Shown in pieces: positions 1 through 64,000 of a stretch of 64,000 nucleotides of DNA. Position 1 is the stretch's first letter; each line of letters begins with the position of its first letter. Origin of the DNA: Acidobacteriota bacterium (GTDB lineage Bacteria; Acidobacteriota; UBA890; WLXD01). The position numbers and the translations under genes are program-made. The DNA lies in contig CAXWPL010000004.1 of NCBI GenBank assembly GCA_963666215.2, positions 736,001 to 800,000 of the forward strand, given 5' to 3'. Below the pieces are notes generated by a model. The model made no database searches. It was not told the origin of the DNA and saw nothing but the letters and a program-made list of their open reading frames with translations.

Positions 1-87
1 TCGGCCAGCGCGAGACCGAGCAGCCAGGCTGCGGTCGTCGATGACGGCCGCTCCTGGGGCGGCGGCGGGACTGGAGTGGCGTAACGG

Positions 88-3000
88 CTACGTGAGCGCC
101 TCCACCGCCTCCCACGCCGCTTCCAGCAGCACCTCCGCCGAGTGCTTGGTGGTCTGCACCAGCAACCGGTCGGGGGGGAGCAGCTGCCAGGCTTCACGCT
201 GCCGAACGAGCTCGACCAGGCGATCGAGGTCGAGCTTGCTGTCGTTGCCGAACCGCAGTGCCAGCCCGCTCTTGTGCCGATCGAGATTGCGGATTCCCAG
301 GTCCTCCGCCGCGAGCCGCAGCGCCGCGTAGCGGAACAACGTCTCGACGACCGAGGGTAGCGGCCCGTAGCGGTCGCGAACCTCCTTCTGCAACGCCTCG
401 AGCTGGGCTGTGGTTCGCGCCGAGGTGAGTCGTTTGCTGACCGTGAGTCGCTGCAGAGGATCCTCGATATACGCCTCGGGTAGCCTGAGATCGATACCGA
501 GATTGAGCTGTGCGCGAAGGTCGGCCGCCGCGGGCTGGCCGCGCAACTCGCCTACCGCCTCCTCCAGCAAACGCGCGTACAACTCGAAGCCAACCGCGGC
601 GATGTGGCCGTGCTGGCGCTCGCCGAGCAACGAGCCGGCGCCACGGATCTCGAGATCCATTGCCGCGAGACGGAAACCCGAGCCCAGGTCGGAGAACTCC
701 TGGATCGCCCGCAGCCGCTTCTTGGCAACCTCCGAGAGGGTGTCGACCGGAGGCACGATCAAGTACGCATAGGCGCGACGATTCGATCGGCCAACGCGGC
801 CGCGGAGCTGGTAGAGCTGCGCTAGCCCGAAACGGTCGGCGCGGTTGACAACGATCGTATTGGCCAGCGGGATGTCGAGGCCGTTCTCGATGATCGACGT
901 GGTCACCAGCACGTCCGCCGCGCCGTCCACGAAGTCGAGCATGACGCGCTCCAGCTCGGCCTGCAGGAGCTGCCCGTGGGCCACACGGTAGCTGGCCTCG
1001 GGGACGATCTTCTCGAGGTTGCGGGCCACCGAATAGATGCTCTGCACCCGGTTGTGGACGAAGAACACCTGCCCCCCGCGTGCCAACTCGGCGCGGATCG
1101 CGTCGGCGATGGTCTCGGCGTCGTACGGCACGATGTGGGTGGCGATGGCATATCGATCCCTCGGAGGCGTTTCGATCACGCTCAGGTCGCGTACGCCGAG
1201 CAGCGACATCTGCAGTGTTCTGGGAATCGGCGTGGCAGTCATCGAGAGCACGTCGACCTCGCGCTTGAAGCGCTTCAGCTTCTCCTTTTGCCCCACGCCA
1301 AAGCGCTGCTCCTCGTCGACAATCAGGAGGCCGAGGTCAGGGAACTCGATGTCCTTCGACAGCAGTCGGTGGGTTCCGATCAGGACGTCGACCTTGGCAT
1401 CGCGTACGTCACGAGTGATCTCGCGTTGCTCGGTTGACGAGCTGAATCGAGAGATCAGCCGCACCGCTACGGGAAAGGCCGCGAAGCGGTCCTTGAAGGT
1501 CCGCCAGTGTTGGTGAGCGAGTACCGTGGTGGGCGCCAACACGGCCACCTGCTTGCCGTCCATCACCGCCTTGAAGGAGGCGCGCATGGCGACCTCGGTC
1601 TTGCCATAGCCAACGTCGCCACACAGCAACCGATCCATCACCTCCGGCTTCTCCATGTCGCGCTTGATTTCGTCGATGGCCGAGAGTTGATCCGGTGTCT
1701 CGTCGAACTCGAAGCTCTGTTCGAGCTCGAGCTGCCACGGAGTGTCGCCGCCGAACGGATGTCCGTAGCTCGCCTTGCGGGCGGCATAGAGCTCGAGAAG
1801 GTCGGCCGCCATTTCTCGTAGCTCGCGTTTTACGCGGCCCTTAGCCTTGTGCCAGCCGGTACCCCCGAGCTTGTCGAGCCTCGGCGCAACGCTGTCACCG
1901 GCGCGAAACTTCTGCACCAGATAGAGCTGATCGAGCGGCACGAACAGGCGCCCGCCGCCGAGGTATTCGACCTCCATGCACTCGGCCGCGGCGAGCCCGC
2001 CGTCGCCGCCAACGTCGATCGAGCGCACGCTCACGAAGCGGCCGACGCCGTGATCCTCGTGGATGATCGTGTCGCCCGGCTGCAGATCCCGAAAGTCGCC
2101 CTCGAACGCGCGGCCGGCCGACCGGCGGCGCCGAATCGGTGGGCGGACTCGTCCGAACAGCTCGGTGTCGGTCGACACCCAGAGCCCGACATCGGGAACT
2201 CGGAATCCGGCGGACAGCGCACCGCTCGACACCCAGCAGGTGGTCTCCTGCGGCGTCCCCTCTGACAGCCGGAAGCTGGGGTCGATATCGAACGAGGCCA
2301 CCGCTGCCTCGCTATCGACGTCCGGATGCGCGGGAATTTCGCCCGCATTGGCCCGAATGCCCGCGTCGGACGAGCCGCCGAGAGTTCTCGCTGTGTCACT
2401 CTCGTTGCAGTGGTTGTCGTCGAGACGTAACGCAACGCGGACACCGTAGCCCTCCAGAATCTCGGCCGTGCGCTGCGCCTTGCCGGCCGTGCTCAAGAGC
2501 ATCAACACTCGGCGGCCGTCGTCGAGCTGGCGCCGCACCGCCTTGCTCAGATCGGCCAGCCGCCCTCGATAACCGGGCGCCGCCTGGGCATCGAGTCGCA
2601 CGACCTTGAAGCCGTCGCCCGTGTCGCGCCCTGTACCGGCGAGCGTCGCGATTTCAAGACGCCCTTGCTCGGGACGCGGTGCCTCGACCGTCCCGGCGGC
2701 CTCGATCGTCGAAGCTTCCTCGGCCTGCGTGGCGCGCGCCAGAGCGCCGTCGAGGGCATGCATCAGCGTCCCCGGGACCCGCGGATTGGTGCCGGCGGCG
2801 ATCGCCTGATGATAGTGCTCCTCCAGGTAATCGACCCACGCCTGGGCATCGCTCTGAAGGATCGGCGGATCGTACTCGACCCAGAGCGGTGACTGTACGT
2901 AGTCGGCCAGCTTGGAGCTGAGGGTCGCCGATTCCGTATCTGCGCCGTTGAGCTCCGCGGCGGTATCGGCGCTTCCAAGAGCCGTGGCCGGCGGCAGATC

Positions 3001-3675
3001 GAGCCGCTTGACGTCGCGCATCGAACGCTGATCGCGGGGATTGAATTCGCGCAAGGATTCCACGTCGTCGCCGAAGAACTCCATCCTTACCGGGTGATCA
3101 CGCGTCGGCGAGAACGCATCGACGATGCCGCCTCGTACGGCGAACTCGCCGGCCGATTCCACCATCGACACACGACGGTAACCGGCCTCGACGAGCCGTC
3201 GCGCGACTTCTGCCGGGGCGATCTGATCGCCAGCACGAACCGCAGTGGAACCGGCTCGAAACCCGATCGGTGACTGCAGACGCTCCATCCAGGCCCGCGC
3301 CGGCGCAAGCACCACCGCCACCCGGCCGCTGAGACAATCCTCGAGCGTCTGCAGGCGCTCGCGCAGAATGTCGTCGTGCGGTGGCACGCTGCCGTAAGGG
3401 TTGACGCCGCGGCCCGGGAACACGGCAATGCGACCCGCTCCGGCGGCAGCCTCATGAAAAGCGCTGATATCGGAGCGCAACACCTCGATATCCACCGCCG
3501 AAGGAACGACAACCGCAAGGGGCCGCCCGACAGTGCGCCAGACCGCATGCAACACCGCCGCGGCGTGGCTACCCGACAGGCCCTCCGCGCGCACTTTCGC
3601 CCCAGCGCGGACAGCGTCGCAGAGGGCACGCTGTGACGCGCGCGTGTCTAAGACAGCGGCGATGTCGCGGAGCAT
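88..3675 (-). CDS. mfd: Transcription-repair coupling factor
   Basis: 1195 aa; UvrB-like N-terminus, RID (HEDHGVGRF), SF2 motifs CGDVGYGKTE, DEEQRFG, TATPIPRT, QLRGRVGRS, C-terminal TRCF domain. Confidence 0.97.
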   Translation of the reverse strand: MLRDIAAVLDTRASQRALCDAVRAGAKVRAEGLSGSHAAAVLHAVWRTVGRPLAVVVPSAVDIEVLRSDISAFHEAAAGAGRIAVFPGRGVNPYGSVPPHDDILRERLQTLEDCLSGRVAVVLAPARAWMERLQSPIGFRAGSTAVRAGDQIAPAEVARRLVEAGYRRVSMVESAGEFAVRGGIVDAFSPTRDHPVRMEFFGDDVESLREFNPRDQRSMRDVKRLDLPPATALGSADTAAELNGADTESATLSSKLADYVQSPLWVEYDPPILQSDAQAWVDYLEEHYHQAIAAGTNPRVPGTLMHALDGALARATQAEEASTIEAAGTVEAPRPEQGRLEIATLAGTGRDTGDGFKVVRLDAQAAPGYRGRLADLSKAVRRQLDDGRRVLMLLSTAGKAQRTAEILEGYGVRVALRLDDNHCNESDTARTLGGSSDAGIRANAGEIPAHPDVDSEAAVASFDIDPSFRLSEGTPQETTCWVSSGALSAGFRVPDVGLWVSTDTELFGRVRPPIRRRRSAGRAFEGDFRDLQPGDTIIHEDHGVGRFVSVRSIDVGGDGGLAAAECMEVEYLGGGRLFVPLDQLYLVQKFRAGDSVAPRLDKLGGTGWHKAKGRVKRELREMAADLLELYAARKASYGHPFGGDTPWQLELEQSFEFDETPDQLSAIDEIKRDMEKPEVMDRLLCGDVGYGKTEVAMRASFKAVMDGKQVAVLAPTTVLAHQHWRTFKDRFAAFPVAVRLISRFSSSTEQREITRDVRDAKVDVLIGTHRLLSKDIEFPDLGLLIVDEEQRFGVGQKEKLKRFKREVDVLSMTATPIPRTLQMSLLGVRDLSVIETPPRDRYAIATHIVPYDAETIADAIRAELARGGQVFFVHNRVQSIYSVARNLEKIVPEASYRVAHGQLLQAELERVMLDFVDGAADVLVTTSIIENGLDIPLANTIVVNRADRFGLAQLYQLRGRVGRSNRRAYAYLIVPPVDTLSEVAKKRLRAIQEFSDLGSGFRLAAMDLEIRGAGSLLGERQHGHIAAVGFELYARLLEEAVGELRGQPAAADLRAQLNLGIDLRLPEAYIEDPLQRLTVSKRLTSARTTAQLEALQKEVRDRYGPLPSVVETLFRYAALRLAAEDLGIRNLDRHKSGLALRFGNDSKLDLDRLVELVRQREAWQLLPPDRLLVQTTKHSAEVLLEAAWEAVEALT

Positions 3676-3786
3676 GGATCGGCCATGCTATCGAGCGTGT
3701 GACATGCGCGCTATCACCCCGAGGCTCTTCGCCAAGCCGAGTCGGCGTACCCCGGCGGGAGCGAGCGGCGCCGCTCTGCTCGGCGG

Positions 3787-5547
3787 CTACTCCAGGTCGG
3801 GAGTCGTGGGTGTTGCCATCGCGGCGCCCGGCTCGGCAGCCGACTCGGCGGCCGGCTTCGCCTTGATGCCGCCAACCGCCTTCCACGCCACCGCACCCTC
3901 GAACTCCCAGGTGTGCGGCAGGCGCGCAACGCCAACATCGCCGTAGCGCGAGTTGACTCGAAAGCTGTACAGCCCGCGGTGGTAGTCGTACGGCGTGCCA
4001 TCGGCGCCGTGGGTCGCGACGTCGAGATAGTAGGTGCCTTGAACCAGGCTGAGCGACGGGATGACAAAGCGAATCGTAGCGTCGCCATCGAGGGCCCCGG
4101 CCTTGAAATCCTCGATATCCGTGTTGGTGCCGTAGCAGGAAACGCCGTTGGCGTTGAACAGGCCGAGGCCAAAAACGAAGTCCCCCGTCGGCTCCGCGGC
4201 GCTGACCAGCATCTCGATCGTCATCTCGTCGCCGCTGTCGAAAACGTGGCGCGGTCGGCCATTGCCATCGAGCAGACGAACGCTCTCGATAGCCACGCTG
4301 CGATTCCCCCACCGGCCTGGCTCATAGGGGTTGTCGATGGACGCGTCTGCTGTGGTGTCGGTGGTGACAGCGGGGTCGGCGGTCTCCCTGGTCTCCCCGG
4401 TCTCGGTGCTCTCGGTGCTCTCGGTGCTCTCGGTGCTCTCGGTGCTCTCGGTGCTCTCGGTGCTCTCCGTGCTCTCGGTGCTCTCGGCGCTCTCCGTGAT
4501 CTCGCTGGTTTCGGTGGCTCCCGATGTCTCTCGCGCCTCCGACCCGCCCCGGTCGTCAGAAAGTCCGTCTTCTGCGGAGTCTGCGCCCGTGGGCTCGTCG
4601 GAAACTGCCGCGGTGTCGCCAGCATCGCCGGCCTCGGCCTTCGCCGCCCTGGCCACGTCGCCCGACCCACCGGTGGCGTCAGCGATCCGCCGACGTTCCT
4701 CCGTGGCCATCTCTCGATCTACATGCTCCCCTACCCAATCGAGGTAGGCGTCGACCACGCGCATCGGGTCGCCCACCATCTGGACCTTGCCGGCGTGAAT
4801 CCAGGCAACGCGGTCGCAGAGGACGCGGACGGTCTCCATCCCATGCGTAACCAGCAGGATGGTCTTGCCACGGCGCTTGAACTCGCCGATCTTGTCGAGG
4901 CACTTGTGGATGAAACCCTCGTCGCCAACGGCGAGCACCTCATCGATCACGAGGATGTCGGGCTCGACATGAATCGCCACCGAGAACGCGAGGCGCATGT
5001 ACATGCCCGACGAGTAGTTCTTCACCGGATGGTCGATGAACTCCTCGAGCTCGGCGAACTGCACGATGCGCTCGTAAAGTTCCTCGATTTCGGCGCGGCT
5101 CAGCCCCAGCATGACGCCGTTGATGAAGACGTTCTCGCGCCCGGAGATCTCGGGGTGGAAGCCGGCGCCAAGCTCGATGAGCGCCGAGATCTTGCCGTCG
5201 ATCTCCACCCGCCCCTCGGTGGGCTTGGTGGTGCCAGCGATCAGCTTCATCATGGTGCTCTTGCCGGCGCCGTTGGCGCCGATGATGCCGAACGTCTCGC
5301 CGTGAGCGACGTCGATGGTGGCGCCCTCGAGCGCCGTGAACACCTCGTCGGGCCGCAGGATCTTGAACAGGTTGCCGCCGACGAAGGCGCTCTTGAGCGT
5401 CAGAAAACGATGCGACTGCGCGAAGCGCCGGTAGCGCTTGGTGACGTCGACAAGACGAATCGCCGGCTTGACAGGCTTGGCCTTAGCGGCGACAGCGGTC
5501 GACGCCGGTTGCGGAACGGCGCCGTCGGAAGAGGAGGCGCGCGGCAT
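3787..5547 (-). CDS. ABC polysaccharide exporter ATP-binding subunit (Wzt-like) with C-terminal carbohydrate-binding domain
   Basis: GANGAGKST, YSSGMYMRLAF, IDEVLAVGD; Wzt-C-like tail; start set at ATG 5547 overlapping the upstream permease stop (ORF-track N-terminal extension rejected). Confidence 0.9.
   Translation of the reverse strand: MPRASSSDGAVPQPASTAVAAKAKPVKPAIRLVDVTKRYRRFAQSHRFLTLKSAFVGGNLFKILRPDEVFTALEGATIDVAHGETFGIIGANGAGKSTMMKLIAGTTKPTEGRVEIDGKISALIELGAGFHPEISGRENVFINGVMLGLSRAEIEELYERIVQFAELEEFIDHPVKNYSSGMYMRLAFSVAIHVEPDILVIDEVLAVGDEGFIHKCLDKIGEFKRRGKTILLVTHGMETVRVLCDRVAWIHAGKVQMVGDPMRVVDAYLDWVGEHVDREMATEERRRIADATGGSGDVARAAKAEAGDAGDTAAVSDEPTGADSAEDGLSDDRGGSEARETSGATETSEITESAESTESTESTESTESTESTESTESTESTETGETRETADPAVTTDTTADASIDNPYEPGRWGNRSVAIESVRLLDGNGRPRHVFDSGDEMTIEMLVSAAEPTGDFVFGLGLFNANGVSCYGTNTDIEDFKAGALDGDATIRFVIPSLSLVQGTYYLDVATHGADGTPYDYHRGLYSFRVNSRYGDVGVARLPHTWEFEGAVAWKAVGGIKAKPAAESAAEPGAAMATPTTPDLE
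4402..4500. repeat. About 11 copies of a 9-bp tandem repeat (CTCGGTGCT), encoding (EST)n in the Wzt linker
   Basis: Directly visible tandem array; three units are degenerate. Confidence 0.95.
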
Positions 5548-6350
5548 CAAACCTCCTCGGCGAACGAGTCGCGCAGCCGGTCGAAGAACATGTAGCCGAG
5601 TATCAAGACCGCCAGCGACACCAGTCCTGTTACGCCGAGGCGCTTCCACTGAATCAGCTGTCCGGTGAAGATCGCCGCGTGGTAGCCCTCGATGATGTGC
5701 GTCATCGGGTTGAACTGCAGCACGTTCACCACTAGATCCCGCCCCTGGTCCTCGAGCACGCTGAAGCTGTAGATCACCGGCGACGCGAAGAACCACAGGG
5801 TCAGGACGTTGGCCAGCAGATCGCGAACGTCGCGGTAGTGAACCGTGAGCGCCGCCAGAAACAACGACAGGCCCAGCGTGAACACGAACTGGATCAGCAG
5901 TATCAGCGGCAACCAGAAAAAGTGCCACGACAGGCCTTCGGGCCGATACCAGAGCCAGAAGGCGAAGTAGATCGGCAAACCGAGCAGGAAGTTCACGCCG
6001 TTGTGCAGCACGCTGACGATCGGCAGGATCTCGGCCGGGAAAATGATCTTCTTGATCAGGTTGCCGTTGGCGACAATCGCGTTGTTCGCCTCGGCCAGCG
6101 CCGACGAGAACCAGGTCCACGGCAGCAGTCCGCAGAAGAGGTAGAGGGCGTACGGGTCGGTGTCGTCGCCGCGCTGGGGTGTGAAGATCGTCGTGAAAAC
6201 GAACGAATAGACGCCGAGCAGCATCAGCGGATGGATGAACGACCACAGAAAACCGAGGGCCGATCCGCGGTAGCGCGCCTTCAGTTCGCGCATGACGAGC
6301 GTCTGGATTAGCAGTCGGTGGTCGAGCACCCTGCGGAGCGCGTGCAGCAT
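5547..6350 (-). CDS. ABC-2 type permease (Wzm-like)
   Basis: RELKARYRGSALGFLWSFIHPL, YRDVRD, FFASPVIY, NPMTHIIEGY; six hydrophobic segments; start ATG 6350 is a best guess. Confidence 0.92.
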   Translation of the reverse strand: MLHALRRVLDHRLLIQTLVMRELKARYRGSALGFLWSFIHPLMLLGVYSFVFTTIFTPQRGDDTDPYALYLFCGLLPWTWFSSALAEANNAIVANGNLIKKIIFPAEILPIVSVLHNGVNFLLGLPIYFAFWLWYRPEGLSWHFFWLPLILLIQFVFTLGLSLFLAALTVHYRDVRDLLANVLTLWFFASPVIYSFSVLEDQGRDLVVNVLQFNPMTHIIEGYHAAIFTGQLIQWKRLGVTGLVSLAVLILGYMFFDRLRDSFAEEV

Positions 6351-6400
6351 CCGTCGTCTTGTTCCGATCGTGCTGCGTTGACCGCTCGCGATCCCGCGAC

Positions 6401-6421
6401 TGTGGAAAACGCTGTGGAAAA
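6401..6421. promoter_or_regulatory. Tandem DnaA-box-like pair (TGTGGAAAA x2)
   Basis: TGTGGAAAA at 6401-6409 and 6413-6421; reverse complement TTTTCCACA fits TTWTNCACA. Confidence 0.5.
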
Positions 6422-6583
6422 CAGGGCGCTGTCGGTGCAAGACAGGCCGGAACTTGAGGAAACAGGGCGGACATTACCGCAACTGGCTGTGAAGAACGCG
6501 CGGCCGCTCCGCCCATGAGGCGCGGCGCGGGGTGCGCCGCGACCCCGTCCAGTGACCTCGGCAGATTGGGTACGCTCCGCGCG

Positions 6584-7783
6584 CTACTGCACCGGAATCG
6601 GAACCGCGGCTCCAGCCTCGATTCGGAACATGCGGTGGAACTTGCGGACATCGCCGTTTGCGTCGAAGTCCGTGGCGCCGGTAGCGCCCTCGTATGGCGA
6701 CATGCTGTTGAGGTAGAAGCGGAGCTCTCGCGGGTTCACTCCGTTCTCCTGGATCGCGAGCGCCAGCGTCCGCACGGCGTCGTAGGCATGCGCCGCGTAG
6801 GCATCGGGGTCGGGGCCGTACTTCTGCCGGTAGGCCGCCACGAAGGAGCGCACGGCCGGCTCGTCACTCGTGGGGATGAACGACGGCTGGGGAAAGACCA
6901 GGCCCTCCACCGCAGCACCGCCGGCGGCCACCAGCTGGTCGGCCAGGATCGCGCCCGTGCCATATAGCGGCGTGGTGATCCCCGCATCGCGGATCGCCAT
7001 CGCGACGGCAGCGGTGTCGGCGATGTAGCCGGCGATGTAGATCGCCGGAGCGTTGATACTCGCGAGATCATCGATCTGGGCCGACAAGTCGCCAACCTCC
7101 GGGGGATAGCTCACCTGCCCCGCTTCGCGGCCGCCGATTGCTCGGAAACGCTCGATGAACGCGTTCTTGATGCCGATGCCGTACTCGTTCTGATTGGCAA
7201 TGATGGCGGCCTCGCGCAGCCCCTGCTTGTTGTAGATGAAGTCGGCTGTATTGATCGCCTCGAGCTCGTCGCTCGGGAAGTTGCGATAGATGTAATCGCC
7301 GGCCGAAGAAAGCTTGGGGCTCGAGGTGGCGGGCGACATGAGGATGATCTCCGCCTCCTCGAACAACGGCGCGATGGCCAGCGTCAGTTCGCTAATATCG
7401 GCGCCGATCACTGCGGGCACGCCGGCGGCGATAAGCTCCCGAGCCGCTTCGGTGGCGCGCGTCGTGCTGCTGGCGGCGTCGCGGATATCAATGACCAGGG
7501 GCAACATCGTGGCGTTGTTGACGTTGATCCCGCCGGCCGCGTTGATCTCCTCTACCGCGAGCTCGATGCCGTTCTGGACCGAGCGCCCGTACGGCGATCC
7601 GACGCCCTGCAACGAGACGATCGCGCCGAGCCGGACCTCGGTGCTTTCCGCACAGCCGGCCCCCGCCAGGGTGAGTGCGACGACCAGCGACCCGAAGACG
7701 GCGATCCGTCGGCTGCACCTGGTTGCTGTTGCCAAGCAGCAGCTGCCCGCTCCGAGCGTTCTCTTGAGCCTGTCGCCGTTCAT
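6584..7783 (-). CDS. ABC transporter substrate-binding lipoprotein (LivJ/LivK-like)
   Basis: LAGAGC lipobox-like signal, GIELAVEEINAAGGI, YIYRNFPSD, AAHAYDAV; start uncertain. Confidence 0.85.
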   Translation of the reverse strand: MNGDRLKRTLGAGSCCLATATRCSRRIAVFGSLVVALTLAGAGCAESTEVRLGAIVSLQGVGSPYGRSVQNGIELAVEEINAAGGINVNNATMLPLVIDIRDAASSTTRATEAARELIAAGVPAVIGADISELTLAIAPLFEEAEIILMSPATSSPKLSSAGDYIYRNFPSDELEAINTADFIYNKQGLREAAIIANQNEYGIGIKNAFIERFRAIGGREAGQVSYPPEVGDLSAQIDDLASINAPAIYIAGYIADTAAVAMAIRDAGITTPLYGTGAILADQLVAAGGAAVEGLVFPQPSFIPTSDEPAVRSFVAAYRQKYGPDPDAYAAHAYDAVRTLALAIQENGVNPRELRFYLNSMSPYEGATGATDFDANGDVRKFHRMFRIEAGAAVPIPVQ

Positions 7784-8024
7784 ATTCGCCGTCTCCGTTC
7801 GTTCGATCGTCTTCGCCACGGAACGAGCTGCAACAATGAAAGACGCGGGTAGTTGCAACTGCGAAGGCTGCCAGGGCGAGTTGAGCGCGCTTGTTGGCGC
7901 CGCCCGGCCGCTAGCGATGGGCGGGCGGGCGAAGTGGGGGGCGCTAGTTTGTGGGGATCCTAGGGCGTGAGTCAATGGGCGGCGGCGGCCGGACACGCGC
8001 TCGACGCGTCGACGAGGCGACGAG

Positions 8025-8501
8025 TCAGTCCTGACGTGCCTCTCCAGGGATAGCCGTCTCGGTCGTTTGGATCGTGGCTCGCGGCGCTTTCACGCCTCGG
8101 GCCTTGGCTACGCGCAGGCGCGCCATCGAGCGCTCGAGTGCCTGCGTGGCGCGTCCAATGTCGCTCTCGTCGTCGGGCTCGGCGATGATCTGCTCGGCCC
8201 GGCGGACGGCGGCCTCGGCGCGCGCCACGTCGATCTGCTCCGCAATCTCGGCGGTTTGGGCCAGGATCGTGACGTGGTCTTGAGCCACTTCGGCGAAGCC
8301 GCGCGCTACAGCGAGGCTGTGACTCGCACCGTTGGTGTCCTTGTACCGGAGCTCGCCCACGCCGAGCGCGGTGACGTAGCGGGCATGCCCTGGTAACACG
8401 CCGAACTCGCCTCGGAACCCGGGTGCCAGCAGCTCCGCAACGTCCTCGTTGAGGAGCTCGCCCTCCGGCGTCACAACTTGCAGCCTGAAGGTATTGGCCA
8501 T
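8025..8501 (-). CDS. atpC: ATP synthase epsilon subunit
   Basis: LQVVTPEG, GEFGVLPGH, GFAEV; follows atpD. Confidence 0.95.
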   Translation of the reverse strand: MANTFRLQVVTPEGELLNEDVAELLAPGFRGEFGVLPGHARYVTALGVGELRYKDTNGASHSLAVARGFAEVAQDHVTILAQTAEIAEQIDVARAEAAVRRAEQIIAEPDDESDIGRATQALERSMARLRVAKARGVKAPRATIQTTETAIPGEARQD

Positions 8502-8586
8502 GTTGCTCTCGTCTTCGGTGAGTACGCGACGCGGCGTAGCTGCTCTCGCGCCGGAGTCGGGGGTGGGGTCGTCCAGATCGAGCCCG

Positions 8587-11089
<2,503 letters not shown>

Positions 11090-11198
11090 CTCACCATCTC
11101 TACATTCCGCTGGTTCCGAAAAGTCGGTAGCTTTCCGGCGTCCTGCACTCTGAGGCCACGACGGGCCGGCTCATGTCGACTGGGCTGTCTTCTGAGGA

Positions 11199-12752
11199 TC
11201 AGGAAGCTTCCATCGCGGCGGGCTCCGCCTCGGCCGCAGCGACTCCCGCGACGAACGATGCCTTGAACCCGGCCACGTTGTTCTTGATGCGCTCGGTGAG
11301 CTCGTCGTCGAGCTTCCCGGAAGCTTCGATAGCGTTCCATAGCTCGGCGTCGTTGACGTCGATGTAGTCGTACATGGCGAGCTCGTACGGACGAACCTGC
11401 TCGATGGCGAGATCGTCCAGGTAGCCGTTGTTGCCCGCCCAGATGATGACGATTTGTTTGGCGACGTGCAGCGGCTGGAATTGATCCTGCTTGAGGATCT
11501 CGGTGAGACGCGCGCCGCGGTTGAGCTGGCGCTGCGTGGCGACGTCGAGGTCGGAGCCGAACTGCGAGAAGGCGGCGAGCTCACGGTACTGCGCCAAGTC
11601 GAGGCGTAGCGAGCCGGCCACCTGCTTCATGCCCTTGATCTGCGCGGCGCCACCAACGCGCGACACCGACAACCCCGCGTTCACCGCCGGGCGGATGTTC
11701 TTATGGAACAGATCGGTCTCGAGGAAGATCTGGCCGTCGGTAATCGAGATGACGTTCGTCGGGATGTAGGCCGACACGTCGCCCGCCTTGGTCTCGATGA
11801 CGGGCAGCGCCGTAAGACTGCCGCCGCCGCGCTCGTCACTCATCTTGGAGGCGCGCTCGAGCAAGCGCGAGTGCAGGTAGAAAACGTCGCCCGGGAAGGC
11901 CTCGCGGCCGGGCGGACGACGCAGCAGTAGCGACATCTCGCGGTATGCATTGGCGTGCTTCGAAAGATCGTCGTAGATCACCAACGCATGCTCGCCGCGA
12001 TCGCGGAAGAACTCGCCCATGGCGCAGCCGGAGTAGGGAGCCATCCACTGCATGGGGGCGGGCGTCGACGCCGAGGCGTTGACGACGATCGTGTACTCCA
12101 TGGCGCCGCGATCGGCGAGGTTCTGCACCACCTGTGCCACGGTCGACTGCTTCTGGCCGATGGCCACGTAGATGCAGATCACGTCCTGGCCCTTCTGGTT
12201 CAGGATCGTGTCGACGGCGATGGCGGTTTTGCCGGTTTGCCTGTCACCGATGATGAGCTCGCGCTGACCACGGCCGATTGGAATCATCGAGTCGATCGAC
12301 TTGATGCCGGTTTGCAGCGGCTCGCCAACGCCCTTCCGGTCGATGATGCCGGGGGCGATGCGCTCCAGGGCGCCGGTCTCGCTCGTCTCCACAGGCCCCT
12401 TGTCGTCGAGCGGCTCGCCGAGCGGATTAACGACGCGCCCGATGAGCGCTTCGCCAATCGGCACCTCAATGATGCGCCCGGTACGCTTGACCGTGTCGCC
12501 TTCCTTGATGTGGTGAGTTTCGCCCAGGATGACCGCGCCGACGTTGTCTTCTTCGAGGTTGAACGCGATGCCGTAGATGTTGTGGGGGAACTCGATGAGC
12601 TCCTGCGACATGCAGTGCTCGAGGCCGTAGATTCGGGCGATGCCGTCACCGACGGCGATCACGGTCCCGACCTCTTGGATATCGATCTCGGCTTCGTAGC
12701 CCGCGATCTGTCGCTGAATGATGCTCGAGATTTCTTCGGCTCTGATGTTCAT
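11199..12752 (-). CDS. atpA: ATP synthase alpha subunit
   Basis: [32 protein letters not shown]. Confidence 0.98.
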
Positions 12753-12839
12753 GGCGCCCTTAATCGTCTCGCTCTGCTTTGCGGAATTTCGGTTGGCTTT
12801 CGTGTGGTTGCTGGCTGGCTGGCTGATCCACTGCGCGGT

Positions 12840-13394
12840 TCACGAAGTGCCGGTCATCCTCGCGCGGACCTTCGCCAGTTGGTGCCTCAGGCTACCGTCG
12901 TAGAGGACGTCGCCGATTCTGGTAACCAACCCCCCCAGCAGCTCGGGGTCGGTTCTTGTCGCCATGCGAACAGTGCTGCCGGTCGCCGTGGCGAGCCGGT
13001 CGCGCAACTGAGCCAGGACGTCGGAATCCAACGGCGTCGGCGTGGTGACCTCGGCACTGATGACGCCCCGATGTTGGTCAACCAGCTCCGAAAAGACCGT
13101 GGCGATTCCTTCGATCTGGTCGAGGCGCTCCTTGTCGGCGAGCACTTCAACAAACCGCTTGGTCAGCGCGCCGGCACCGGCATGATCCGCGAGATCGCCC
13201 AGCACGGCCTTCTTCTGCGCCGTCTCGATTGCCGGATTGACGATGAGCAGCCTGAGGCCATCGTGGTCGCGCACGGCGTTGGCGAGGCTGTTGATCTCGA
13301 CGACAAGCGCCTCGAGGTCGGCCGCGGTGCCCCGATCGAGTGCCGCATGGAGCAGCCCTTTCGCGTAGCGGCGGGCGACGGTTCGGTTGATCAT
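12840..13394 (-). CDS. atpH: ATP synthase delta subunit
   Basis: VARRYAKGL, DPELLGGLVTRIGDVLYDGS; operon position. Confidence 0.95.
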   Translation of the reverse strand: MINRTVARRYAKGLLHAALDRGTAADLEALVVEINSLANAVRDHDGLRLLIVNPAIETAQKKAVLGDLADHAGAGALTKRFVEVLADKERLDQIEGIATVFSELVDQHRGVISAEVTTPTPLDSDVLAQLRDRLATATGSTVRMATRTDPELLGGLVTRIGDVLYDGSLRHQLAKVRARMTGTS

Positions 13395-13458
13395 CTGGGC
13401 GTGTCCGTTCGCTTCTGCGTGGTCGGGAGCACGAAGCTTCCGAAGATTGTTCTGCAGC

Positions 13459-14172
13459 TCAGCTAATCGTTTCGCCGAGCTTGTCGAGGTACCGGCGCAT
13501 CAGCCGCTGCTGATCTTCCGCAGTGAAGTGGCGCTCCAGAAGACGAGCTGCAATGCCGATGACGTTGTCGGCCACATGGGTCTGCAGCTCGCGCCGCGAG
13601 CGCGCGACCTCCGAGCGCATGTCGCGCTGCGCCGACCCGCGGATGGCCTCCGCGGCCTCGGCGGCACGGCCCTCCGCACGCTGCCGATCGTTCTCCGCGT
13701 CGGTGTTGGCCTGTCCGAGTAGGGTCGTGATCTCGTTCTCCACGTTAGAAAGACGCTCCGCGCTCGCGGCGAGGCTGCTGGCTGTCTCCTCGCGCTGCTG
13801 CTTGGAAAGCGCGCGGGCGGCCACAATCGCGGCCGCCCGCTCGCCGAGGATCGGCTTGAGTCCGCGGAACTCGAAGTTCTCCACGACGAATGCAGGTGGC
13901 ACAACGAGCAACCAGTAGAGCAGCCCCACCAGCATGACGAAGTTGATCCATCGCTGGGCGTAAACCGTCCAGCTCAGACCCTGGTGCGCGGCCTCGGCCG
14001 CATGTTCGTCGCCACCAGCTGCATCGCCGTGGTCGTCCTGCTCGGCTGGTTCGGCGTGCTCCTGGGTCGACGCAGTGCTGAAACCGCCGGAGCCGCTCGC
14101 GTTCGTTTCAAGGCCAATTGCGCAAGCCACAGCAAGCAGTACGACGAGCAGGATGATTCGGGATCGGCCCAT
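13459..14172 (-). CDS. atpF: ATP synthase F0 subunit b with signal-like/His-acidic N-terminal extension
   Basis: WINFVMLVGLLYW transmembrane helix, coiled coil, C-terminal DQQRLMRRYL; directly upstream of atpH. Confidence 0.85.
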   Translation of the reverse strand: MGRSRIILLVVLLAVACAIGLETNASGSGGFSTASTQEHAEPAEQDDHGDAAGGDEHAAEAAHQGLSWTVYAQRWINFVMLVGLLYWLLVVPPAFVVENFEFRGLKPILGERAAAIVAARALSKQQREETASSLAASAERLSNVENEITTLLGQANTDAENDRQRAEGRAAEAAEAIRGSAQRDMRSEVARSRRELQTHVADNVIGIAARLLERHFTAEDQQRLMRRYLDKLGETIS

Positions 14173-14175
14173 TGG

Positions 14176-14625
14176 TCAGCCGCCTCCCCCGCTCGTCACC
14201 GGGCGGCCGAGCAGACGTTCGCCGATTTGAGCCGCGATCTCCTCGGCCTGCGACTCGAGCTCGGTGTGCGCCTTTGCCACATCAGCGGCGATTTGCTCCT
14301 TGGCGGCAGCAATTTCCGCGGCCGCCTCCTGGCGGGCCTCGGCGAGCAGTTCCTCGCGCTTGGCGCGCGCTTCTTGCTGCGCCTGCTCGCGGATGGCGAA
14401 GGCCTCCTTGCGGCCCACCACGAGGCGAGTCTCTATTTCCTCGAGGCGCTTCTGCTGCTCGCGCTGCGCCGCCTCGAAGCTCTGGCGTGCGCCGTCGATC
14501 TCCGCCTGGCGCTTCTCGAGGATCTCGCCCAAGGGCGTGAAGAGCCACCGGTTGAGGATGAAGACCAGCAGAACGACAGCCGCCGCTACGGCCACTATCG
14601 TTGGCGGGTGTGGGAAGTTCTCCAT
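14176..14625 (-). CDS. ATP synthase F0 subunit b'
   Basis: N-terminal TM helix, LFTPLGEILEKRQAEI, coiled coil, ERLLGR. Confidence 0.88.
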   Translation of the reverse strand: MENFPHPPTIVAVAAAVVLLVFILNRWLFTPLGEILEKRQAEIDGARQSFEAAQREQQKRLEEIETRLVVGRKEAFAIREQAQQEARAKREELLAEARQEAAAEIAAAKEQIAADVAKAHTELESQAEEIAAQIGERLLGRPVTSGGGG

Positions 14626-14871
14626 GCCTGTTCAGTCTCGAAGCCCCGCGTGCGCATCGCGACGCTCGCAGGACGTTCAGCAAGAGCGGACGCCCGGCGC
14701 AGGACGGGCGGCGTGGCCATGCTAGGTAGGTTGCCGCAGTCTATGGCTGGCGAGGGGGTTGCGTGAGCCGCTATTCAACGGAGGACGCACGAGTCAAAAC
14801 AGAAACGCGGCGGCGAGATGGGCCGCGGGTTGGGTTGATCGACGCCTGGCTAGTACGGAATTCCAGCGCGG

Positions 14872-15261
14872 CTATTCCAGCGCGGCGATGACCTTGTTGA
14901 GCTCGCCCGCCACGTGAGAGCGACACCGTTCATCGACGACGGATTCTATCAGCCGTGTCGAAAGATCGGCAAGCGAGCGAACCATCGCTCCCTGGACCAC
15001 CGACTCGAGCTCTTCTTGCGGGCTGTTGGTCTCGATCTCGAGCTGCGCCTCCCACTTTTCTCCGGCGCGCTCGTCCACGCTGACGCTGTAGACCGAACCC
15101 TCCTTGCGGTACTCGTAGACGTTGGGCGTGACGGGGCCTGCCAGTCCGACCTCGAGGTGGTAGTCGTGGCGCTCGAGGGCAACGCCGAATGCAGTACGGA
15201 TGAGGTCAACGAAATGCTCGTTGCCCAGATACCTGTAGGTGGGTTCCAAATCCCTGCTCAT
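14872..15261 (-). CDS. Hypothetical protein (129 aa)
   Basis: GAGG RBS, protein-like composition, same strand as neighbours. Confidence 0.65.
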   Translation of the reverse strand: MSRDLEPTYRYLGNEHFVDLIRTAFGVALERHDYHLEVGLAGPVTPNVYEYRKEGSVYSVSVDERAGEKWEAQLEIETNSPQEELESVVQGAMVRSLADLSTRLIESVVDERCRSHVAGELNKVIAALE

Positions 15262-15286
15262 GCTGCCCTCATTAGGTCGCGCGATC

Positions 15287-15994
15287 CTACGCGGCAGTCT
15301 TCTCTTTCAATCCCGAGCCGCCCTTTTCGAAGGCGGACACGAGGATGATGGGTGCCAGCATCGTCGTCACGATGGTCATCAGGATCGATCCGCCGAAGAT
15401 CGCCGTGTCGATCAGCCCTTCGGCGATGCCGACACCGGCGATGATCAGCGCCACCTCGCCACGCCCTCGGGGGTGTCCAAACGCCGAATATCGGAGAGGA
15501 CGCGGGCCGTGATGCCGAACGAAGTCGCCACCATGATCGAGCCCACGAACAGCGCGCTGCCGCTCATGTAGGTGTCGGCATAGCCAAACCACACCGTGGC
15601 GACAACGCCGAAGACAAACGGCAGGATGACGCCGCCAAGGGCAATGACCGTTGCGGGGCCGGCGTACTTCAGGAAGCTGGGTAGATCGGTCTCGAGGCCC
15701 GCCATGAACAGCAAGATAATGGCGGCCACTTGGGCAAAGGCCCACAGCTCGTTGGAAACTGGGATCGTTGCGCCCTCGTGGAGCTCGAAAAGAGCGCCTT
15801 CCATACCCGGCAGGTGAATCATGCTGCCGAGAGCGTAGGGCCCGATAATCATGCCCGCTGTAAGCTCGCCCAGGACGCTCGGCTGCTTGAGATAGCGCTC
15901 AACGAGCTCGCCGCAAATCTTCGCGGCGATGATGATCACCCCGAGCTGCAGCGCGAACTCGGATGACGAGTGCGGTAATGCCGCCGTGCTCCAC
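15287..15994 (-). pseudogene. Cation:proton antiporter (CPA2/NapA-like), frameshifted and internally deleted
   Basis: GGAGG RBS + GTG at 15994; frameshift near 15961; QPSVLGELTAGMIIGP, LFMAGLETD, ATSFGITARVL, then a jump to the C-terminal RGEVALIIAGVG in another frame near 15460. Confidence 0.85.
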
Positions 15995-16143
15995 CGCTTA
16001 TCCTCCCGTTCGTGCGTGCAACCGAGCCGACCCGTGGGGCCGCTTGAACCGAGCGGGCAACTTAGCAACCACCCGTAGGACGGTCAACCAAGCCCCGTGG
16101 TCAATGCAGATGGCAACAGAACAAGTCGTTTATTTACAGCAAC

Positions 16144-16587
16144 TTATGTTCTGTTCGCGATCGTCTCTCCAACCACGCCTGGGGTCCCGGGAAGCTTCGC
16201 TGGCGCCGGTTTCGGGGCCTTCTTCGGGGCCTCTTTCGGGGCGGGCTCCGGTGCTGAACTCGGCATGTCGCAATGGCCCTGGAAGAAAGCGCCCTTTTCG
16301 ATAGCGAATCGCGGCGAGCGCACGTCGGCCTCGACGCTGCCGCCCGAGTGCACCGTAACCCTGCCGGTGGCTGTTATCTGCCCGCGGAGCGTTCCGTGCA
16401 CCGACAGCTCGCCCACATGAACCTCGGCATCAACGCGCGCTTTGGGACCGAGAATGAGCTTCGCGGACGACTCGATCTTGCCGCTGAACTCGCCGTCGAT
16501 CTGCACGACGCCATCGAAGCGCAGGGTTCCCTTGACCTTGAGGCCCTCTCCAAGCCGGCCCTCGCGATTGCCGTTGCTGGTGTTCAT
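16144..16587 (-). CDS. Bactofilin (polymer-forming cytoskeletal protein)
   Basis: LGEGLKVKGTL...IDGEFSGKI...IEKGAFFQGHC beta-solenoid pattern; Pro/Lys-rich tail; overlaps parB stop. Confidence 0.9.
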   Translation of the reverse strand: MNTSNGNREGRLGEGLKVKGTLRFDGVVQIDGEFSGKIESSAKLILGPKARVDAEVHVGELSVHGTLRGQITATGRVTVHSGGSVEADVRSPRFAIEKGAFFQGHCDMPSSAPEPAPKEAPKKAPKPAPAKLPGTPGVVGETIANRT

Positions 16588-17450
16588 CGGACGACTCCTG
16601 TTCGATCAAGCAATAGGTCGTAAAGACGGTCGAGTTCTTCAAGTGAGGCGAACCGGATCTCGATCCGCCCTTTCTCCTTGCCCTGAATTCTCACGCCGGT
16701 ACCAAGCGCGCGCTTCAGCTGGTTCTCGGCCGCGATCGTGTCGGGATCTCGCACGGCGCCGGTGGCGCTCTGGGGCGGCCTCCCGGCCGCGCGGACGCGC
16801 GACTCTGCTTCGCGGACACTCAGAGACCGCAACACGATCTCGTCGGCCAGGCGCACCTGGAAGGTCGGGTCGGCGGCGCCCAGCAGCGCGCGTGCGTGAC
16901 CCATGGTCAGCTCGCCAGCAACGATTCGCCGTTGTACAGGCTCGGGGAGCCGAAGCAGCCGTAGGTAGTTCGCCACCGTCGATCGGTCGCGCCCCACGCG
17001 CTCCGCGATGTTCTCTTGAGTCATACCGGCTTCGGTCATCAGCCGACGGTAGGCCTCGGCCTCTTCAATGGGGTTGAGGTTCTGGCGCTGCAGGTTCTCG
17101 ACGAGTGCCAGCTCGAGTGATTCCTCGGGTGTGGCATCGCGGACCACAGCGGGAATCCGCCGCAGGCCAGCGCGCTGAGCCGCGCGCCAACGCCGCTCGC
17201 CGGCAATGAGCTCGTAGCCGCCCGCGACCCGGCGCACGACGACCGGCTGCAACACTCCATGTTCCCGGAGAGAAGACGCGATGCTGTCGAGGGCGTCGTT
17301 GTGAAAGGTCTCCCGTGGCTGACGGGGATTCGGGCGAATTTGATCGAGGTCGAGCTCGGCGAGCCGCGTCCCCTGTTCCGCCGCTGGCGGCGGCGTGGAC
17401 GCGCTGGGGATAAGCGCCTCAAGCCCGCGCCCAAGCGCTCTTCGTGCCAT
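16584..17450 (-). CDS. parB: Chromosome partitioning protein ParB
   Basis: [57 protein letters not shown]. Confidence 0.97.
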
Positions 17451-18204
17451 GACTGACTACCTCCCGCATGAGCTTCAAGTAGGCCTGTGCTCCGCTCGAA
17501 CGCAGATCGTACAGGATGATGGGCTTGCCGAAGCTCGGCGCCTCGCCAAGGCGGACGTTGCGCGGAATGACGGTCTCGAAGACTTTGCCCGGAAAATGCG
17601 CCCTTACGTCTTCTGCCACCTGCTGCGCCAGGTTGAGTCGTTCGTCGAACATCGTGAGAAGGATGCCGCCGAGCTCGAGCGTTGGGTTGAGGTGGGTGCG
17701 CACGCGCTCGGCCGTGTCGATGAGATAGCTGAGACCCTCCAGAGCGAAGTACTCGCATTGGGTTGGAACAATGTAGCTGTCGGCGGCGACCAGAGCGTTG
17801 AGCGTGAGCACGCCCAGAGACGGCGGGCTGTCGATAAAGATGTAGTCGTACTTGTGGCGCTCGGGCGCCAGGGCGTCTCGTAGCAGCTTCGAGCGGTTGT
17901 CGTCGTCGATCAGCTCGACCTCGGCGCCAACCAGCGCGCGCGCGGAGGGCACCACCCAGAGCCCCTCCAAACAGGCGGGCAGAATGGCGGCCGACAGCGG
18001 CACCGACCCGCTGAGCACCTCGTAAACGGTCGGCGCGCCGTCGGGTACGTCAACGCCCACCCCGCTCGTCGCGTTGGCTTGCGGATCCAAGTCGATCAGC
18101 AGAACTTTCAAGTCGGCAGCCGCGATCGTCGCGGCCAAGTTGATCGCGGTGGTGGTCTTCCCGACGCCACCTTTTTGGTTCGCGATCGCGATCGACTTGC
18201 TCAT
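17419..18204 (-). CDS. parA: Chromosome partitioning ATPase ParA/Soj
   Basis: [40 protein letters not shown]; true start MSKSIA at 18204. Confidence 0.97.
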
Positions 18205-18491
18205 CTGGCTGTTGCGACTCGCTGCTGTCGGAGCGCCGCTGCCGCGGCTGGCTCCAGTGGCCCGACTCAGGCGGAACGGCGCGACATGGCGCGCCCTGAC
18301 GCCGCCGGGCACAACGACGGTCGAGGTCGTGCGACTCCGTTGGCGCTGAGGCGCGCCAGCGTACCACGGGAGGGTGTCTAGCCCGCTGTCTGTAGGCGCC
18401 GCGGCTCGGCAAGCGGAAGGGTGCCGCGCGAGCGACCACGAGACACGCGAGCGTCGAGGACGACTGTCGTTGGCGACGCAGAATCGGCGGG

Positions 18492-18507
18492 CGTTCCACG
18501 TGGAACG
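18492..18507. promoter_or_regulatory. parS site 1 (CGTTCCACGTGGAACG)
   Basis: Perfect 16-bp palindrome matching the parS consensus, upstream of parA. Confidence 0.93.
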
Positions 18508-18538
18508 TCGGTCGGTCGCAACGCTCTTGATCTGCCGG

Positions 18539-18554
18539 TGTTCCACGTGGAACA
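18539..18554. promoter_or_regulatory. parS site 2 (TGTTCCACGTGGAACA)
   Basis: Perfect 16-bp parS consensus palindrome. Confidence 0.95.
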
Positions 18555-18601
18555 CCCACGTCCTCGGCCTGGCGCGTGAATCCGGAGCGCGTTGGGTGTC
18601 G

Positions 18602-19297
18602 CTACGCCGGCAGCTCCAGCGACATCACGACACCGTGCCGTAGGTGCGGCAGCTTCAGTACCCTGCGGGTTCGCCATCCGGCTCGCGACGCAGCGCTCCA
18701 TGGCCCCGAGCTCACCGCGGCCCCAGAGCCCAGGTGCCGATTCACCTCGCGCAGCTGTTCCTGTCCGATAAACAGGATCGCGCGCGCTCCGGGGTGCATG
18801 AGTCTCGGGCCCACGCCCAGGAGCCCGGCCCAGTCGCTCCAGGCTCTTGCAGTCAACACGTTGACAGCCCCGAGGTCGGTATCCTCGCCGAGACTGGTCA
18901 GCTGTGCCTCGAACCTGCCGGCTATGACGTGGACATCGTCCAGAGCCAATGTTTCGGCGAGCTCACACAGGAAGTCCGCCTTGCGCTGGTTGGACTCCAC
19001 CAGGATCAACCGCTTGTCGGGCTGGAGTATCTTGAACGGCACGCCCGGGATGCCGGCGCCGGCACCCACGTCGAGAAGAGTCGGACCGGCACCATCGAGC
19101 AGGCTCAGCGCCATCGCCGGCTCGACGAAATGCCTCAACACAACCGTCGGGCGCTCGCGGATCGCGGTCAGGCTAACCGCCCGGTTCCAGCGCTCGAGCA
19201 GTGACAAGTAGTCCGCGAACTGCTCGATTTGCTCCGGCTGCACCCGCACGTCGAAACGCCGGAAGCCGTCCAGGACTTCGTTGATCTCCGCCGACAT
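18602..19297 (-). CDS. rsmG: 16S rRNA m7G527 methyltransferase RsmG (GidB)
   Basis: [36 protein letters not shown]; upstream of parA. Confidence 0.92.
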
Positions 19298-19330
19298 CGT
19301 CGTCGAACCCGCGCCGTCTTGGGCCGACGA

Positions 19331-20407
19331 CTATCGCCGCGGGCCGCGGCCGGAGTCGATCGGGATGACACTGACAGCCTTCAGAAAGCCTGTGCCCTCA
19401 CTTCGTGTGCTGACCTGCGGGTCGTCGGCGAGTGTGAGATGGACGATACGACGCTCATAGGAGTTGAGCGGCCGTGTTTGTTGGGGCCGCTCAGTTTGCT
19501 TGGCTTGGTGCGAAACCTGAAACGCCAAATCGCGAATCTCGTCTTCGCGCTGCGAGCGGAAATCACCGGCATCGACGCGGATCTTTGCCCGGCCTTGCGC
19601 CGGATGATGCCGGAAGGCGTGATTCAGAATGAGCTCGATCGCCGCCAGGCCGCGACCGCGTCCTTCGATCAGGTACTGATTGTCCTCGCCTGTAATCGCC
19701 ACCTGCAACAGATCGCCCTCGCTCTGCGTCGCAGCCTGACAATCGAATTCCATCGACTTGAAGATGGTCTCGAGGAGCGCGGAGACCTGGGTCTCGAGTT
19801 CCTCCGTGGCGCCATCCGGCTGCGCCACGCTCGCGTTCGGTGTTGGCCCCGCGGAATCCGCCAGGCCCTTTTCCTCGCCCTCTCCGACCGCGTCGTCCTC
19901 AGATACCGTCGCTTCTCTGTCTGAAGCGATCGAATCGCCAGACTCGACGTCAGCGCCGGGTGCCGGAAACTCCCAGTCGATCGCCGCTGAACCTTCTGCC
20001 TGCGAGGCTTCGGTGCTCGATTCGGCGGCGGACGGCGCAGCGCTCGCCGCTGCGGCGCCGGCCGCCACGATCTCTGAATCGGACGCTTCCGCCGCTTGCG
20101 CGCTGTCAGAGCTCGCCGAGGAAGCCCGGACGTCAGAGTCGGCGGCGGCCTCAGCCTCTGCCGACTCCGCTGCTGATTCTTCCGGTTCTTCCGGCGTGAG
20201 GACCACCGGCTCCGGCTCTGCATCGTCGGGCGCGCTGACTGCCTCTACCCAGGCCCGGATCGTGACGACGGACTCGCCGCCACCCCAGAAATCCTGCGCA
20301 GCCTCCTGTACCTCGTGCTGCAGCGAGCTCGGCTCGACATCGAACTCGGCTGCTGCCTTGTCGAGCGCCTCTTGCAGCGTCGAGCCTTCGAAGATCTTGT
20401 CATTCAT
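19331..20407 (-). CDS. jag: Jag/KhpB RNA-binding protein (Jag_N, long acidic linker, KH, R3H)
   Basis: EGSTLQEALDKAA; LNSYERRIVHLTL R3H motif; STRSEGTG; downstream of yidC. Confidence 0.9.
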   Translation of the reverse strand: MNDKIFEGSTLQEALDKAAAEFDVEPSSLQHEVQEAAQDFWGGGESVVTIRAWVEAVSAPDDAEPEPVVLTPEEPEESAAESAEAEAAADSDVRASSASSDSAQAAEASDSEIVAAGAAAASAAPSAAESSTEASQAEGSAAIDWEFPAPGADVESGDSIASDREATVSEDDAVGEGEEKGLADSAGPTPNASVAQPDGATEELETQVSALLETIFKSMEFDCQAATQSEGDLLQVAITGEDNQYLIEGRGRGLAAIELILNHAFRHHPAQGRAKIRVDAGDFRSQREDEIRDLAFQVSHQAKQTERPQQTRPLNSYERRIVHLTLADDPQVSTRSEGTGFLKAVSVIPIDSGRGPRR

Positions 20408-22166
20408 CTTGCTTGCCTTTCTTGCGCCGCTTGCCCTTTGGGGCCGGCTTGTCCGCGCTAACACGGCCGTCCACGTGCCGATTCGTGAATTGTTGTTGCA
20501 CGATTCCAAGGAGGTTGTTGACGAACCAGTACAAAACCAGTCCGCTCGCTGCGTAGAGGAAGAGCGCCGTGAACATGATCGGCATGAACTTCGTCATCAT
20601 CGCCTGCGTCGGATTGCCGCCGCTCGGCGTCGGTGACATCCGGCTCTGCGCCACCATCGCGCCGCCCATCAGCAGCGGCAGCACAAAATACGGGTCGTGC
20701 TGCGACAAGTCTTGAATCCAGCCGAAGAAAGGTGCGCCGCGGAGCTCGATCGCCACGGCCAGAAGCGCGTACATCGCCAGCAACAGCGGAAACTGCATCA
20801 GCATCGGCACGCAACCACCAACCGGCGAGACGCCTTCCTGCTTGTAGAGCGCCATCATTTCCTGCTGCATGCGCTGCTTTTTCTCGAGGTCCTTGCTGCC
20901 CTTGTATTTGTTCTGGATCGCCTGGACCTGCGGCTGAATCTTCTGCATTTTCCGCATCGACGTCATGAACTTGTGATTCAGCGGAAACAGCGCGATGCGC
21001 AGCACGAGCGTGAGCAGGATGATGGCGATCCCGTAGTTGCTGACGAAGCCGTGGATCAGGTTCAGCAACAGCAGGAGCGGGCGGGCCACGAAACCCCACA
21101 TGCCGAACCCGATCGCGGTTTGCAGACCATGTCCGTGCTCGCCGAGCACGGAGTAGCGCTTCGGGCCCAGGTAGATCGGTATCTCGAGGCCACCGGGCGG
21201 AACCTCCAAGGCGAGGCGGGCGCGCAGCGGCTCGGCCGGAACCTGGTCCTCGTCTGCCTCGGGCGGCGTTATATCGATGTGGTCGAGACGAAGGCTGACG
21301 GGCTGATTCGGCAGGAACGCGCTGAGAAAATAGCCGCTCTCCACGCCGGCCCATTCCACCAATCCTTGACGCGCCACAGGCTCCGCGAGATCGGCAGGCG
21401 TCAAGCGCTCGACGTCGCCGGTCACGGCGACAGCGGCACCCCTCACCAGATAAGCGTTTCGCCGGCCCGCGGTCACCGGCTCGTCGAGGCCCGGACCAAG
21501 CGCCACGAAAACCGGACCCCCGTCGGGAGCCTGGGCGCGCAGGAGCAAGCGAACCTCGAAGCCGCTTGCAGAGAACTCGAGAGTCTTTTCGATGGACCAA
21601 CCGTCCTGCTCCGCCCAGCGGTAGGCCAATGAGACCGGCGCCGTGGTCGACCTCTCGGTCTCGCCTGTGACGGCGCCCTCCTGGAAGAAGAGTGCGGCGT
21701 TGGCTCGCGCCGCCAACTGCGGGCGACCGGGCGTGACGATCTCGAGCGGTAGGTAGCCGGCATCGGCGACGCTCGCAGCAACCAGATCGAGCGGCACGCC
21801 CGCGGTCGCATTCTCGGGAATTACAAAAGAGCTCAGCCGCGCGCCAACGTTCGTGACAACTGCCGAATAGTCGCGCGATTCGACGATCGTCCGCACGCTA
21901 GTATCGGCCCCGATCGCCCCTGCTGGCGGGGGCTCCACACTCGCCGCCGGGGGAGTGGTGTCCAATGGCACGGCCCCTGACGCTGCTTCCGCGGGTCCGG
22001 GATCCGGCGACACCTGGTCGAACTGGCCCTCCGCGGCTGGAAGTGGTGGTGGCGGTGGCGGCTGGAAGAAGTACTGATACACGGTCAGCACGAGCATCGA
22101 CAGCACGATCGCGAGCAACGCCCGCACTTCCATCCGAGGCTCGTTGTCGCCCGGCAGATTACTCAT
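20400..22166 (-). CDS. yidC: Membrane protein insertase YidC
   Basis: [42 protein letters not shown]. Confidence 0.96.
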
Positions 22167-22428
22167 GTTTGCTGTCGCCCCCACAACCGCCCACGTGGAC
22201 TCGAGGCACGGGGTCGAAGCCGGCGGCGCCCAGCGGATGGCAGCGCGAAAGCCGCCTTACCGCTAGCCAGAGTCCGTGCGCCGCGCCGTGTTCGCCCACG
22301 GCCTCGCGCGCGTACTGCGAACAGCCGGGCACGAAGCGGCACTGGCCACCGAGAAACGGTGAGAGCGCGGCCTGATAGCCAGCCAAGAGCCCGTCCACAA
22401 GAGCAACAGCCGGCGACCGACGTTTCAC
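22159..22428 (-). CDS. yidD: Membrane protein insertion efficiency factor YidD
   Basis: [31 protein letters not shown]; GTG start overlaps rnpA stop. Confidence 0.93.
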
Positions 22429-22793
22429 GACGCACGAGCCTCCACAAGAACTTCCCGGATTGTGCGCTCGAGCTCCGGAGCTAGCTGCTTCGGGCTCATT
22501 TCGAGTAACGATGGGCGCACCACCACCACGAAGTCGTAACCTCCGGGCAGTTGCTGCCGGAAGGTGCGGAAGGCCTCTTTGATCACCCGACGGGCTCGAT
22601 TTCTGACAGGGCTGTTGCCGATCTTGCGTGTTGCGGTAACGCCGAGCCTGGTCGTTTGAAGCTCGTTGCAACGAACGAAAAGGATGAAGGGGCGGCGGAC
22701 CACTTTGATGCCGTCGCGATAGGCCCCCTCGAAATCAGGCCTGCGACGCAGACGAGCGCTTCGCGGCAGCCGCAGACGCTCAGTGGACGCCAC
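22425..22793 (-). CDS. rnpA: Ribonuclease P protein component
   Basis: [28 protein letters not shown] (RNR motif). Confidence 0.95.
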
Positions 22794-22812
22794 TCTAGCG
22801 ACCGGGTGGCGA

Positions 22813-22950
22813 TCAGGAAGGAGCCAGGCTCTTGCGGCCCTTGCGACGACGTCTGCGGATCACCGCTCGGCCGGCCCGCGTTTTCATGCGAGCGCGGAAA
22901 CCGTGTACCTTGCGGCGACGCCGACGGTTCGGCTGGAATGTGCGTTTCAT
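22813..22950 (-). CDS. rpmH: 50S ribosomal protein L34 (45 aa; absent from ORF track)
   Basis: Manual translation [45 protein letters not shown]. Confidence 0.97.
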
Positions 22951-23231
22951 GGCTGGGACTGCGTGGGGGGCCGCACGTCGAGAGGGTGTCCGTCGAGTAG
23001 GGCGGCTCGGGGCGCAACGCGAGGGTAATCCTCGGCCACAAGCGATTGAAGTTATTGCTTTCTTCTTGAAACGTCAAGTCGCGAAAACGGTCCCTGGCAG
23101 CCGGATCTCTGTTCATTAATGTTCAGCGCGGCGAGTTTGTCTGCCCTCAAAATGCCGTGCTATAGTCCGCCAGCTCACGGCAACACCGCCTCGCCTCGGT
23201 CGACGTGCCGCTGACAGCAAGCAGCGTAACT

Positions 23232-23288
23232 GCTTCCACACGCTGCACTTACAGTGTTTTCAATAACTGTGGAAACTCTTGTGGAAAA
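23232..23288. promoter_or_regulatory. DnaA boxes upstream of dnaA (oriC part 1 / autoregulation)
   Basis: GCTTCCACA 23232-23240, TGTGGAAAC 23268-23276, TGTGGAAAA 23280-23288; extended -10 TGCTATAGT at 23158-23166. Confidence 0.75.
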
Positions 23289-23386
23289 CCTCCCGGGTGG
23301 AGTGCGTCTTCGATTGAGTTGCCTCGTCTCCAGCCGTTAAGCAAGAACACTCGCAAAGCCGCATCAGCGCAAGGACAACGACCGTA

Positions 23387-24748
23387 ATGGACCTCTGGGG
23401 GCGCACCCTCGAGCGCATCGCTTCGACCCTCGATGGACAGACCTACGAGACCTGGTTTGGCCCCACCGCGATGGCCAGCTGCAGCGATGGAACGTTGCTG
23501 GTGGGGGTGCCGAACAACCTTTTCCGCGATTGGCTTTCTGAGAACTACGGGCAGCTCATCCGCGACTGTCTCGAGCAAGAGACCACGCAACCTCTGTGTG
23601 TGGAGTTCATCGTTGCTCGCCGGGCAGCTTCCGCACCGAGTGTCCGTGACGACGAGAACCAGATACCGAGCAAGCTCGCGCCACCGCTGCTACAGCCCTC
23701 TAGCGTGCCCGCGCCGCGCCCGTGCCCGCCGACCTTCAACCCCGGGTACACGTTTTCCAGCTTCGTGGTCGGAACCTCGAATCAGCTCGCTCACGCCGCC
23801 GCCCGAGCGGTCGCCGAGAGCCCTTCAAAGGCCTACAACCCGCTGTTTCTCTATGGTGGCGTAGGTCTCGGAAAAACTCACCTGATGCTCGCGATTGGGC
23901 AGCACATCCGCGAGCAGTGGCCCGATCTGAGGATTGTCTACCTCTCCTCAGAGCGCTTCATGAACGAGTTGATCAACTCGATCCGCTACGACCGAACTCA
24001 TGAATTCCGCGATCGCTATCGGAACATCGACGTCCTCTTGATGGACGATATCCAGTTCCTGGCCGGCAAGGAACGAACCCAGGAGGAGTTCTTCCACACC
24101 TTCAACGCTCTACACGAGTCTCAGCGCCAGATCGTCGTCACCAGTGACGCGCCTCCTCACGCGATCCCTACACTCGAAGAACGGCTGCTCTCGCGATTCC
24201 AGTGGGGTCTGCTGGCCGACATCCAAGCGCCCGATCTGGAAACCAAGATCGCAATCCTCAAGAAAAAGGCGGCGGCGAAAGCTCCTTCCCTGCATCTTTC
24301 GGACGACGTTCTTCTTTTCGTCGCCAACGGCAGCCAGAACAACATCAGAGAGCTCGAAGGAGCCCTCATCCGGCTGATCGCCTACGGCTCACTCGAGAAT
24401 CGCGAGCTCACCCTCGAGATGGCCAAACACGTGCTTCGCGACACCCTTCGCGCGCACGAGCGCGCAGTTACCATCGAGGACATCCAGCGACGTGTCACCG
24501 AGTACTATGGGCTCCGCCCAGGCGAGCTGAGCACGCGAACGAACGCGAGGCGAATCACTCACCCGAGGCAGGTAGCAATGTACTTGTCTCGGCAGCTAAC
24601 GGGCCATTCAACCACGGAAATAGGGCGCGCCTTCGGAGGAAAGCACCACACGACAGTTCTGCACTCTCTCAAGAAGATCGAGCGCAACATCTCTCTCGAC
24701 GCCGAGCTCCAGCGGGGGATCAATACGCTTCGTGACGCCCTTCTCTAA
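23387..24748 (+). CDS. dnaA: Chromosomal replication initiator DnaA
   Basis: YNPLFLYGGVGLGKTHL, DDIQFLAGKERTQEEFFHTFN, PRQVAMYL, HHTTVLHS. Confidence 0.99.
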   Translation: MDLWGRTLERIASTLDGQTYETWFGPTAMASCSDGTLLVGVPNNLFRDWLSENYGQLIRDCLEQETTQPLCVEFIVARRAASAPSVRDDENQIPSKLAPPLLQPSSVPAPRPCPPTFNPGYTFSSFVVGTSNQLAHAAARAVAESPSKAYNPLFLYGGVGLGKTHLMLAIGQHIREQWPDLRIVYLSSERFMNELINSIRYDRTHEFRDRYRNIDVLLMDDIQFLAGKERTQEEFFHTFNALHESQRQIVVTSDAPPHAIPTLEERLLSRFQWGLLADIQAPDLETKIAILKKKAAAKAPSLHLSDDVLLFVANGSQNNIRELEGALIRLIAYGSLENRELTLEMAKHVLRDTLRAHERAVTIEDIQRRVTEYYGLRPGELSTRTNARRITHPRQVAMYLSRQLTGHSTTEIGRAFGGKHHTTVLHSLKKIERNISLDAELQRGINTLRDALL

Positions 24749-24987
24749 CCGGTGAATATCGAGTTGAAAACCCGCGATCCCTTTGTGGGATTCTCGGCGT
24801 TCACGAGCGTTCAGCAAAAACCTTATACGTAGCGAGTCTCTTATTAACAACGAAATCAACAAGTCGCATAAGAGTCTAACGTAGCCAAAACGCGATTTTG
24901 ACGGCAAACGACGAGTTTTGATAGGTTTCAACAGTCCTACTACGGAACCTATTCAATAACTCATTGATTGAAGAGGAGTAGGTATAA
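24749..24987. other. Probable oriC unwinding region (dnaA-dnaN intergenic)
   Basis: AT-rich; TTATTAACA 24841; IHF-like AATCAACAAGTCG 24854; GTTTCAACA 24925 followed by GTC and trio-like CTACTAC...CTATTCAATAAC. Confidence 0.75.
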
Positions 24988-26094
24988 ATGAAGTTCTCCG
25001 TGAAAAAGGAGAACCTCGAGAGCGAACTGCAGTTTCTGCAAGGTATTGCCGAACGTAAGAAGACAATACCTATCCTCTCGCACATCCTCGTCGAGGCAGA
25101 AAACAGCCAGATCAAACTGTCGGGGACCGATCTCGAGGTCAGCTTGACTACCCGATGTTCCGCGAGCGTCGAAGACGCTGGCGGCGTGACCGTGAGCTCG
25201 AAGAAGTTGTTCGAGGTGGTTCGCTCTCTTCCCTCGGGAGACGTTGAAATGTCCTCCGCCTCGGGCGAGTGGTTGGAGGTTCGAAGTGGCGGCGCGTACT
25301 TTCGCCTCGTTTCGCTGCCGGTGAACGACTTTCCCGAAATCCCACAGTTCGACTTCGGATCGGCCACGGAAATCTCGCAGGAAATTTTCCGGGAAATGAT
25401 TCGCCGCACGCTGTTCGCGGTGACCAAAGAAGATGTGCGGTACTCGCTCAACGGCGCGCTACTCGAGATCGGCGACGGAGTGCTTCGCATGGTCGCTACC
25501 GACGCGCACCGGCTTGCACTGGTTGAGGTCAAAGATGCCGACGCGGGAACCAAGGAGAGCGTTCGCGCGATCATCCCCAAGAAGGCGCTATCGGAGCTCA
25601 GAAACCTTTCCGGCGACGAAGCGATGCTCTTCGGTCAGGACGAGCATCATTTGCACTTCAAGCTCGGCGATCGCGTTCTTTCGACCCGCGTCATCGAAGG
25701 GCAGTTCCCGGCGTACGAGAAGGTGCTTCCGAGCGACAATCCGAGTCGTGTAAAGGCGAGCGTCGAGCAGCTTGGAGGAGCGCTGAGGCGCGTGAGCCTG
25801 CTTGCCAGCGAGCGCTCGAGGGCCGTGAAGTTTACCTTCAACTCAGGGGTTCTTTCTGTGGCTTCCAGCAACCCAGAGCTCGGCGAAGCCCAGGAGTCCG
25901 TGCCGGTTGAGTATGAGGGAGACGAGCTCACGATCAGCTTCAACGCGCAGTACGTTTTGGATTTTCTAGGGGTCGTTACGGGCACCGATATCGAGCTTCA
26001 TCTGCGCGACGACACGAGCCAAGGAATGATGGTTCCGATCGAGGACGACGCCAGCGTCGACTACAGGTACGTCATCATGCCGATGCGTCTCTAG
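24988..26094 (+). CDS. dnaN: DNA polymerase III beta sliding clamp
   Basis: TIPILSHIL, GTDLE, VATDAHRLA, GQFPAYEKV, FNAQYVLD, YVIMPMRL. Confidence 0.98.
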   Translation: MKFSVKKENLESELQFLQGIAERKKTIPILSHILVEAENSQIKLSGTDLEVSLTTRCSASVEDAGGVTVSSKKLFEVVRSLPSGDVEMSSASGEWLEVRSGGAYFRLVSLPVNDFPEIPQFDFGSATEISQEIFREMIRRTLFAVTKEDVRYSLNGALLEIGDGVLRMVATDAHRLALVEVKDADAGTKESVRAIIPKKALSELRNLSGDEAMLFGQDEHHLHFKLGDRVLSTRVIEGQFPAYEKVLPSDNPSRVKASVEQLGGALRRVSLLASERSRAVKFTFNSGVLSVASSNPELGEAQESVPVEYEGDELTISFNAQYVLDFLGVVTGTDIELHLRDDTSQGMMVPIEDDASVDYRYVIMPMRL

Positions 26095-26316
26095 GACGTG
26101 TTTCTAAGTCACTTGTTATCAACAGTTTAGACGGACCTCTGACAACTCACATCGGCTAGTCAACCGCGTCTCCTAGGGGTATAATCACGAATCAGCGCGG
26201 GGACTCTCTGGGGCGGGCTTAAGGGTCTCGGCTGGGGCAGTGGTAATGGGGGCCTCATCTGGTTCCGTAGAGGCGGTAATAACCGACCGCCGGAAAGCCT
26301 CCTTACCCTCGGCTAG

Positions 26317-28905
<2,589 letters not shown>

Positions 28906-28907
28906 AT

Positions 28908-31340
28908 ATGGACGTCATCGAGCACAAGATTCCGGTATCGCTGGAGGAGGAGGTCAAGCGCTCCTACCTCGACTACGCGATGAGCGTCATTGTGGGGCGT
29001 GCGCTGCCCGATGTGCGCGATGGCCTCAAGCCGGTTCATCGCCGCGTGCTCTACGCGATGCAGCAGCTCGCCAGCGGTTGGAACCAGCCTTACAAGAAGA
29101 GCGCTCGCATCGTTGGCGACGTTATTGGTAAGTACCACCCGCACGGCGAGCAGGCGGTGTACGACACCATCGTGAGGTTGGCGCAGGACTTCTCGATGCG
29201 GCACCTCCTGGTTGACGGCCAGGGCAACTTCGGTTCGCTCGATGGCGATCCGCCAGCGGCAATGCGCTACACAGAAGCGCGCATGACGCGTCTTGCTGGC
29301 GAGCTTCTGGCAGACATCGACAAAGAAACCGTCGACTTCAGCCCGAACTACGACGAATCGCTCGAAGAGCCCCGCGTACTGCCGGCGAAGTTCCCGAACC
29401 TCTTGGTGAACGGCTCAGAGGGCATCGCCGTTGGCATGGCCACGAAGATCCCGCCGCACAACCTGGGCGAGATCATCGACGCCACGGTCGCGCTCATCAA
29501 CGATCCCGACATCGACGTCGCCGGCCTGATGGAACACGTGTCGGGGCCCGACTTTCCCACCGCCGGCATCATCTACGGCACCGCGGGCATCCGCTCGGCG
29601 TACGAAACCGGGCGCGGCATCATCCGGGTTCGTGCTCGGGCCGAGATCGAGCGCACCGAGCGTCGTGGAATCCGCGATCGCGTTGTCATTACCGAGGTTC
29701 CGTATCAGGCCAACAAAGCCCGCCTGATCGAGCAGATCGCGACCCTGGTGCGCGCCAAGAAGCTCGAGGGCGTCGCCGATATCCGCGACGAGTCGTCGCG
29801 CGAGGGCGTACGCGTGGTCATCGAGCTGCGCGCTGGCGAAGAGCCCGACGTCGTCCTCAACAATCTATACAAACAGACGGCAATGTCGGGCTCCTTCGGC
29901 ATCATCATGCTCGCCATCGAGGATGGCGCGCCGAAGGTGATGACGCTCAAGGAAATGCTCGTCGCCTTCGTCGGGCATCGCCGCGAGGTCATCACTCGCC
30001 GCGTTCTGTACGAGCTCAAGAAGGCCGAGGCGCGCGCCCACATCCTCGAGGGGCTCAAGATCGCCCTCGATCATCTCGACGAGATCATCACGCTCATCCG
30101 CAACTCGGCCAACGCCGAGGTCGCGCGCGAGCAGATGATGAAGCGCTTCGGTATGTCCCAGGTCCAGGCGCAGGCCGTTCTCGACATGCGGCTGCACCGC
30201 CTAACAGGCCTCGAGCGCCAGAAGATCGCCGACGACCTCAATGAAACGCGCGCCCTTATCGAAAACCTCGAGGACATCCTCGCGTCCGAGCGCCGCGTGC
30301 TCGACATCATCGTCGAGGAGCTTGGCGAGATTCGCGACGGCTTTGCCAACCCCCGGCGCACCGAGATTGTCCAGCACGCTCACGACTTCACCGTCGAAGA
30401 CCTGATCGCCGAAGAGGAAATGGTGGTCACCTGCAGCCATGCCGACTACGTCAAGCGCACGCCGCTGTCGCTGTACCGACAGCAACGGCGCGGCGGCAAG
30501 GGTCGCATTGGCGCGGTGACCAAAGAGGGCGACTTCGTCGAGCACATGTTCGTCGCTTCGACGCACGCCTACATCATGGTCTTCACCTCGAAGGGCATGG
30601 CGCACTGGCTCAAGGTCTACAACCTGCCGCAAACCGGCCCCGCGTCGCGCGGCAAAGCTATTGTCAACCTGCTACCGCGGCTCGACAAAGACGAGAAAGT
30701 GGCCGCGATCATGCCGGTGGACATGTTCGACGACGACCGCTTCATCGTCTTCGCCACCCGTCATGGGCTCGTCAAGAAAACGCCGCTCTCGGCGTTCTCC
30801 CACCCGAAGGTCACCGGCATTATCGCGATGAAGCTCCGCGATGACGACGAGCTGCTTGCCGCCAAGCTCACCGACGGCACCCAGGACGTCTTCCTCGGGA
30901 CCTACACCGGGAAATCGATCCGCTTCCCCGAGGCCCAGTGCCGACCGATGGGCCGCGACACCATGGGCGTCAAGGGCATCGCGCTCAGCGACGACAATCA
31001 CGTCGTCGGCATGGAGGTCCTGCGCGACGCCGGCACCATTCTCACGGTTACCGAGAACGGCTTCGGCAAGCGCACCGAGGTCACGGCCTACAGGGCGCAG
31101 GGCCGCGGCGGCATGGGCCTGATCGACATCAAAACATCCAAGCGCAACGGCAACGTCGTTGGCCAGAAACTCGTGGTCGACGACGACGACATCATGATCA
31201 TCACCATCGGCGGCAAGCTCATCCGATCGCCAGCCTCCGACATCAAGGTCCAGGGCCGCAACACGCAGGGCGTCACGGTGATCGACCTCGGTGGCAGCGA
31301 CCGCGTGGTCGCGATCGCGCGTCTGGCGGATCAGGGCTAA
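28908..31340 (+). CDS. gyrA: DNA gyrase subunit A
   Basis: [22 protein letters not shown], GyrA box QRRGGKG. Confidence 0.98.
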
Positions 31341-31444
31341 GCGCGCGCCCGCAAGGGCGGGTGGTTGTGAAGTATCGGGTGGTTAATGGCAGGGTGGAGA
31401 GGGGCGAGGGGCAGCGGGCCCCCAACCCACCCAGAAAACACAGG

Positions 31445-33916
31445 CTAGGAGGGCGGCGCGGAGAGACCCTCGAGCTTGGCGAAGCGCGCCAAGAGTTCCT
31501 TGATGCCGGCCCGCGGGAAATCGACGGTGAGCTTGAGCCGTTCACCGGATCCCTTGGTCTCGGTGATGCGCCCGGGGCCGAACTTGGGGTGGAATACCGG
31601 TTTGCCGGACGTCAGCTCGGCAGCTTCGAGCGCGATCCCCGTGCCGCGGGCGTTGGCCGGCACGGGTGCTGTGATTCGCGGTGGTCTGCGGCCACGTGCG
31701 GGGCGCCGCGGAGCGCTTGCGGCCGTGCGAGCCGAGGAGCTACGGAACCCGCCACGACCGCGTGTCGATCGTTCCGCGCTGCGAGCGGCGAACCCAGGTT
31801 CCTCGCGATATTCGACCAGCCGCGAATCGATTTCGCGCAGGAACCGGGAGGGCTCCTGGAGACGTTCAAGACCGTGAATTCGCCGCAGCCGCGCGGTTGA
31901 AAGAAACAGGCCTCTGCGAGCACGCGTCATGGCTACGTAGGCCAGGCGGCGCTCCTCTTCGACCTGCCCCTCCTGAACCGAGCGGCCGTTGGGGAACAGC
32001 CCCTCGTCGAGGCCGACCACCCAGACGGTATCGAACTCGAGGCCCTTTGCAGCATGGATCGTCATGAGAGACACGCCGCGGCGGGCGCCAGACTGCGATT
32101 CGGCATCGGAGATCAGCGCGGCACGGTCGAGGAAGCGGCCCAACAGCTTGGGGTCGGCCATGGTGGTGCCGCCGAGCTCCGCCGCCGACGAGACGACCTC
32201 GTCGAGGTGGGCCAATCGCTCGAGCGGGTTGTCGGCGCTGCGCAGCGACTCTCGCAGGCCGCTGGCGTCGGCCACCTGTTCCACCAGCTGAGACAGTGTT
32301 GTCTGGCCAAGGCCGCCGCCGAGCGTGACCACGATCTCGTGAAAGCGAACCAGGCCGGGCACCGCGGATGCAGGACAGCCAATCGCGCGTAGCGCGGCCT
32401 TGGCGTTCGCCCCAGGCTCGTCGGAGCCAGGGCCGTCGGCCGCGCGCAGGATTTCGTCGAGAGCTTCGAAAGCCCCGACCCCCGGCCGCCACCGCGCGAG
32501 CGCACCAATCGTCGCCGGCCCAACGCCCGGCATCTGGCCGGCTGCTCGCGCGAAGGCACCCTCGTCGGGCGTGACCAACAGCTTGAGCCAGGCAAGCAGA
32601 TCGCGGATCTCGGCACGCCTGTAAAAAGTGGGCCCACCCACCACACGAAACGGCACCCCGCGACCCGCCAGCTCTTCTTCGAGAGGTCGCGACTGGGCGT
32701 TCGTTCGGTAGAGCACGCCGAGGTCGTTCGCCGTTACCCCGGCGGCCATTCTCGAGGCGATCCCTTTGGCAACCCAGATCGACTCGCTGCGCCCGCTGGC
32801 GCATTGCAAGACCTGGGGGAGGGGACCCTCGACGTCGGTATGGAGCGCCTTGCCGAGGCGCTCTCTGTTGTGACCAACGAGAGAGTTGGCCGCAGCCAGA
32901 ATCGCACTCGTGGATCGGTAGTTGCGCTCCAGGCGGATCACCGTGGCACCGGGGAAATCGCTCTGGAAGTCGAGCACGTTGGCGATCTGGGCGCCGCGCC
33001 ACCGATAAATCGACTGGTCCTCGTCGCCGACGACCATCAGCGATCCACTGGCGGGCGAAGTCGAAGCCGACGGCGATGAGTCGCCTCCGGCGGCAGAATG
33101 TTCTGCTGGGCACCCGGGCGAGGGCATGGCGCTCAGAAGCGAAAGTTGCGGTTCGTCGTCCTGGTCGGGGCCCTCGCCGTGTGACGCGGCGGGGGCCGGC
33201 GCTGACCCCATGAGCTCGCGAAGCAGTCGGTACTGCAGGCGGTTGGTGTCCTGGTACTCGTCCACGAGCAGGTGCAGGAACCTGCCGCGCAGGAGCTTCC
33301 CGAGCGCGGGGTTCTCTTGCAGCGCGTGCAGTGGGCCGAAGAGCAACTCGTCGAAGTCAACGGCTCGCCGCCGCCGCAGCTCCGCGCGGTACGCAGGCCA
33401 GATGCGCCCCGCCAGTCGCTGCTCGAACTCGTAGCCGGCCACGTCCCAACCGGCCGGGTCTTCGAGCGCGTTCACACCACGACTACAGCGCTCGAGGAGG
33501 CGCCGCGGAGGCACCGTTTTCGGGTCGATTTCCAGCTCGTTCTGACAACCGCGCCAAACCGCAAGCGACTCCGAGCGGTCGTAGATAGCGAAGCCGGGAG
33601 GCGGCGCGCCCGGGCCGCCCGCGGCGTCGCGAAGGATGCGGAGTCCGAGCGCGTGGAACGTCAGCAACCAGAGGTCCGCCGGTTCTTCGCCGAGCAGCTC
33701 GAAAACCCGCTGCCGCATCTCCGCCGCCGATTTGTTGGTGAAGGTCAGAGCACAAATCGACGCCGGCACTGCACCCTGCTCGATAAGCCAGGCAATCCGG
33801 TGCGTGATAACCCGTGTCTTGCCGGAGCCAGCGCCAGCCAACACCAAGCAAGGGCCACCCGAGTGCGTGACCGCCGCGTGCTGTTCGGGGTTGAGAGCCT
33901 CGGATATCGATGACAT
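31445..33916 (-). CDS. UvrD/PcrA-family SF1 DNA helicase
   Basis: LAGAGSGKT, TFTNK, VDEYQDTN, VGDEDQSIYRWRGA, NYRS, TIHAAKGLEF, EERRLAYVAMTRA; C-terminal Tudor-like HPKFGPG. Confidence 0.95.
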   Translation of the reverse strand: MSSISEALNPEQHAAVTHSGGPCLVLAGAGSGKTRVITHRIAWLIEQGAVPASICALTFTNKSAAEMRQRVFELLGEEPADLWLLTFHALGLRILRDAAGGPGAPPPGFAIYDRSESLAVWRGCQNELEIDPKTVPPRRLLERCSRGVNALEDPAGWDVAGYEFEQRLAGRIWPAYRAELRRRRAVDFDELLFGPLHALQENPALGKLLRGRFLHLLVDEYQDTNRLQYRLLRELMGSAPAPAASHGEGPDQDDEPQLSLLSAMPSPGCPAEHSAAGGDSSPSASTSPASGSLMVVGDEDQSIYRWRGAQIANVLDFQSDFPGATVIRLERNYRSTSAILAAANSLVGHNRERLGKALHTDVEGPLPQVLQCASGRSESIWVAKGIASRMAAGVTANDLGVLYRTNAQSRPLEEELAGRGVPFRVVGGPTFYRRAEIRDLLAWLKLLVTPDEGAFARAAGQMPGVGPATIGALARWRPGVGAFEALDEILRAADGPGSDEPGANAKAALRAIGCPASAVPGLVRFHEIVVTLGGGLGQTTLSQLVEQVADASGLRESLRSADNPLERLAHLDEVVSSAAELGGTTMADPKLLGRFLDRAALISDAESQSGARRGVSLMTIHAAKGLEFDTVWVVGLDEGLFPNGRSVQEGQVEEERRLAYVAMTRARRGLFLSTARLRRIHGLERLQEPSRFLREIDSRLVEYREEPGFAARSAERSTRGRGGFRSSSARTAASAPRRPARGRRPPRITAPVPANARGTGIALEAAELTSGKPVFHPKFGPGRITETKGSGERLKLTVDFPRAGIKELLARFAKLEGLSAPPS

Positions 33917-34348
33917 CGCGGTTGTGAGTTCACCGTCGGGACAGGTCGTGAGTCGCCGTCGGGTTAGGTGGAGCGGTGGGTCGCGAGCCGCTGAGACTAC
34001 CGGCCGGTCACCGTCGCCGCTCGACACCCCGACCCGAGCGCGTTGGCCGGCGTCGCACAGCCGATAGGCGACGCGGCGTTCTGCAGACCGTCGACGAAGC
34101 GTCTGCGTCGCCGAAATCGCGAGAAGACCTTCGAACGAAGGCTATGGTCAGTCGCAACAGGAAAGCAGGATCGCCGGCACGCAAATAAATTGCGTTATAG
34201 TGGCCAAAACTGTGCCTGGATGGCCACCAGTGGGTGGTGTCCTAGTTTGAAATAGTTTGGTGCGCGCGAGCAGGTTCCGAAGCCTGCGCGGCAGGCGGAG
34301 AATCGGCTCTATAGAGGAGGCGAACCGTCGGCAGGCTGAACGACGTAC

Positions 34349-35290
34349 CTAGCCATCGTCGACCACCCCCGCTTCCTGCTGCACACGCTTCTGAGAGCGT
34401 TCCACAGCCCGCTTGGCCTTGCGTAGAACTAGGTTTATCCAGCTCTCAAAGTCCTCGTACTCCTCGACCGAGCGAAGCGCGGGCCACTGGAGAACCGCCT
34501 GACCGCTCTCAAGCGTGAACACGTCCTGGCTGTTGCCTTCGACCATTGGTGATCCTCCTCTACCCCCGGGGGCAGGATTCAACGGCGGCTTCAGCAGCAG
34601 TGCGGGCTTCTGTCCAGACACCAGTTCAGCGACCGGAATTCCCGTAGTGGTCCCTTCCACTTGCGCGTGGTCGCTGTCATAGAAACTGATGATCTTTCGT
34701 CCGCCTTCGGGGAACTGCAACACGCCGCCTTGTTCCCACTGTACGTAGTCTCCGACCGAGAAGTTGTGGCTGTCGGAGGAGTCTCCATCATCGTCCGACA
34801 GGCTATCAGACTCGGCCGGCCTGGCGAAAGCGAAGGTGGCCTTAAACTGCTTCAGGAAGTCCTTTGCGCCCTTATCAGTGAAACTCTTGTCGCTGCGCAA
34901 CCAGAAACGCACATTGACGTCCGAAGGCAGAGCGTCACTGTAGTTCTTGAGCATTTCTGCATGAATCGGGGGCTTCTCTGCTGCCTCGCGGATGAGCCGC
35001 GCCTTGTCCTCAGAGTCGGGACGCTCATCAATAATGATTCGCACCGCAAGGTCGGTCAGGCGCCCCTTCCGCTGATCTCCTCTTCCCTCATGATCCAACA
35101 GCCCGAACTTTTTCAGAGCGGCGAACGCGAGCCTTCCCCCACTGCTCTTGGGGGAGTAGTTCCAATGCCCGAGGATCGCCAAGACCGGCGCAGCATGCTG
35201 TTTCTCTTGACCGTACAGTGTTCGGGCCAGCTTAAGTGCTTCCTTTAGATCAATCGCAGGGTAGCTGGGGCTCCGTCCCTTCTTTGCCAT
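34349..35290 (-). CDS. Hypothetical cargo protein of element A (possible N-terminal winged helix)
   Basis: About 313-aa open frame with globular composition, inside the TIRs; fold is inferred only. Confidence 0.75.
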   Translation of the reverse strand: MAKKGRSPSYPAIDLKEALKLARTLYGQEKQHAAPVLAILGHWNYSPKSSGGRLAFAALKKFGLLDHEGRGDQRKGRLTDLAVRIIIDERPDSEDKARLIREAAEKPPIHAEMLKNYSDALPSDVNVRFWLRSDKSFTDKGAKDFLKQFKATFAFARPAESDSLSDDDGDSSDSHNFSVGDYVQWEQGGVLQFPEGGRKIISFYDSDHAQVEGTTTGIPVAELVSGQKPALLLKPPLNPAPGGRGGSPMVEGNSQDVFTLESGQAVLQWPALRSVEEYEDFESWINLVLRKAKRAVERSQKRVQQEAGVVDDG

Positions 35291-35411
35291 GATTTCCACA
35301 CTCCATTTGTCCGAACCAGATGAAGACTAGAATACGCGACAAAGAAGAAGACTTCAAGACTCGCAGTCTTGCTGTCTGGAGACAAAGCGACTAAAGTGTG
35401 TCCATCGTCAA

Positions 35412-35506
35412 TAAGAAAGCCGGAAGCGGTTGTCGCCGCTTCCGGCTCAAAGCCTTTTCCCACCGTCGCTAAACAGGAGGAACGATGCATTTCTACATCG
35501 GCTATT
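35412..35506 (-). ncRNA. Putative outward-facing small RNA of element A
   Basis: Extended -10 TGGTACGAT (35520-35512), 5' hairpin CGATGT-AGAAA-TGCATCG, TTCCTCCTGTT, 12-bp terminator stem 35418-35447 with T-tract on the minus strand; paralogue in element B. Confidence 0.5.
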
Positions 35507-35688
35507 GGCCCATCGTACCACGGGGGCCGCCACTACTCCGAGGCCCCGATAAGGGGCTGTTGAACGACCCTAGAAAGCGCCCGGCTCCGCTGCTGTACAG
35601 CTCGGCCGGGCTAGATCCCAACGCGGGCAGAGCCGCACAGGAACCCTCAAAGCCATTGTGGTCCAGCCCGACATCCGGAGCAAGACCG

Positions 35689-36295
35689 ATGGCGAACAAG
35701 CTCTCTCAAGACAAGAAGCGCACCGTGATCTCAGCACTCGTCGAAGGCAACAGCATCCGCAGTATCGAGCGTATGACGGGCGTGCACCGCGACACCATCT
35801 GCCGGCTGCTCGTCCGCGTGGGCGACGGGTGCGAAGCGATGATGCGCGAGCGCTTCACCGGGCTCGACCTGGAGGATGTGCAGGTCGACGAGATCTGGAC
35901 CACTCCCAATCCACTAGGAGATAACCTATCCGTCGCTTCGCTCCGATGGCGTGATCACGATCAACCGTAATCAGTGATCACGTTCCCGTAATGACCGATC
36001 ACGATCACCGAAATACTCAGTTGTGGCCGGAGATCCAGATCCGGAGGCGATCTCCACGTCCTACGTCGAACGACAAAACCTGACGATGAGGATGCACATG
36101 CGGCGGTTCACGCGGCTCACCAACGGCTTCTCCAAGAACCTGCGGAACCTGCGAGCCGCCGTGTCGCTGCACTTCGCCTGGTACAACTTCGTGCGCGTCC
36201 ACAACAGCCTACGAACGACGCCTGCGGTCGTGGCGGGAGTAGCGGACGACGTTTGGTCGATGGACGATCTTCTGGCTTGGGAAGCGTCCTACTGA
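35689..36295 (+). pseudogene. IS1-like DDE transposase, central part lost
   Basis: N-part MANKLSQDKK...QVDEIWT and C-part AGDPDPEAISTSYVERQNLTMR align with the intact copy at 37354-38196; roughly 100 codons are replaced by an IS21 end. Confidence 0.92.
35901..36019. mobile_element. Remnant terminal end of an IS21-family element
   Basis: Three about 20-bp repeats GATCACG(A/T)TC..CCG(T/A)AAT ending ...GAAATACTCA; reverse complement TGAGTATTTCGGTGATCGTGATC, the TG-start multi-repeat end typical of IS21. Confidence 0.75.
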
Positions 36296-36555
36296 TACGT
36301 GCCGCTTGCTTCTCTCACCGAGTGGAGCGTGACAGTCGTTTCATCGAAAGAGTAGTAGACGGTCAACGCCTTGATATCTGGCCACACTCCCGTGGCGATC
36401 GCCCAGATCTCATGATGCGTTTGGTGCCCCTGGGTAGGATCCAGGCAGAGAATCATATGCACCCCCGCCAGCACCTTGTCCAACCTGTTCGGGTTTGGCT
36501 CAAGGTCCCGAAACTCACGCAAGAATCGCGCTGTCTCGTGAATCCTATGCGCCAT
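36289..36555 (-). CDS. Putative toxin (RelE/ParE-like size and C-terminal pattern) coupled to a Panacea antitoxin
   Basis: 88 aa, overlaps the upstream gene by 11 nt; ETARFLREFRDL N-terminus and LTVYYSFDETTVTLHSV C-terminus. Confidence 0.55.
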   Translation of the reverse strand: MAHRIHETARFLREFRDLEPNPNRLDKVLAGVHMILCLDPTQGHQTHHEIWAIATGVWPDIKALTVYYSFDETTVTLHSVREASGTYQ

Positions 36556-37132
36556 CTGTCCCGGCAGCGGCGAGTTCTTGAGCTAGCTGCGCGCCGTAGG
36601 CCGTTTCTTCCTGCGTTAGGGGGCGCTTCGAGATGAAGACGGTTTCGTATGGAATAGTCTCGCCGTTCTCGACGATCTCCCACCCAACGTAACTATGCGA
36701 GAAGGCGCTGACCTCCGCCGCGTCCATGTCTTGGAAGTAATCGATGACATCGTTGACGATGGCGATCTGTTCCCCTGTGAAACCTGACAGGTCAGGGTCG
36801 CGCAGTGCCACAAGTCGATCCTGAACGAAGCCGTAACGCTCGCGGTGCTGAATGGCAGCTTCGCTCTGGTCGATGAGCCTCTTCCGAATCGGCAGCAATC
36901 GACGCGGTGCCGGCCCGCGATCAAGCCGTTGATACTCCTGCTCCGTAATCGCCGAACCGGTTTGTCCGAAGGCAATGAAGTCAGCGTAGAATAAGATCTT
37001 GTTGAGCTTGGTTGCGCCGAACTTCGGATCGTCTTCGGACCGCTCAGCAACGTACAGAATCAGCTCACGTAGCCGTTGGTCTCGTTCATCTGCGGTCAAA
37101 AGACACCCCCTCTCCGTCGTGTGCCCAGACAA
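36545..37132 (-). CDS. Panacea-domain (DUF4065/SocA-like) antitoxin
   Basis: LRELILY, TKLNKILFYADF, ITEQEYQRLDRGP, VSAFSH..W...GETIPYE; start uncertain. Confidence 0.85.
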   Translation of the reverse strand: MSGHTTERGCLLTADERDQRLRELILYVAERSEDDPKFGATKLNKILFYADFIAFGQTGSAITEQEYQRLDRGPAPRRLLPIRKRLIDQSEAAIQHRERYGFVQDRLVALRDPDLSGFTGEQIAIVNDVIDYFQDMDAAEVSAFSHSYVGWEIVENGETIPYETVFISKRPLTQEETAYGAQLAQELAAAGTDGA

Positions 37133-37353
37133 ATGTCTGTCTCACGCACCATCTTATGATCCCACGCGGAAGCCTGTCCTCATAGGACCGAAAATCCGTA
37201 GGGGGTCACGCGAGGTTCTTGCACCACCCCTGCAAAAAGCGAACCAAACTGCGCAGGAGTGACTTTCATAATGGGATACTATCCACCAGTGGGTAGTGTC
37301 CTAGTTTGAAGATCACCGCAACGTAGATTAGCACGATTATTGCCCTCTCTATC

Positions 37354-38196
37354 CTACGCCAGCGAGGGAGTCTCGAACGCCAGCAGATCCCCCAGCGCCC
37401 ACTCGCTGTCGGCAACCTCAGCCACCACGGCGGGAGTGGATCGCAGGCTGTCGTGGATACGGACGAAGTTGTACCAGGCAAAGTGCAGCGAAACGGCGGC
37501 TTCGAGGTTTCGTAGCGACTTCGAGAAGCCGTTCGTGAGCCTCGTGAAGCGCCTCATGCTCATACGCATCGTCAGGTTCTGTCTTTCGACGAAGCTCGTG
37601 GAGATCGCCTCCGGACACGGATCTCCGGCCATAACCTCAGTTGTGCAGCGGCTGACCCTCGGTGGTGAGTAACGTCCGAAGGATGGATTCGTGGCCGAGT
37701 AGCTTTTCGTCTGCGTGGCGTAGTCGATGCCACGGGCCGCCACGACGCCGAGAGCGGCCTTGTAGCCGGTGTAGGCGTCCGTAGTCAGCTGGAACGGTCC
37801 GTCGATCCTACGGGCCAGCTCCGAGATCATCTGATAGGCGTTGTGCCCGTTGCGCTTGCCGACGATCCAATGCGGCACCAACTTGGTTTCGGCGTCGAGC
37901 GCGACGAAGACCCATTGATCGCCATGCTTGGGATTCACGCGCTTGCCTGAGCGAATCACCGTGGCTTGCTTCTTCTTGACGTAGGTCCAGATTTCATCGA
38001 CCTGGAGATCGTCTAGGTGCAGACCGTGGAACCGTTCTCGCATCATGGCTTCGCAGCCCTCTCCGACCCGCACCAGTAAACGGCAAATGGTGTCGCGATG
38101 ACAGCCGGTCATGCGCTCGATGCTGCGGATGCTGTTGCCCTCCACCAGGGCGGAGACGATCATGCGTTTCTTCTCGGGGGCCAGTATGTTCGCCAT
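37354..38196 (-). CDS. IS1-family-like single-ORF DDE transposase (280 aa)
   Basis: N-terminal HTH (EGNSIRSIERMTGCHRDTI); DDE triad QVDEIW / TTDAY / VERQNLTMR; RRFTRLTNGFSK; YNFVRIH. Confidence 0.92.
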   Translation of the reverse strand: MANILAPEKKRMIVSALVEGNSIRSIERMTGCHRDTICRLLVRVGEGCEAMMRERFHGLHLDDLQVDEIWTYVKKKQATVIRSGKRVNPKHGDQWVFVALDAETKLVPHWIVGKRNGHNAYQMISELARRIDGPFQLTTDAYTGYKAALGVVAARGIDYATQTKSYSATNPSFGRYSPPRVSRCTTEVMAGDPCPEAISTSFVERQNLTMRMSMRRFTRLTNGFSKSLRNLEAAVSLHFAWYNFVRIHDSLRSTPAVVAEVADSEWALGDLLAFETPSLA

Positions 38197-38377
38197 CGGT
38201 CTTGCTCCGGATGGCGGGCAGGACCACAATGGCTGTGAGGGTCCGATGCGGTCTATGCCCGCGTCTTGGATCTAGCCCGGTTCGCTGTTCGTGCAGTGGG
38301 CCGGGCGCTTTTTTGGTCGTGGAGGAGGCCCCTTTCGGGGCATGGGAGGCATGGCGGACCCCGTGGTAAGATAGGCA

Positions 38378-38552
38378 AATGACCGATGTGGAAACGCATC
38401 GTTCCTCCTGTTCAGAAGCGGGAGAGCCCCGGCGGGGAATCGAACCCCTATCAACCGGTTTTCAAGGCCGGTGCCCTTTGCCATTCGGGTAACCGGGGCA
38501 ATGTGGTAAGTGGCGGCGACGAGAGGTACCAACTCTCGTCGCCGCTTTTTTT
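38378..38552 (+). ncRNA. Putative outward-facing small RNA of element B
   Basis: Extended -10 TGGTAAGAT 38364-38372, 5' hairpin CGATGT-GGAAA-CGCATCG, TTCCTCCTGTT, 13-bp terminator stem 38513-38545 + T7. Confidence 0.5.
38425..38499 (-). tRNA. tRNA-like element / pseudo-tRNA with UGA (Ser) anticodon
   Basis: Acceptor GCCCCGG/CCGGGGC, D-loop TGG, anticodon arm CCGGC-CTTGAAA-ACCGG, T-loop GGGG-TTCGATT-CCCC; short variable loop, no CCA, two stem mismatches. Confidence 0.65.
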
Positions 38553-39032
38553 CTACGCGCCGTACCTCCGTGCTACGGCCCTGTCGATTCGATACCGACC
38601 GAAGCCGATCTTTTGCACTGCATTGTTATCAACAATACCTAGTCGAGATACTTTCGCGCGCAAAGTAGAGTCGGCAAGATCCGGATTGAACGACTTCGCC
38701 TTCCTGACGATCTCAGCAGACTTCCAGATCCGCTCCGGATCGGACGCCATCGCACGCAACACTGCTTCCTCTGCTGTCGGTGCACTGCTTCCACTGACGA
38801 CTTCCATCAACCCGATCCGTGCATCCCGTGGAAATATTTCACCAAGAGAATCGAAGATTTCACTCGCAAGTTTCAACATATGATGTCGAGTTTGTTGCAC
38901 CGCATGCATTTGACCGGCAATTTTCTGCCTACGGTCGTCTAACTCTTCGAGTTCTGCCTGAAGTGTGCCCTCGTCGTCTGCAAGTTGATGAGCGTCACGG
39001 ATCAGGCGCGTTGCAGTTTCTTTGTCTAGCAT
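38553..39032 (-). CDS. Hypothetical cargo protein of element B (coiled coil + possible C-terminal winged helix)
   Basis: GGAGG RBS, ATG 39032, own promoter TTGACT-16-TATCCT (39080-39053); ends in a wing-like QKIGFGRYRI. Confidence 0.7.
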   Translation of the reverse strand: MLDKETATRLIRDAHQLADDEGTLQAELEELDDRRQKIAGQMHAVQQTRHHMLKLASEIFDSLGEIFPRDARIGLMEVVSGSSAPTAEEAVLRAMASDPERIWKSAEIVRKAKSFNPDLADSTLRAKVSRLGIVDNNAVQKIGFGRYRIDRAVARRYGA

Positions 39033-39206
39033 TTCTGTGCCCTCCGAATCGGAGGATATCACAGTCGGTAGCAAAGTCAAGAAAAAATTCAGGCACAGTT
39101 CGGCCCTCCTAGATCTGGTGTTGAGTGACAGGAAGTGGGTGAGATCGAACGTCGGGTAGTGGTCGAGCATGGGGGTTCTCAAATTAGGACACTACCCACC
39201 AGTGAC

Positions 39207-39290
39207 TTGACAAGCAATGCTTGAATTTCGTACAATCTTTAGATTGTTGCTGATGGACGCCTGTCCCGGCTTGCCGGGCGGGCTTTTTTT
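39207..39290 (+). ncRNA. Sibling sRNA unit 1: sigma70 promoter + about 50-nt RNA + intrinsic terminator
   Basis: TTGACA(39207)-18-TACAAT(39231); GATTGTTGCTG; stem GCCTGTCCCGG-CTTG-CCGGGCGGGC + T7; paralogue at 41945. Confidence 0.7.
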
Positions 39291-39464
39291 GTGCCTGCAG
39301 CGCGGTCCTCAGAGGCCCTTCTGGCCACTTCTTGCGGGCCCGACAACTCGCGGGCCCGACCGGCTCGCAACCGGCTCGGCGTCCTGCAAGACTCGCGTGA
39401 TCCTCACCTCGCAAAACGGCAACCGCCCGGACCCTGGTGTGCCGGAAAGTTCTGGAGAATCTCC

Positions 39465-41783
39465 ATGCCCCGCGTTCTCGCTCGCTCAATCCTCGCGGCC
39501 GCGATGGCACACGTGCTTGTCGCGTCGCCGGCGGCCTCGCAGACCGCCACCGTAGGATCCCAAAGCCCACCGCAGTTGACGCTCGACTCGATGTTCGTCG
39601 ATCGCGCGTGGGAGGCCGACTCCCTGAGCCCGGCGCGGTGGCTCGATGGCGACAGCTACACGACGCTCGAAGCCTCGGTGACGGTGCTCGGCTCCCGCGA
39701 TCTCGTGCGCCACGATGCCGCATCGGGCGATAGCGTGGTCCTGGTGGGGGCGCACGAGCTCCTCCCCGGCTCTGGCGACCAACCGTTGGAGGTCGAGAGC
39801 TACGACTGGTCGCCCGACGGCCGCCAGTTGCTGATCTTCACCAACTCGCGTCGCGTCTGGCGCAGCAACACGCGTGGCGACTACTGGATACTCGACACCG
39901 AGTCGCGGACGCTCGAACGGATCGGCGGCGCGGCGGGCGAGGCGACGTTGATGTTCGCCAAGTTCTCGCCCGACTCCACCCGGGTTGCGTACGTGCGGGC
40001 CAACGATCTGTACATGGAGAACCTTCGGGGCGGCGAGGCCAGTGTGATCACACGCCTCACCCACGATGGCTCCAATCTGATCGCCAACGGCACCTCCGAT
40101 TGGGTGTACGAGGAGGAGCTGGGCGTTCGTGACGGCTTCCGCTGGAGCCCCGATGGCAGCCACATCGCCTTCGGGCAGCTCAACGACTCGGGAGTGCGAG
40201 AGTTCACCCTGATCGACGACACGTCGGAGCTGTACCCGGTTCTACACAAGTTCCCCTACCCGAAGGCCGGCGAGACCAACCCGGCCGCGCGCGTCGGGGT
40301 GGTGCCGGCAGCTGGCGGCGACGTGCTCTGGGTTGACCTCCCCGGGGACACTCGCGACAACTACGTGGCGCGCATGGAATGGGCGGGCGGTCCCGACGAG
40401 CTCGTCATCCAGCAGATCGATCGCCGGCAGAACAACAACCGCGTGTTCCTGGCCGACGTGCGCACGGGTGAGGCAAGCCAGGTGCTGCTCGACACCGACG
40501 AGGCCTGGGTCGATGTCGTCAACGATTTGCGCTGGCTCGACGGGGGGCGCGCTTTCACGTTTGTGTCGGAGCGCGACGGCTGGCGACGCGTGTACCGAGT
40601 GGCGCGCGACGGCAGCTCCATCGAGCCGCTGACCCCGGCCGGCGTCGACGTGATGGGCATCGAGTTTATTGATGTTGATCCAGGTGGCGGCTGGCTGTAC
40701 TACGCCTCGACCTCCGATGCCACACAACGCTACTTGCACCGCGTGCCACTGACTGCGGACGACGAGATCGTGGCGACGGCGCTTACTCCCACTCGTCTCG
40801 GCGGCACGCATCGCTACGACATCGCACCCGGCGGTCGTTGGGCGTTCCATACATGGTCGAGCTTCGAAACGCCCCCGCAGGTAGCGCTGGTCGAGCTGCC
40901 CGATCACCGTACGGCGCGCGTCCTCGTCAACAACACTGCGCTGCGCGACCGTTTCTCCGCGCTCGAGCGGCCGCCAGCCGAGTTCTTCCGCGTTGAGGTT
41001 GAGCCCGGCGTCGAGCTCGACGCGTGGGTGATCTATCCCGACGACTTCGATCCGGCGCTCAGCTACCCGGTGCTGTTCCACGTGTACGGAGAGCCCGCCG
41101 GTCAGACGGTGCTCGACCGCTGGGGAGGCAGGAACTTGCTCTGGCACCACCTCGTGGCTCAGCGCGGCTATGTGGTCATGAGCGTCGACAATCGCGGCAC
41201 GCCATCGCCGCGCGGCCGCCAGTGGCGGAAGGTCGTTTACGGCGAGGTGGGCACCCTGGCGGCCAAAGATCAGGCCGCCGCGGTCCACAGAATTCTCCAG
41301 AATCGCCCGTACATCGATCCCACCCGAGTCGGCATCTGGGGCTGGAGCGGCGGCGGCTCGATGACCCTCAACGCCCTGTTCCGCTATCCCGATGTCTACG
41401 CCACCGGTATGTCGGTGGCGCCCGTTCCCGACCAGCGCTACTACGACACCATCTACCAGGAACTCTACATGGGAACGCCGCAGAACAACCCCGACGGCTA
41501 TCGGAACGGCTCTCCGATCACCTACGCCGACCGCCTCGAGGGCAATCTTCTCCTCGTACACGGCACCGGCGACGACAACGTCCATTATCAAGGCACCGAG
41601 GCGCTGATCAATCGGCTCGTGGAGTCCGGCAAGCCGTTCTCGATGATGACCTACCCGAACCGCACACACGCCATCCGCGAAGGCGCCGGCACCACACGGC
41701 ACCTGTACGGGCTCCTGACTCGCTATCTCATGGACAACTTGCCGGCCGGGCCGACCGCGCTCCGCGGCAAGGACCCATCTTGA
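39465..41783 (+). CDS. S9B dipeptidyl-peptidase IV family protein, secreted
   Basis: Signal peptide, DWVYEEE, YPKAGETNP, GWSGGG nucleophile motif, DDNVH, H of NRTH. Confidence 0.95.
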   Translation: MPRVLARSILAAAMAHVLVASPAASQTATVGSQSPPQLTLDSMFVDRAWEADSLSPARWLDGDSYTTLEASVTVLGSRDLVRHDAASGDSVVLVGAHELLPGSGDQPLEVESYDWSPDGRQLLIFTNSRRVWRSNTRGDYWILDTESRTLERIGGAAGEATLMFAKFSPDSTRVAYVRANDLYMENLRGGEASVITRLTHDGSNLIANGTSDWVYEEELGVRDGFRWSPDGSHIAFGQLNDSGVREFTLIDDTSELYPVLHKFPYPKAGETNPAARVGVVPAAGGDVLWVDLPGDTRDNYVARMEWAGGPDELVIQQIDRRQNNNRVFLADVRTGEASQVLLDTDEAWVDVVNDLRWLDGGRAFTFVSERDGWRRVYRVARDGSSIEPLTPAGVDVMGIEFIDVDPGGGWLYYASTSDATQRYLHRVPLTADDEIVATALTPTRLGGTHRYDIAPGGRWAFHTWSSFETPPQVALVELPDHRTARVLVNNTALRDRFSALERPPAEFFRVEVEPGVELDAWVIYPDDFDPALSYPVLFHVYGEPAGQTVLDRWGGRNLLWHHLVAQRGYVVMSVDNRGTPSPRGRQWRKVVYGEVGTLAAKDQAAAVHRILQNRPYIDPTRVGIWGWSGGGSMTLNALFRYPDVYATGMSVAPVPDQRYYDTIYQELYMGTPQNNPDGYRNGSPITYADRLEGNLLLVHGTGDDNVHYQGTEALINRLVESGKPFSMMTYPNRTHAIREGAGTTRHLYGLLTRYLMDNLPAGPTALRGKDPS

Positions 41784-41944
41784 AACCCCGGTCGTCGGCC
41801 TGTCTGTGCGGTACGAGGCCTGATAGCTGCGGGCCGTCGTGAATATCCGGCTCTTGGTCGGAAAAAACCGCGGGCCGAGACGTCTCGACTGCAAACGATA
41901 TGGTCACAAGAGCGTACAGGTGTCTTACTGAACGTTATAGTGAC

Positions 41945-42028
41945 TTGACAACAGGGGCCAGAATTTCGTACAATTTTCTGATTGCTGCTGGTTATCGCCT
42001 GTCCCGGGTCGCCGGGCGGGCTTTTTTT
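41945..42028 (+). ncRNA. Sibling sRNA unit 2: sigma70 promoter + about 50-nt RNA + intrinsic terminator
   Basis: TTGACA(41945)-18-TACAAT(41969); GATTGCTGCTG; stem GCCTGTCCCGG-GTCG-CCGGGCGGGC + T7; no credible plus-strand gene follows. Confidence 0.7.
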
Positions 42029-42326
42029 GCGTCCGATTTGAACGCCACGGCCGCCCCTGCGGCGACGGTTTGGCGACGCGTGCTCGGGGCCCCAGGGCCT
42101 CCTCTGGGGCCTGGTGCCCACGCGGAGCTCGGGGACCTCCCCTTGACTGTCTAAGGAGCGTTTGGCGACGAGCGCCGGTACCGGCGCGAGGGCGTCGCCA
42201 TCCTGGCTGGCGGGCCAACCGATCGCGGTCCGGCGTGGTGGGAACCGGTGTGGAGCGACGTGCGGCATGCGGCGCGAGGGCTGCGTCGACATCCGGTTGC
42301 CCTACTCGACCGTTGTTGGGCTCGCG

Positions 42327-44156
42327 CTACTCAACCGTGACGCTCTTGGCCAGGTTACGCGGCTGATCGACATCGCAACCGCGCTCCACCGCCACGTGGT
42401 ACGCCAGGAGCTGCAGCGGGATTGTTGTCAGCAGCGGCGTCAGCTCGGGCATGCACTCCGGGATGGTGAGGATCTCGTCGCTGCCCGCTAGCCGTTCGTC
42501 ACCCTCGGTGCTGACGGCCACGATGTAGCCGTCGCGCGCCCGCGCCTCCTGCATGTTCGAGGTTGTCTTGTTGTACAACGGCGACTGCGGGCACAACGTC
42601 ACCACGGGAACGTCGCGATCGATCAGCGCAATCGGGCCGTGCTTCATCTCGCCGGCGGGGTAGCCGTGGGCGTGGATGTAGGAGATCTCCTTGAGCTTCA
42701 AGGCTCCCTCGAGCGCGATCGGGTACAGGTAGCCGCGCCCGATGAACAGGAACTGTTTGAAATGGCTGACGCGACGCGCCACGTTGGCCACGTACTCTTC
42801 CTGCCGCAACATGTGCTCGATCTGACCCGGAATCTTCTCGAGAGCACGGATGCGCTCGGTGATTTCCTCGTCGGTCAGCGTGCGGCGCAGTGCGGCCAGC
42901 TTGAGCGCGATGAGGTAAAGACAGATGAGCTGCGTCGTGAAGGCCTTGGTCGAGGCGACCCCGATCTCGGGTCCGGCCTGTGTCATCAGCACACCGTCGG
43001 CAATGCGGGTCGCCATCGAGCCGATTACGTTGCAGATCGTCCACACGTCGGCGCCGCGTTCCTTGGCCTCGCGCATGGCTGCGAGCGTGTCTGCGGTTTC
43101 GCCCGACTGTGTGATTGCGCAGGCCACCGAATCCTTCGGAACGAGCGGGTCGCGGTAGCGGAATTCGCTGGAGTGGTCGACCTGCACGGGGAGCCGAGCA
43201 AGCTTCTCGATCCAGTACTTTCCGACGAGAGCCGCATGCCACGAGGTGCCACAGCCGAGTAGCATCAGGCTGTGCATCCGCTGCACCGCCTCTTGCTGCA
43301 GGTTCAATTCTGTCAGCTCGACACGACCGGAATGTCGATTGAGGCGCCCCACCAGGCTGTCGCGTACCGCTTCCGGCTGATGGTGGATCTCCTTGAGCAT
43401 GAAATGCTTGTAGCCGCCTTTTTCGGCGGTAACCGGATCCCACGTGATGCGCTGCGGCTTGGCTTCGACAGGCTGTCCCTTACGGTTGGTTAATGTCACG
43501 TTGTCGGGAGTGATGACCGCGACCTCTCCATCGTCGAGGAAGATTACGTCGCGCGTGTACTGCAGCACCGGAGGAACGTCGGAGGCGACGAAGTTCTCCC
43601 CTTCGCCCAGGCCGATCACGATCGGTGGTCCCAGCCGGGCGGCAACGATTTTCTGCGGCTCGTCGACCGACATGACCACCAGCGCGTAGATGCCCTGGAG
43701 CTCGGCAAGCGCCGCGCGGACCGCATCTTCCAGGTTGCCGGCGTAGAGGCTTGAAATCAGGTGAGCGACGACCTCGGTATCGGTGTCGCTGACAAACTCG
43801 CAGCCCTCGCTCTCGAGCTTCTCGCGAAGGTCGATAAAGTTCTCGATGATGCCGTTGTGCACCAGCACGATGCGGCCGGTGGAGTCGCGATGTGGGTGCG
43901 CGTTCTTTTCGGTTGGCCGGCCGTGCGTGGCCCAGCGCGTGTGGCCGATGCCGTAGTCGCCCTCGAGCGGCTTTGCATCGAGCTGGCCCACCAAGTTGCC
44001 GAGCTTGCCCGCGGCGCGTCGAATGGCCACGCGGCCGTTGCGGCCGGCGAGCGCAACGCCGGCGGAATCGTAGCCACGGTACTCGAGCCTTCTGAGCCCG
44101 TCGATCAGAATTGGGAGAGTTTCTCGCTCACCGACATAGCCGACGATTCCACACAT
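42327..44156 (-). CDS. glmS: Glutamine-fructose-6-phosphate aminotransferase
   Basis: MCGIVG, LEYRGYDSAG, GHTRWATHG, QSGETADT, DQPRNLAKSVTVE. Confidence 0.99.
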   Translation of the reverse strand: MCGIVGYVGERETLPILIDGLRRLEYRGYDSAGVALAGRNGRVAIRRAAGKLGNLVGQLDAKPLEGDYGIGHTRWATHGRPTEKNAHPHRDSTGRIVLVHNGIIENFIDLREKLESEGCEFVSDTDTEVVAHLISSLYAGNLEDAVRAALAELQGIYALVVMSVDEPQKIVAARLGPPIVIGLGEGENFVASDVPPVLQYTRDVIFLDDGEVAVITPDNVTLTNRKGQPVEAKPQRITWDPVTAEKGGYKHFMLKEIHHQPEAVRDSLVGRLNRHSGRVELTELNLQQEAVQRMHSLMLLGCGTSWHAALVGKYWIEKLARLPVQVDHSSEFRYRDPLVPKDSVACAITQSGETADTLAAMREAKERGADVWTICNVIGSMATRIADGVLMTQAGPEIGVASTKAFTTQLICLYLIALKLAALRRTLTDEEITERIRALEKIPGQIEHMLRQEEYVANVARRVSHFKQFLFIGRGYLYPIALEGALKLKEISYIHAHGYPAGEMKHGPIALIDRDVPVVTLCPQSPLYNKTTSNMQEARARDGYIVAVSTEGDERLAGSDEILTIPECMPELTPLLTTIPLQLLAYHVAVERGCDVDQPRNLAKSVTVE

Positions 44157-44276
44157 GGGTCAGGGTCCGGATCCTCTGTAGAGGATCACTCGAAGAAGGA
44201 AAAACCGAGGCGTTGGCTCCATGAAATGACATCGAGTCTCTGCCGAGCAAGCAGAAACGTCGGTGGCTGACTCTCT

Positions 44277-45710
44277 TCAGTCGGCCTCGCGGGCTTTCTT
44301 GGCTTTCGGCGAGTGCTTCGACGTCCAATCCTCCTTGATGACTTGCCTACTGCGCGCCACGGCCAGTCCATCGGCGGGAACGTCTTTGGTGATGGTCGAA
44401 CCGGCGCCGATGGTTGCGCCGCGGCCCACGCGAACCGGCGCGACGATCGCGGTGTTCGACCCAACGAACACGCCGTCCTCGAGAACGGTGGTGTGCTTGT
44501 TCGCGCCGTCGTAGTTGCAGGTAATCGTTCCGGCGCCGATGTTCACCCCGGCACCGATCTCGGCATCGCCCAGGTAAGTAAGGTGATTAGCCTTGCTGCC
44601 GCGCCCGAGCCGCGATTTCTTGATCTCGACAAAGTTGCCCACTCGAGCGTCCTCGCAGATGTGGGCCTCGGGCCGCAGCCGAGCGTAGGGGCCGAGCGTG
44701 GCCCCGTCTTCGACCACAGCGTCCTCGATGACGGTACCGTCGTACATCGTGACGTTGCTACCAATCCGACTTCGGGCAACACGGACGTTGGGGTACAGCA
44801 CGCAGTCCTCGCCCACCGATGTTCCGGCCTCGAGCACCACACCGGGATAAAGAATCGTGTCGGCGCCGACTTCGACATCCACGTCGACGCTGGTGGAGCT
44901 CGGATCGCGCAGCGTCACGCCTGCGAGCATCAGCTCCTCGGCCTTGCGCGAGCGCAACAGCTCCTCGGCACGCGCCAGCTCCGCCCGCGTGTTGACGCCG
45001 TCGATCTCCGCCAGGTCGTGATGCCGACAGAGCCCTACGCGACCACCCTGGTTGCGGATCACCTCGAGCGTGTCGGTGAGGTAAAGCTCGCCCTGCGAAT
45101 TGTCGGGGCGTAGCTCCTGAAGGGCGCGTTCGAGCACACCCGAGACGAACAGATAGATGCCGCCATTCACCTCGGGAATCGCCAGTTGCTCCGCGTCGCA
45201 GTCAGCCGCCTCCACAATGCGCAGCAGGGTCCCGTCGGTGTCACGAACCATACGACCGTACGGGCTCGTCGCGGATTCCCCGTTGACGTGGGCCACCAGG
45301 CCGCTCAGAAAAACGGCCCCCGTCGCGTCCCCCGACGCCTGCTCCGCGGCTATCGCCTCGAGCGTTTCGGACCGCAGACCAGGACAATCGCCGTTGATGA
45401 CAAGCACGAGATCGTTGTCCCCGCGTGCACCGCTGGCTCGCAGCCCAACCTGCGCCGCGTCGCCCGTGCCGCTCGGGGGGTCCTGCACCGCGAGCTCAAC
45501 GGGGTAGCCATCGAGAGCCGAACGGTGTCGGTCGTGTTCGGCCGGGACAACCACGACAATCGAGGCCGGGTTCAGACGCCGCGCCGCTTCGATGACGTGG
45601 CCCACCATCGGTCGTCCGGCGACGGTGTGCAGTACCTTCGGCAGGCGACTGAGCATGCGGGTTCCATCGCCTGCGGCAAGAATCACGACGTGCATCGATG
45701 GCTGCGGCAC
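44277..45710 (-). CDS. glmU: Bifunctional UDP-GlcNAc pyrophosphorylase/acetyltransferase
   Basis: ILAAGDGTRM, ELYLTD, GNFVEIK, HLTYLGDA, TCNYDG. Confidence 0.97.
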   Translation of the reverse strand: MPQPSMHVVILAAGDGTRMLSRLPKVLHTVAGRPMVGHVIEAARRLNPASIVVVVPAEHDRHRSALDGYPVELAVQDPPSGTGDAAQVGLRASGARGDNDLVLVINGDCPGLRSETLEAIAAEQASGDATGAVFLSGLVAHVNGESATSPYGRMVRDTDGTLLRIVEAADCDAEQLAIPEVNGGIYLFVSGVLERALQELRPDNSQGELYLTDTLEVIRNQGGRVGLCRHHDLAEIDGVNTRAELARAEELLRSRKAEELMLAGVTLRDPSSTSVDVDVEVGADTILYPGVVLEAGTSVGEDCVLYPNVRVARSRIGSNVTMYDGTVIEDAVVEDGATLGPYARLRPEAHICEDARVGNFVEIKKSRLGRGSKANHLTYLGDAEIGAGVNIGAGTITCNYDGANKHTTVLEDGVFVGSNTAIVAPVRVGRGATIGAGSTITKDVPADGLAVARSRQVIKEDWTSKHSPKAKKAREAD

Positions 45711-45835
45711 GCTGTCTCCTCTAGCCCGCCCTACGTATTGTTGCTGGCCGCCCTGCGGCCGGAAGCGTCGCTCGTGCGGCCACGTCGCCAGCGACCGCTA
45801 GTCCTTCGACGAGCGAACGAGCCAGCGAACTGGGG

Positions 45836-46684
45836 CTACCCTTCGACGAGCTCGCGAAAATCCTCATGCACATGCAGTGGCGTGAAGTCGGGATCGTTCA
45901 TCGCGTAGATGCGGTTCGCGTCGTTGGTGTCGATTGCCGCTCCCAGCGCTCCAATGGCAGCCGGAATGTCGCCGGCCTGCGCGTACGCAGCTGCCTGGCA
46001 GTACAGGATGCGATCGTCGCCGGGCGACGCGATCATCGCCTTGGCGAGGTCGGCTAACGCTTCGTCCGGCCTGCCCGCGTTGAGGAGCATGACGCCGTGC
46101 AAATAGAACTCCTCAGGCTCGTTCGGCGAGTAGCTTGTTGGCTGTACGTTGCGCGCGCAAGCTTGGGCGAATTGGCGTGATTTCGCCGCCAGCGTCGAGC
46201 ACGCAGGCAGCGATTCAGCGAGCGTCAAGAACGCCTCACGCGCCTTACCGTAGCCGCCCCCATGAAACGTCTTGACGGCGGCCTCGAATGCCTTGACCGC
46301 GCGGGCGAAGTTCTTGTCCTGCCGCTCGGACTCGCGCGCGGTGCTGTGCATCCCCGCGGCCTCACACTCTGCCTCCAGGCGTTCCGCGCGCTGTGATGCA
46401 GTCTCGGTGGGCGCGGCGATGCGCCGCGGAAGCGCGCCAAGGGTTTGGATGGGCTCAGGACCGGTGGGCGCCGGGGGCGACTCCGGCTCGGCTGGCTGCA
46501 AGGGCAGGATTGTCGGGACCACGTCGGCTTCCTTATAGTCTTGTTTCTTGAGGCCCATCCGGCGGATCTTCGACTCCATTGCCTTCTGGGTGACGCCGAA
46601 GTGGTCGGCAAGCTCCGCGTACGTCTTGTGGCGATAGTGCTCGCGAATGAACTCTTCGTGCTCGGACGTCCAAATCTTCGCCAT
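45836..46684 (-). CDS. HTH + TPR domain protein
   Basis: N-terminal WTSEHEEFI...YAELADHFGVTQKAMESKIRRMGL HTH-like segment, Pro-rich linker, C-terminal TPRs. Confidence 0.75.
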   Translation of the reverse strand: MAKIWTSEHEEFIREHYRHKTYAELADHFGVTQKAMESKIRRMGLKKQDYKEADVVPTILPLQPAEPESPPAPTGPEPIQTLGALPRRIAAPTETASQRAERLEAECEAAGMHSTARESERQDKNFARAVKAFEAAVKTFHGGGYGKAREAFLTLAESLPACSTLAAKSRQFAQACARNVQPTSYSPNEPEEFYLHGVMLLNAGRPDEALADLAKAMIASPGDDRILYCQAAAYAQAGDIPAAIGALGAAIDTNDANRIYAMNDPDFTPLHVHEDFRELVEG

Positions 46685-46888
46685 CAACACTCACGCTGGG
46701 TCGATTGGAGAAACGGCTCGCTCGCTACAGAGCAGCAGATTATATAGGGTTGTTGACGGGCCACACGCGAAGCTACGCTGACGGTTACTATCATGCGGCG
46801 TTGCGATGGCGCCGGCGCGGGCGCCGGGCGCAATTGATCGTTTTCCATGAAGGTTCGCACCGCGCTCTACAGAGCTGGGGGGTTCCGG

Positions 46889-47530
46889 GTGCTTGATCGA
46901 CTCACCTGGCTAGGGCACGCGGGCTTCTATCTTGATGGCCCCCCGTCGATTTATGTCGACCCGTTTCGGGTCGATGGCGGACCGCCGGCCGACGTCGTGC
47001 TGATCACACACGTGCACTACGATCACTGTTCGCCCGTCGACCTGCGGAAGATCGTCACGGATTCCACGACCATTCTGTGCCCGAGTGACTGCGTGACTTC
47101 GCTGCGTAGCTTGCCGGGTTCCCGGCGGCTGATGGAGCCGGGCTCGAAGGTAGCGTTCGACAGCGTCACGATTGAGGCTGTACCGGCCTACACACGCAAG
47201 AGCCGCATGCATGGGCGTGAGAACGGCTGGCTGGGCTATATCGTCGAGATGGGCGGTGTGCGTTGGTATCATGCCGGCGACACCGACTACATCCCCGAGA
47301 TGCGCCAAATCCGTGCCGACATTGCCTGCCTGCCGATTTCCGGCGGCGAGACGATGAACCTGGTCGAAGCTGCGGCTGCCGCTAACTGCATCTCTCCTCG
47401 GGTCGTTGTTCCCATGCACTACGGCACACTGCCTGGCGACGACGTTGATCCCGAGCTTTTCCGCAACCTCACGCGAGTCCGGGTTCAGACGCTGCAGCGT
47501 GCGGTCTGGACCGGCGGCGACGAGGAGTGA
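46889..47530 (+). CDS. MBL-fold metallo-hydrolase
   Basis: WLGHAGF, ITHVHYDH, YHAGDT, VPMHYG. Confidence 0.9.
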   Translation: MLDRLTWLGHAGFYLDGPPSIYVDPFRVDGGPPADVVLITHVHYDHCSPVDLRKIVTDSTTILCPSDCVTSLRSLPGSRRLMEPGSKVAFDSVTIEAVPAYTRKSRMHGRENGWLGYIVEMGGVRWYHAGDTDYIPEMRQIRADIACLPISGGETMNLVEAAAAANCISPRVVVPMHYGTLPGDDVDPELFRNLTRVRVQTLQRAVWTGGDEE

Positions 47531-49401
47531 CACGGGGTCGATCCCGGCGGGTGTCGCGCGTACAGGCTCTGGCTGGCACGCTTGCGCTCGTGGCGGCAAG
47601 CTACGTGGTTTGGCTGGCCGTGGTCGGTGCGTTCGCGTACGAGCCGCTTCGGCTCGCGGCTCGCGGCAGGGCTCGCGCCGGCTATCCATGGCGTGGCGCC
47701 GTGCATGTCCACACGCGGATATCTGCCGACGCAACGGGGACGCTCGAAGAGGTGGTCGCAGCAGCCGCGCGCGCGGGCCTCGATTTTGTGGTTATTGCCG
47801 ATCACACGCGCGCCCGAGGACTCGCCGGAAGGGTTGAGGGCGGCTGGGTTGGCGACGTGTTCGTTGTTGTCGGCGAGGAAATCTCCACCGACAACGGACA
47901 CCTTGTCGCCATGGGGCCGCGGCCCCATCCCTACGCGCTGGGGCCGACCGCGCGGCAGACGATGGCCGACGTAGAGGCACTCGAAGGCTGGTCGCTGATT
48001 GCCCACCCCGACGACCAGGAAGATCCCTGGACCGGCGGCTGGCTGGGTGCGGATGCAACAGAGGTGCTGAACCTGTCCACCGTGGCGCATCGTGCGGCGT
48101 TCGGTCGATTGCTGAGAACGGCAATGATCTATCCAGTCAATCCGGCGCTCGCTCTTTCCGAGCTGATCGCCGGCGCGCCCACGGCGCTACAAGACTGGGA
48201 TCGGCACACTCGACTCAGCGGCGGGCCGTCGGTACAGCAACGACTCGCCGCGGTTGCCAGTGCAGATGCTCATGGGCCCTTCGGGCCCCTCCGTTGGCTC
48301 GGTATGCCGAGCTATGAGTCGTCGCTGGCAGCGATCACCAATGTCGTTTGGCTCGACGAGCCCGCCCCAACTGGCACCGGAGGTGGTGCTCGAGTCAAGG
48401 CGACGAGCGACGCCATCCTCGAGGCACTGCGGGTGGGCCGCTCGGCCGTTGTCGTCGAGGCCATCGGTGTGGTGCCCGGATTCGACTTCTTCGCGGCTGG
48501 CCCCGCAGGCGCGAGCGCTTCTTCCGGCGACGAAGTGGTCTGGGCGCCAGGCTGGACGTTCGAGGCGACGATGGGACTGGGGGGCGGTTCGCGAAGAGGG
48601 GGAGCGGGCGGCGCGGCGGGCGAGAAACCAGGGGGCGCCGCCTACGAGATTCGGCTCCTGCGCGATGGCGAGCTCGTATCGTCGGTTCGCGATGCGGATC
48701 TGTCGGTGCCAGCGTCAGAGCCGGGCACCTACCGCGTCGAGGTCGCCCGAGTCTTGTCCGCGGGTGCCACCGCGGCCGCCGTGCCCTGGATCATCAGCAA
48801 CCCGATCTATCTTTGGCCTCAGTCGGCGATCACGGCCGCTGTAGTGCGCCGGGCGCCGGTACCACCGGCTCCTCCAACCAGCGTCGACCTGCTCGACGAG
48901 CCGGGGTGGCAGACCGACCAGGGGGACGACTCGGTGAGCGCGCTGGCCGCCGCCGAGCACGGGCTGCGCTGGGACCTACGGCTGCCGCGTGGTTCAGGGG
49001 AGAAGCTGAGCGAGGTCGACGGAGCCTTCGCCGCGCTCGCATGGCGTGCTCTGGAGCGGCTCGACTGGTCGTCACGCGGCGGCCTGGTTGTGCACATGAG
49101 CTCGCTGCGGGAGTGGCGCGTGGGGCTGCGTGTTTGGGTGCGACTCGAGGGAGGTGGCGAGGCAACCTGGGAATACGTCTTGCCGTCGTTGCCAGAGAGC
49201 AACGCGCGCGGTGTTCCGTGGTCGCTCTTTCGTCGTCTCGACGGCTCCAACCTCAGCAGTGCGGCAGGCGAAAGCCCGCTGCTCGATCACCTGGCGTCGG
49301 TGTCTGGCGTCGGGCTGGTCGTAACGCCGTTGATGATGCGTCCCGGAACCGAGGCCACCATCGACCTGTTGGAGATGGGCCTCTACGGCGGAGCACACTA
49401 G
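47527..49401 (+). CDS. Membrane-anchored PHP-domain metallohydrolase
   Basis: N-terminal TM helix; GAVHVHT, IADH, GEEIS, AHP, SADAH. Confidence 0.8.
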   Translation: MTRGRSRRVSRVQALAGTLALVAASYVVWLAVVGAFAYEPLRLAARGRARAGYPWRGAVHVHTRISADATGTLEEVVAAAARAGLDFVVIADHTRARGLAGRVEGGWVGDVFVVVGEEISTDNGHLVAMGPRPHPYALGPTARQTMADVEALEGWSLIAHPDDQEDPWTGGWLGADATEVLNLSTVAHRAAFGRLLRTAMIYPVNPALALSELIAGAPTALQDWDRHTRLSGGPSVQQRLAAVASADAHGPFGPLRWLGMPSYESSLAAITNVVWLDEPAPTGTGGGARVKATSDAILEALRVGRSAVVVEAIGVVPGFDFFAAGPAGASASSGDEVVWAPGWTFEATMGLGGGSRRGGAGGAAGEKPGGAAYEIRLLRDGELVSSVRDADLSVPASEPGTYRVEVARVLSAGATAAAVPWIISNPIYLWPQSAITAAVVRRAPVPPAPPTSVDLLDEPGWQTDQGDDSVSALAAAEHGLRWDLRLPRGSGEKLSEVDGAFAALAWRALERLDWSSRGGLVVHMSSLREWRVGLRVWVRLEGGGEATWEYVLPSLPESNARGVPWSLFRRLDGSNLSSAAGESPLLDHLASVSGVGLVVTPLMMRPGTEATIDLLEMGLYGGAH

Positions 49402-49408
49402 CGGGCCG

Positions 49409-50607
49409 TTAGCGGCCGGGCAGCGCTTCCCAGAAACGCGCGAAATCCTCGTTGTCGAGCAGGCGTTCGAGCGCCGTCGAGGATCCCAGCATTCCGCTCA
49501 ACAACGCTGTCTTGAGCGGCGAGTCGGACTCGCCAAGCTTGATGCGCTCGAGCCCAAGCCCGAGATCGCGCACCAGCGCCTGGCGTGCCGCTGCGGCGGC
49601 CGCCGGCAGCGGTGCGCCGAGTGATGACAGACAACGGGCCTGGCTACGTCTCGAAGCGCCGGCCATCAACTCGAGATCCGGTCGTCTAGCACGAGGTGAA
49701 CCGATGCGAGAGACCAGCGAGCGAAGCCCGAGTCGGGGTCGAGACGCGTCGCCTCGTGAGCAGCAGCCAGCGCGTCGTCGAGCTCACCGTTGGCGAGAGC
49801 CTCACGGGCACGGGCCGACGCCAGCTGAGCGTGTCGTTTGTTGAGTAGGCGCCTGAGCTCAACGATCGGCGCCGGGTTGTCGTCTACCCGCAGGTCGATG
49901 TAGCGATCATTAAGGCCGTCATAGCCTCCCCCCTCGCGCACCACGAGGAGCGCCGCCGACTGCCGGCCGCGGGCGTCTCCCCCCGCGGCTTGCCCGGCGG
50001 CCAGCGCGGCTACCAGCCGTGTCGCCAGGTCGCCTTCGGTGGTTTCGAACGCCAAGCCCATCGCCTCCACCACTTCCGGGCCCGCCAGGATGTTGCCCTG
50101 CGCCGAGTAGTTCTCGCCGACCTGGTGTCCCGCCCAGCTCGTGCATTCCTGCCCGGTGAACGCCGCGGCACGGCCGCCCGCTCCGATGACCGCGACCTGG
50201 CGTTGCTCGCGACGCCCGTCCGCGCTCGTAAGAGCGGCAAGGACGTCGCTCGCCGAGTTGCCCACGCGCAGCATCTCGAGCCCGCGGGGGCCGTACGTGG
50301 TGTTGGCGACCGACTGTGTTGCCACGGCGCCGACCCCGGCGCTGGCAAAGGGCACAACGGCGCCTACGGCGAAGAAGCGAGACTGCACGGCAACGCCGAA
50401 GTCGCCGGTGGCCGGCTCGTAGCCGACAATCGAAAAGGTCGCGACAGGCTCCGGCGTGCTGGTCGCTCCGCCGAGGTCCGGTTCAGGCTCCGTTGACAGC
50501 GGTGCCTGTTTTGCCAGCGGCTCAGCTGCGCCGCTGGCGGCGCCTAGCAGGAGAGTCGCTGCCGCTGCTCCCGTCAGGGCAATTCCCGGAACTGACCAGC
50601 GAGCCAT
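49409..50607 (-). CDS. DUF1028 (Ntn-hydrolase-like) protein with TPR tail; probable frameshift near 49680
   Basis: TFSIVG, GVAVQS, GAVATQS, AQGNIL, GGDARGRQSAAL, DLRVDD; the frame ends at 49666 and an overlapping frame continues to 49409. Confidence 0.8.
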
Positions 50608-50781
50608 CGTGCGTCCTCTCTCGAAAACCTCGTGCTGATTGCCGTGCCAGAATCGCCGCACGATCTCTTCCAACGTTACGCCACCGCTTCCGACCGTGCA
50701 GGTGTTCGGCGCCGCGCTCGGCGCGCGAGCATCCTCGGACCGTGGTCCACGGCGTCCATCCATCTCGAACGGCGAGGCGCG

Positions 50782-51411
50782 ATGTCCGAGAGTCTTCCAG
50801 GCGTTCTGATTGCCTTCGAGGGCATCGACGGCTGCGGCAAGTCGACCCAGGCGCGGCTGCTGCGCGACGAGCTCGTTGCGCGTGGCCACGTGGTGGCGAT
50901 CTATCGCGAGCCCGGCGATACCGTGCCCGGACGCGAGTTGCGCCGTATTTTCGTCGAGGGCCGCAACGTCACTCCGTTCGAGGAGATGCAGCTGTTTCTC
51001 GAAGACCGGAAGATCGACGTCCGCGACAACATCTTGCCGTCGCTCGCGGCGGGGGAGGTGGTGCTCATGGACCGGTACTATCTGTCGTCGATCGTGTACC
51101 AGGGCTCGCTCGGCTTGGATTCGGAGGTGATTCGCACCGCCAACGAGGCGTTTGCCCCGATTCCCGATCTCACGCTCATCCTCGATCTCGAGGTCGCCAC
51201 CGGTCGAGAGCGCATCCGCCGCCAGCGTGGCACCACGAATACCTTCGAAGCCGAGGCCTCGCTGCTCGACGCGCAGCGGCGCTACCGCGAGTACTGCGGC
51301 CTTCCTGGATTTGAGTGCGTCGACGTTAGCGGCTCACCCGAGGCCGTCTGCGGGCGATTGCTGCCGCTCGTTCTCGACGCCTTGGCGAGCCGGCGGCAGG
51401 TGTTCACCTGA
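50782..51411 (+). CDS. tmk: Thymidylate kinase
   Basis: IAFEGIDGCGKSTQ, REPG, MDRYYLSSIVYQG, PDLTLILD. Confidence 0.93.
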   Translation: MSESLPGVLIAFEGIDGCGKSTQARLLRDELVARGHVVAIYREPGDTVPGRELRRIFVEGRNVTPFEEMQLFLEDRKIDVRDNILPSLAAGEVVLMDRYYLSSIVYQGSLGLDSEVIRTANEAFAPIPDLTLILDLEVATGRERIRRQRGTTNTFEAEASLLDAQRRYREYCGLPGFECVDVSGSPEAVCGRLLPLVLDALASRRQVFT

Positions 51412-51429
51412 AGTCGGTCTCGGTTGAGC

Positions 51430-52263
51430 TCAGCCGTCGTCCCGCATCAGCGTCGCGAACCTCGAGTCGAACAGCCCGTTGCCGAGGGTCACGCCGCCGT
51501 CCACGGTCAGGAGCGCGCCCGTGGTCCAAGAAGCGGCGTCGCTCACCAAGAACGTAGCCGTATCAGCGAGCTCATCGAGAGTCCCGAATCTCCCCATCGG
51601 CACCGACTCGGCCAGCGCCGCACGCGCCTCGTCAGATTCCCACAGCTGGCCGCCGGCTCCCGCGGTGTCGATCGGTCCAGGAGCGATCGCGTTGACGCGG
51701 ATGCCATGGCGCGCCCATTCAACGGCCATAGTGCGCGTCAAAGACAACACGCCGGCCTTCGAAGCCGCCGAATGGACAACAAAAGGCCCAGCCGACTCGG
51801 CATAGGTTGCGACGATGTTGAGGATCGCTCCGCCGCCCCGGGCGCTCATGGCGCCGAACGCGGCGCGCGAGCAGTAGAAGGTTCCGTCGAGGACGATGCC
51901 GCGCACCGCCTTCCAGCCGTTGGGCGACAATCGCTCCGCGCGAACCAGAAAATTGCCGGCGGCGTTGTTAACCAGGATGTCGAGTCGCCCGTAGTGCTCC
52001 ACGGTCGCGTCGACAACGCGTTGCACCGCCTCCGGGTCACGCACATCGAACGTCATTGCGAGGGCGTCAGCGCCGCCTTCACGGAGCGTCTCGGCCGCAG
52101 GCTCGACGTGCTCGGCGCTACGGCTGGCGAGCACCAGATTGGCTCCGAGGGCGCCAAAGCGCTGCGCCATCGCGAAGCCCAGGCCGGTGCCGCCGCCGGT
52201 GATCAGCGCGGTCTTGCCCCGCAGTAGGTCGGCCACGAACGGCCCGGTAGTTGTCAGCGTCAT
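51430..52263 (-). CDS. SDR oxidoreductase, 2,4-dienoyl-CoA reductase-like
   Basis: ITGGGTGLG, LVNNAAGNF, HSAASKAG, NAIAPGPI. Confidence 0.9.
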   Translation of the reverse strand: MTLTTTGPFVADLLRGKTALITGGGTGLGFAMAQRFGALGANLVLASRSAEHVEPAAETLREGGADALAMTFDVRDPEAVQRVVDATVEHYGRLDILVNNAAGNFLVRAERLSPNGWKAVRGIVLDGTFYCSRAAFGAMSARGGGAILNIVATYAESAGPFVVHSAASKAGVLSLTRTMAVEWARHGIRVNAIAPGPIDTAGAGGQLWESDEARAALAESVPMGRFGTLDELADTATFLVSDAASWTTGALLTVDGGVTLGNGLFDSRFATLMRDDG

Positions 52264-52312
52264 GGGCGTGATCTCCTTTTCGATTCCGCGGCCACGGTGC
52301 CCGCGGAAAACG

Positions 52313-53110
52313 CTAGCTGGATGGTTTGACAGCCGTGGTCAGCTGCAGCGTGCCTGTAACTCGGAAGCGTCCCTGCTCCTGTCGCTCGCGCAGGTGGTGC
52401 CACCAGCGCCGGCGGGTGGCTTCGTTGACGATGCCAGCGGCAACGGCGTAGTCGAGGTCGGCTGCCAGCACCTCGCGCCAGAGGGTATCGAGGCGCCTGA
52501 TCTCAATGGCGTGCTTCTCGACGACAACTTCCGACGCGCCGGCATTCAGCAACCACTCCTCGACCTCGTCGAGGGCGTCCAGAGCCATCGTGCTGTCCTC
52601 CTGCGCCCGTGCCAGGAAGGCGATCAGGTCCGGCAGCTCGCTTGCCACACGATGGGCACGCAAGTCCCAATCGAGCAGGCCGACTCTTCCACCGGGACGC
52701 AGCACGCGCAGCCACTCGGCCAGCGCAGCTCGCGGCTCGTTCATGTGTGGCAAGAGCTTGTCGGCGATGAGCCGGTCGAACGAATTGCGGGCGAAAGGCA
52801 GGCTCGAGGCGTCGGCGCAACAGAGAGAGGGGTCCGCTGAACGAGCTCGACGCCGGCGCAGGAGCCGTCGATCGACGTCGACGCCGACACGCAACGAAGG
52901 AGCTCTCCCCGGCCCGCTGCGGCCTTCGGGCAGATGATCGAAAGCTGGCGAGGCGCCGATCCCGATCTCCAGAACGTTGCACGGCTCCCATGGATTGAGC
53001 CGTGCCAGAAGCGCGGCACGCGCCTCGGCGAACGGTCGCGCGGTGGCGAGAAGGCCCTGCACGCGCTCCACCGCGCTCAGCAGATCGTCTTCGCGGTCGT
53101 CGCTCGTCAC
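52313..53110 (-). CDS. Class I SAM-dependent methyltransferase
   Basis: VLEIGIG, ADASSLPFARNSFD, RVLRPGG. Confidence 0.8.
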   Translation of the reverse strand: MTSDDREDDLLSAVERVQGLLATARPFAEARAALLARLNPWEPCNVLEIGIGASPAFDHLPEGRSGPGRAPSLRVGVDVDRRLLRRRRARSADPSLCCADASSLPFARNSFDRLIADKLLPHMNEPRAALAEWLRVLRPGGRVGLLDWDLRAHRVASELPDLIAFLARAQEDSTMALDALDEVEEWLLNAGASEVVVEKHAIEIRRLDTLWREVLAADLDYAVAAGIVNEATRRRWWHHLRERQEQGRFRVTGTLQLTTAVKPSS

Positions 53111-53116
53111 CCGCGC

Positions 53117-54166
53117 TCAGACGTTGAAGCGGATGTTCACCACATCGCCGTCTTGGACGATGTAGTCGCGCCCCTCAACCCTCAACTTGCCCGCGTCGCG
53201 GCACTTGGCCTCGCTACCGAGCTCGAGAAGGTCGCTATGGTCGATCACCTCGGCGCGAATGAAGCCGCGTTCCAGATCCGAGTGGATCTTGCCCGCCGCG
53301 CGTGGAGCTGTGCTGTTGCGAGGCACCGGCCAGGAGCGGCACTCGTCGGGCCCCACCGTGAACATCGTGATCAGATCGAGCAGTTGAAAGGCGCCGCGGA
53401 TGAAGCGGTCGCTGGCGGGCTCGTCGAGGCCGAGTGCCTCGGTGAACTCGACGCGGTCTTCCGGGTCCATGTGCGCGATGTCCATCTCTACCGCGGCCGA
53501 CAGCACGACAACGTTGAGACCGGCTCGTTCAGTTGCCTTCTGCAGCTCTGGCGGCGTCGGCTCCGCCGCGTGATCCTCGGGAACGTTGAGGACCAGCATC
53601 AGAGGCTTTAGCGAGAGGAATTGGTACGGCGACACGAGGAGACGTTCGCCGCGATCGAGCTCGGCATCGCGCAGCGGACGCTCGGCCTCGAGGATCTCAC
53701 CGAGGCGCTCGAACAGAGCGACTTCTCGGGGGTTGCTGTCGCGCTCCTTACGAAGGCGGTCGCGACGCTTCTCCAGTATCTCGAGGTCGGCCAGAATCAT
53801 CTCGGTCTGCAGATCACCGAGCTCGCGCACCGGATCGTCCGCTTCGGACACCGCTGGGTTGTCGAACGCCCGTAGCACCTGCGCCAGAGCGTCCATCTCG
53901 CGCATGCTGTTGAGGACGCTGCGATCCAACCCCCGCGCCGCGCCCCCACCAGCAATGTCCGAGAACATCACCTCGGCCAACGTGGTTTTGCGTGGATCGT
54001 AGAGAGCCGCGAGCGCATGCAGGCGAGGCTCGGGAACCTTCACCGAGCCGAGGTTCTTCGTGCCGGGCTTGGCCGCGCCGTAGCCGGTCTCGGCCGACAG
54101 TCCCGTCAGGGCGTTGAACACGCTCGTTTTTCCCGAGCCCGGGAATCCCACCAGTCCGATTTTCAT
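53117..54166 (-). CDS. ychF: YchF-family ATPase/GTPase
   Basis: [51 protein letters not shown]. Confidence 0.92.
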
Positions 54167-54245
54167 AGCGTCCAGGACGCTACTACGCAGGCATCGGGCC
54201 CGTTCGCAGCCACAGTCGAGCCACCCTGTTCTGGCGTCGAGAGGA

Positions 54246-54281
54246 AAAGGCCCCGGCGAGAATCGACTCGCCGGGGCCCTT
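54246..54281. terminator. Intrinsic terminator hairpin
   Basis: GGCCCCGGCGAG-aatcga-CTCGCCGGGGCC with T-tract on the minus strand, downstream of the DUF3303-like gene. Confidence 0.7.
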
Positions 54282-54313
54282 TGCGTTCTAGTCCCGCTGC
54301 TGATCTCGACGTA

Positions 54314-54583
54314 TCAGCCCGTCAGGATTTGGCCAAGCTCTTCATCGGAAACTACCGGGGTAATGTCTTGGGTTATGAGATCGGCCCATTGGTTGGCCCA
54401 TCGTCCCGCGTCCACCGCGTTGTCGGCCTCGCATATTGTCCAGCCGCGACTCATCCCGGCGTCGTGCCAGCGCGCCAGCATCGTGACTCCCGCGGGTGGC
54501 AGCGCCCCGCCGGACTCGAGAAAGCGCTCAACGGCATCGGCGCGGTTGTCGGGACTTATTTCGTACTCGATCATGAACGTCAA
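54314..54583 (-). CDS. DUF3303-like small protein
   Basis: GGAGG RBS + TTG; FMIEY, RFLESGG, PAGVTMLARWH, WADL...ITPVVSD. Confidence 0.75.
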   Translation of the reverse strand: MTFMIEYEISPDNRADAVERFLESGGALPPAGVTMLARWHDAGMSRGWTICEADNAVDAGRWANQWADLITQDITPVVSDEELGQILTG

Positions 54584-54696
54584 TTGGAACCTCCCATGGG
54601 ACTGTGAGCGGCGCTGTCGCCGACTGACGCCGAATCGTAGCGCGGCAAAGAAACGCCGATAGTCCGCTCCCGGCGCCGGGCGACCAAGAGGCCGAG

Positions 54697-56478
54697 TTAG
54701 TGCGCGTCGTCCGGACTCCAAGCAGGACCTCGAACCACCTGGCCAGGCAGCGCATCGGTGTGTTCGCCGTCAAGCAGCACCTGCTGCCCGTTGACAAAGA
54801 CGTGCACCATACCGGTGGAGTACTGGTGAGGTTCCTCGAACGTGGCGTGGTCGCTGATCGTCTCGGGATCGAAGATCGCGACGTCGGCGTAGTAACCGGG
54901 TTGTAGCGAGCCCCGTCGATCGAGCCCGAGGTTCTGCGCCGGCAGCGCCGCCAGCTTACGGACCGCCTCCTGCAGCGAAATCACATTGCGCTCGCGAACG
55001 TAGCGGCCAAGCAGCCGCGAGAAGTTGCCGTACGCTCGCGGATGCGTGCTGGTTCGGGTAAACGGATCGACGGGCGCCATCGAGCCGGCATCGGAGCCGA
55101 ACGACAGCCAGGGCAGCTTGATCTGCTTCTCGATATTTTCCTCGGACATCAGGAAGTACACGGCCTGCACGCGAGTGCCGTCCTCCACCACGAGATCCAT
55201 TGCGGTGGTGAAGGGGTCGGAGCCGCGCTCGGCAGCGACCGCGGCGAGCGTTTTGCCAGTGTAGGACGAGCGCAGCTCCTCGTTCCGAAATCCCACCAGC
55301 AGGGTGCCCTCGGGTCCGGCGGCGAGCATCAGGTTCTCCCAGTCGTCGGTCGGCGTGGACATCTCCGCATGCACACGCACGCGCGTCGCGGGGTCTTTCA
55401 AACGTTCTGCCCAGGAGTCGTAGCCGCCCTCCTGCACCCACGGTGGCATCGCCGCGTCGAGCCCCGTCGATCCGGCCGGGTAGTTGTACATGTCGGCGGT
55501 GATCCGCAGGCCCTCGGCACGAGCCGCCTCGACCTTGGCGATGACCTCGTCCATCTTCGGCCAGTTCTCTTGACCGCCGGCCTTGAGATGATAAATCTCG
55601 GCCGGCACGCCAGCCTCGCGGGCGATGATGATGAGCTCGTCGACCGCCTCGAGCAGCCGATTGCCTTCAGACCGCATGTGCGAGATGTACTTGCCGTCGA
55701 ACTCCGCCGCGGCTTGGTTGAGAGCGATGAGCTCAGCGGTATCGGCATAGAACGCTGGCGCGTAGATCAGCGACGAGCCAACACCGAGAGCGCCTTCGCG
55801 CATGGCCGCTCGTACCAGCTCCTGCATCCGCTCGAGCTCCTCGGCATCCGGTGCGCGGTCCTCGTAACCGAGCTCGTGCACGCGAACGGTCGTCGCCCCC
55901 ACGTACGACGCGACGTTGGGAGAGATTCCCTTGTCGACCAGGTACTCTAGGTACTCGCCGAGCGTTGTCCAGGGCACCTCCACAGGTGCGCCCTCCGGCA
56001 GCCCGAGCATGGCGCGCGCCTCGTCTTCGCCACCGGCGTCACCGATCCAGTCGGCCACTGTCGCGGCCTTCATCGCGCTGTTGAGCGGGCCGTAGGACTG
56101 TCCCTCGCCGAACACCTCGAGCGTCACACCCTGGCGGATGTCACCCTGCGAGCGGCCGTCGATGATCAGCGAGTCGGTGGCCCAGCTGAGCATGTTGACG
56201 AACCCCGGCGCTACCGCCAGGCCGGCAACGTCGATCTCGCTGGGCGCCGTTCCTTCCAGACGCCCGTCCTGCTCGGCCGATCCGATCGCCGCGACCATCT
56301 CTCCTCGCAGAGCTACGTCGGCGACAAACGGGGCGTCGCCGCTGCCGTCGTAAACGGTTCCGCCACGCAGGATGACGTCGTACTCGTACTCGTTCTTGTC
56401 GGGGGTCGCACAGCCGGAAACAACGAACGCGGTCACAGCCATTGCGGTAACAAGAAAGCGTTGCACAAGAACCCCCAT
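54697..56478 (-). CDS. N-acyl-D-amino-acid deacylase family amidohydrolase (lipoprotein)
   Basis: VSGC lipobox, GGTVYDGSG, APGFVNM, YISHMRSEG, GSDAG, HPRAYGNF; start uncertain. Confidence 0.9.
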   Translation of the reverse strand: MGVLVQRFLVTAMAVTAFVVSGCATPDKNEYEYDVILRGGTVYDGSGDAPFVADVALRGEMVAAIGSAEQDGRLEGTAPSEIDVAGLAVAPGFVNMLSWATDSLIIDGRSQGDIRQGVTLEVFGEGQSYGPLNSAMKAATVADWIGDAGGEDEARAMLGLPEGAPVEVPWTTLGEYLEYLVDKGISPNVASYVGATTVRVHELGYEDRAPDAEELERMQELVRAAMREGALGVGSSLIYAPAFYADTAELIALNQAAAEFDGKYISHMRSEGNRLLEAVDELIIIAREAGVPAEIYHLKAGGQENWPKMDEVIAKVEAARAEGLRITADMYNYPAGSTGLDAAMPPWVQEGGYDSWAERLKDPATRVRVHAEMSTPTDDWENLMLAAGPEGTLLVGFRNEELRSSYTGKTLAAVAAERGSDPFTTAMDLVVEDGTRVQAVYFLMSEENIEKQIKLPWLSFGSDAGSMAPVDPFTRTSTHPRAYGNFSRLLGRYVRERNVISLQEAVRKLAALPAQNLGLDRRGSLQPGYYADVAIFDPETISDHATFEEPHQYSTGMVHVFVNGQQVLLDGEHTDALPGQVVRGPAWSPDDAH

Positions 56479-56647
56479 TGCTCGCGGATCAAGGTGCGCA
56501 AGACAACCAGCCACGAGGGTGAGCGTCAACGCGCCGCGGCGCAATCGTTGGCAAGCGCTCGCGAGGAACGCCGGGATTGGGCAGTGCTGTCGAGACTCCG
56601 AGGCGGCACGCTTTCCGGGTGGCGGTGTGGCATTCTCGCTGGCCGTT

Positions 56648-57496
56648 ATGGCCAATCGGAAGAAGTTGAACAAACAGCGCAGAAAGCGCAACACGCTGGC
56701 CTCGAAGGCCGACAAGTACGAGCTCTATCAGCGCTCGGTGCAGGAGCCGGAGTGCGACGTCGAGTTCTCGCGCGACCTGTTCGAGTCGCGCTTCGGGCGG
56801 CCGGCCCACCTGCTGCGGGAGGATTTCTGCGGCACCGCGGCAATCAGTTGTGACTGGGTACGGGCCGACGCCGCGAACCGATCGTGGGGCATCGACCTCG
56901 ACCCTGAACCTCTCGACTGGGGGACAAAGCACAATATCGGTCAGCTCGACTCCGATCAGGGGGGTCGCATCAAGCTCCTGCGCGCCGACGTCCGTTCGGC
57001 TGCGCGACCCACCGTGGATGTGGTCATGGCTCTGAATTTCTCGTTTTTCGTCTTCAAGAGCCGCACCGAGCTCGTTGCTTACTTCCGTGTGGCGCGCGAG
57101 AACTTGGCCGACGAAGGACTCCTGGTCCTCGACGCGTATGGCGGTCCCGGATCACAGCAGCTCTCCGAGGAGGAGATCGACCACGACGATTTCTCCTACT
57201 TTTGGGACCAGGACGACTTCGATCCAATCACCCACGGCACGCGGACCTACATCCACTTCGGCTTCGCCGACGGCAGCAAGCTCCAGAGGGCGTTCAGCTA
57301 CAACTGGCGGCTGTGGATGCTGCCGGAGATCCGCGAGGCGTTGATCGAGGCCGGCTTCGACGCAGCCGAGGTGTACTGGGAAGGCGCCGACGAAGACGGC
57401 GAGGGCGACGGGGTGTACACGCTGCAGGAAAGGGCCGAGGCAGAGGAGGCCTGGGTCGCCTACATCGTCGGCGTAAAAGGCCGAGCTACCGGCTGA
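56648..57496 (+). CDS. SAM-dependent methyltransferase
   Basis: YELYQRSVQ, LREDFCGTA, GIDLDPEPL, ALNFSFF. Confidence 0.8.
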   Translation: MANRKKLNKQRRKRNTLASKADKYELYQRSVQEPECDVEFSRDLFESRFGRPAHLLREDFCGTAAISCDWVRADAANRSWGIDLDPEPLDWGTKHNIGQLDSDQGGRIKLLRADVRSAARPTVDVVMALNFSFFVFKSRTELVAYFRVARENLADEGLLVLDAYGGPGSQQLSEEEIDHDDFSYFWDQDDFDPITHGTRTYIHFGFADGSKLQRAFSYNWRLWMLPEIREALIEAGFDAAEVYWEGADEDGEGDGVYTLQERAEAEEAWVAYIVGVKGRATG

Positions 57497-57597
57497 GCGC
57501 GGTCGCTCGGAGTCGTCTCGTGGGCGGCCAAGCTTCGACCACCGCCCGACTTCACGCACCGCACCGCGAGAAAAAGCGAGGCGATGGGTCTTTTCCA

Positions 57598-57619
57598 AGT
57601 GATATCACTATGATAAAAC
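57598..57619. promoter_or_regulatory. Palindromic operator candidate AGTGATATCACT followed by ATGATA
   Basis: 12-bp perfect palindrome upstream of the SPFH-RHH genes; related GTGATATC at 58697. Confidence 0.55.
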
Positions 57620-57711
57620 GAAGGTATCGTCATTCGACGGCATACCTGATGTAGTCATCGCCCCCGGGCATTGGGCTCGTGAGCTGGGCAGGCGTAGAAG
57701 GAGCGGAAACC

Positions 57712-58617
57712 GTGACCCGTGACTTGATTCGAGAAAACGAAGTCAAAGCCGCACCCGGACTCCCGATGCTGGCGCTGCTGATCGCCGTCATGCTAGGGCT
57801 CGTTTGGGCATTCATCGAGGCGATCCAGAGCCTCAGTCAGTTCGGCCCCAGCGGCCTGCGCGTGGCGTGGCTGATTGGCGTGGTCCTGCTGGCGGTGCTC
57901 GATGTGGTTCTGGTGGCCGGGCTGTTCGCCGTGGCGCCGAACGAGGGCAAGGTGCTGCAGCTGTTCGGCAAGTACGTCGGTACGGTCAGGGTTCCGGGCC
58001 TGCGGTGGGCGAACCCCTTCTACACCAAGAAGCGCATTTCGTTGCGGGTGCGCAATTTCGAGACCGGCAAGCTCAAGGTCAACGACAAGCGCGGCAACCC
58101 GATCGAGTTCGCCTCGGTCGTGGTGTGGAAGGTCGTGGATACCGCCGAGGCCATCTTCGAGGTCGACGACTACAAGCACTACGTCCACGTGCAAAGCGAG
58201 TCGGCGGGCCGCAACCTGGCCACCAACTACCCGTACGACGACTTCGAAGAGGGCGAGATCTCACTGGTCAGCCACACCGCCGAGATCTCTGAGAAGCTCG
58301 AGGAAGAGATCCAGAATCGGCTCAAGGATGCGGGCGTCAAGGTGCTCGAGGCACGTATCAGCCACTTGGCCTACGCGCCCGAGATCGCCGGCGCGATGCT
58401 GCAGCGGCAGCAGGCCGCCGCCGTCATCGCGGCGCGCCAGAAGATCGTCGAGGGCGCGGTGGGCATGGTGGAGACCGCGCTCGAGATGCTTGGCGAGAAG
58501 GACATCATCGAGCTCGACGACGAACGCAAGGCGCACGTGGTGAGCAACCTGCTCGTCGTGCTCACGAGCGACAGTCACACGCAGCCGGTGATCAACACCG
58601 GTTCGCTCTACAGCTAG
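57712..58617 (+). CDS. SPFH/Band 7 domain membrane protein
   Basis: Two TM helices; [44 protein letters not shown]. Confidence 0.92.
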
Positions 58618-58746
58618 CAAGGGCTCGTGACCGGTTGCGGCCAGGGAATCGCCGGGGCTCGGCCTTCGGGCGCGAGCCCCGGCGCCACCGGTCGCTGTGA
58701 TATCCCCGAGGGCTGAGCCGCGCGAACGAGCGCAACGGCAGCAAAA

Positions 58747-58941
58747 ATGGCCAAGCGTAAGGCGGTGCTGTTCCGGCTCGATCCGAAGCTCCACGACGCT
58801 CTGCGTCGTTGGGCCGACGACGAGCTGCGGTCGCTCAACGCTCAGGTCGAGTACCTGCTGCGCGACGCTCTACAGCGGTCCAATCGGCTTCGTCGCGATT
58901 CGCCACACGAGAGCCCGGTGCGCGAGGACGAGAGTGCGTGA
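58747..58941 (+). CDS. Arc/ribbon-helix-helix DNA-binding protein
   Basis: KAVLFRLDPKLHDALRRWADDELRSLNAQVEYLL. Confidence 0.85.
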   Translation: MAKRKAVLFRLDPKLHDALRRWADDELRSLNAQVEYLLRDALQRSNRLRRDSPHESPVREDESA

Positions 58942-58964
58942 CGTCGGCTGAGTAGAATGAGCCC

Positions 58965-60368
58965 ATGCTGGGACGGACATGTGCGTTCGCGCTGTTGCTG
59001 TTGGCGGCGGCGGGCCTTTCGACGACCGGCGGGCGCAATGTTGCGGCGGCCGCCAGGACCGCGGCGATGGCCCCTGTCCAGCAGAGCCAGCAGAGCCAAC
59101 ACAGCCAACACAGCCAACAGCCTGGGGCGCGGGCCACCGAGGACCTCCTGGAGGCCTTCTGGAAAGCCTCCAGTCGCGAAGAGCGTGCCACCGCAGCCAG
59201 TTTGATCGGCGCGGGCAATCTCGATGTCTTCGAGGTATTCGACATCCTGCGGCGCGGTCGTAGCTACTCCAGCGACGTGAAGACCGGGCGGCGCGACATC
59301 GAACACCGGGTCGACGGCGCCGCGCACCCGGCCTTCGTGATGGTTCCCGACGACTACGACGCCACCCGCAGGTATCCGCTGCGGTTCTTCTTGCACGGCG
59401 GCATCGGCCGGGCGGAGATTCCTCGCGATGGTTGGTGGCGCAACACTGATCGCGTCATCGGTTCTGACTACATCTCGGTGTTCCCCGCCTCATGGAACGA
59501 CTCGCGATGGTGGCACCCGCGCCAGCTCGACAACCTGGCCGCGATCTTGGCGACGCTCAAGCGCGACTACAACGTCGACGAGAACAACGTCCACATGTTC
59601 GGTGTTTCCGACGGTGGCACCGGCGTCTATTACTTCGCGTTCCGCGATCCCACGCCGTGGGCCGGCTTCCTGCCCTTCCTCGGCCATCCGTCGGTGTTGT
59701 CGAATCCGAGCAGTGGGACGCCGGAGCAGTTGCATGTGATCAACCTGATCAACCGGCCCTTCTACATCGTCAACGGTGGCACCGACCGGCTCTATCCGGT
59801 TGCCGCCGTTCGGCCGTACATCGTGCTGTTCCAGGACGCCGGTGTAGAGCTCGCGTTTGTTCCCAAGCCGGAGTACGGACACACGGTGGAGTGGTGGCCG
59901 CAGGAGGCGCCGGCGATTGAGCGCTTCATCGCGCGCACGGGGCGTGATCCTCTGCCCGACCGCGTGTCCTGGGAGACGGAGGATCCAGCAACCGCGGGCC
60001 GTATGGCCTGGATTGTTATCGACGAGCTGGGCGAAACCTCCACCGACAGTCACATGCCGATGCCGAACGTCGTGTCGGTGAACGGGCGCAGCTACGCCGC
60101 CTTCCCGTACGAGGAGCCGTCGGGCCGTGTTGAGGTGGAACGCAGCGGCAACACCGTGCTCGTGCGCAGCAGCGGTGTGCAACGCTACCGACTGCTCCGT
60201 TCGCCCGACGAGTTCGACTTTTCTGCGCCGGTGACTGTCATCACGAACGACAATGTGTCGTTCGAGAGCCTGGTGGAGCCGAGCCTGGCAACGCTGCTGC
60301 ACTGGGCGGTTCGCGACGACGACCGCACCATGCTGTTCGCCGCCGAGCTCGCGATCAGCCTCCAATAG
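58965..60368 (+). CDS. Secreted alpha/beta-hydrolase (esterase/peptidase-like)
   Basis: Signal peptide, YPLRFFLHGG, GVSDGG nucleophile elbow, GGTD, YGH; short (QQS/QHS)n repeat near 59079-59120. Confidence 0.8.
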   Translation: MLGRTCAFALLLLAAAGLSTTGGRNVAAAARTAAMAPVQQSQQSQHSQHSQQPGARATEDLLEAFWKASSREERATAASLIGAGNLDVFEVFDILRRGRSYSSDVKTGRRDIEHRVDGAAHPAFVMVPDDYDATRRYPLRFFLHGGIGRAEIPRDGWWRNTDRVIGSDYISVFPASWNDSRWWHPRQLDNLAAILATLKRDYNVDENNVHMFGVSDGGTGVYYFAFRDPTPWAGFLPFLGHPSVLSNPSSGTPEQLHVINLINRPFYIVNGGTDRLYPVAAVRPYIVLFQDAGVELAFVPKPEYGHTVEWWPQEAPAIERFIARTGRDPLPDRVSWETEDPATAGRMAWIVIDELGETSTDSHMPMPNVVSVNGRSYAAFPYEEPSGRVEVERSGNTVLVRSSGVQRYRLLRSPDEFDFSAPVTVITNDNVSFESLVEPSLATLLHWAVRDDDRTMLFAAELAISLQ

Positions 60369-60462
60369 GCCATCGTCCAGATCTGCGACACCCGCCTAGT
60401 CTTGCCAGGGCGCGCTCCAGGCGCGAGAGTGGCCGTAGTCAGTCCCGCGACGGGGGTCGAAT

Positions 60463-61221
60463 ATGACCGATTACAACTACGAACACTTCCCGCTCGATCT
60501 CGACATGTCGACGTTCGAGGCTTTCCCGAGCGCCCTCAAAGTGGGCCAGCGTGCCCCCAGCGGAACGCTTGTGAAGGCCGACCACGGCAAGCTCATACGG
60601 CTGTCGAAGGCCTGGCGGAGCGGGCCGGCCGTCTTGGAGTTCGGCTCGATCACCTGACCGTTCTGCGGGCTGGCGGCGCCAGCCCTCGAGCCGATGGCCG
60701 AGGAATACGGCGCGCGCGGCGTGAAGTTCGCGTTCATCTATACGCGCGAGGCGCATCCGGGCGAGAAGTACGGCCACCACCAGAGCTTCGATCAGAAGCT
60801 GCGCAACGCCCGCGATATGGTTGACGCGCACAACATCCGTCGCCCGATGCTCGTCGACGATCTCGACGGCAAGGTGCACCGCGCCTATGGGTCGTTGCCG
60901 AACATGGCTTACATCATCGGTGGAGGCGGCAAAATTGTTTATCGCGCCGCCTGGACCGACGCCGGGAACCTCCGCCTGGTTCTCGATTCGATCCTCGAGT
61001 CGCGCGACCGCCGCAACAACGGCGAGCCGATGCGCCCGTTCTACGTCGAGTGGGAGGCGAGCGTCGCGCTCGACCGCGTGAAATTCGTCGAAATGCTCCT
61101 CAACGACGTTGGCCCGCGCGCCGTTACCGAGTACATCGCGGCAATCGAGGCCACGCTGGGCGCGGCGGCCGCGCGGCCGGCGCGAAAGTGGTGGGAGGCT
61201 CAGCAGTCTCCTGAGCAATAG
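60463..61221 (+). CDS. Deiodinase-like thioredoxin-fold selenoprotein (UGA 60655-60657 read as Sec; 252 aa)
   Basis: ORFs 60463-60657 and 60694-61221 share one frame; FGSIT-U-PFC, IYTREAHP, LVDDLDG, YGSLPN; SECIS-like hairpin follows the UGA. Confidence 0.85.
60667..60685 (+). promoter_or_regulatory. Bacterial SECIS-like hairpin
   Basis: GGGCTGGC-GGC-GCCAGCCC, stem starting 9 nt after the in-frame UGA, G-rich apical loop. Confidence 0.7.
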
Positions 61222-61353
61222 TCGGAGCAATAGTCGGAACCCGGGCGTCGGCCAGAGGCGGCCACGATCACGTTGCCGGACTATTCGCCGGAGCGACGGC
61301 CATCCGGCAAGCCAGGGCTCGAGTAGGAAGGCCAGGCGAAGGCGCTGGCTCGA

Positions 61354-62925
61354 TCAGCGCAGCTTGTAGCGCTGGATTTTGCCGGTGGCGGTCTTGGGGA
61401 GCTCGTCCACGAGCTCGACCCAGCGCGGGTACTTGTAGGGCGCGATCGAGGATTTGACGAAGTCCTGCAGGGATTGCTTGAAAGAGCCCTCCCCGTCGTC
61501 CCCGTCGAGCACTTCGATCTCTCCCAGCTCCGATCGAGCAGCGTCGGTGAGCACGACGAACGCCTTCGGTTTGATCATCCCGGCTTCGTCTTCGGCGCCG
61601 ACCACGGCTGCCTCCAACACCGACGCATGTTCTAGAAGCGCTGCCTCGACCTCGAACGGCGAGACCCAGATGCCGCCGACCTTGAGCATGTCGTCGGTGC
61701 GGCCCTGGTACCAGTAGTAGCCGTCCTCGTCGACGGTGTACTTGTCGCCGGTACGGATCCACTCTCCCTCGATGGTCTGCTTGGTCTGCTCGTGCCGGTT
61801 CCAGTACTGAGCGCAGATCGAGTCGCCCTTGACGAGCAGGTCACCGATCTCGCCGGGCGGCAGGTCGTCACCGACGTCGTCAACGACGCGGGCCTCGTAG
61901 CCCGGGACGATCTCGCCGCTCGAGCCCGGTCGCGCGCGACCGGGACGGTTGGAGATGAACATCTGCAGCACTTCTGTAGAGCCGATGCCGTCGAGGATCT
62001 CCTGACCGTAGCGCTCCTTCCAGCGCTCGTAGAGCGCCGGCGGCAGCGCCTCGCCCGCCGAGACGCACAGCCGCAAGCTGGCGAGCTCCTCGCGACCGGG
62101 CGCGTTGTCGTGAGCGAGCAGCGCTGCGAAGTTGGTCGGTACGGAATAGAAGATCGTGGGCTGAAAGCGTTGGATGACGTCGAAAACGGCTTCCGGAGTT
62201 GGAGGTCCCGGAAACAGCACCGTCGAGGCGCCGACGCTGAACGGAAAGTAGAGCGCGTTGCCGAGCCCGTAGGCGAAGAAGAGCTTGGCCACCGAGAACG
62301 TGACGTCTTCGGGCTGGATGTCGAGCACCTGGCGCGCGTACGTGTTGGCGCAGGTGCGCATGTCGTGCTGCAGGTGGACGGTGCCTTTCGGGAAGCCCGT
62401 CGTGCCCGAGCTGTACAGCCACAAACGCGTCGTCCTCGCTCATCGGCTCGGGATCAAGCTCTTCTGAAGCGGCCTGGTGCCAAGCGCTGTAGTCGATCGT
62501 CGACGGTGGAATTTCTCGGCCATCGCCGCCGACGTGCACCACGTGCCGAAGGTGAGGTGCGTTCGCGAGCACCGGCTCCACGGCGGCGTACAACGACTCG
62601 TGCACCACCGGCAGCACGTCCGCGAGTCGCGTAGCAGGTACTCGTAGTCGGGTGCGCGCAGCAACGTGTTCACCGGCACCGGTACAGCGCCGATTTTGAT
62701 GGCACCGAAGAAGATGTCGATGAACTCAGGACAGTCGGGCACCAACAACATGACGCGTTGCTCGATCTGGACGCCGGTATCGCGCAGCGCGTTACCGCCG
62801 CGGTTCACTCGCCGCAGCACGTCTCCGTAGGTCAACGTCGAGTCATCGGTGGCGTTGCGAACCGCAATGACGTCGGCGCGGCCGGCCTCGATATTGGCGT
62901 CGACAAACTCGGCGGCTGCGTTCAT
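61354..62925 (-). pseudogene. Benzoate-CoA ligase family protein, split over three frames
   Basis: MNAAAEFVD...GAIKIGAVPVPVN; WLYSSGTTGFPKG, AKLFFAYGLGN, DGIGSTE, KTATGKIQR; frameshifts near 62620 and 62425 (may be sequencing errors). Confidence 0.85.
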
Positions 62926-63004
62926 CGGTTTCCCATCCGGTCTCTCGCGGCTACGTTCATCGGTCTCGGAGCTCGTCGATCACGGCTGCGGCTGCTCGTG
63001 GTTC

Positions 63005-64000
63005 CTATCCGGGGAACTGGAACGCCAGCATGCGCGTTGGCCCGTCGCCCACCTTCACGCTGCGCAGCACTGTGCGCAGCCCGCGGTGGATCGCGGCAAC
63101 CTGGCCGGCGTCCTCGAGTGTTACGTAGAGCGGCTCTCCACTCGGGTGCAGCGCGAACCAGTGTGGGCCGCCCGGCAGGTCGACTTCAGCGAACTGCTGC
63201 AGCTCCGGGACCGTGAACCCGTACGCCTTCTTGGTGCCGTACGACGCCACCCACAGCTCGCGCTGGTTCGGCGTCAGCAGCATGCCATGCGTAACGGTGT
63301 TCAGCGGCGGCGGCGGCATGCCCTCGGGAATTCCGAGATCAACCGTCTCGATGACCTCATCGGTCGTCAGGTCGACGACCACGAAGCCGTTGAGCCCGGA
63401 GAGCGTCACATAGGCCCGCGACATGTCGTTGGTCAGGGCGATCGGCCTCGGGATGCCGCCCACGGGGATCTTGCGGTCGACCTCGAGAGTCTCGGTGTCG
63501 ATCACCGCGATCAGGTCATCACCCATCGAGGTGACGATCACCGTCGAGCCGTCCGCGGAGGTGTAGGCGTTGTGCTGCTGCGTACCGACGTCGATGCGCT
63601 TGACGACGGTCATCGTGTCGGTGTCGACGATGTCGCAGAGCGCGGCGTCTTCTCCCTGCCCGGCGCGGATCGGCACGATGACGTGACGGCCGTCGGCGGT
63701 GATCGTCGGCTCGTTGGGCACGGGGCCCACCGCGGCGCGACCAAGAATCTCGTGCGTGGCGACGTCGACCTTCACCAGCTCGTTGGTGGTCTCGACCGTG
63801 ATGTACAGCGTGCGGCCATCGGGCGAAGCGATGAGCCCGTGCGGTCGCAGACCAACGTCGAGGATGGCCACGGTCTCGAGCGTGCTCGGGTCGAGTTGGC
63901 GCACGCTCTCGTAGCGATCGGCAACGTAGACACGAGTTTCTCCGGCCGGTTCGGCGTCGCCGCCCGCGGTCGGCACGGCGTCGCGACCACCACCACCACC
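63005..64000 (-). CDS. YncE/YVTN-type beta-propeller protein (5' end probably outside the window)
   Basis: Repeated blades VGLRPHGLIASPDG, VGPVPNE, VGGIPRPIALT, VGDGP. Confidence 0.85.
   Translation of the reverse strand, partial: GGGGGRDAVPTAGGDAEPAGETRVYVADRYESVRQLDPSTLETVAILDVGLRPHGLIASPDGRTLYITVETTNELVKVDVATHEILGRAAVGPVPNEPTITADGRHVIVPIRAGQGEDAALCDIVDTDTMTVVKRIDVGTQQHNAYTSADGSTVIVTSMGDDLIAVIDTETLEVDRKIPVGGIPRPIALTNDMSRAYVTLSGLNGFVVVDLTTDEVIETVDLGIPEGMPPPPLNTVTHGMLLTPNQRELWVASYGTKKAYGFTVPELQQFAEVDLPGGPHWFALHPSGEPLYVTLEDAGQVAAIHRGLRTVLRSVKVGDGPTRMLAFQFPG

Follow-up and report, generated by a model that had tools for sequence, protein, structure and literature searches.

Back-to-back cargo-carrying IS1-related elements on one re-used octamer: probable insertion beside the end of a resident relative

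Two insertion sequence-like elements, A (34233-37283) and B (37292-39196), lie back to back in the window (the whole 64-kb stretch of DNA that was analysed), separated by one copy of the octamer CACCAGTG and flanked on both outer sides by further copies. How did two different elements come to occupy exactly the same 8-bp target? The preliminary description envisaged two independent insertions, directed either by the octamer sequence itself or by the end of a relative. The following features were distinguished (coordinates, strand, description):

34225..34232, no strand: octamer copy 1, CACCAGTG, left target-site duplication of element A
34233..34250, + strand: left terminal inverted repeat of element A, GGTGGTGTCCTAGTTTGA, 1 mismatch to B's end
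34349..35299, - strand: A cargo, 316-aa ORF, conserved hypothetical protein
35469..35688, + strand: leader preceding A's transposase, conserved between A and B (38200-38415 in B)
35689..35901, + strand: N-terminal fragment of A's transposase, matching residues 1-82 of B's 291-aa ORF, 82% identity
35892..36019, + strand: foreign 128-bp piece in place of the middle of A's transposase (approximately residues 83-198)
36020..36295, + strand: C-terminal fragment of A's transposase, residues 199-286 of B's ORF, 82% identity
36289..36555, - strand: A cargo, 88-aa ORF that overlaps the gene of the Panacea protein
36545..37132, - strand: A cargo, 195-aa SocA/Panacea-domain antitoxin-like protein (PF13274, 53.9 bits, E 4e-14)
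37266..37283, - strand: right terminal inverted repeat of element A, decayed, inward GATAGTATCCCATTATGA
37284..37291, no strand: octamer copy 2, spacer between the abutting ends (A's right duplication, B's target)
37292..37309, + strand: terminal inverted repeat of element B, GGTAGTGTCCTAGTTTGA, beside the 3' end of the transposase gene
37354..38199, - strand: B transposase, intact (281 aa from ATG), putative DDE enzyme of IS1 type, helix-turn-helix at the N-terminus
38424..38499, - strand: B tRNA-like gene, 76 nt, anticodon TGA, just upstream of the transposase leader
38553..39032, - strand: B cargo, conserved hypothetical protein, 159 aa from ATG (209 aa from an upstream TTG)
39179..39196, - strand: far terminal inverted repeat of element B, inward GGTAGTGTCCTAATTTGA
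39197..39204, no strand: octamer copy 3, right-hand target-site duplication of B

Four copies of CACCAGTG are present in the 64-kb window (at 24139, 34225, 37284 and 39197). This count is itself unremarkable (shuffle mean 1.63, with at least 4 copies in 9 of 100 shuffles), and the significance of the octamer is in its placement. The 18-bp end GGTAGTGTCCTAGTTTGA, allowing up to 3 mismatches, occurs three times in the window, at 34233 (+), 37292 (+) and 39179-39196 (-), a number reached in 0 of 100 shuffles (mean 0.02). Each of these ends, whose tips are GGTAGTG or GGTGGTG as in the relatives, directly adjoins one copy of CACCAGTG. The three octamers and abutting ends noted earlier were thus confirmed, except that A's right end is not of the quoted type at this mismatch limit. 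It is identical to B's end at 13 of 18 positions, and its tip, GATAGTA, departs from GGTAGTG at positions 2 and 7. Despite this decay, 37266-37283 is a genuine end: region 37229-37287 shares 79% identity with one terminus of a relative in genome G006 (end GGTAGTGTCCCATTATGA), and the end plus its octamer matches B's far end and octamer as a direct repeat of 26 nt (81%).

Element A is dead, its transposase being broken. The foreign 128-bp piece in its middle is a terminal fragment of an unrelated repeat of approximately 2.4 kb, with 99-100% identical copies at C4:300227, C1:485773 and C2:356306. The leader of A's transposase is partly conserved with an element at contig C1, position ~510850. 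Searches of the 316-aa cargo ORF matched no Pfam, NCBIfam or PADLOC family, and its look-alikes in the atlas form unnamed clusters of approximately 315 aa. A family search with the 88-aa ORF gave no match either; by its position, this ORF is a candidate toxin partner of the SocA/Panacea-domain protein.

The intact transposase of B scores 26.2 bits against Pfam DDE_Tnp_IS1 (PF03400; cut-off 24.1). Its best NCBIfam match is the IS1 equivalog NF033558 (64.2 bits, below the cut-off of 100), followed by IS6 (32 bits) and by IS481 and IS1595 (28.8 bits each). The protein contains invariant D68, D94, D141, D159 and E205, as well as the block ERQNLTMRMSMRR, whose ERQNL...FSK motifs we take to resemble InsB of IS1. 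The tRNA-like gene of B (Rfam tRNA, 31.8 bits; gathering 29) is devoid of a long variable arm. The genome's own 91-nt tRNA-Ser(tga) is located elsewhere, outside B. As first described, the two elements are in opposite orientation (A on the + strand, B on the - strand), with related but diverged transposases (approximately 82% protein identity over the retained parts) and completely different passenger genes.

Relatives of these elements are numerous: among the matches listed, 556 of 572 candidate stretches were confirmed, in many phyla. Members of the family share (i) ends starting with GGTAGTG, (ii) a single-ORF DDE transposase and (iii) 8-bp target duplications. They are 1985-5350 bp in length and carry varied cargo, mostly located between the left end and the transposase and, family-wide, largely composed of restriction, abortive-infection and toxin-antitoxin genes. 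Among the 62 relatives that have an end pair, 51 show a perfect 8-bp duplication directly outside GGTAGTG, and a single relative (L091) has a 9-bp duplication. Since these perfect duplications are other sequences, CACCAGTG is not a part of the element end. The duplications conform to a weak target consensus, S-A-N-N-N-T-Y-S (34 of the 51 also have G at +10), which indicates that local sequence exerts some influence. Tandem arrays were also found among the homologues; of the shared target that the preliminary description had linked with them, this weak consensus was recovered, and no shared octamer.

Back-to-back junctions were sought in metagenomes as two ends 0-12 bp apart with an exact CACTACC...GGTAGTG match, which gave at least 120 loci, a count without a denominator. 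At least 114 junctions are distinct, and among the matches listed the spacer is exactly 8 bp in 87 of 114; other spacers in this set are 7 bp (n = 8), 9 bp (n = 4) and further lengths represented at most three times each. The two ends agree at no more than 15 of 18 positions in 64 of the 87 listed 8-bp junctions, and the partners in these are therefore different elements. On 22 junction sides an outer end was detectable, and its flank could be compared with the spacer: 8/8 positions match in 13 cases and 7/8 in three, and the flank fails to match in the remaining six. A control 8-mer taken 20 bp further out never matched at more than 5/8 positions (full match 0/22). The predominance of 8-bp junctions and the recovery of the spacer as outer flank both fit the earlier suggestion that a relative's end is targeted. 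Loci L127 and L155, in which both outer ends were found, contain three identical octamers, which shows that these stacks were formed in situ and not moved as composites. The three-unit arrays of L155 and L181 bear out the expandable character ascribed to such arrays.

Re-use of the duplication is not always exact. The newcomer of L048 duplicated GTGGTAGT, i.e., 2 bp of flank and the outermost 6 bp of the resident, and in the stacks of genome G152 the spacer is 9 bp at seven of eight junction sites and 3 bp at the eighth. Both end types take part, with 11 transposase-proximal and 9 distal ends among the typed junction sides of the matches listed. Genomes differ in stacking: four of five that are rich in ends (G190, G150, G237 and G309; 76 exact end-motif matches in total) lack the junction pattern, and no 8-bp junction joining two well-preserved ends was present at 80 genome loci. 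Of 62 elements sampled without selection, three lie 2, 5 or 8 bp from the end of a relative.

We consider it probable (about 0.78 for the two statements jointly) that A and B represent two distinct members of one large, IS1-related family of insertion sequences with cargo genes, and that the insertion of B is one instance of family-wide end-proximal targeting, as in IS30 and IS911. Element A would have arrived first, entering CACCAGTG in the interval bounded by a UvrD-like gene and a small promoter-terminator unit, and would then have decayed, losing the middle of its transposase to another element and acquiring mutations in its right-end tip. Intact B would have inserted later, its 8-bp staggered cut coinciding exactly with the octamer beside A's right end, yielding the third copy of CACCAGTG. 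The octamer itself would go unrecognised: newcomers would insert at, or a few bases from, a resident relative's end and would mostly re-use the resident's duplication exactly. We infer that the incoming transpososome may be recruited by the resident end, either via transposase bound there or via a host-induced bend, with strand transfer at two points 8 bp apart, one of them the boundary between end and flank, similar to inverted-repeat targeting by IS30 and IS911. Binding of B's transposase to A's right end is not assured, given that five of the 18 positions of this end, two of them in the tip, do not agree with B's ends. The outcome would be back-to-back cassette arrays with unrelated cargo.

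The best surviving alternative, although an improbable one, is a local hot spot, in which the octamer and its surroundings were preferred by two members independently and the resident end plays no part. The weak consensus of the family is roughly palindromic, CACCAGTG fits it at four of five informative positions, and a strong promoter-like sequence (TTGACA-17-TACAAT) is present just downstream of the site. Gamas et al., cited in PMC11043490, reportedly found in 1987 that hot spots of E. coli IS1 share host-factor binding with the IS1 ends. However, the first insertion leaves each octamer copy with only one native flank and thereby alters the site. Newcomers are also found inside the resident's tip (L048) and, among the matches listed, at spacers of 1-7 and 9-12 bp; such tip insertions, together with spacers clustered on the end, point to the resident end and not the original site. 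Moreover, the 87 listed 8-bp spacers are varied octamers with the same weak consensus, so that a separate extreme hot spot would be needed each time.

Less probable still is a joint arrival of A and B, or recombination, duplication or mis-assembly, instead of two separate insertions into a single site. Identity at 16 of 18 positions between the outer ends (34233 and 39196) would in principle permit composite action, in which B's transposase might mobilise A and B together, and the outer and inner octamers are direct repeats. A composite move would, however, leave an outer duplication unlike the inner spacer, and all three are identical here. Tandem duplication is excluded, since the transposase genes are approximately 78-79% identical in DNA and face each other. 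Mis-assembly, named as a possible refutation in the preliminary description, is contradicted by contigs of two public runs from different studies (X5 and X10), which span 37232/37262-39225 and bridge both B junctions. 

The contig depth of B is 6.9 (X5) and 5.9 (X10), approximately 40-50% of its flanks (12.6-16.1 for A and the flanks). A further contig of X10 (depth 11.3) joins 37273 to 39187 and omits 1913 bp, i.e., B (1905 bp) plus 8 bp. Bridging contigs, the exact skip of B with one octamer and the reduced depth of B identify it as a discrete unit, which is present in only part of the population, inside A's right-hand target duplication. The allele that contains A and is devoid of B agrees with the earlier claim of two independent insertions; in principle, an exact deletion of B across the two 26-nt direct repeats (37266-37291, 39179-39204) could also have produced it. 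The array was originally placed about 10 kb from oriC; the gene found at approximately this distance is dnaA.

The least probable reading, already contradicted for the family, is that this transposase lineage recognises CACCAGTG or a closely similar consensus as its target, for although there are three identical copies of an octamer that is near-palindromic (self-complementary at 6 of 8 positions), it is absent from all 51 perfect duplications of the relatives, the two other family elements in the same genome duplicated AGACAGGC and GACGATGA, the copy of the closest relative (G006; 89% nucleotide identity to the B transposase region) is flanked by GGCAAACG and CATACGAG, and the fourth copy of CACCAGTG in the window, at 24139, is unoccupied.

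A wider generalization is offered tentatively, at slightly less than even odds: a multi-phylum IS1-related family with mainly restriction, abortive-infection and toxin-antitoxin cargo may home to the ends of resident relatives, dead ones included, and build arrays by re-using their 8-bp duplication. If so, a decayed copy would be a landing pad for the assembly of defence-type cassette arrays, and a transposase-driven route to defence islands would exist, comparable in outcome to integrons and IS26 arrays. Should the preference be real, it would account for unrelated cassettes standing back to back, suggest a mechanism for the clustering of defence and toxin-antitoxin genes and provide a search signature for arrays, i.e., two ends exactly one duplication length apart. 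The window offers a clean test case, with intact B, variable within a natural population, beside a dead resident A.

Elements of the IS1 family have GGnnnTG tips and 8-9-bp duplications, and single-ORF IS1 subgroups are known. The elements described here share these tips (at the three window ends and in the relatives), the duplication length and a putative IS1-type DDE motif block. They differ in having one uninterrupted 281-aa ORF in place of insA/insB' with a -1 frameshift, which, given the known single-ORF subgroups, does not exclude the IS1 family, and in IS1 model scores that are marginal or below the cut-off. Similarity to integrons, which depend on a tyrosine-recombinase integrase with attI/attC sites, is limited to the outcome, an array: no integrase was found in 33500-40000, and inverted repeats and a DDE transposase, or what is left of one, belong to each unit separately. 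Insertion sequences carrying passenger genes are a recognised class, tIS (excerpts of PMC7986276), which A, with its 316-aa ORF and Panacea pair, and B, with its 159-aa ORF and tRNA-like gene, resemble in carrying these genes inside inverted repeats.

Regarding insertion beside a resident, three systems are comparable. IS911, which belongs to another family (IS3) than A and B, employs copy-out-paste-in chemistry and generates 3-4-bp duplications; it was studied on E. coli plasmids, not as natural arrays of cargo elements. This element shows transposase-dependent insertion beside end-like sequences by end capture, according to excerpts of PMC9333248 and PMC7986276. Targeted conservative cointegration by IS26 (IS6 family), as outlined in the excerpted PMC7986276, joins units preferentially next to a resident relative and gives arrays of cargo units, whereas the units described here keep both ends, duplicate the 8-bp target again and have diverged partners. 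IS30 has a dual specificity, for hot spots or for sites next to its own inverted repeats, and its new IR-IR junctions have a strict left-right orientation (PMC9333248, in part). The likeness consists of insertion beside a resident inverted repeat, an end-to-end junction and a spacer as long as the target duplication that the element makes (2 bp in IS30, 8 bp in the present family and 9 bp in G152). In contrast to IS30, the transposase is of another family (IS1-like), and the partners are mostly different elements (64 of the 87 listed), not copies of one IS. Orientation is not exclusively left-right: both end types occur at the listed junctions, and the window junction unites two transposase-proximal ends, with both transposase genes pointing towards it. 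The junctions also persist in genomes and are not hyper-reactive; the sequence data of the family contained no evidence of circle or dimer intermediates. None of the papers found in the literature search describes end-targeting for this IS1-related family. Insertion beside a resident end was previously known from laboratory work on IS30, IS911 and IS26, and it appears here to occur naturally and recurrently in a different, very widespread family that carries accessory genes.

The octamer CACCAGTG is present in the window at positions 34225, 37284 and 39197 (an unrelated fourth copy lies at 24139). The 18-bp terminal inverted repeat GGTAGTGTCCTAGTTTGA, with up to three mismatches allowed, was found three times, at 34233 (+), 37292 (+) and 39179-39196 (-), compared with an average of 0.02 in shuffled sequences, and one octamer copy contacts each of these ends. 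The following features of the two IS1-like, cargo-carrying elements were distinguished:

34233-37283, element A, 3051 bp
In A, minus strand, 316-aa ORF without a family
In A, minus strand, gene pair: 88-aa ORF and 195-aa SocA/Panacea antitoxin-like protein (PF13274, 53.9 bits)
In A, plus strand, transposase, reduced to two parts that match residues 1-82 and 199-286 of the B ORF (~82% identity)
37292-39196, element B, 1905 bp
In B, minus strand, intact transposase, 281 aa
38424-38499, in B, minus strand, 76-nt tRNA-like gene upstream of the transposase
In B, upstream of the transposase, 159-aa cargo ORF, conserved hypothetical

The right end of A (37266-37283) is decayed and reads GATAGTATCCCATTATGA inwards. 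Since this end and the octamer form a 26-nt direct repeat (81%) with the far end of B, and the region 37229-37287 is 79% identical to the terminal part of a related element of another genome (G006), whose end reads GGTAGTGTCCCATTATGA, sequence comparison indicates that it is a genuine end. The A/B junction has the layout end, 8 bp, end, and is the sole such junction in the 4.65-Mb assembly, as revealed by a relaxed genome-wide scan. The G+C content of the A/B stretch is 58-59%, compared with 64-66% in its surroundings. A 14-nt inverted match (34208-34221 and 39087-39100) was judged to be due to chance. The array had been placed near oriC; a dnaA gene is located approximately 10 kb from the stack (Bac_DnaA domain at 23738-24217; 239.7 bits).

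The window was compared with Logan contigs (not reads) of public sequencing runs (X1, X2, X5 and X10), one of which may be the assembly's own source sample. Contigs of X5 and X10, which come from different studies, cover the entire stretch, and in each of these runs one contig, extending from 37232 or 37262 to 39225, bridges both B junctions; the stack is therefore genuine and not a mis-assembly. The contig depth of B is 6.9 (X5) and 5.9 (X10), and that of A and the flanks 12.6-16.1. Another X10 contig (depth 11.3) joins 37273 to 39187, with 13 letters at the joint compatible with either side, and omits 1913 bp, i.e., B (1905) and one octamer. Because exactly B and an octamer are omitted and the depth of B is lower, two alleles are present side by side, one carrying A alone and the other A+B. 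In X5, B is at half depth, yet no B-skipping joint was listed. X1 and X2 (share of X1-X4, 0.05-0.15) yielded scattered pieces, mainly of the inner repeat of A and transposase-like sequence, and no empty site.

The threefold octamer and the B-less allele of X10 show that two separate insertions shared one octamer, as proposed in the preliminary description. The simplest reading of this arrangement would be that A inserted first and B later, into the right-hand duplication of A; the B-less allele could also have arisen if B was lost precisely between the two 26-nt direct repeats. No orthologous empty site was readable in the 40 nearest genomes, which represent other genera, have flanking genes ~68-70% identical, and do not have the UvrD-like and peptidase genes as neighbours. 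Movement of A+B as one unit, also envisaged earlier, would be possible on paper, as the outer ends are alike at 16 of 18 positions; no stack that had moved in this way was seen among the loci examined.

The B transposase matches Pfam DDE_Tnp_IS1 (26.2 bits; cut-off 24.1), and its top NCBIfam match is the IS1 model, with 64 bits, under the cut-off of 100. Its alignment with 11 relatives revealed that D68, D94, D141, D159 and E205 are invariant, as is the block ERQNLTMRMSM.R. The middle of the A transposase has been swapped for 128 bp (35892-36019) identical to the terminus of another genomic repeat of ~2.4 kb, which is represented by a single full-length copy, a 79% relative and a pair of solo ends measuring 164-189 bp (contig positions C1:483450-485905, C2:757783-760227, C4:300166-300354 and C2:356271-356434). 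The leaders of both transposases (35469-35690 in A and 38200-38415 in B), comprising ~200 bp before the start, are ~79% conserved. In a third element of the genome, whose transposase is merely 41% identical, ~110 bp (C1:510843-510952) are 85% conserved with 35426-35533, starting ~45 bp further upstream than the A leader. The leader stretch opens with AGGAGG-ATG and a short ORF (MHFYIGYWPIVPRGPP / MRFHIGHLPILPRGPP), and could act as a regulatory RNA or encode a leader peptide.

The unit adjoining the stack (39205-39291) consists of a promoter-like sequence (TTGACA-17-TACAAT), ~50 nt, and a hairpin-plus-T-run terminator, and the insertion point of the stack is 2 bp upstream of its -35 box. A paralogue (41937-42029; 81% identical) is located 2.7 kb downstream. 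In the paralogue, CGTTATAGTG directly adjoins ACTTGACA; beside the stack, this decamer is found at 34194-34203, and ~30 bp (34204-34232) separate it from the elements. That this interval is part of a further element was considered in the comparison with the paralogue, and not adopted. The two units may encode a pair of small RNAs. An Rfam search of 33900-39500 gave only a weak tRNA match and none for the promoter-terminator unit (39207-39291).

IS1 elements generate 8-9-bp duplications and have GGnnnTG tips. Scanning of a genome collection confirmed, among the matches listed, at least 556 relatives of the A/B transposase in 572 candidate stretches, and 80 loci with 43-54% identity were kept, spanning Alphaproteobacteria, Acidobacteriota, Verrucomicrobiota, Chloroflexota, Actinomycetes, Planctomycetota and others. 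A recognizable end pair was found for 62 elements, and in 51 of them GGTAGTG is immediately flanked by a perfect 8-bp duplication. The length of these 51 elements ranges from 1985 to 5350 bp; the transposase is usually close to the right end, and the cargo occupies the region between it and the left end. The other 8-bp duplications at relatives' ends place the octamer outside the element, rather than within its end. CACCAGTG is absent from the 51 duplications, and the other two family elements in the genome of the window duplicated AGACAGGC and GACGATGA; octamer-specific targeting, one of the two explanations offered earlier, is therefore not supported. The consensus of the duplications is weak (S at position 1 in 36/51, A at position 2 in 24, T at position 6 in 24, Y at position 7 in 40, and S at position 8 in 40), and a G is present ten bases outside the element in 34/51. 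The closest relative of the B transposase (89% DNA identity) is encoded in G006 (locus L013, 4664-7488), in an element combining a B-like transposase with an A-like right end and lacking a matching duplication (GGCAAACG / CATACGAG); a second GGTAGTG-led 17-mer (7488-7505) adjoins its end. This combination suggests mosaicism among family members, or a rearrangement between them.

For the four cargo ORFs of the window, PADLOC and NCBIfam gave no match, and their atlas look-alikes are unnamed clusters, with DUF5343 (0.81) and HARE-HTH (0.89; 19% of members) as weak leads. Across the family, the scan covered 150 of the 152 ORFs that are located outside the transposase in the 51 elements and have a length of 90 aa or more. 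Most had no family match, and many short ORFs probably do not represent genes. The recognized cargo includes (i) GmrSD (4 elements), (ii) N6_N4 methylases, with Mrr or inactive-endonuclease domains in two of three, (iii) RloB with an AAA_21 ATPase, and a separate AAA_21/AAA_15 ATPase, (iv) AIPR, Schlafen/AlbA_2, Fic, MazF, SocA/Panacea, DndB, NYN and STAND NTPase families, (v) helix-turn-helix proteins, several with a fused Peptidase_M78 domain, and (vi) five ClpP-like or SDH proteases. This named cargo belongs mainly to restriction, abortive-infection and toxin-antitoxin kinds, a picture that the Panacea pair of A fits.

Several family elements carry a tRNA-like gene on the transposase strand, with varying anticodons (TGA, GGA, TGC, a 4-base one, and TAA). 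It is placed directly upstream of the transposase or leader in B (38424-38499, minus strand), L013 (5444-5519) and L049 (4524-4597), at ~90 bp in L062 (5837-5911), and at ~600 bp in L074 (5305-5390). The gene of B has a Ser anticodon, no long variable arm, and an Rfam score of just 31.8 bits. ARAGORN with default settings identified such genes in 2/62 upstream regions, versus 0/56 control regions. They may act as processing signals separating cargo from transposase transcripts.

Stacking was then sought in metagenomes as a family tip followed, 0-12 bp on, by an outward-facing second end. At least 120 loci were obtained, which after removal of identical ones gave 114 distinct junctions among the matches listed. 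The spacer is 8 bp in 87/114 of these listed junctions, 7 bp in 8, 9 bp in 4, and of other lengths in up to 3 each, versus a chance expectation that is flat over the 13 lengths. The 18-bp ends agree at no more than 15 positions in 64 of the 87 listed 8-bp junctions, so the partners are different elements; in 13 the ends are identical, and the partners may be tandem copies. The listed junctions involve transposase-proximal as well as transposase-distal ends, and many of the stacked units are short, with no transposase. For 22 junction sides with a partner end (at least 15/18) within the contig, the outer flank matches the spacer at 8/8 positions in 13, at 7/8 in 3 and at up to 5/8 in 6, compared with up to 5/8 throughout for a control 8-mer 20 bp further out. 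Two loci (L127 and L155) contain three identical octamers, like the window, and L181 is a three-unit stack, with two junctions 118 bp apart sharing one octamer. L084 has a 5-bp spacer and non-matching flanks.

In the unselected sample, a relative's end is located 2, 5 or 8 bp outside 3/62 elements, and the 8-bp case (L055) resembles the window in that the adjoining end is decayed. At this locus (4363-4412), the duplication CATATCTT of the 4.3-kb element is present a third time, 34 bp inside the left end, and there is a second family end, decayed, at 4428 and another decayed end 8 bp outside; it looks like a nest of several insertions. Among five end-rich genomes, one (G152) has 8 junction sites, 7 with a 9-bp spacer, and the other four have none. 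Junction pairs ~100 bp apart with a near-identical 9-bp spacer (TGCCCTCAG or CGCCCTCAG) occur in G152 at C17:137-267, C32:115222-115352 and C35:25159-25283, and may reflect a mini-element stack copied as a unit, or contigs repeating one locus.

With ~10 resident ends in ~5 Mb, random insertion would give odds of ~2 in a million per event, and the stacking tendency is strong against chance, but uneven. The main alternative is a hot spot set purely by the site, in agreement with the weak target consensus; however, in L048 the newcomer inserted into the resident's tip, its duplicated target GTGGTAGT comprising 2 bp of the resident's duplication and the first 6 bp of its end, and this, as well as the clustering of spacers on the end, disagrees with a site-determined hot spot, which we consider unlikely. 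As judged from the junction sequences, family insertions are shown to cluster on the ends of relatives, and the clustering peaks sharply where the duplication is re-used exactly. We infer that a resident end would recruit the incoming transposition complex, through a transposase bound to it or, alternatively, a host-factor bend there, and that the 8-bp staggered attack would then hit the end/flank boundary. The bend idea is based on a host-factor role at IS1 ends, reportedly suggested by the title of a 1987 article by Gamas et al.

Targeting of resident ends by IS30, IS911 and IS26 is established, and IS carrying passenger genes are a recognized class (tIS). The rule that the spacer equals the duplication length has been reported for IS30 (PMC9333248), and targeted reactions of IS911 and IS26, as well as tIS, are covered in PMC7986276. 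No description of the A/B family, its defence-type cargo or end-targeting in IS1 relatives was found in the open-access literature searched. The A/B family resembles IS30 in that the spacer equals the duplication length. In contrast to IS30, IS911 and IS26, it is IS1-like, joins mostly heterologous partners without strict orientation, duplicates the target again, and forms junctions that are stable in genomes.
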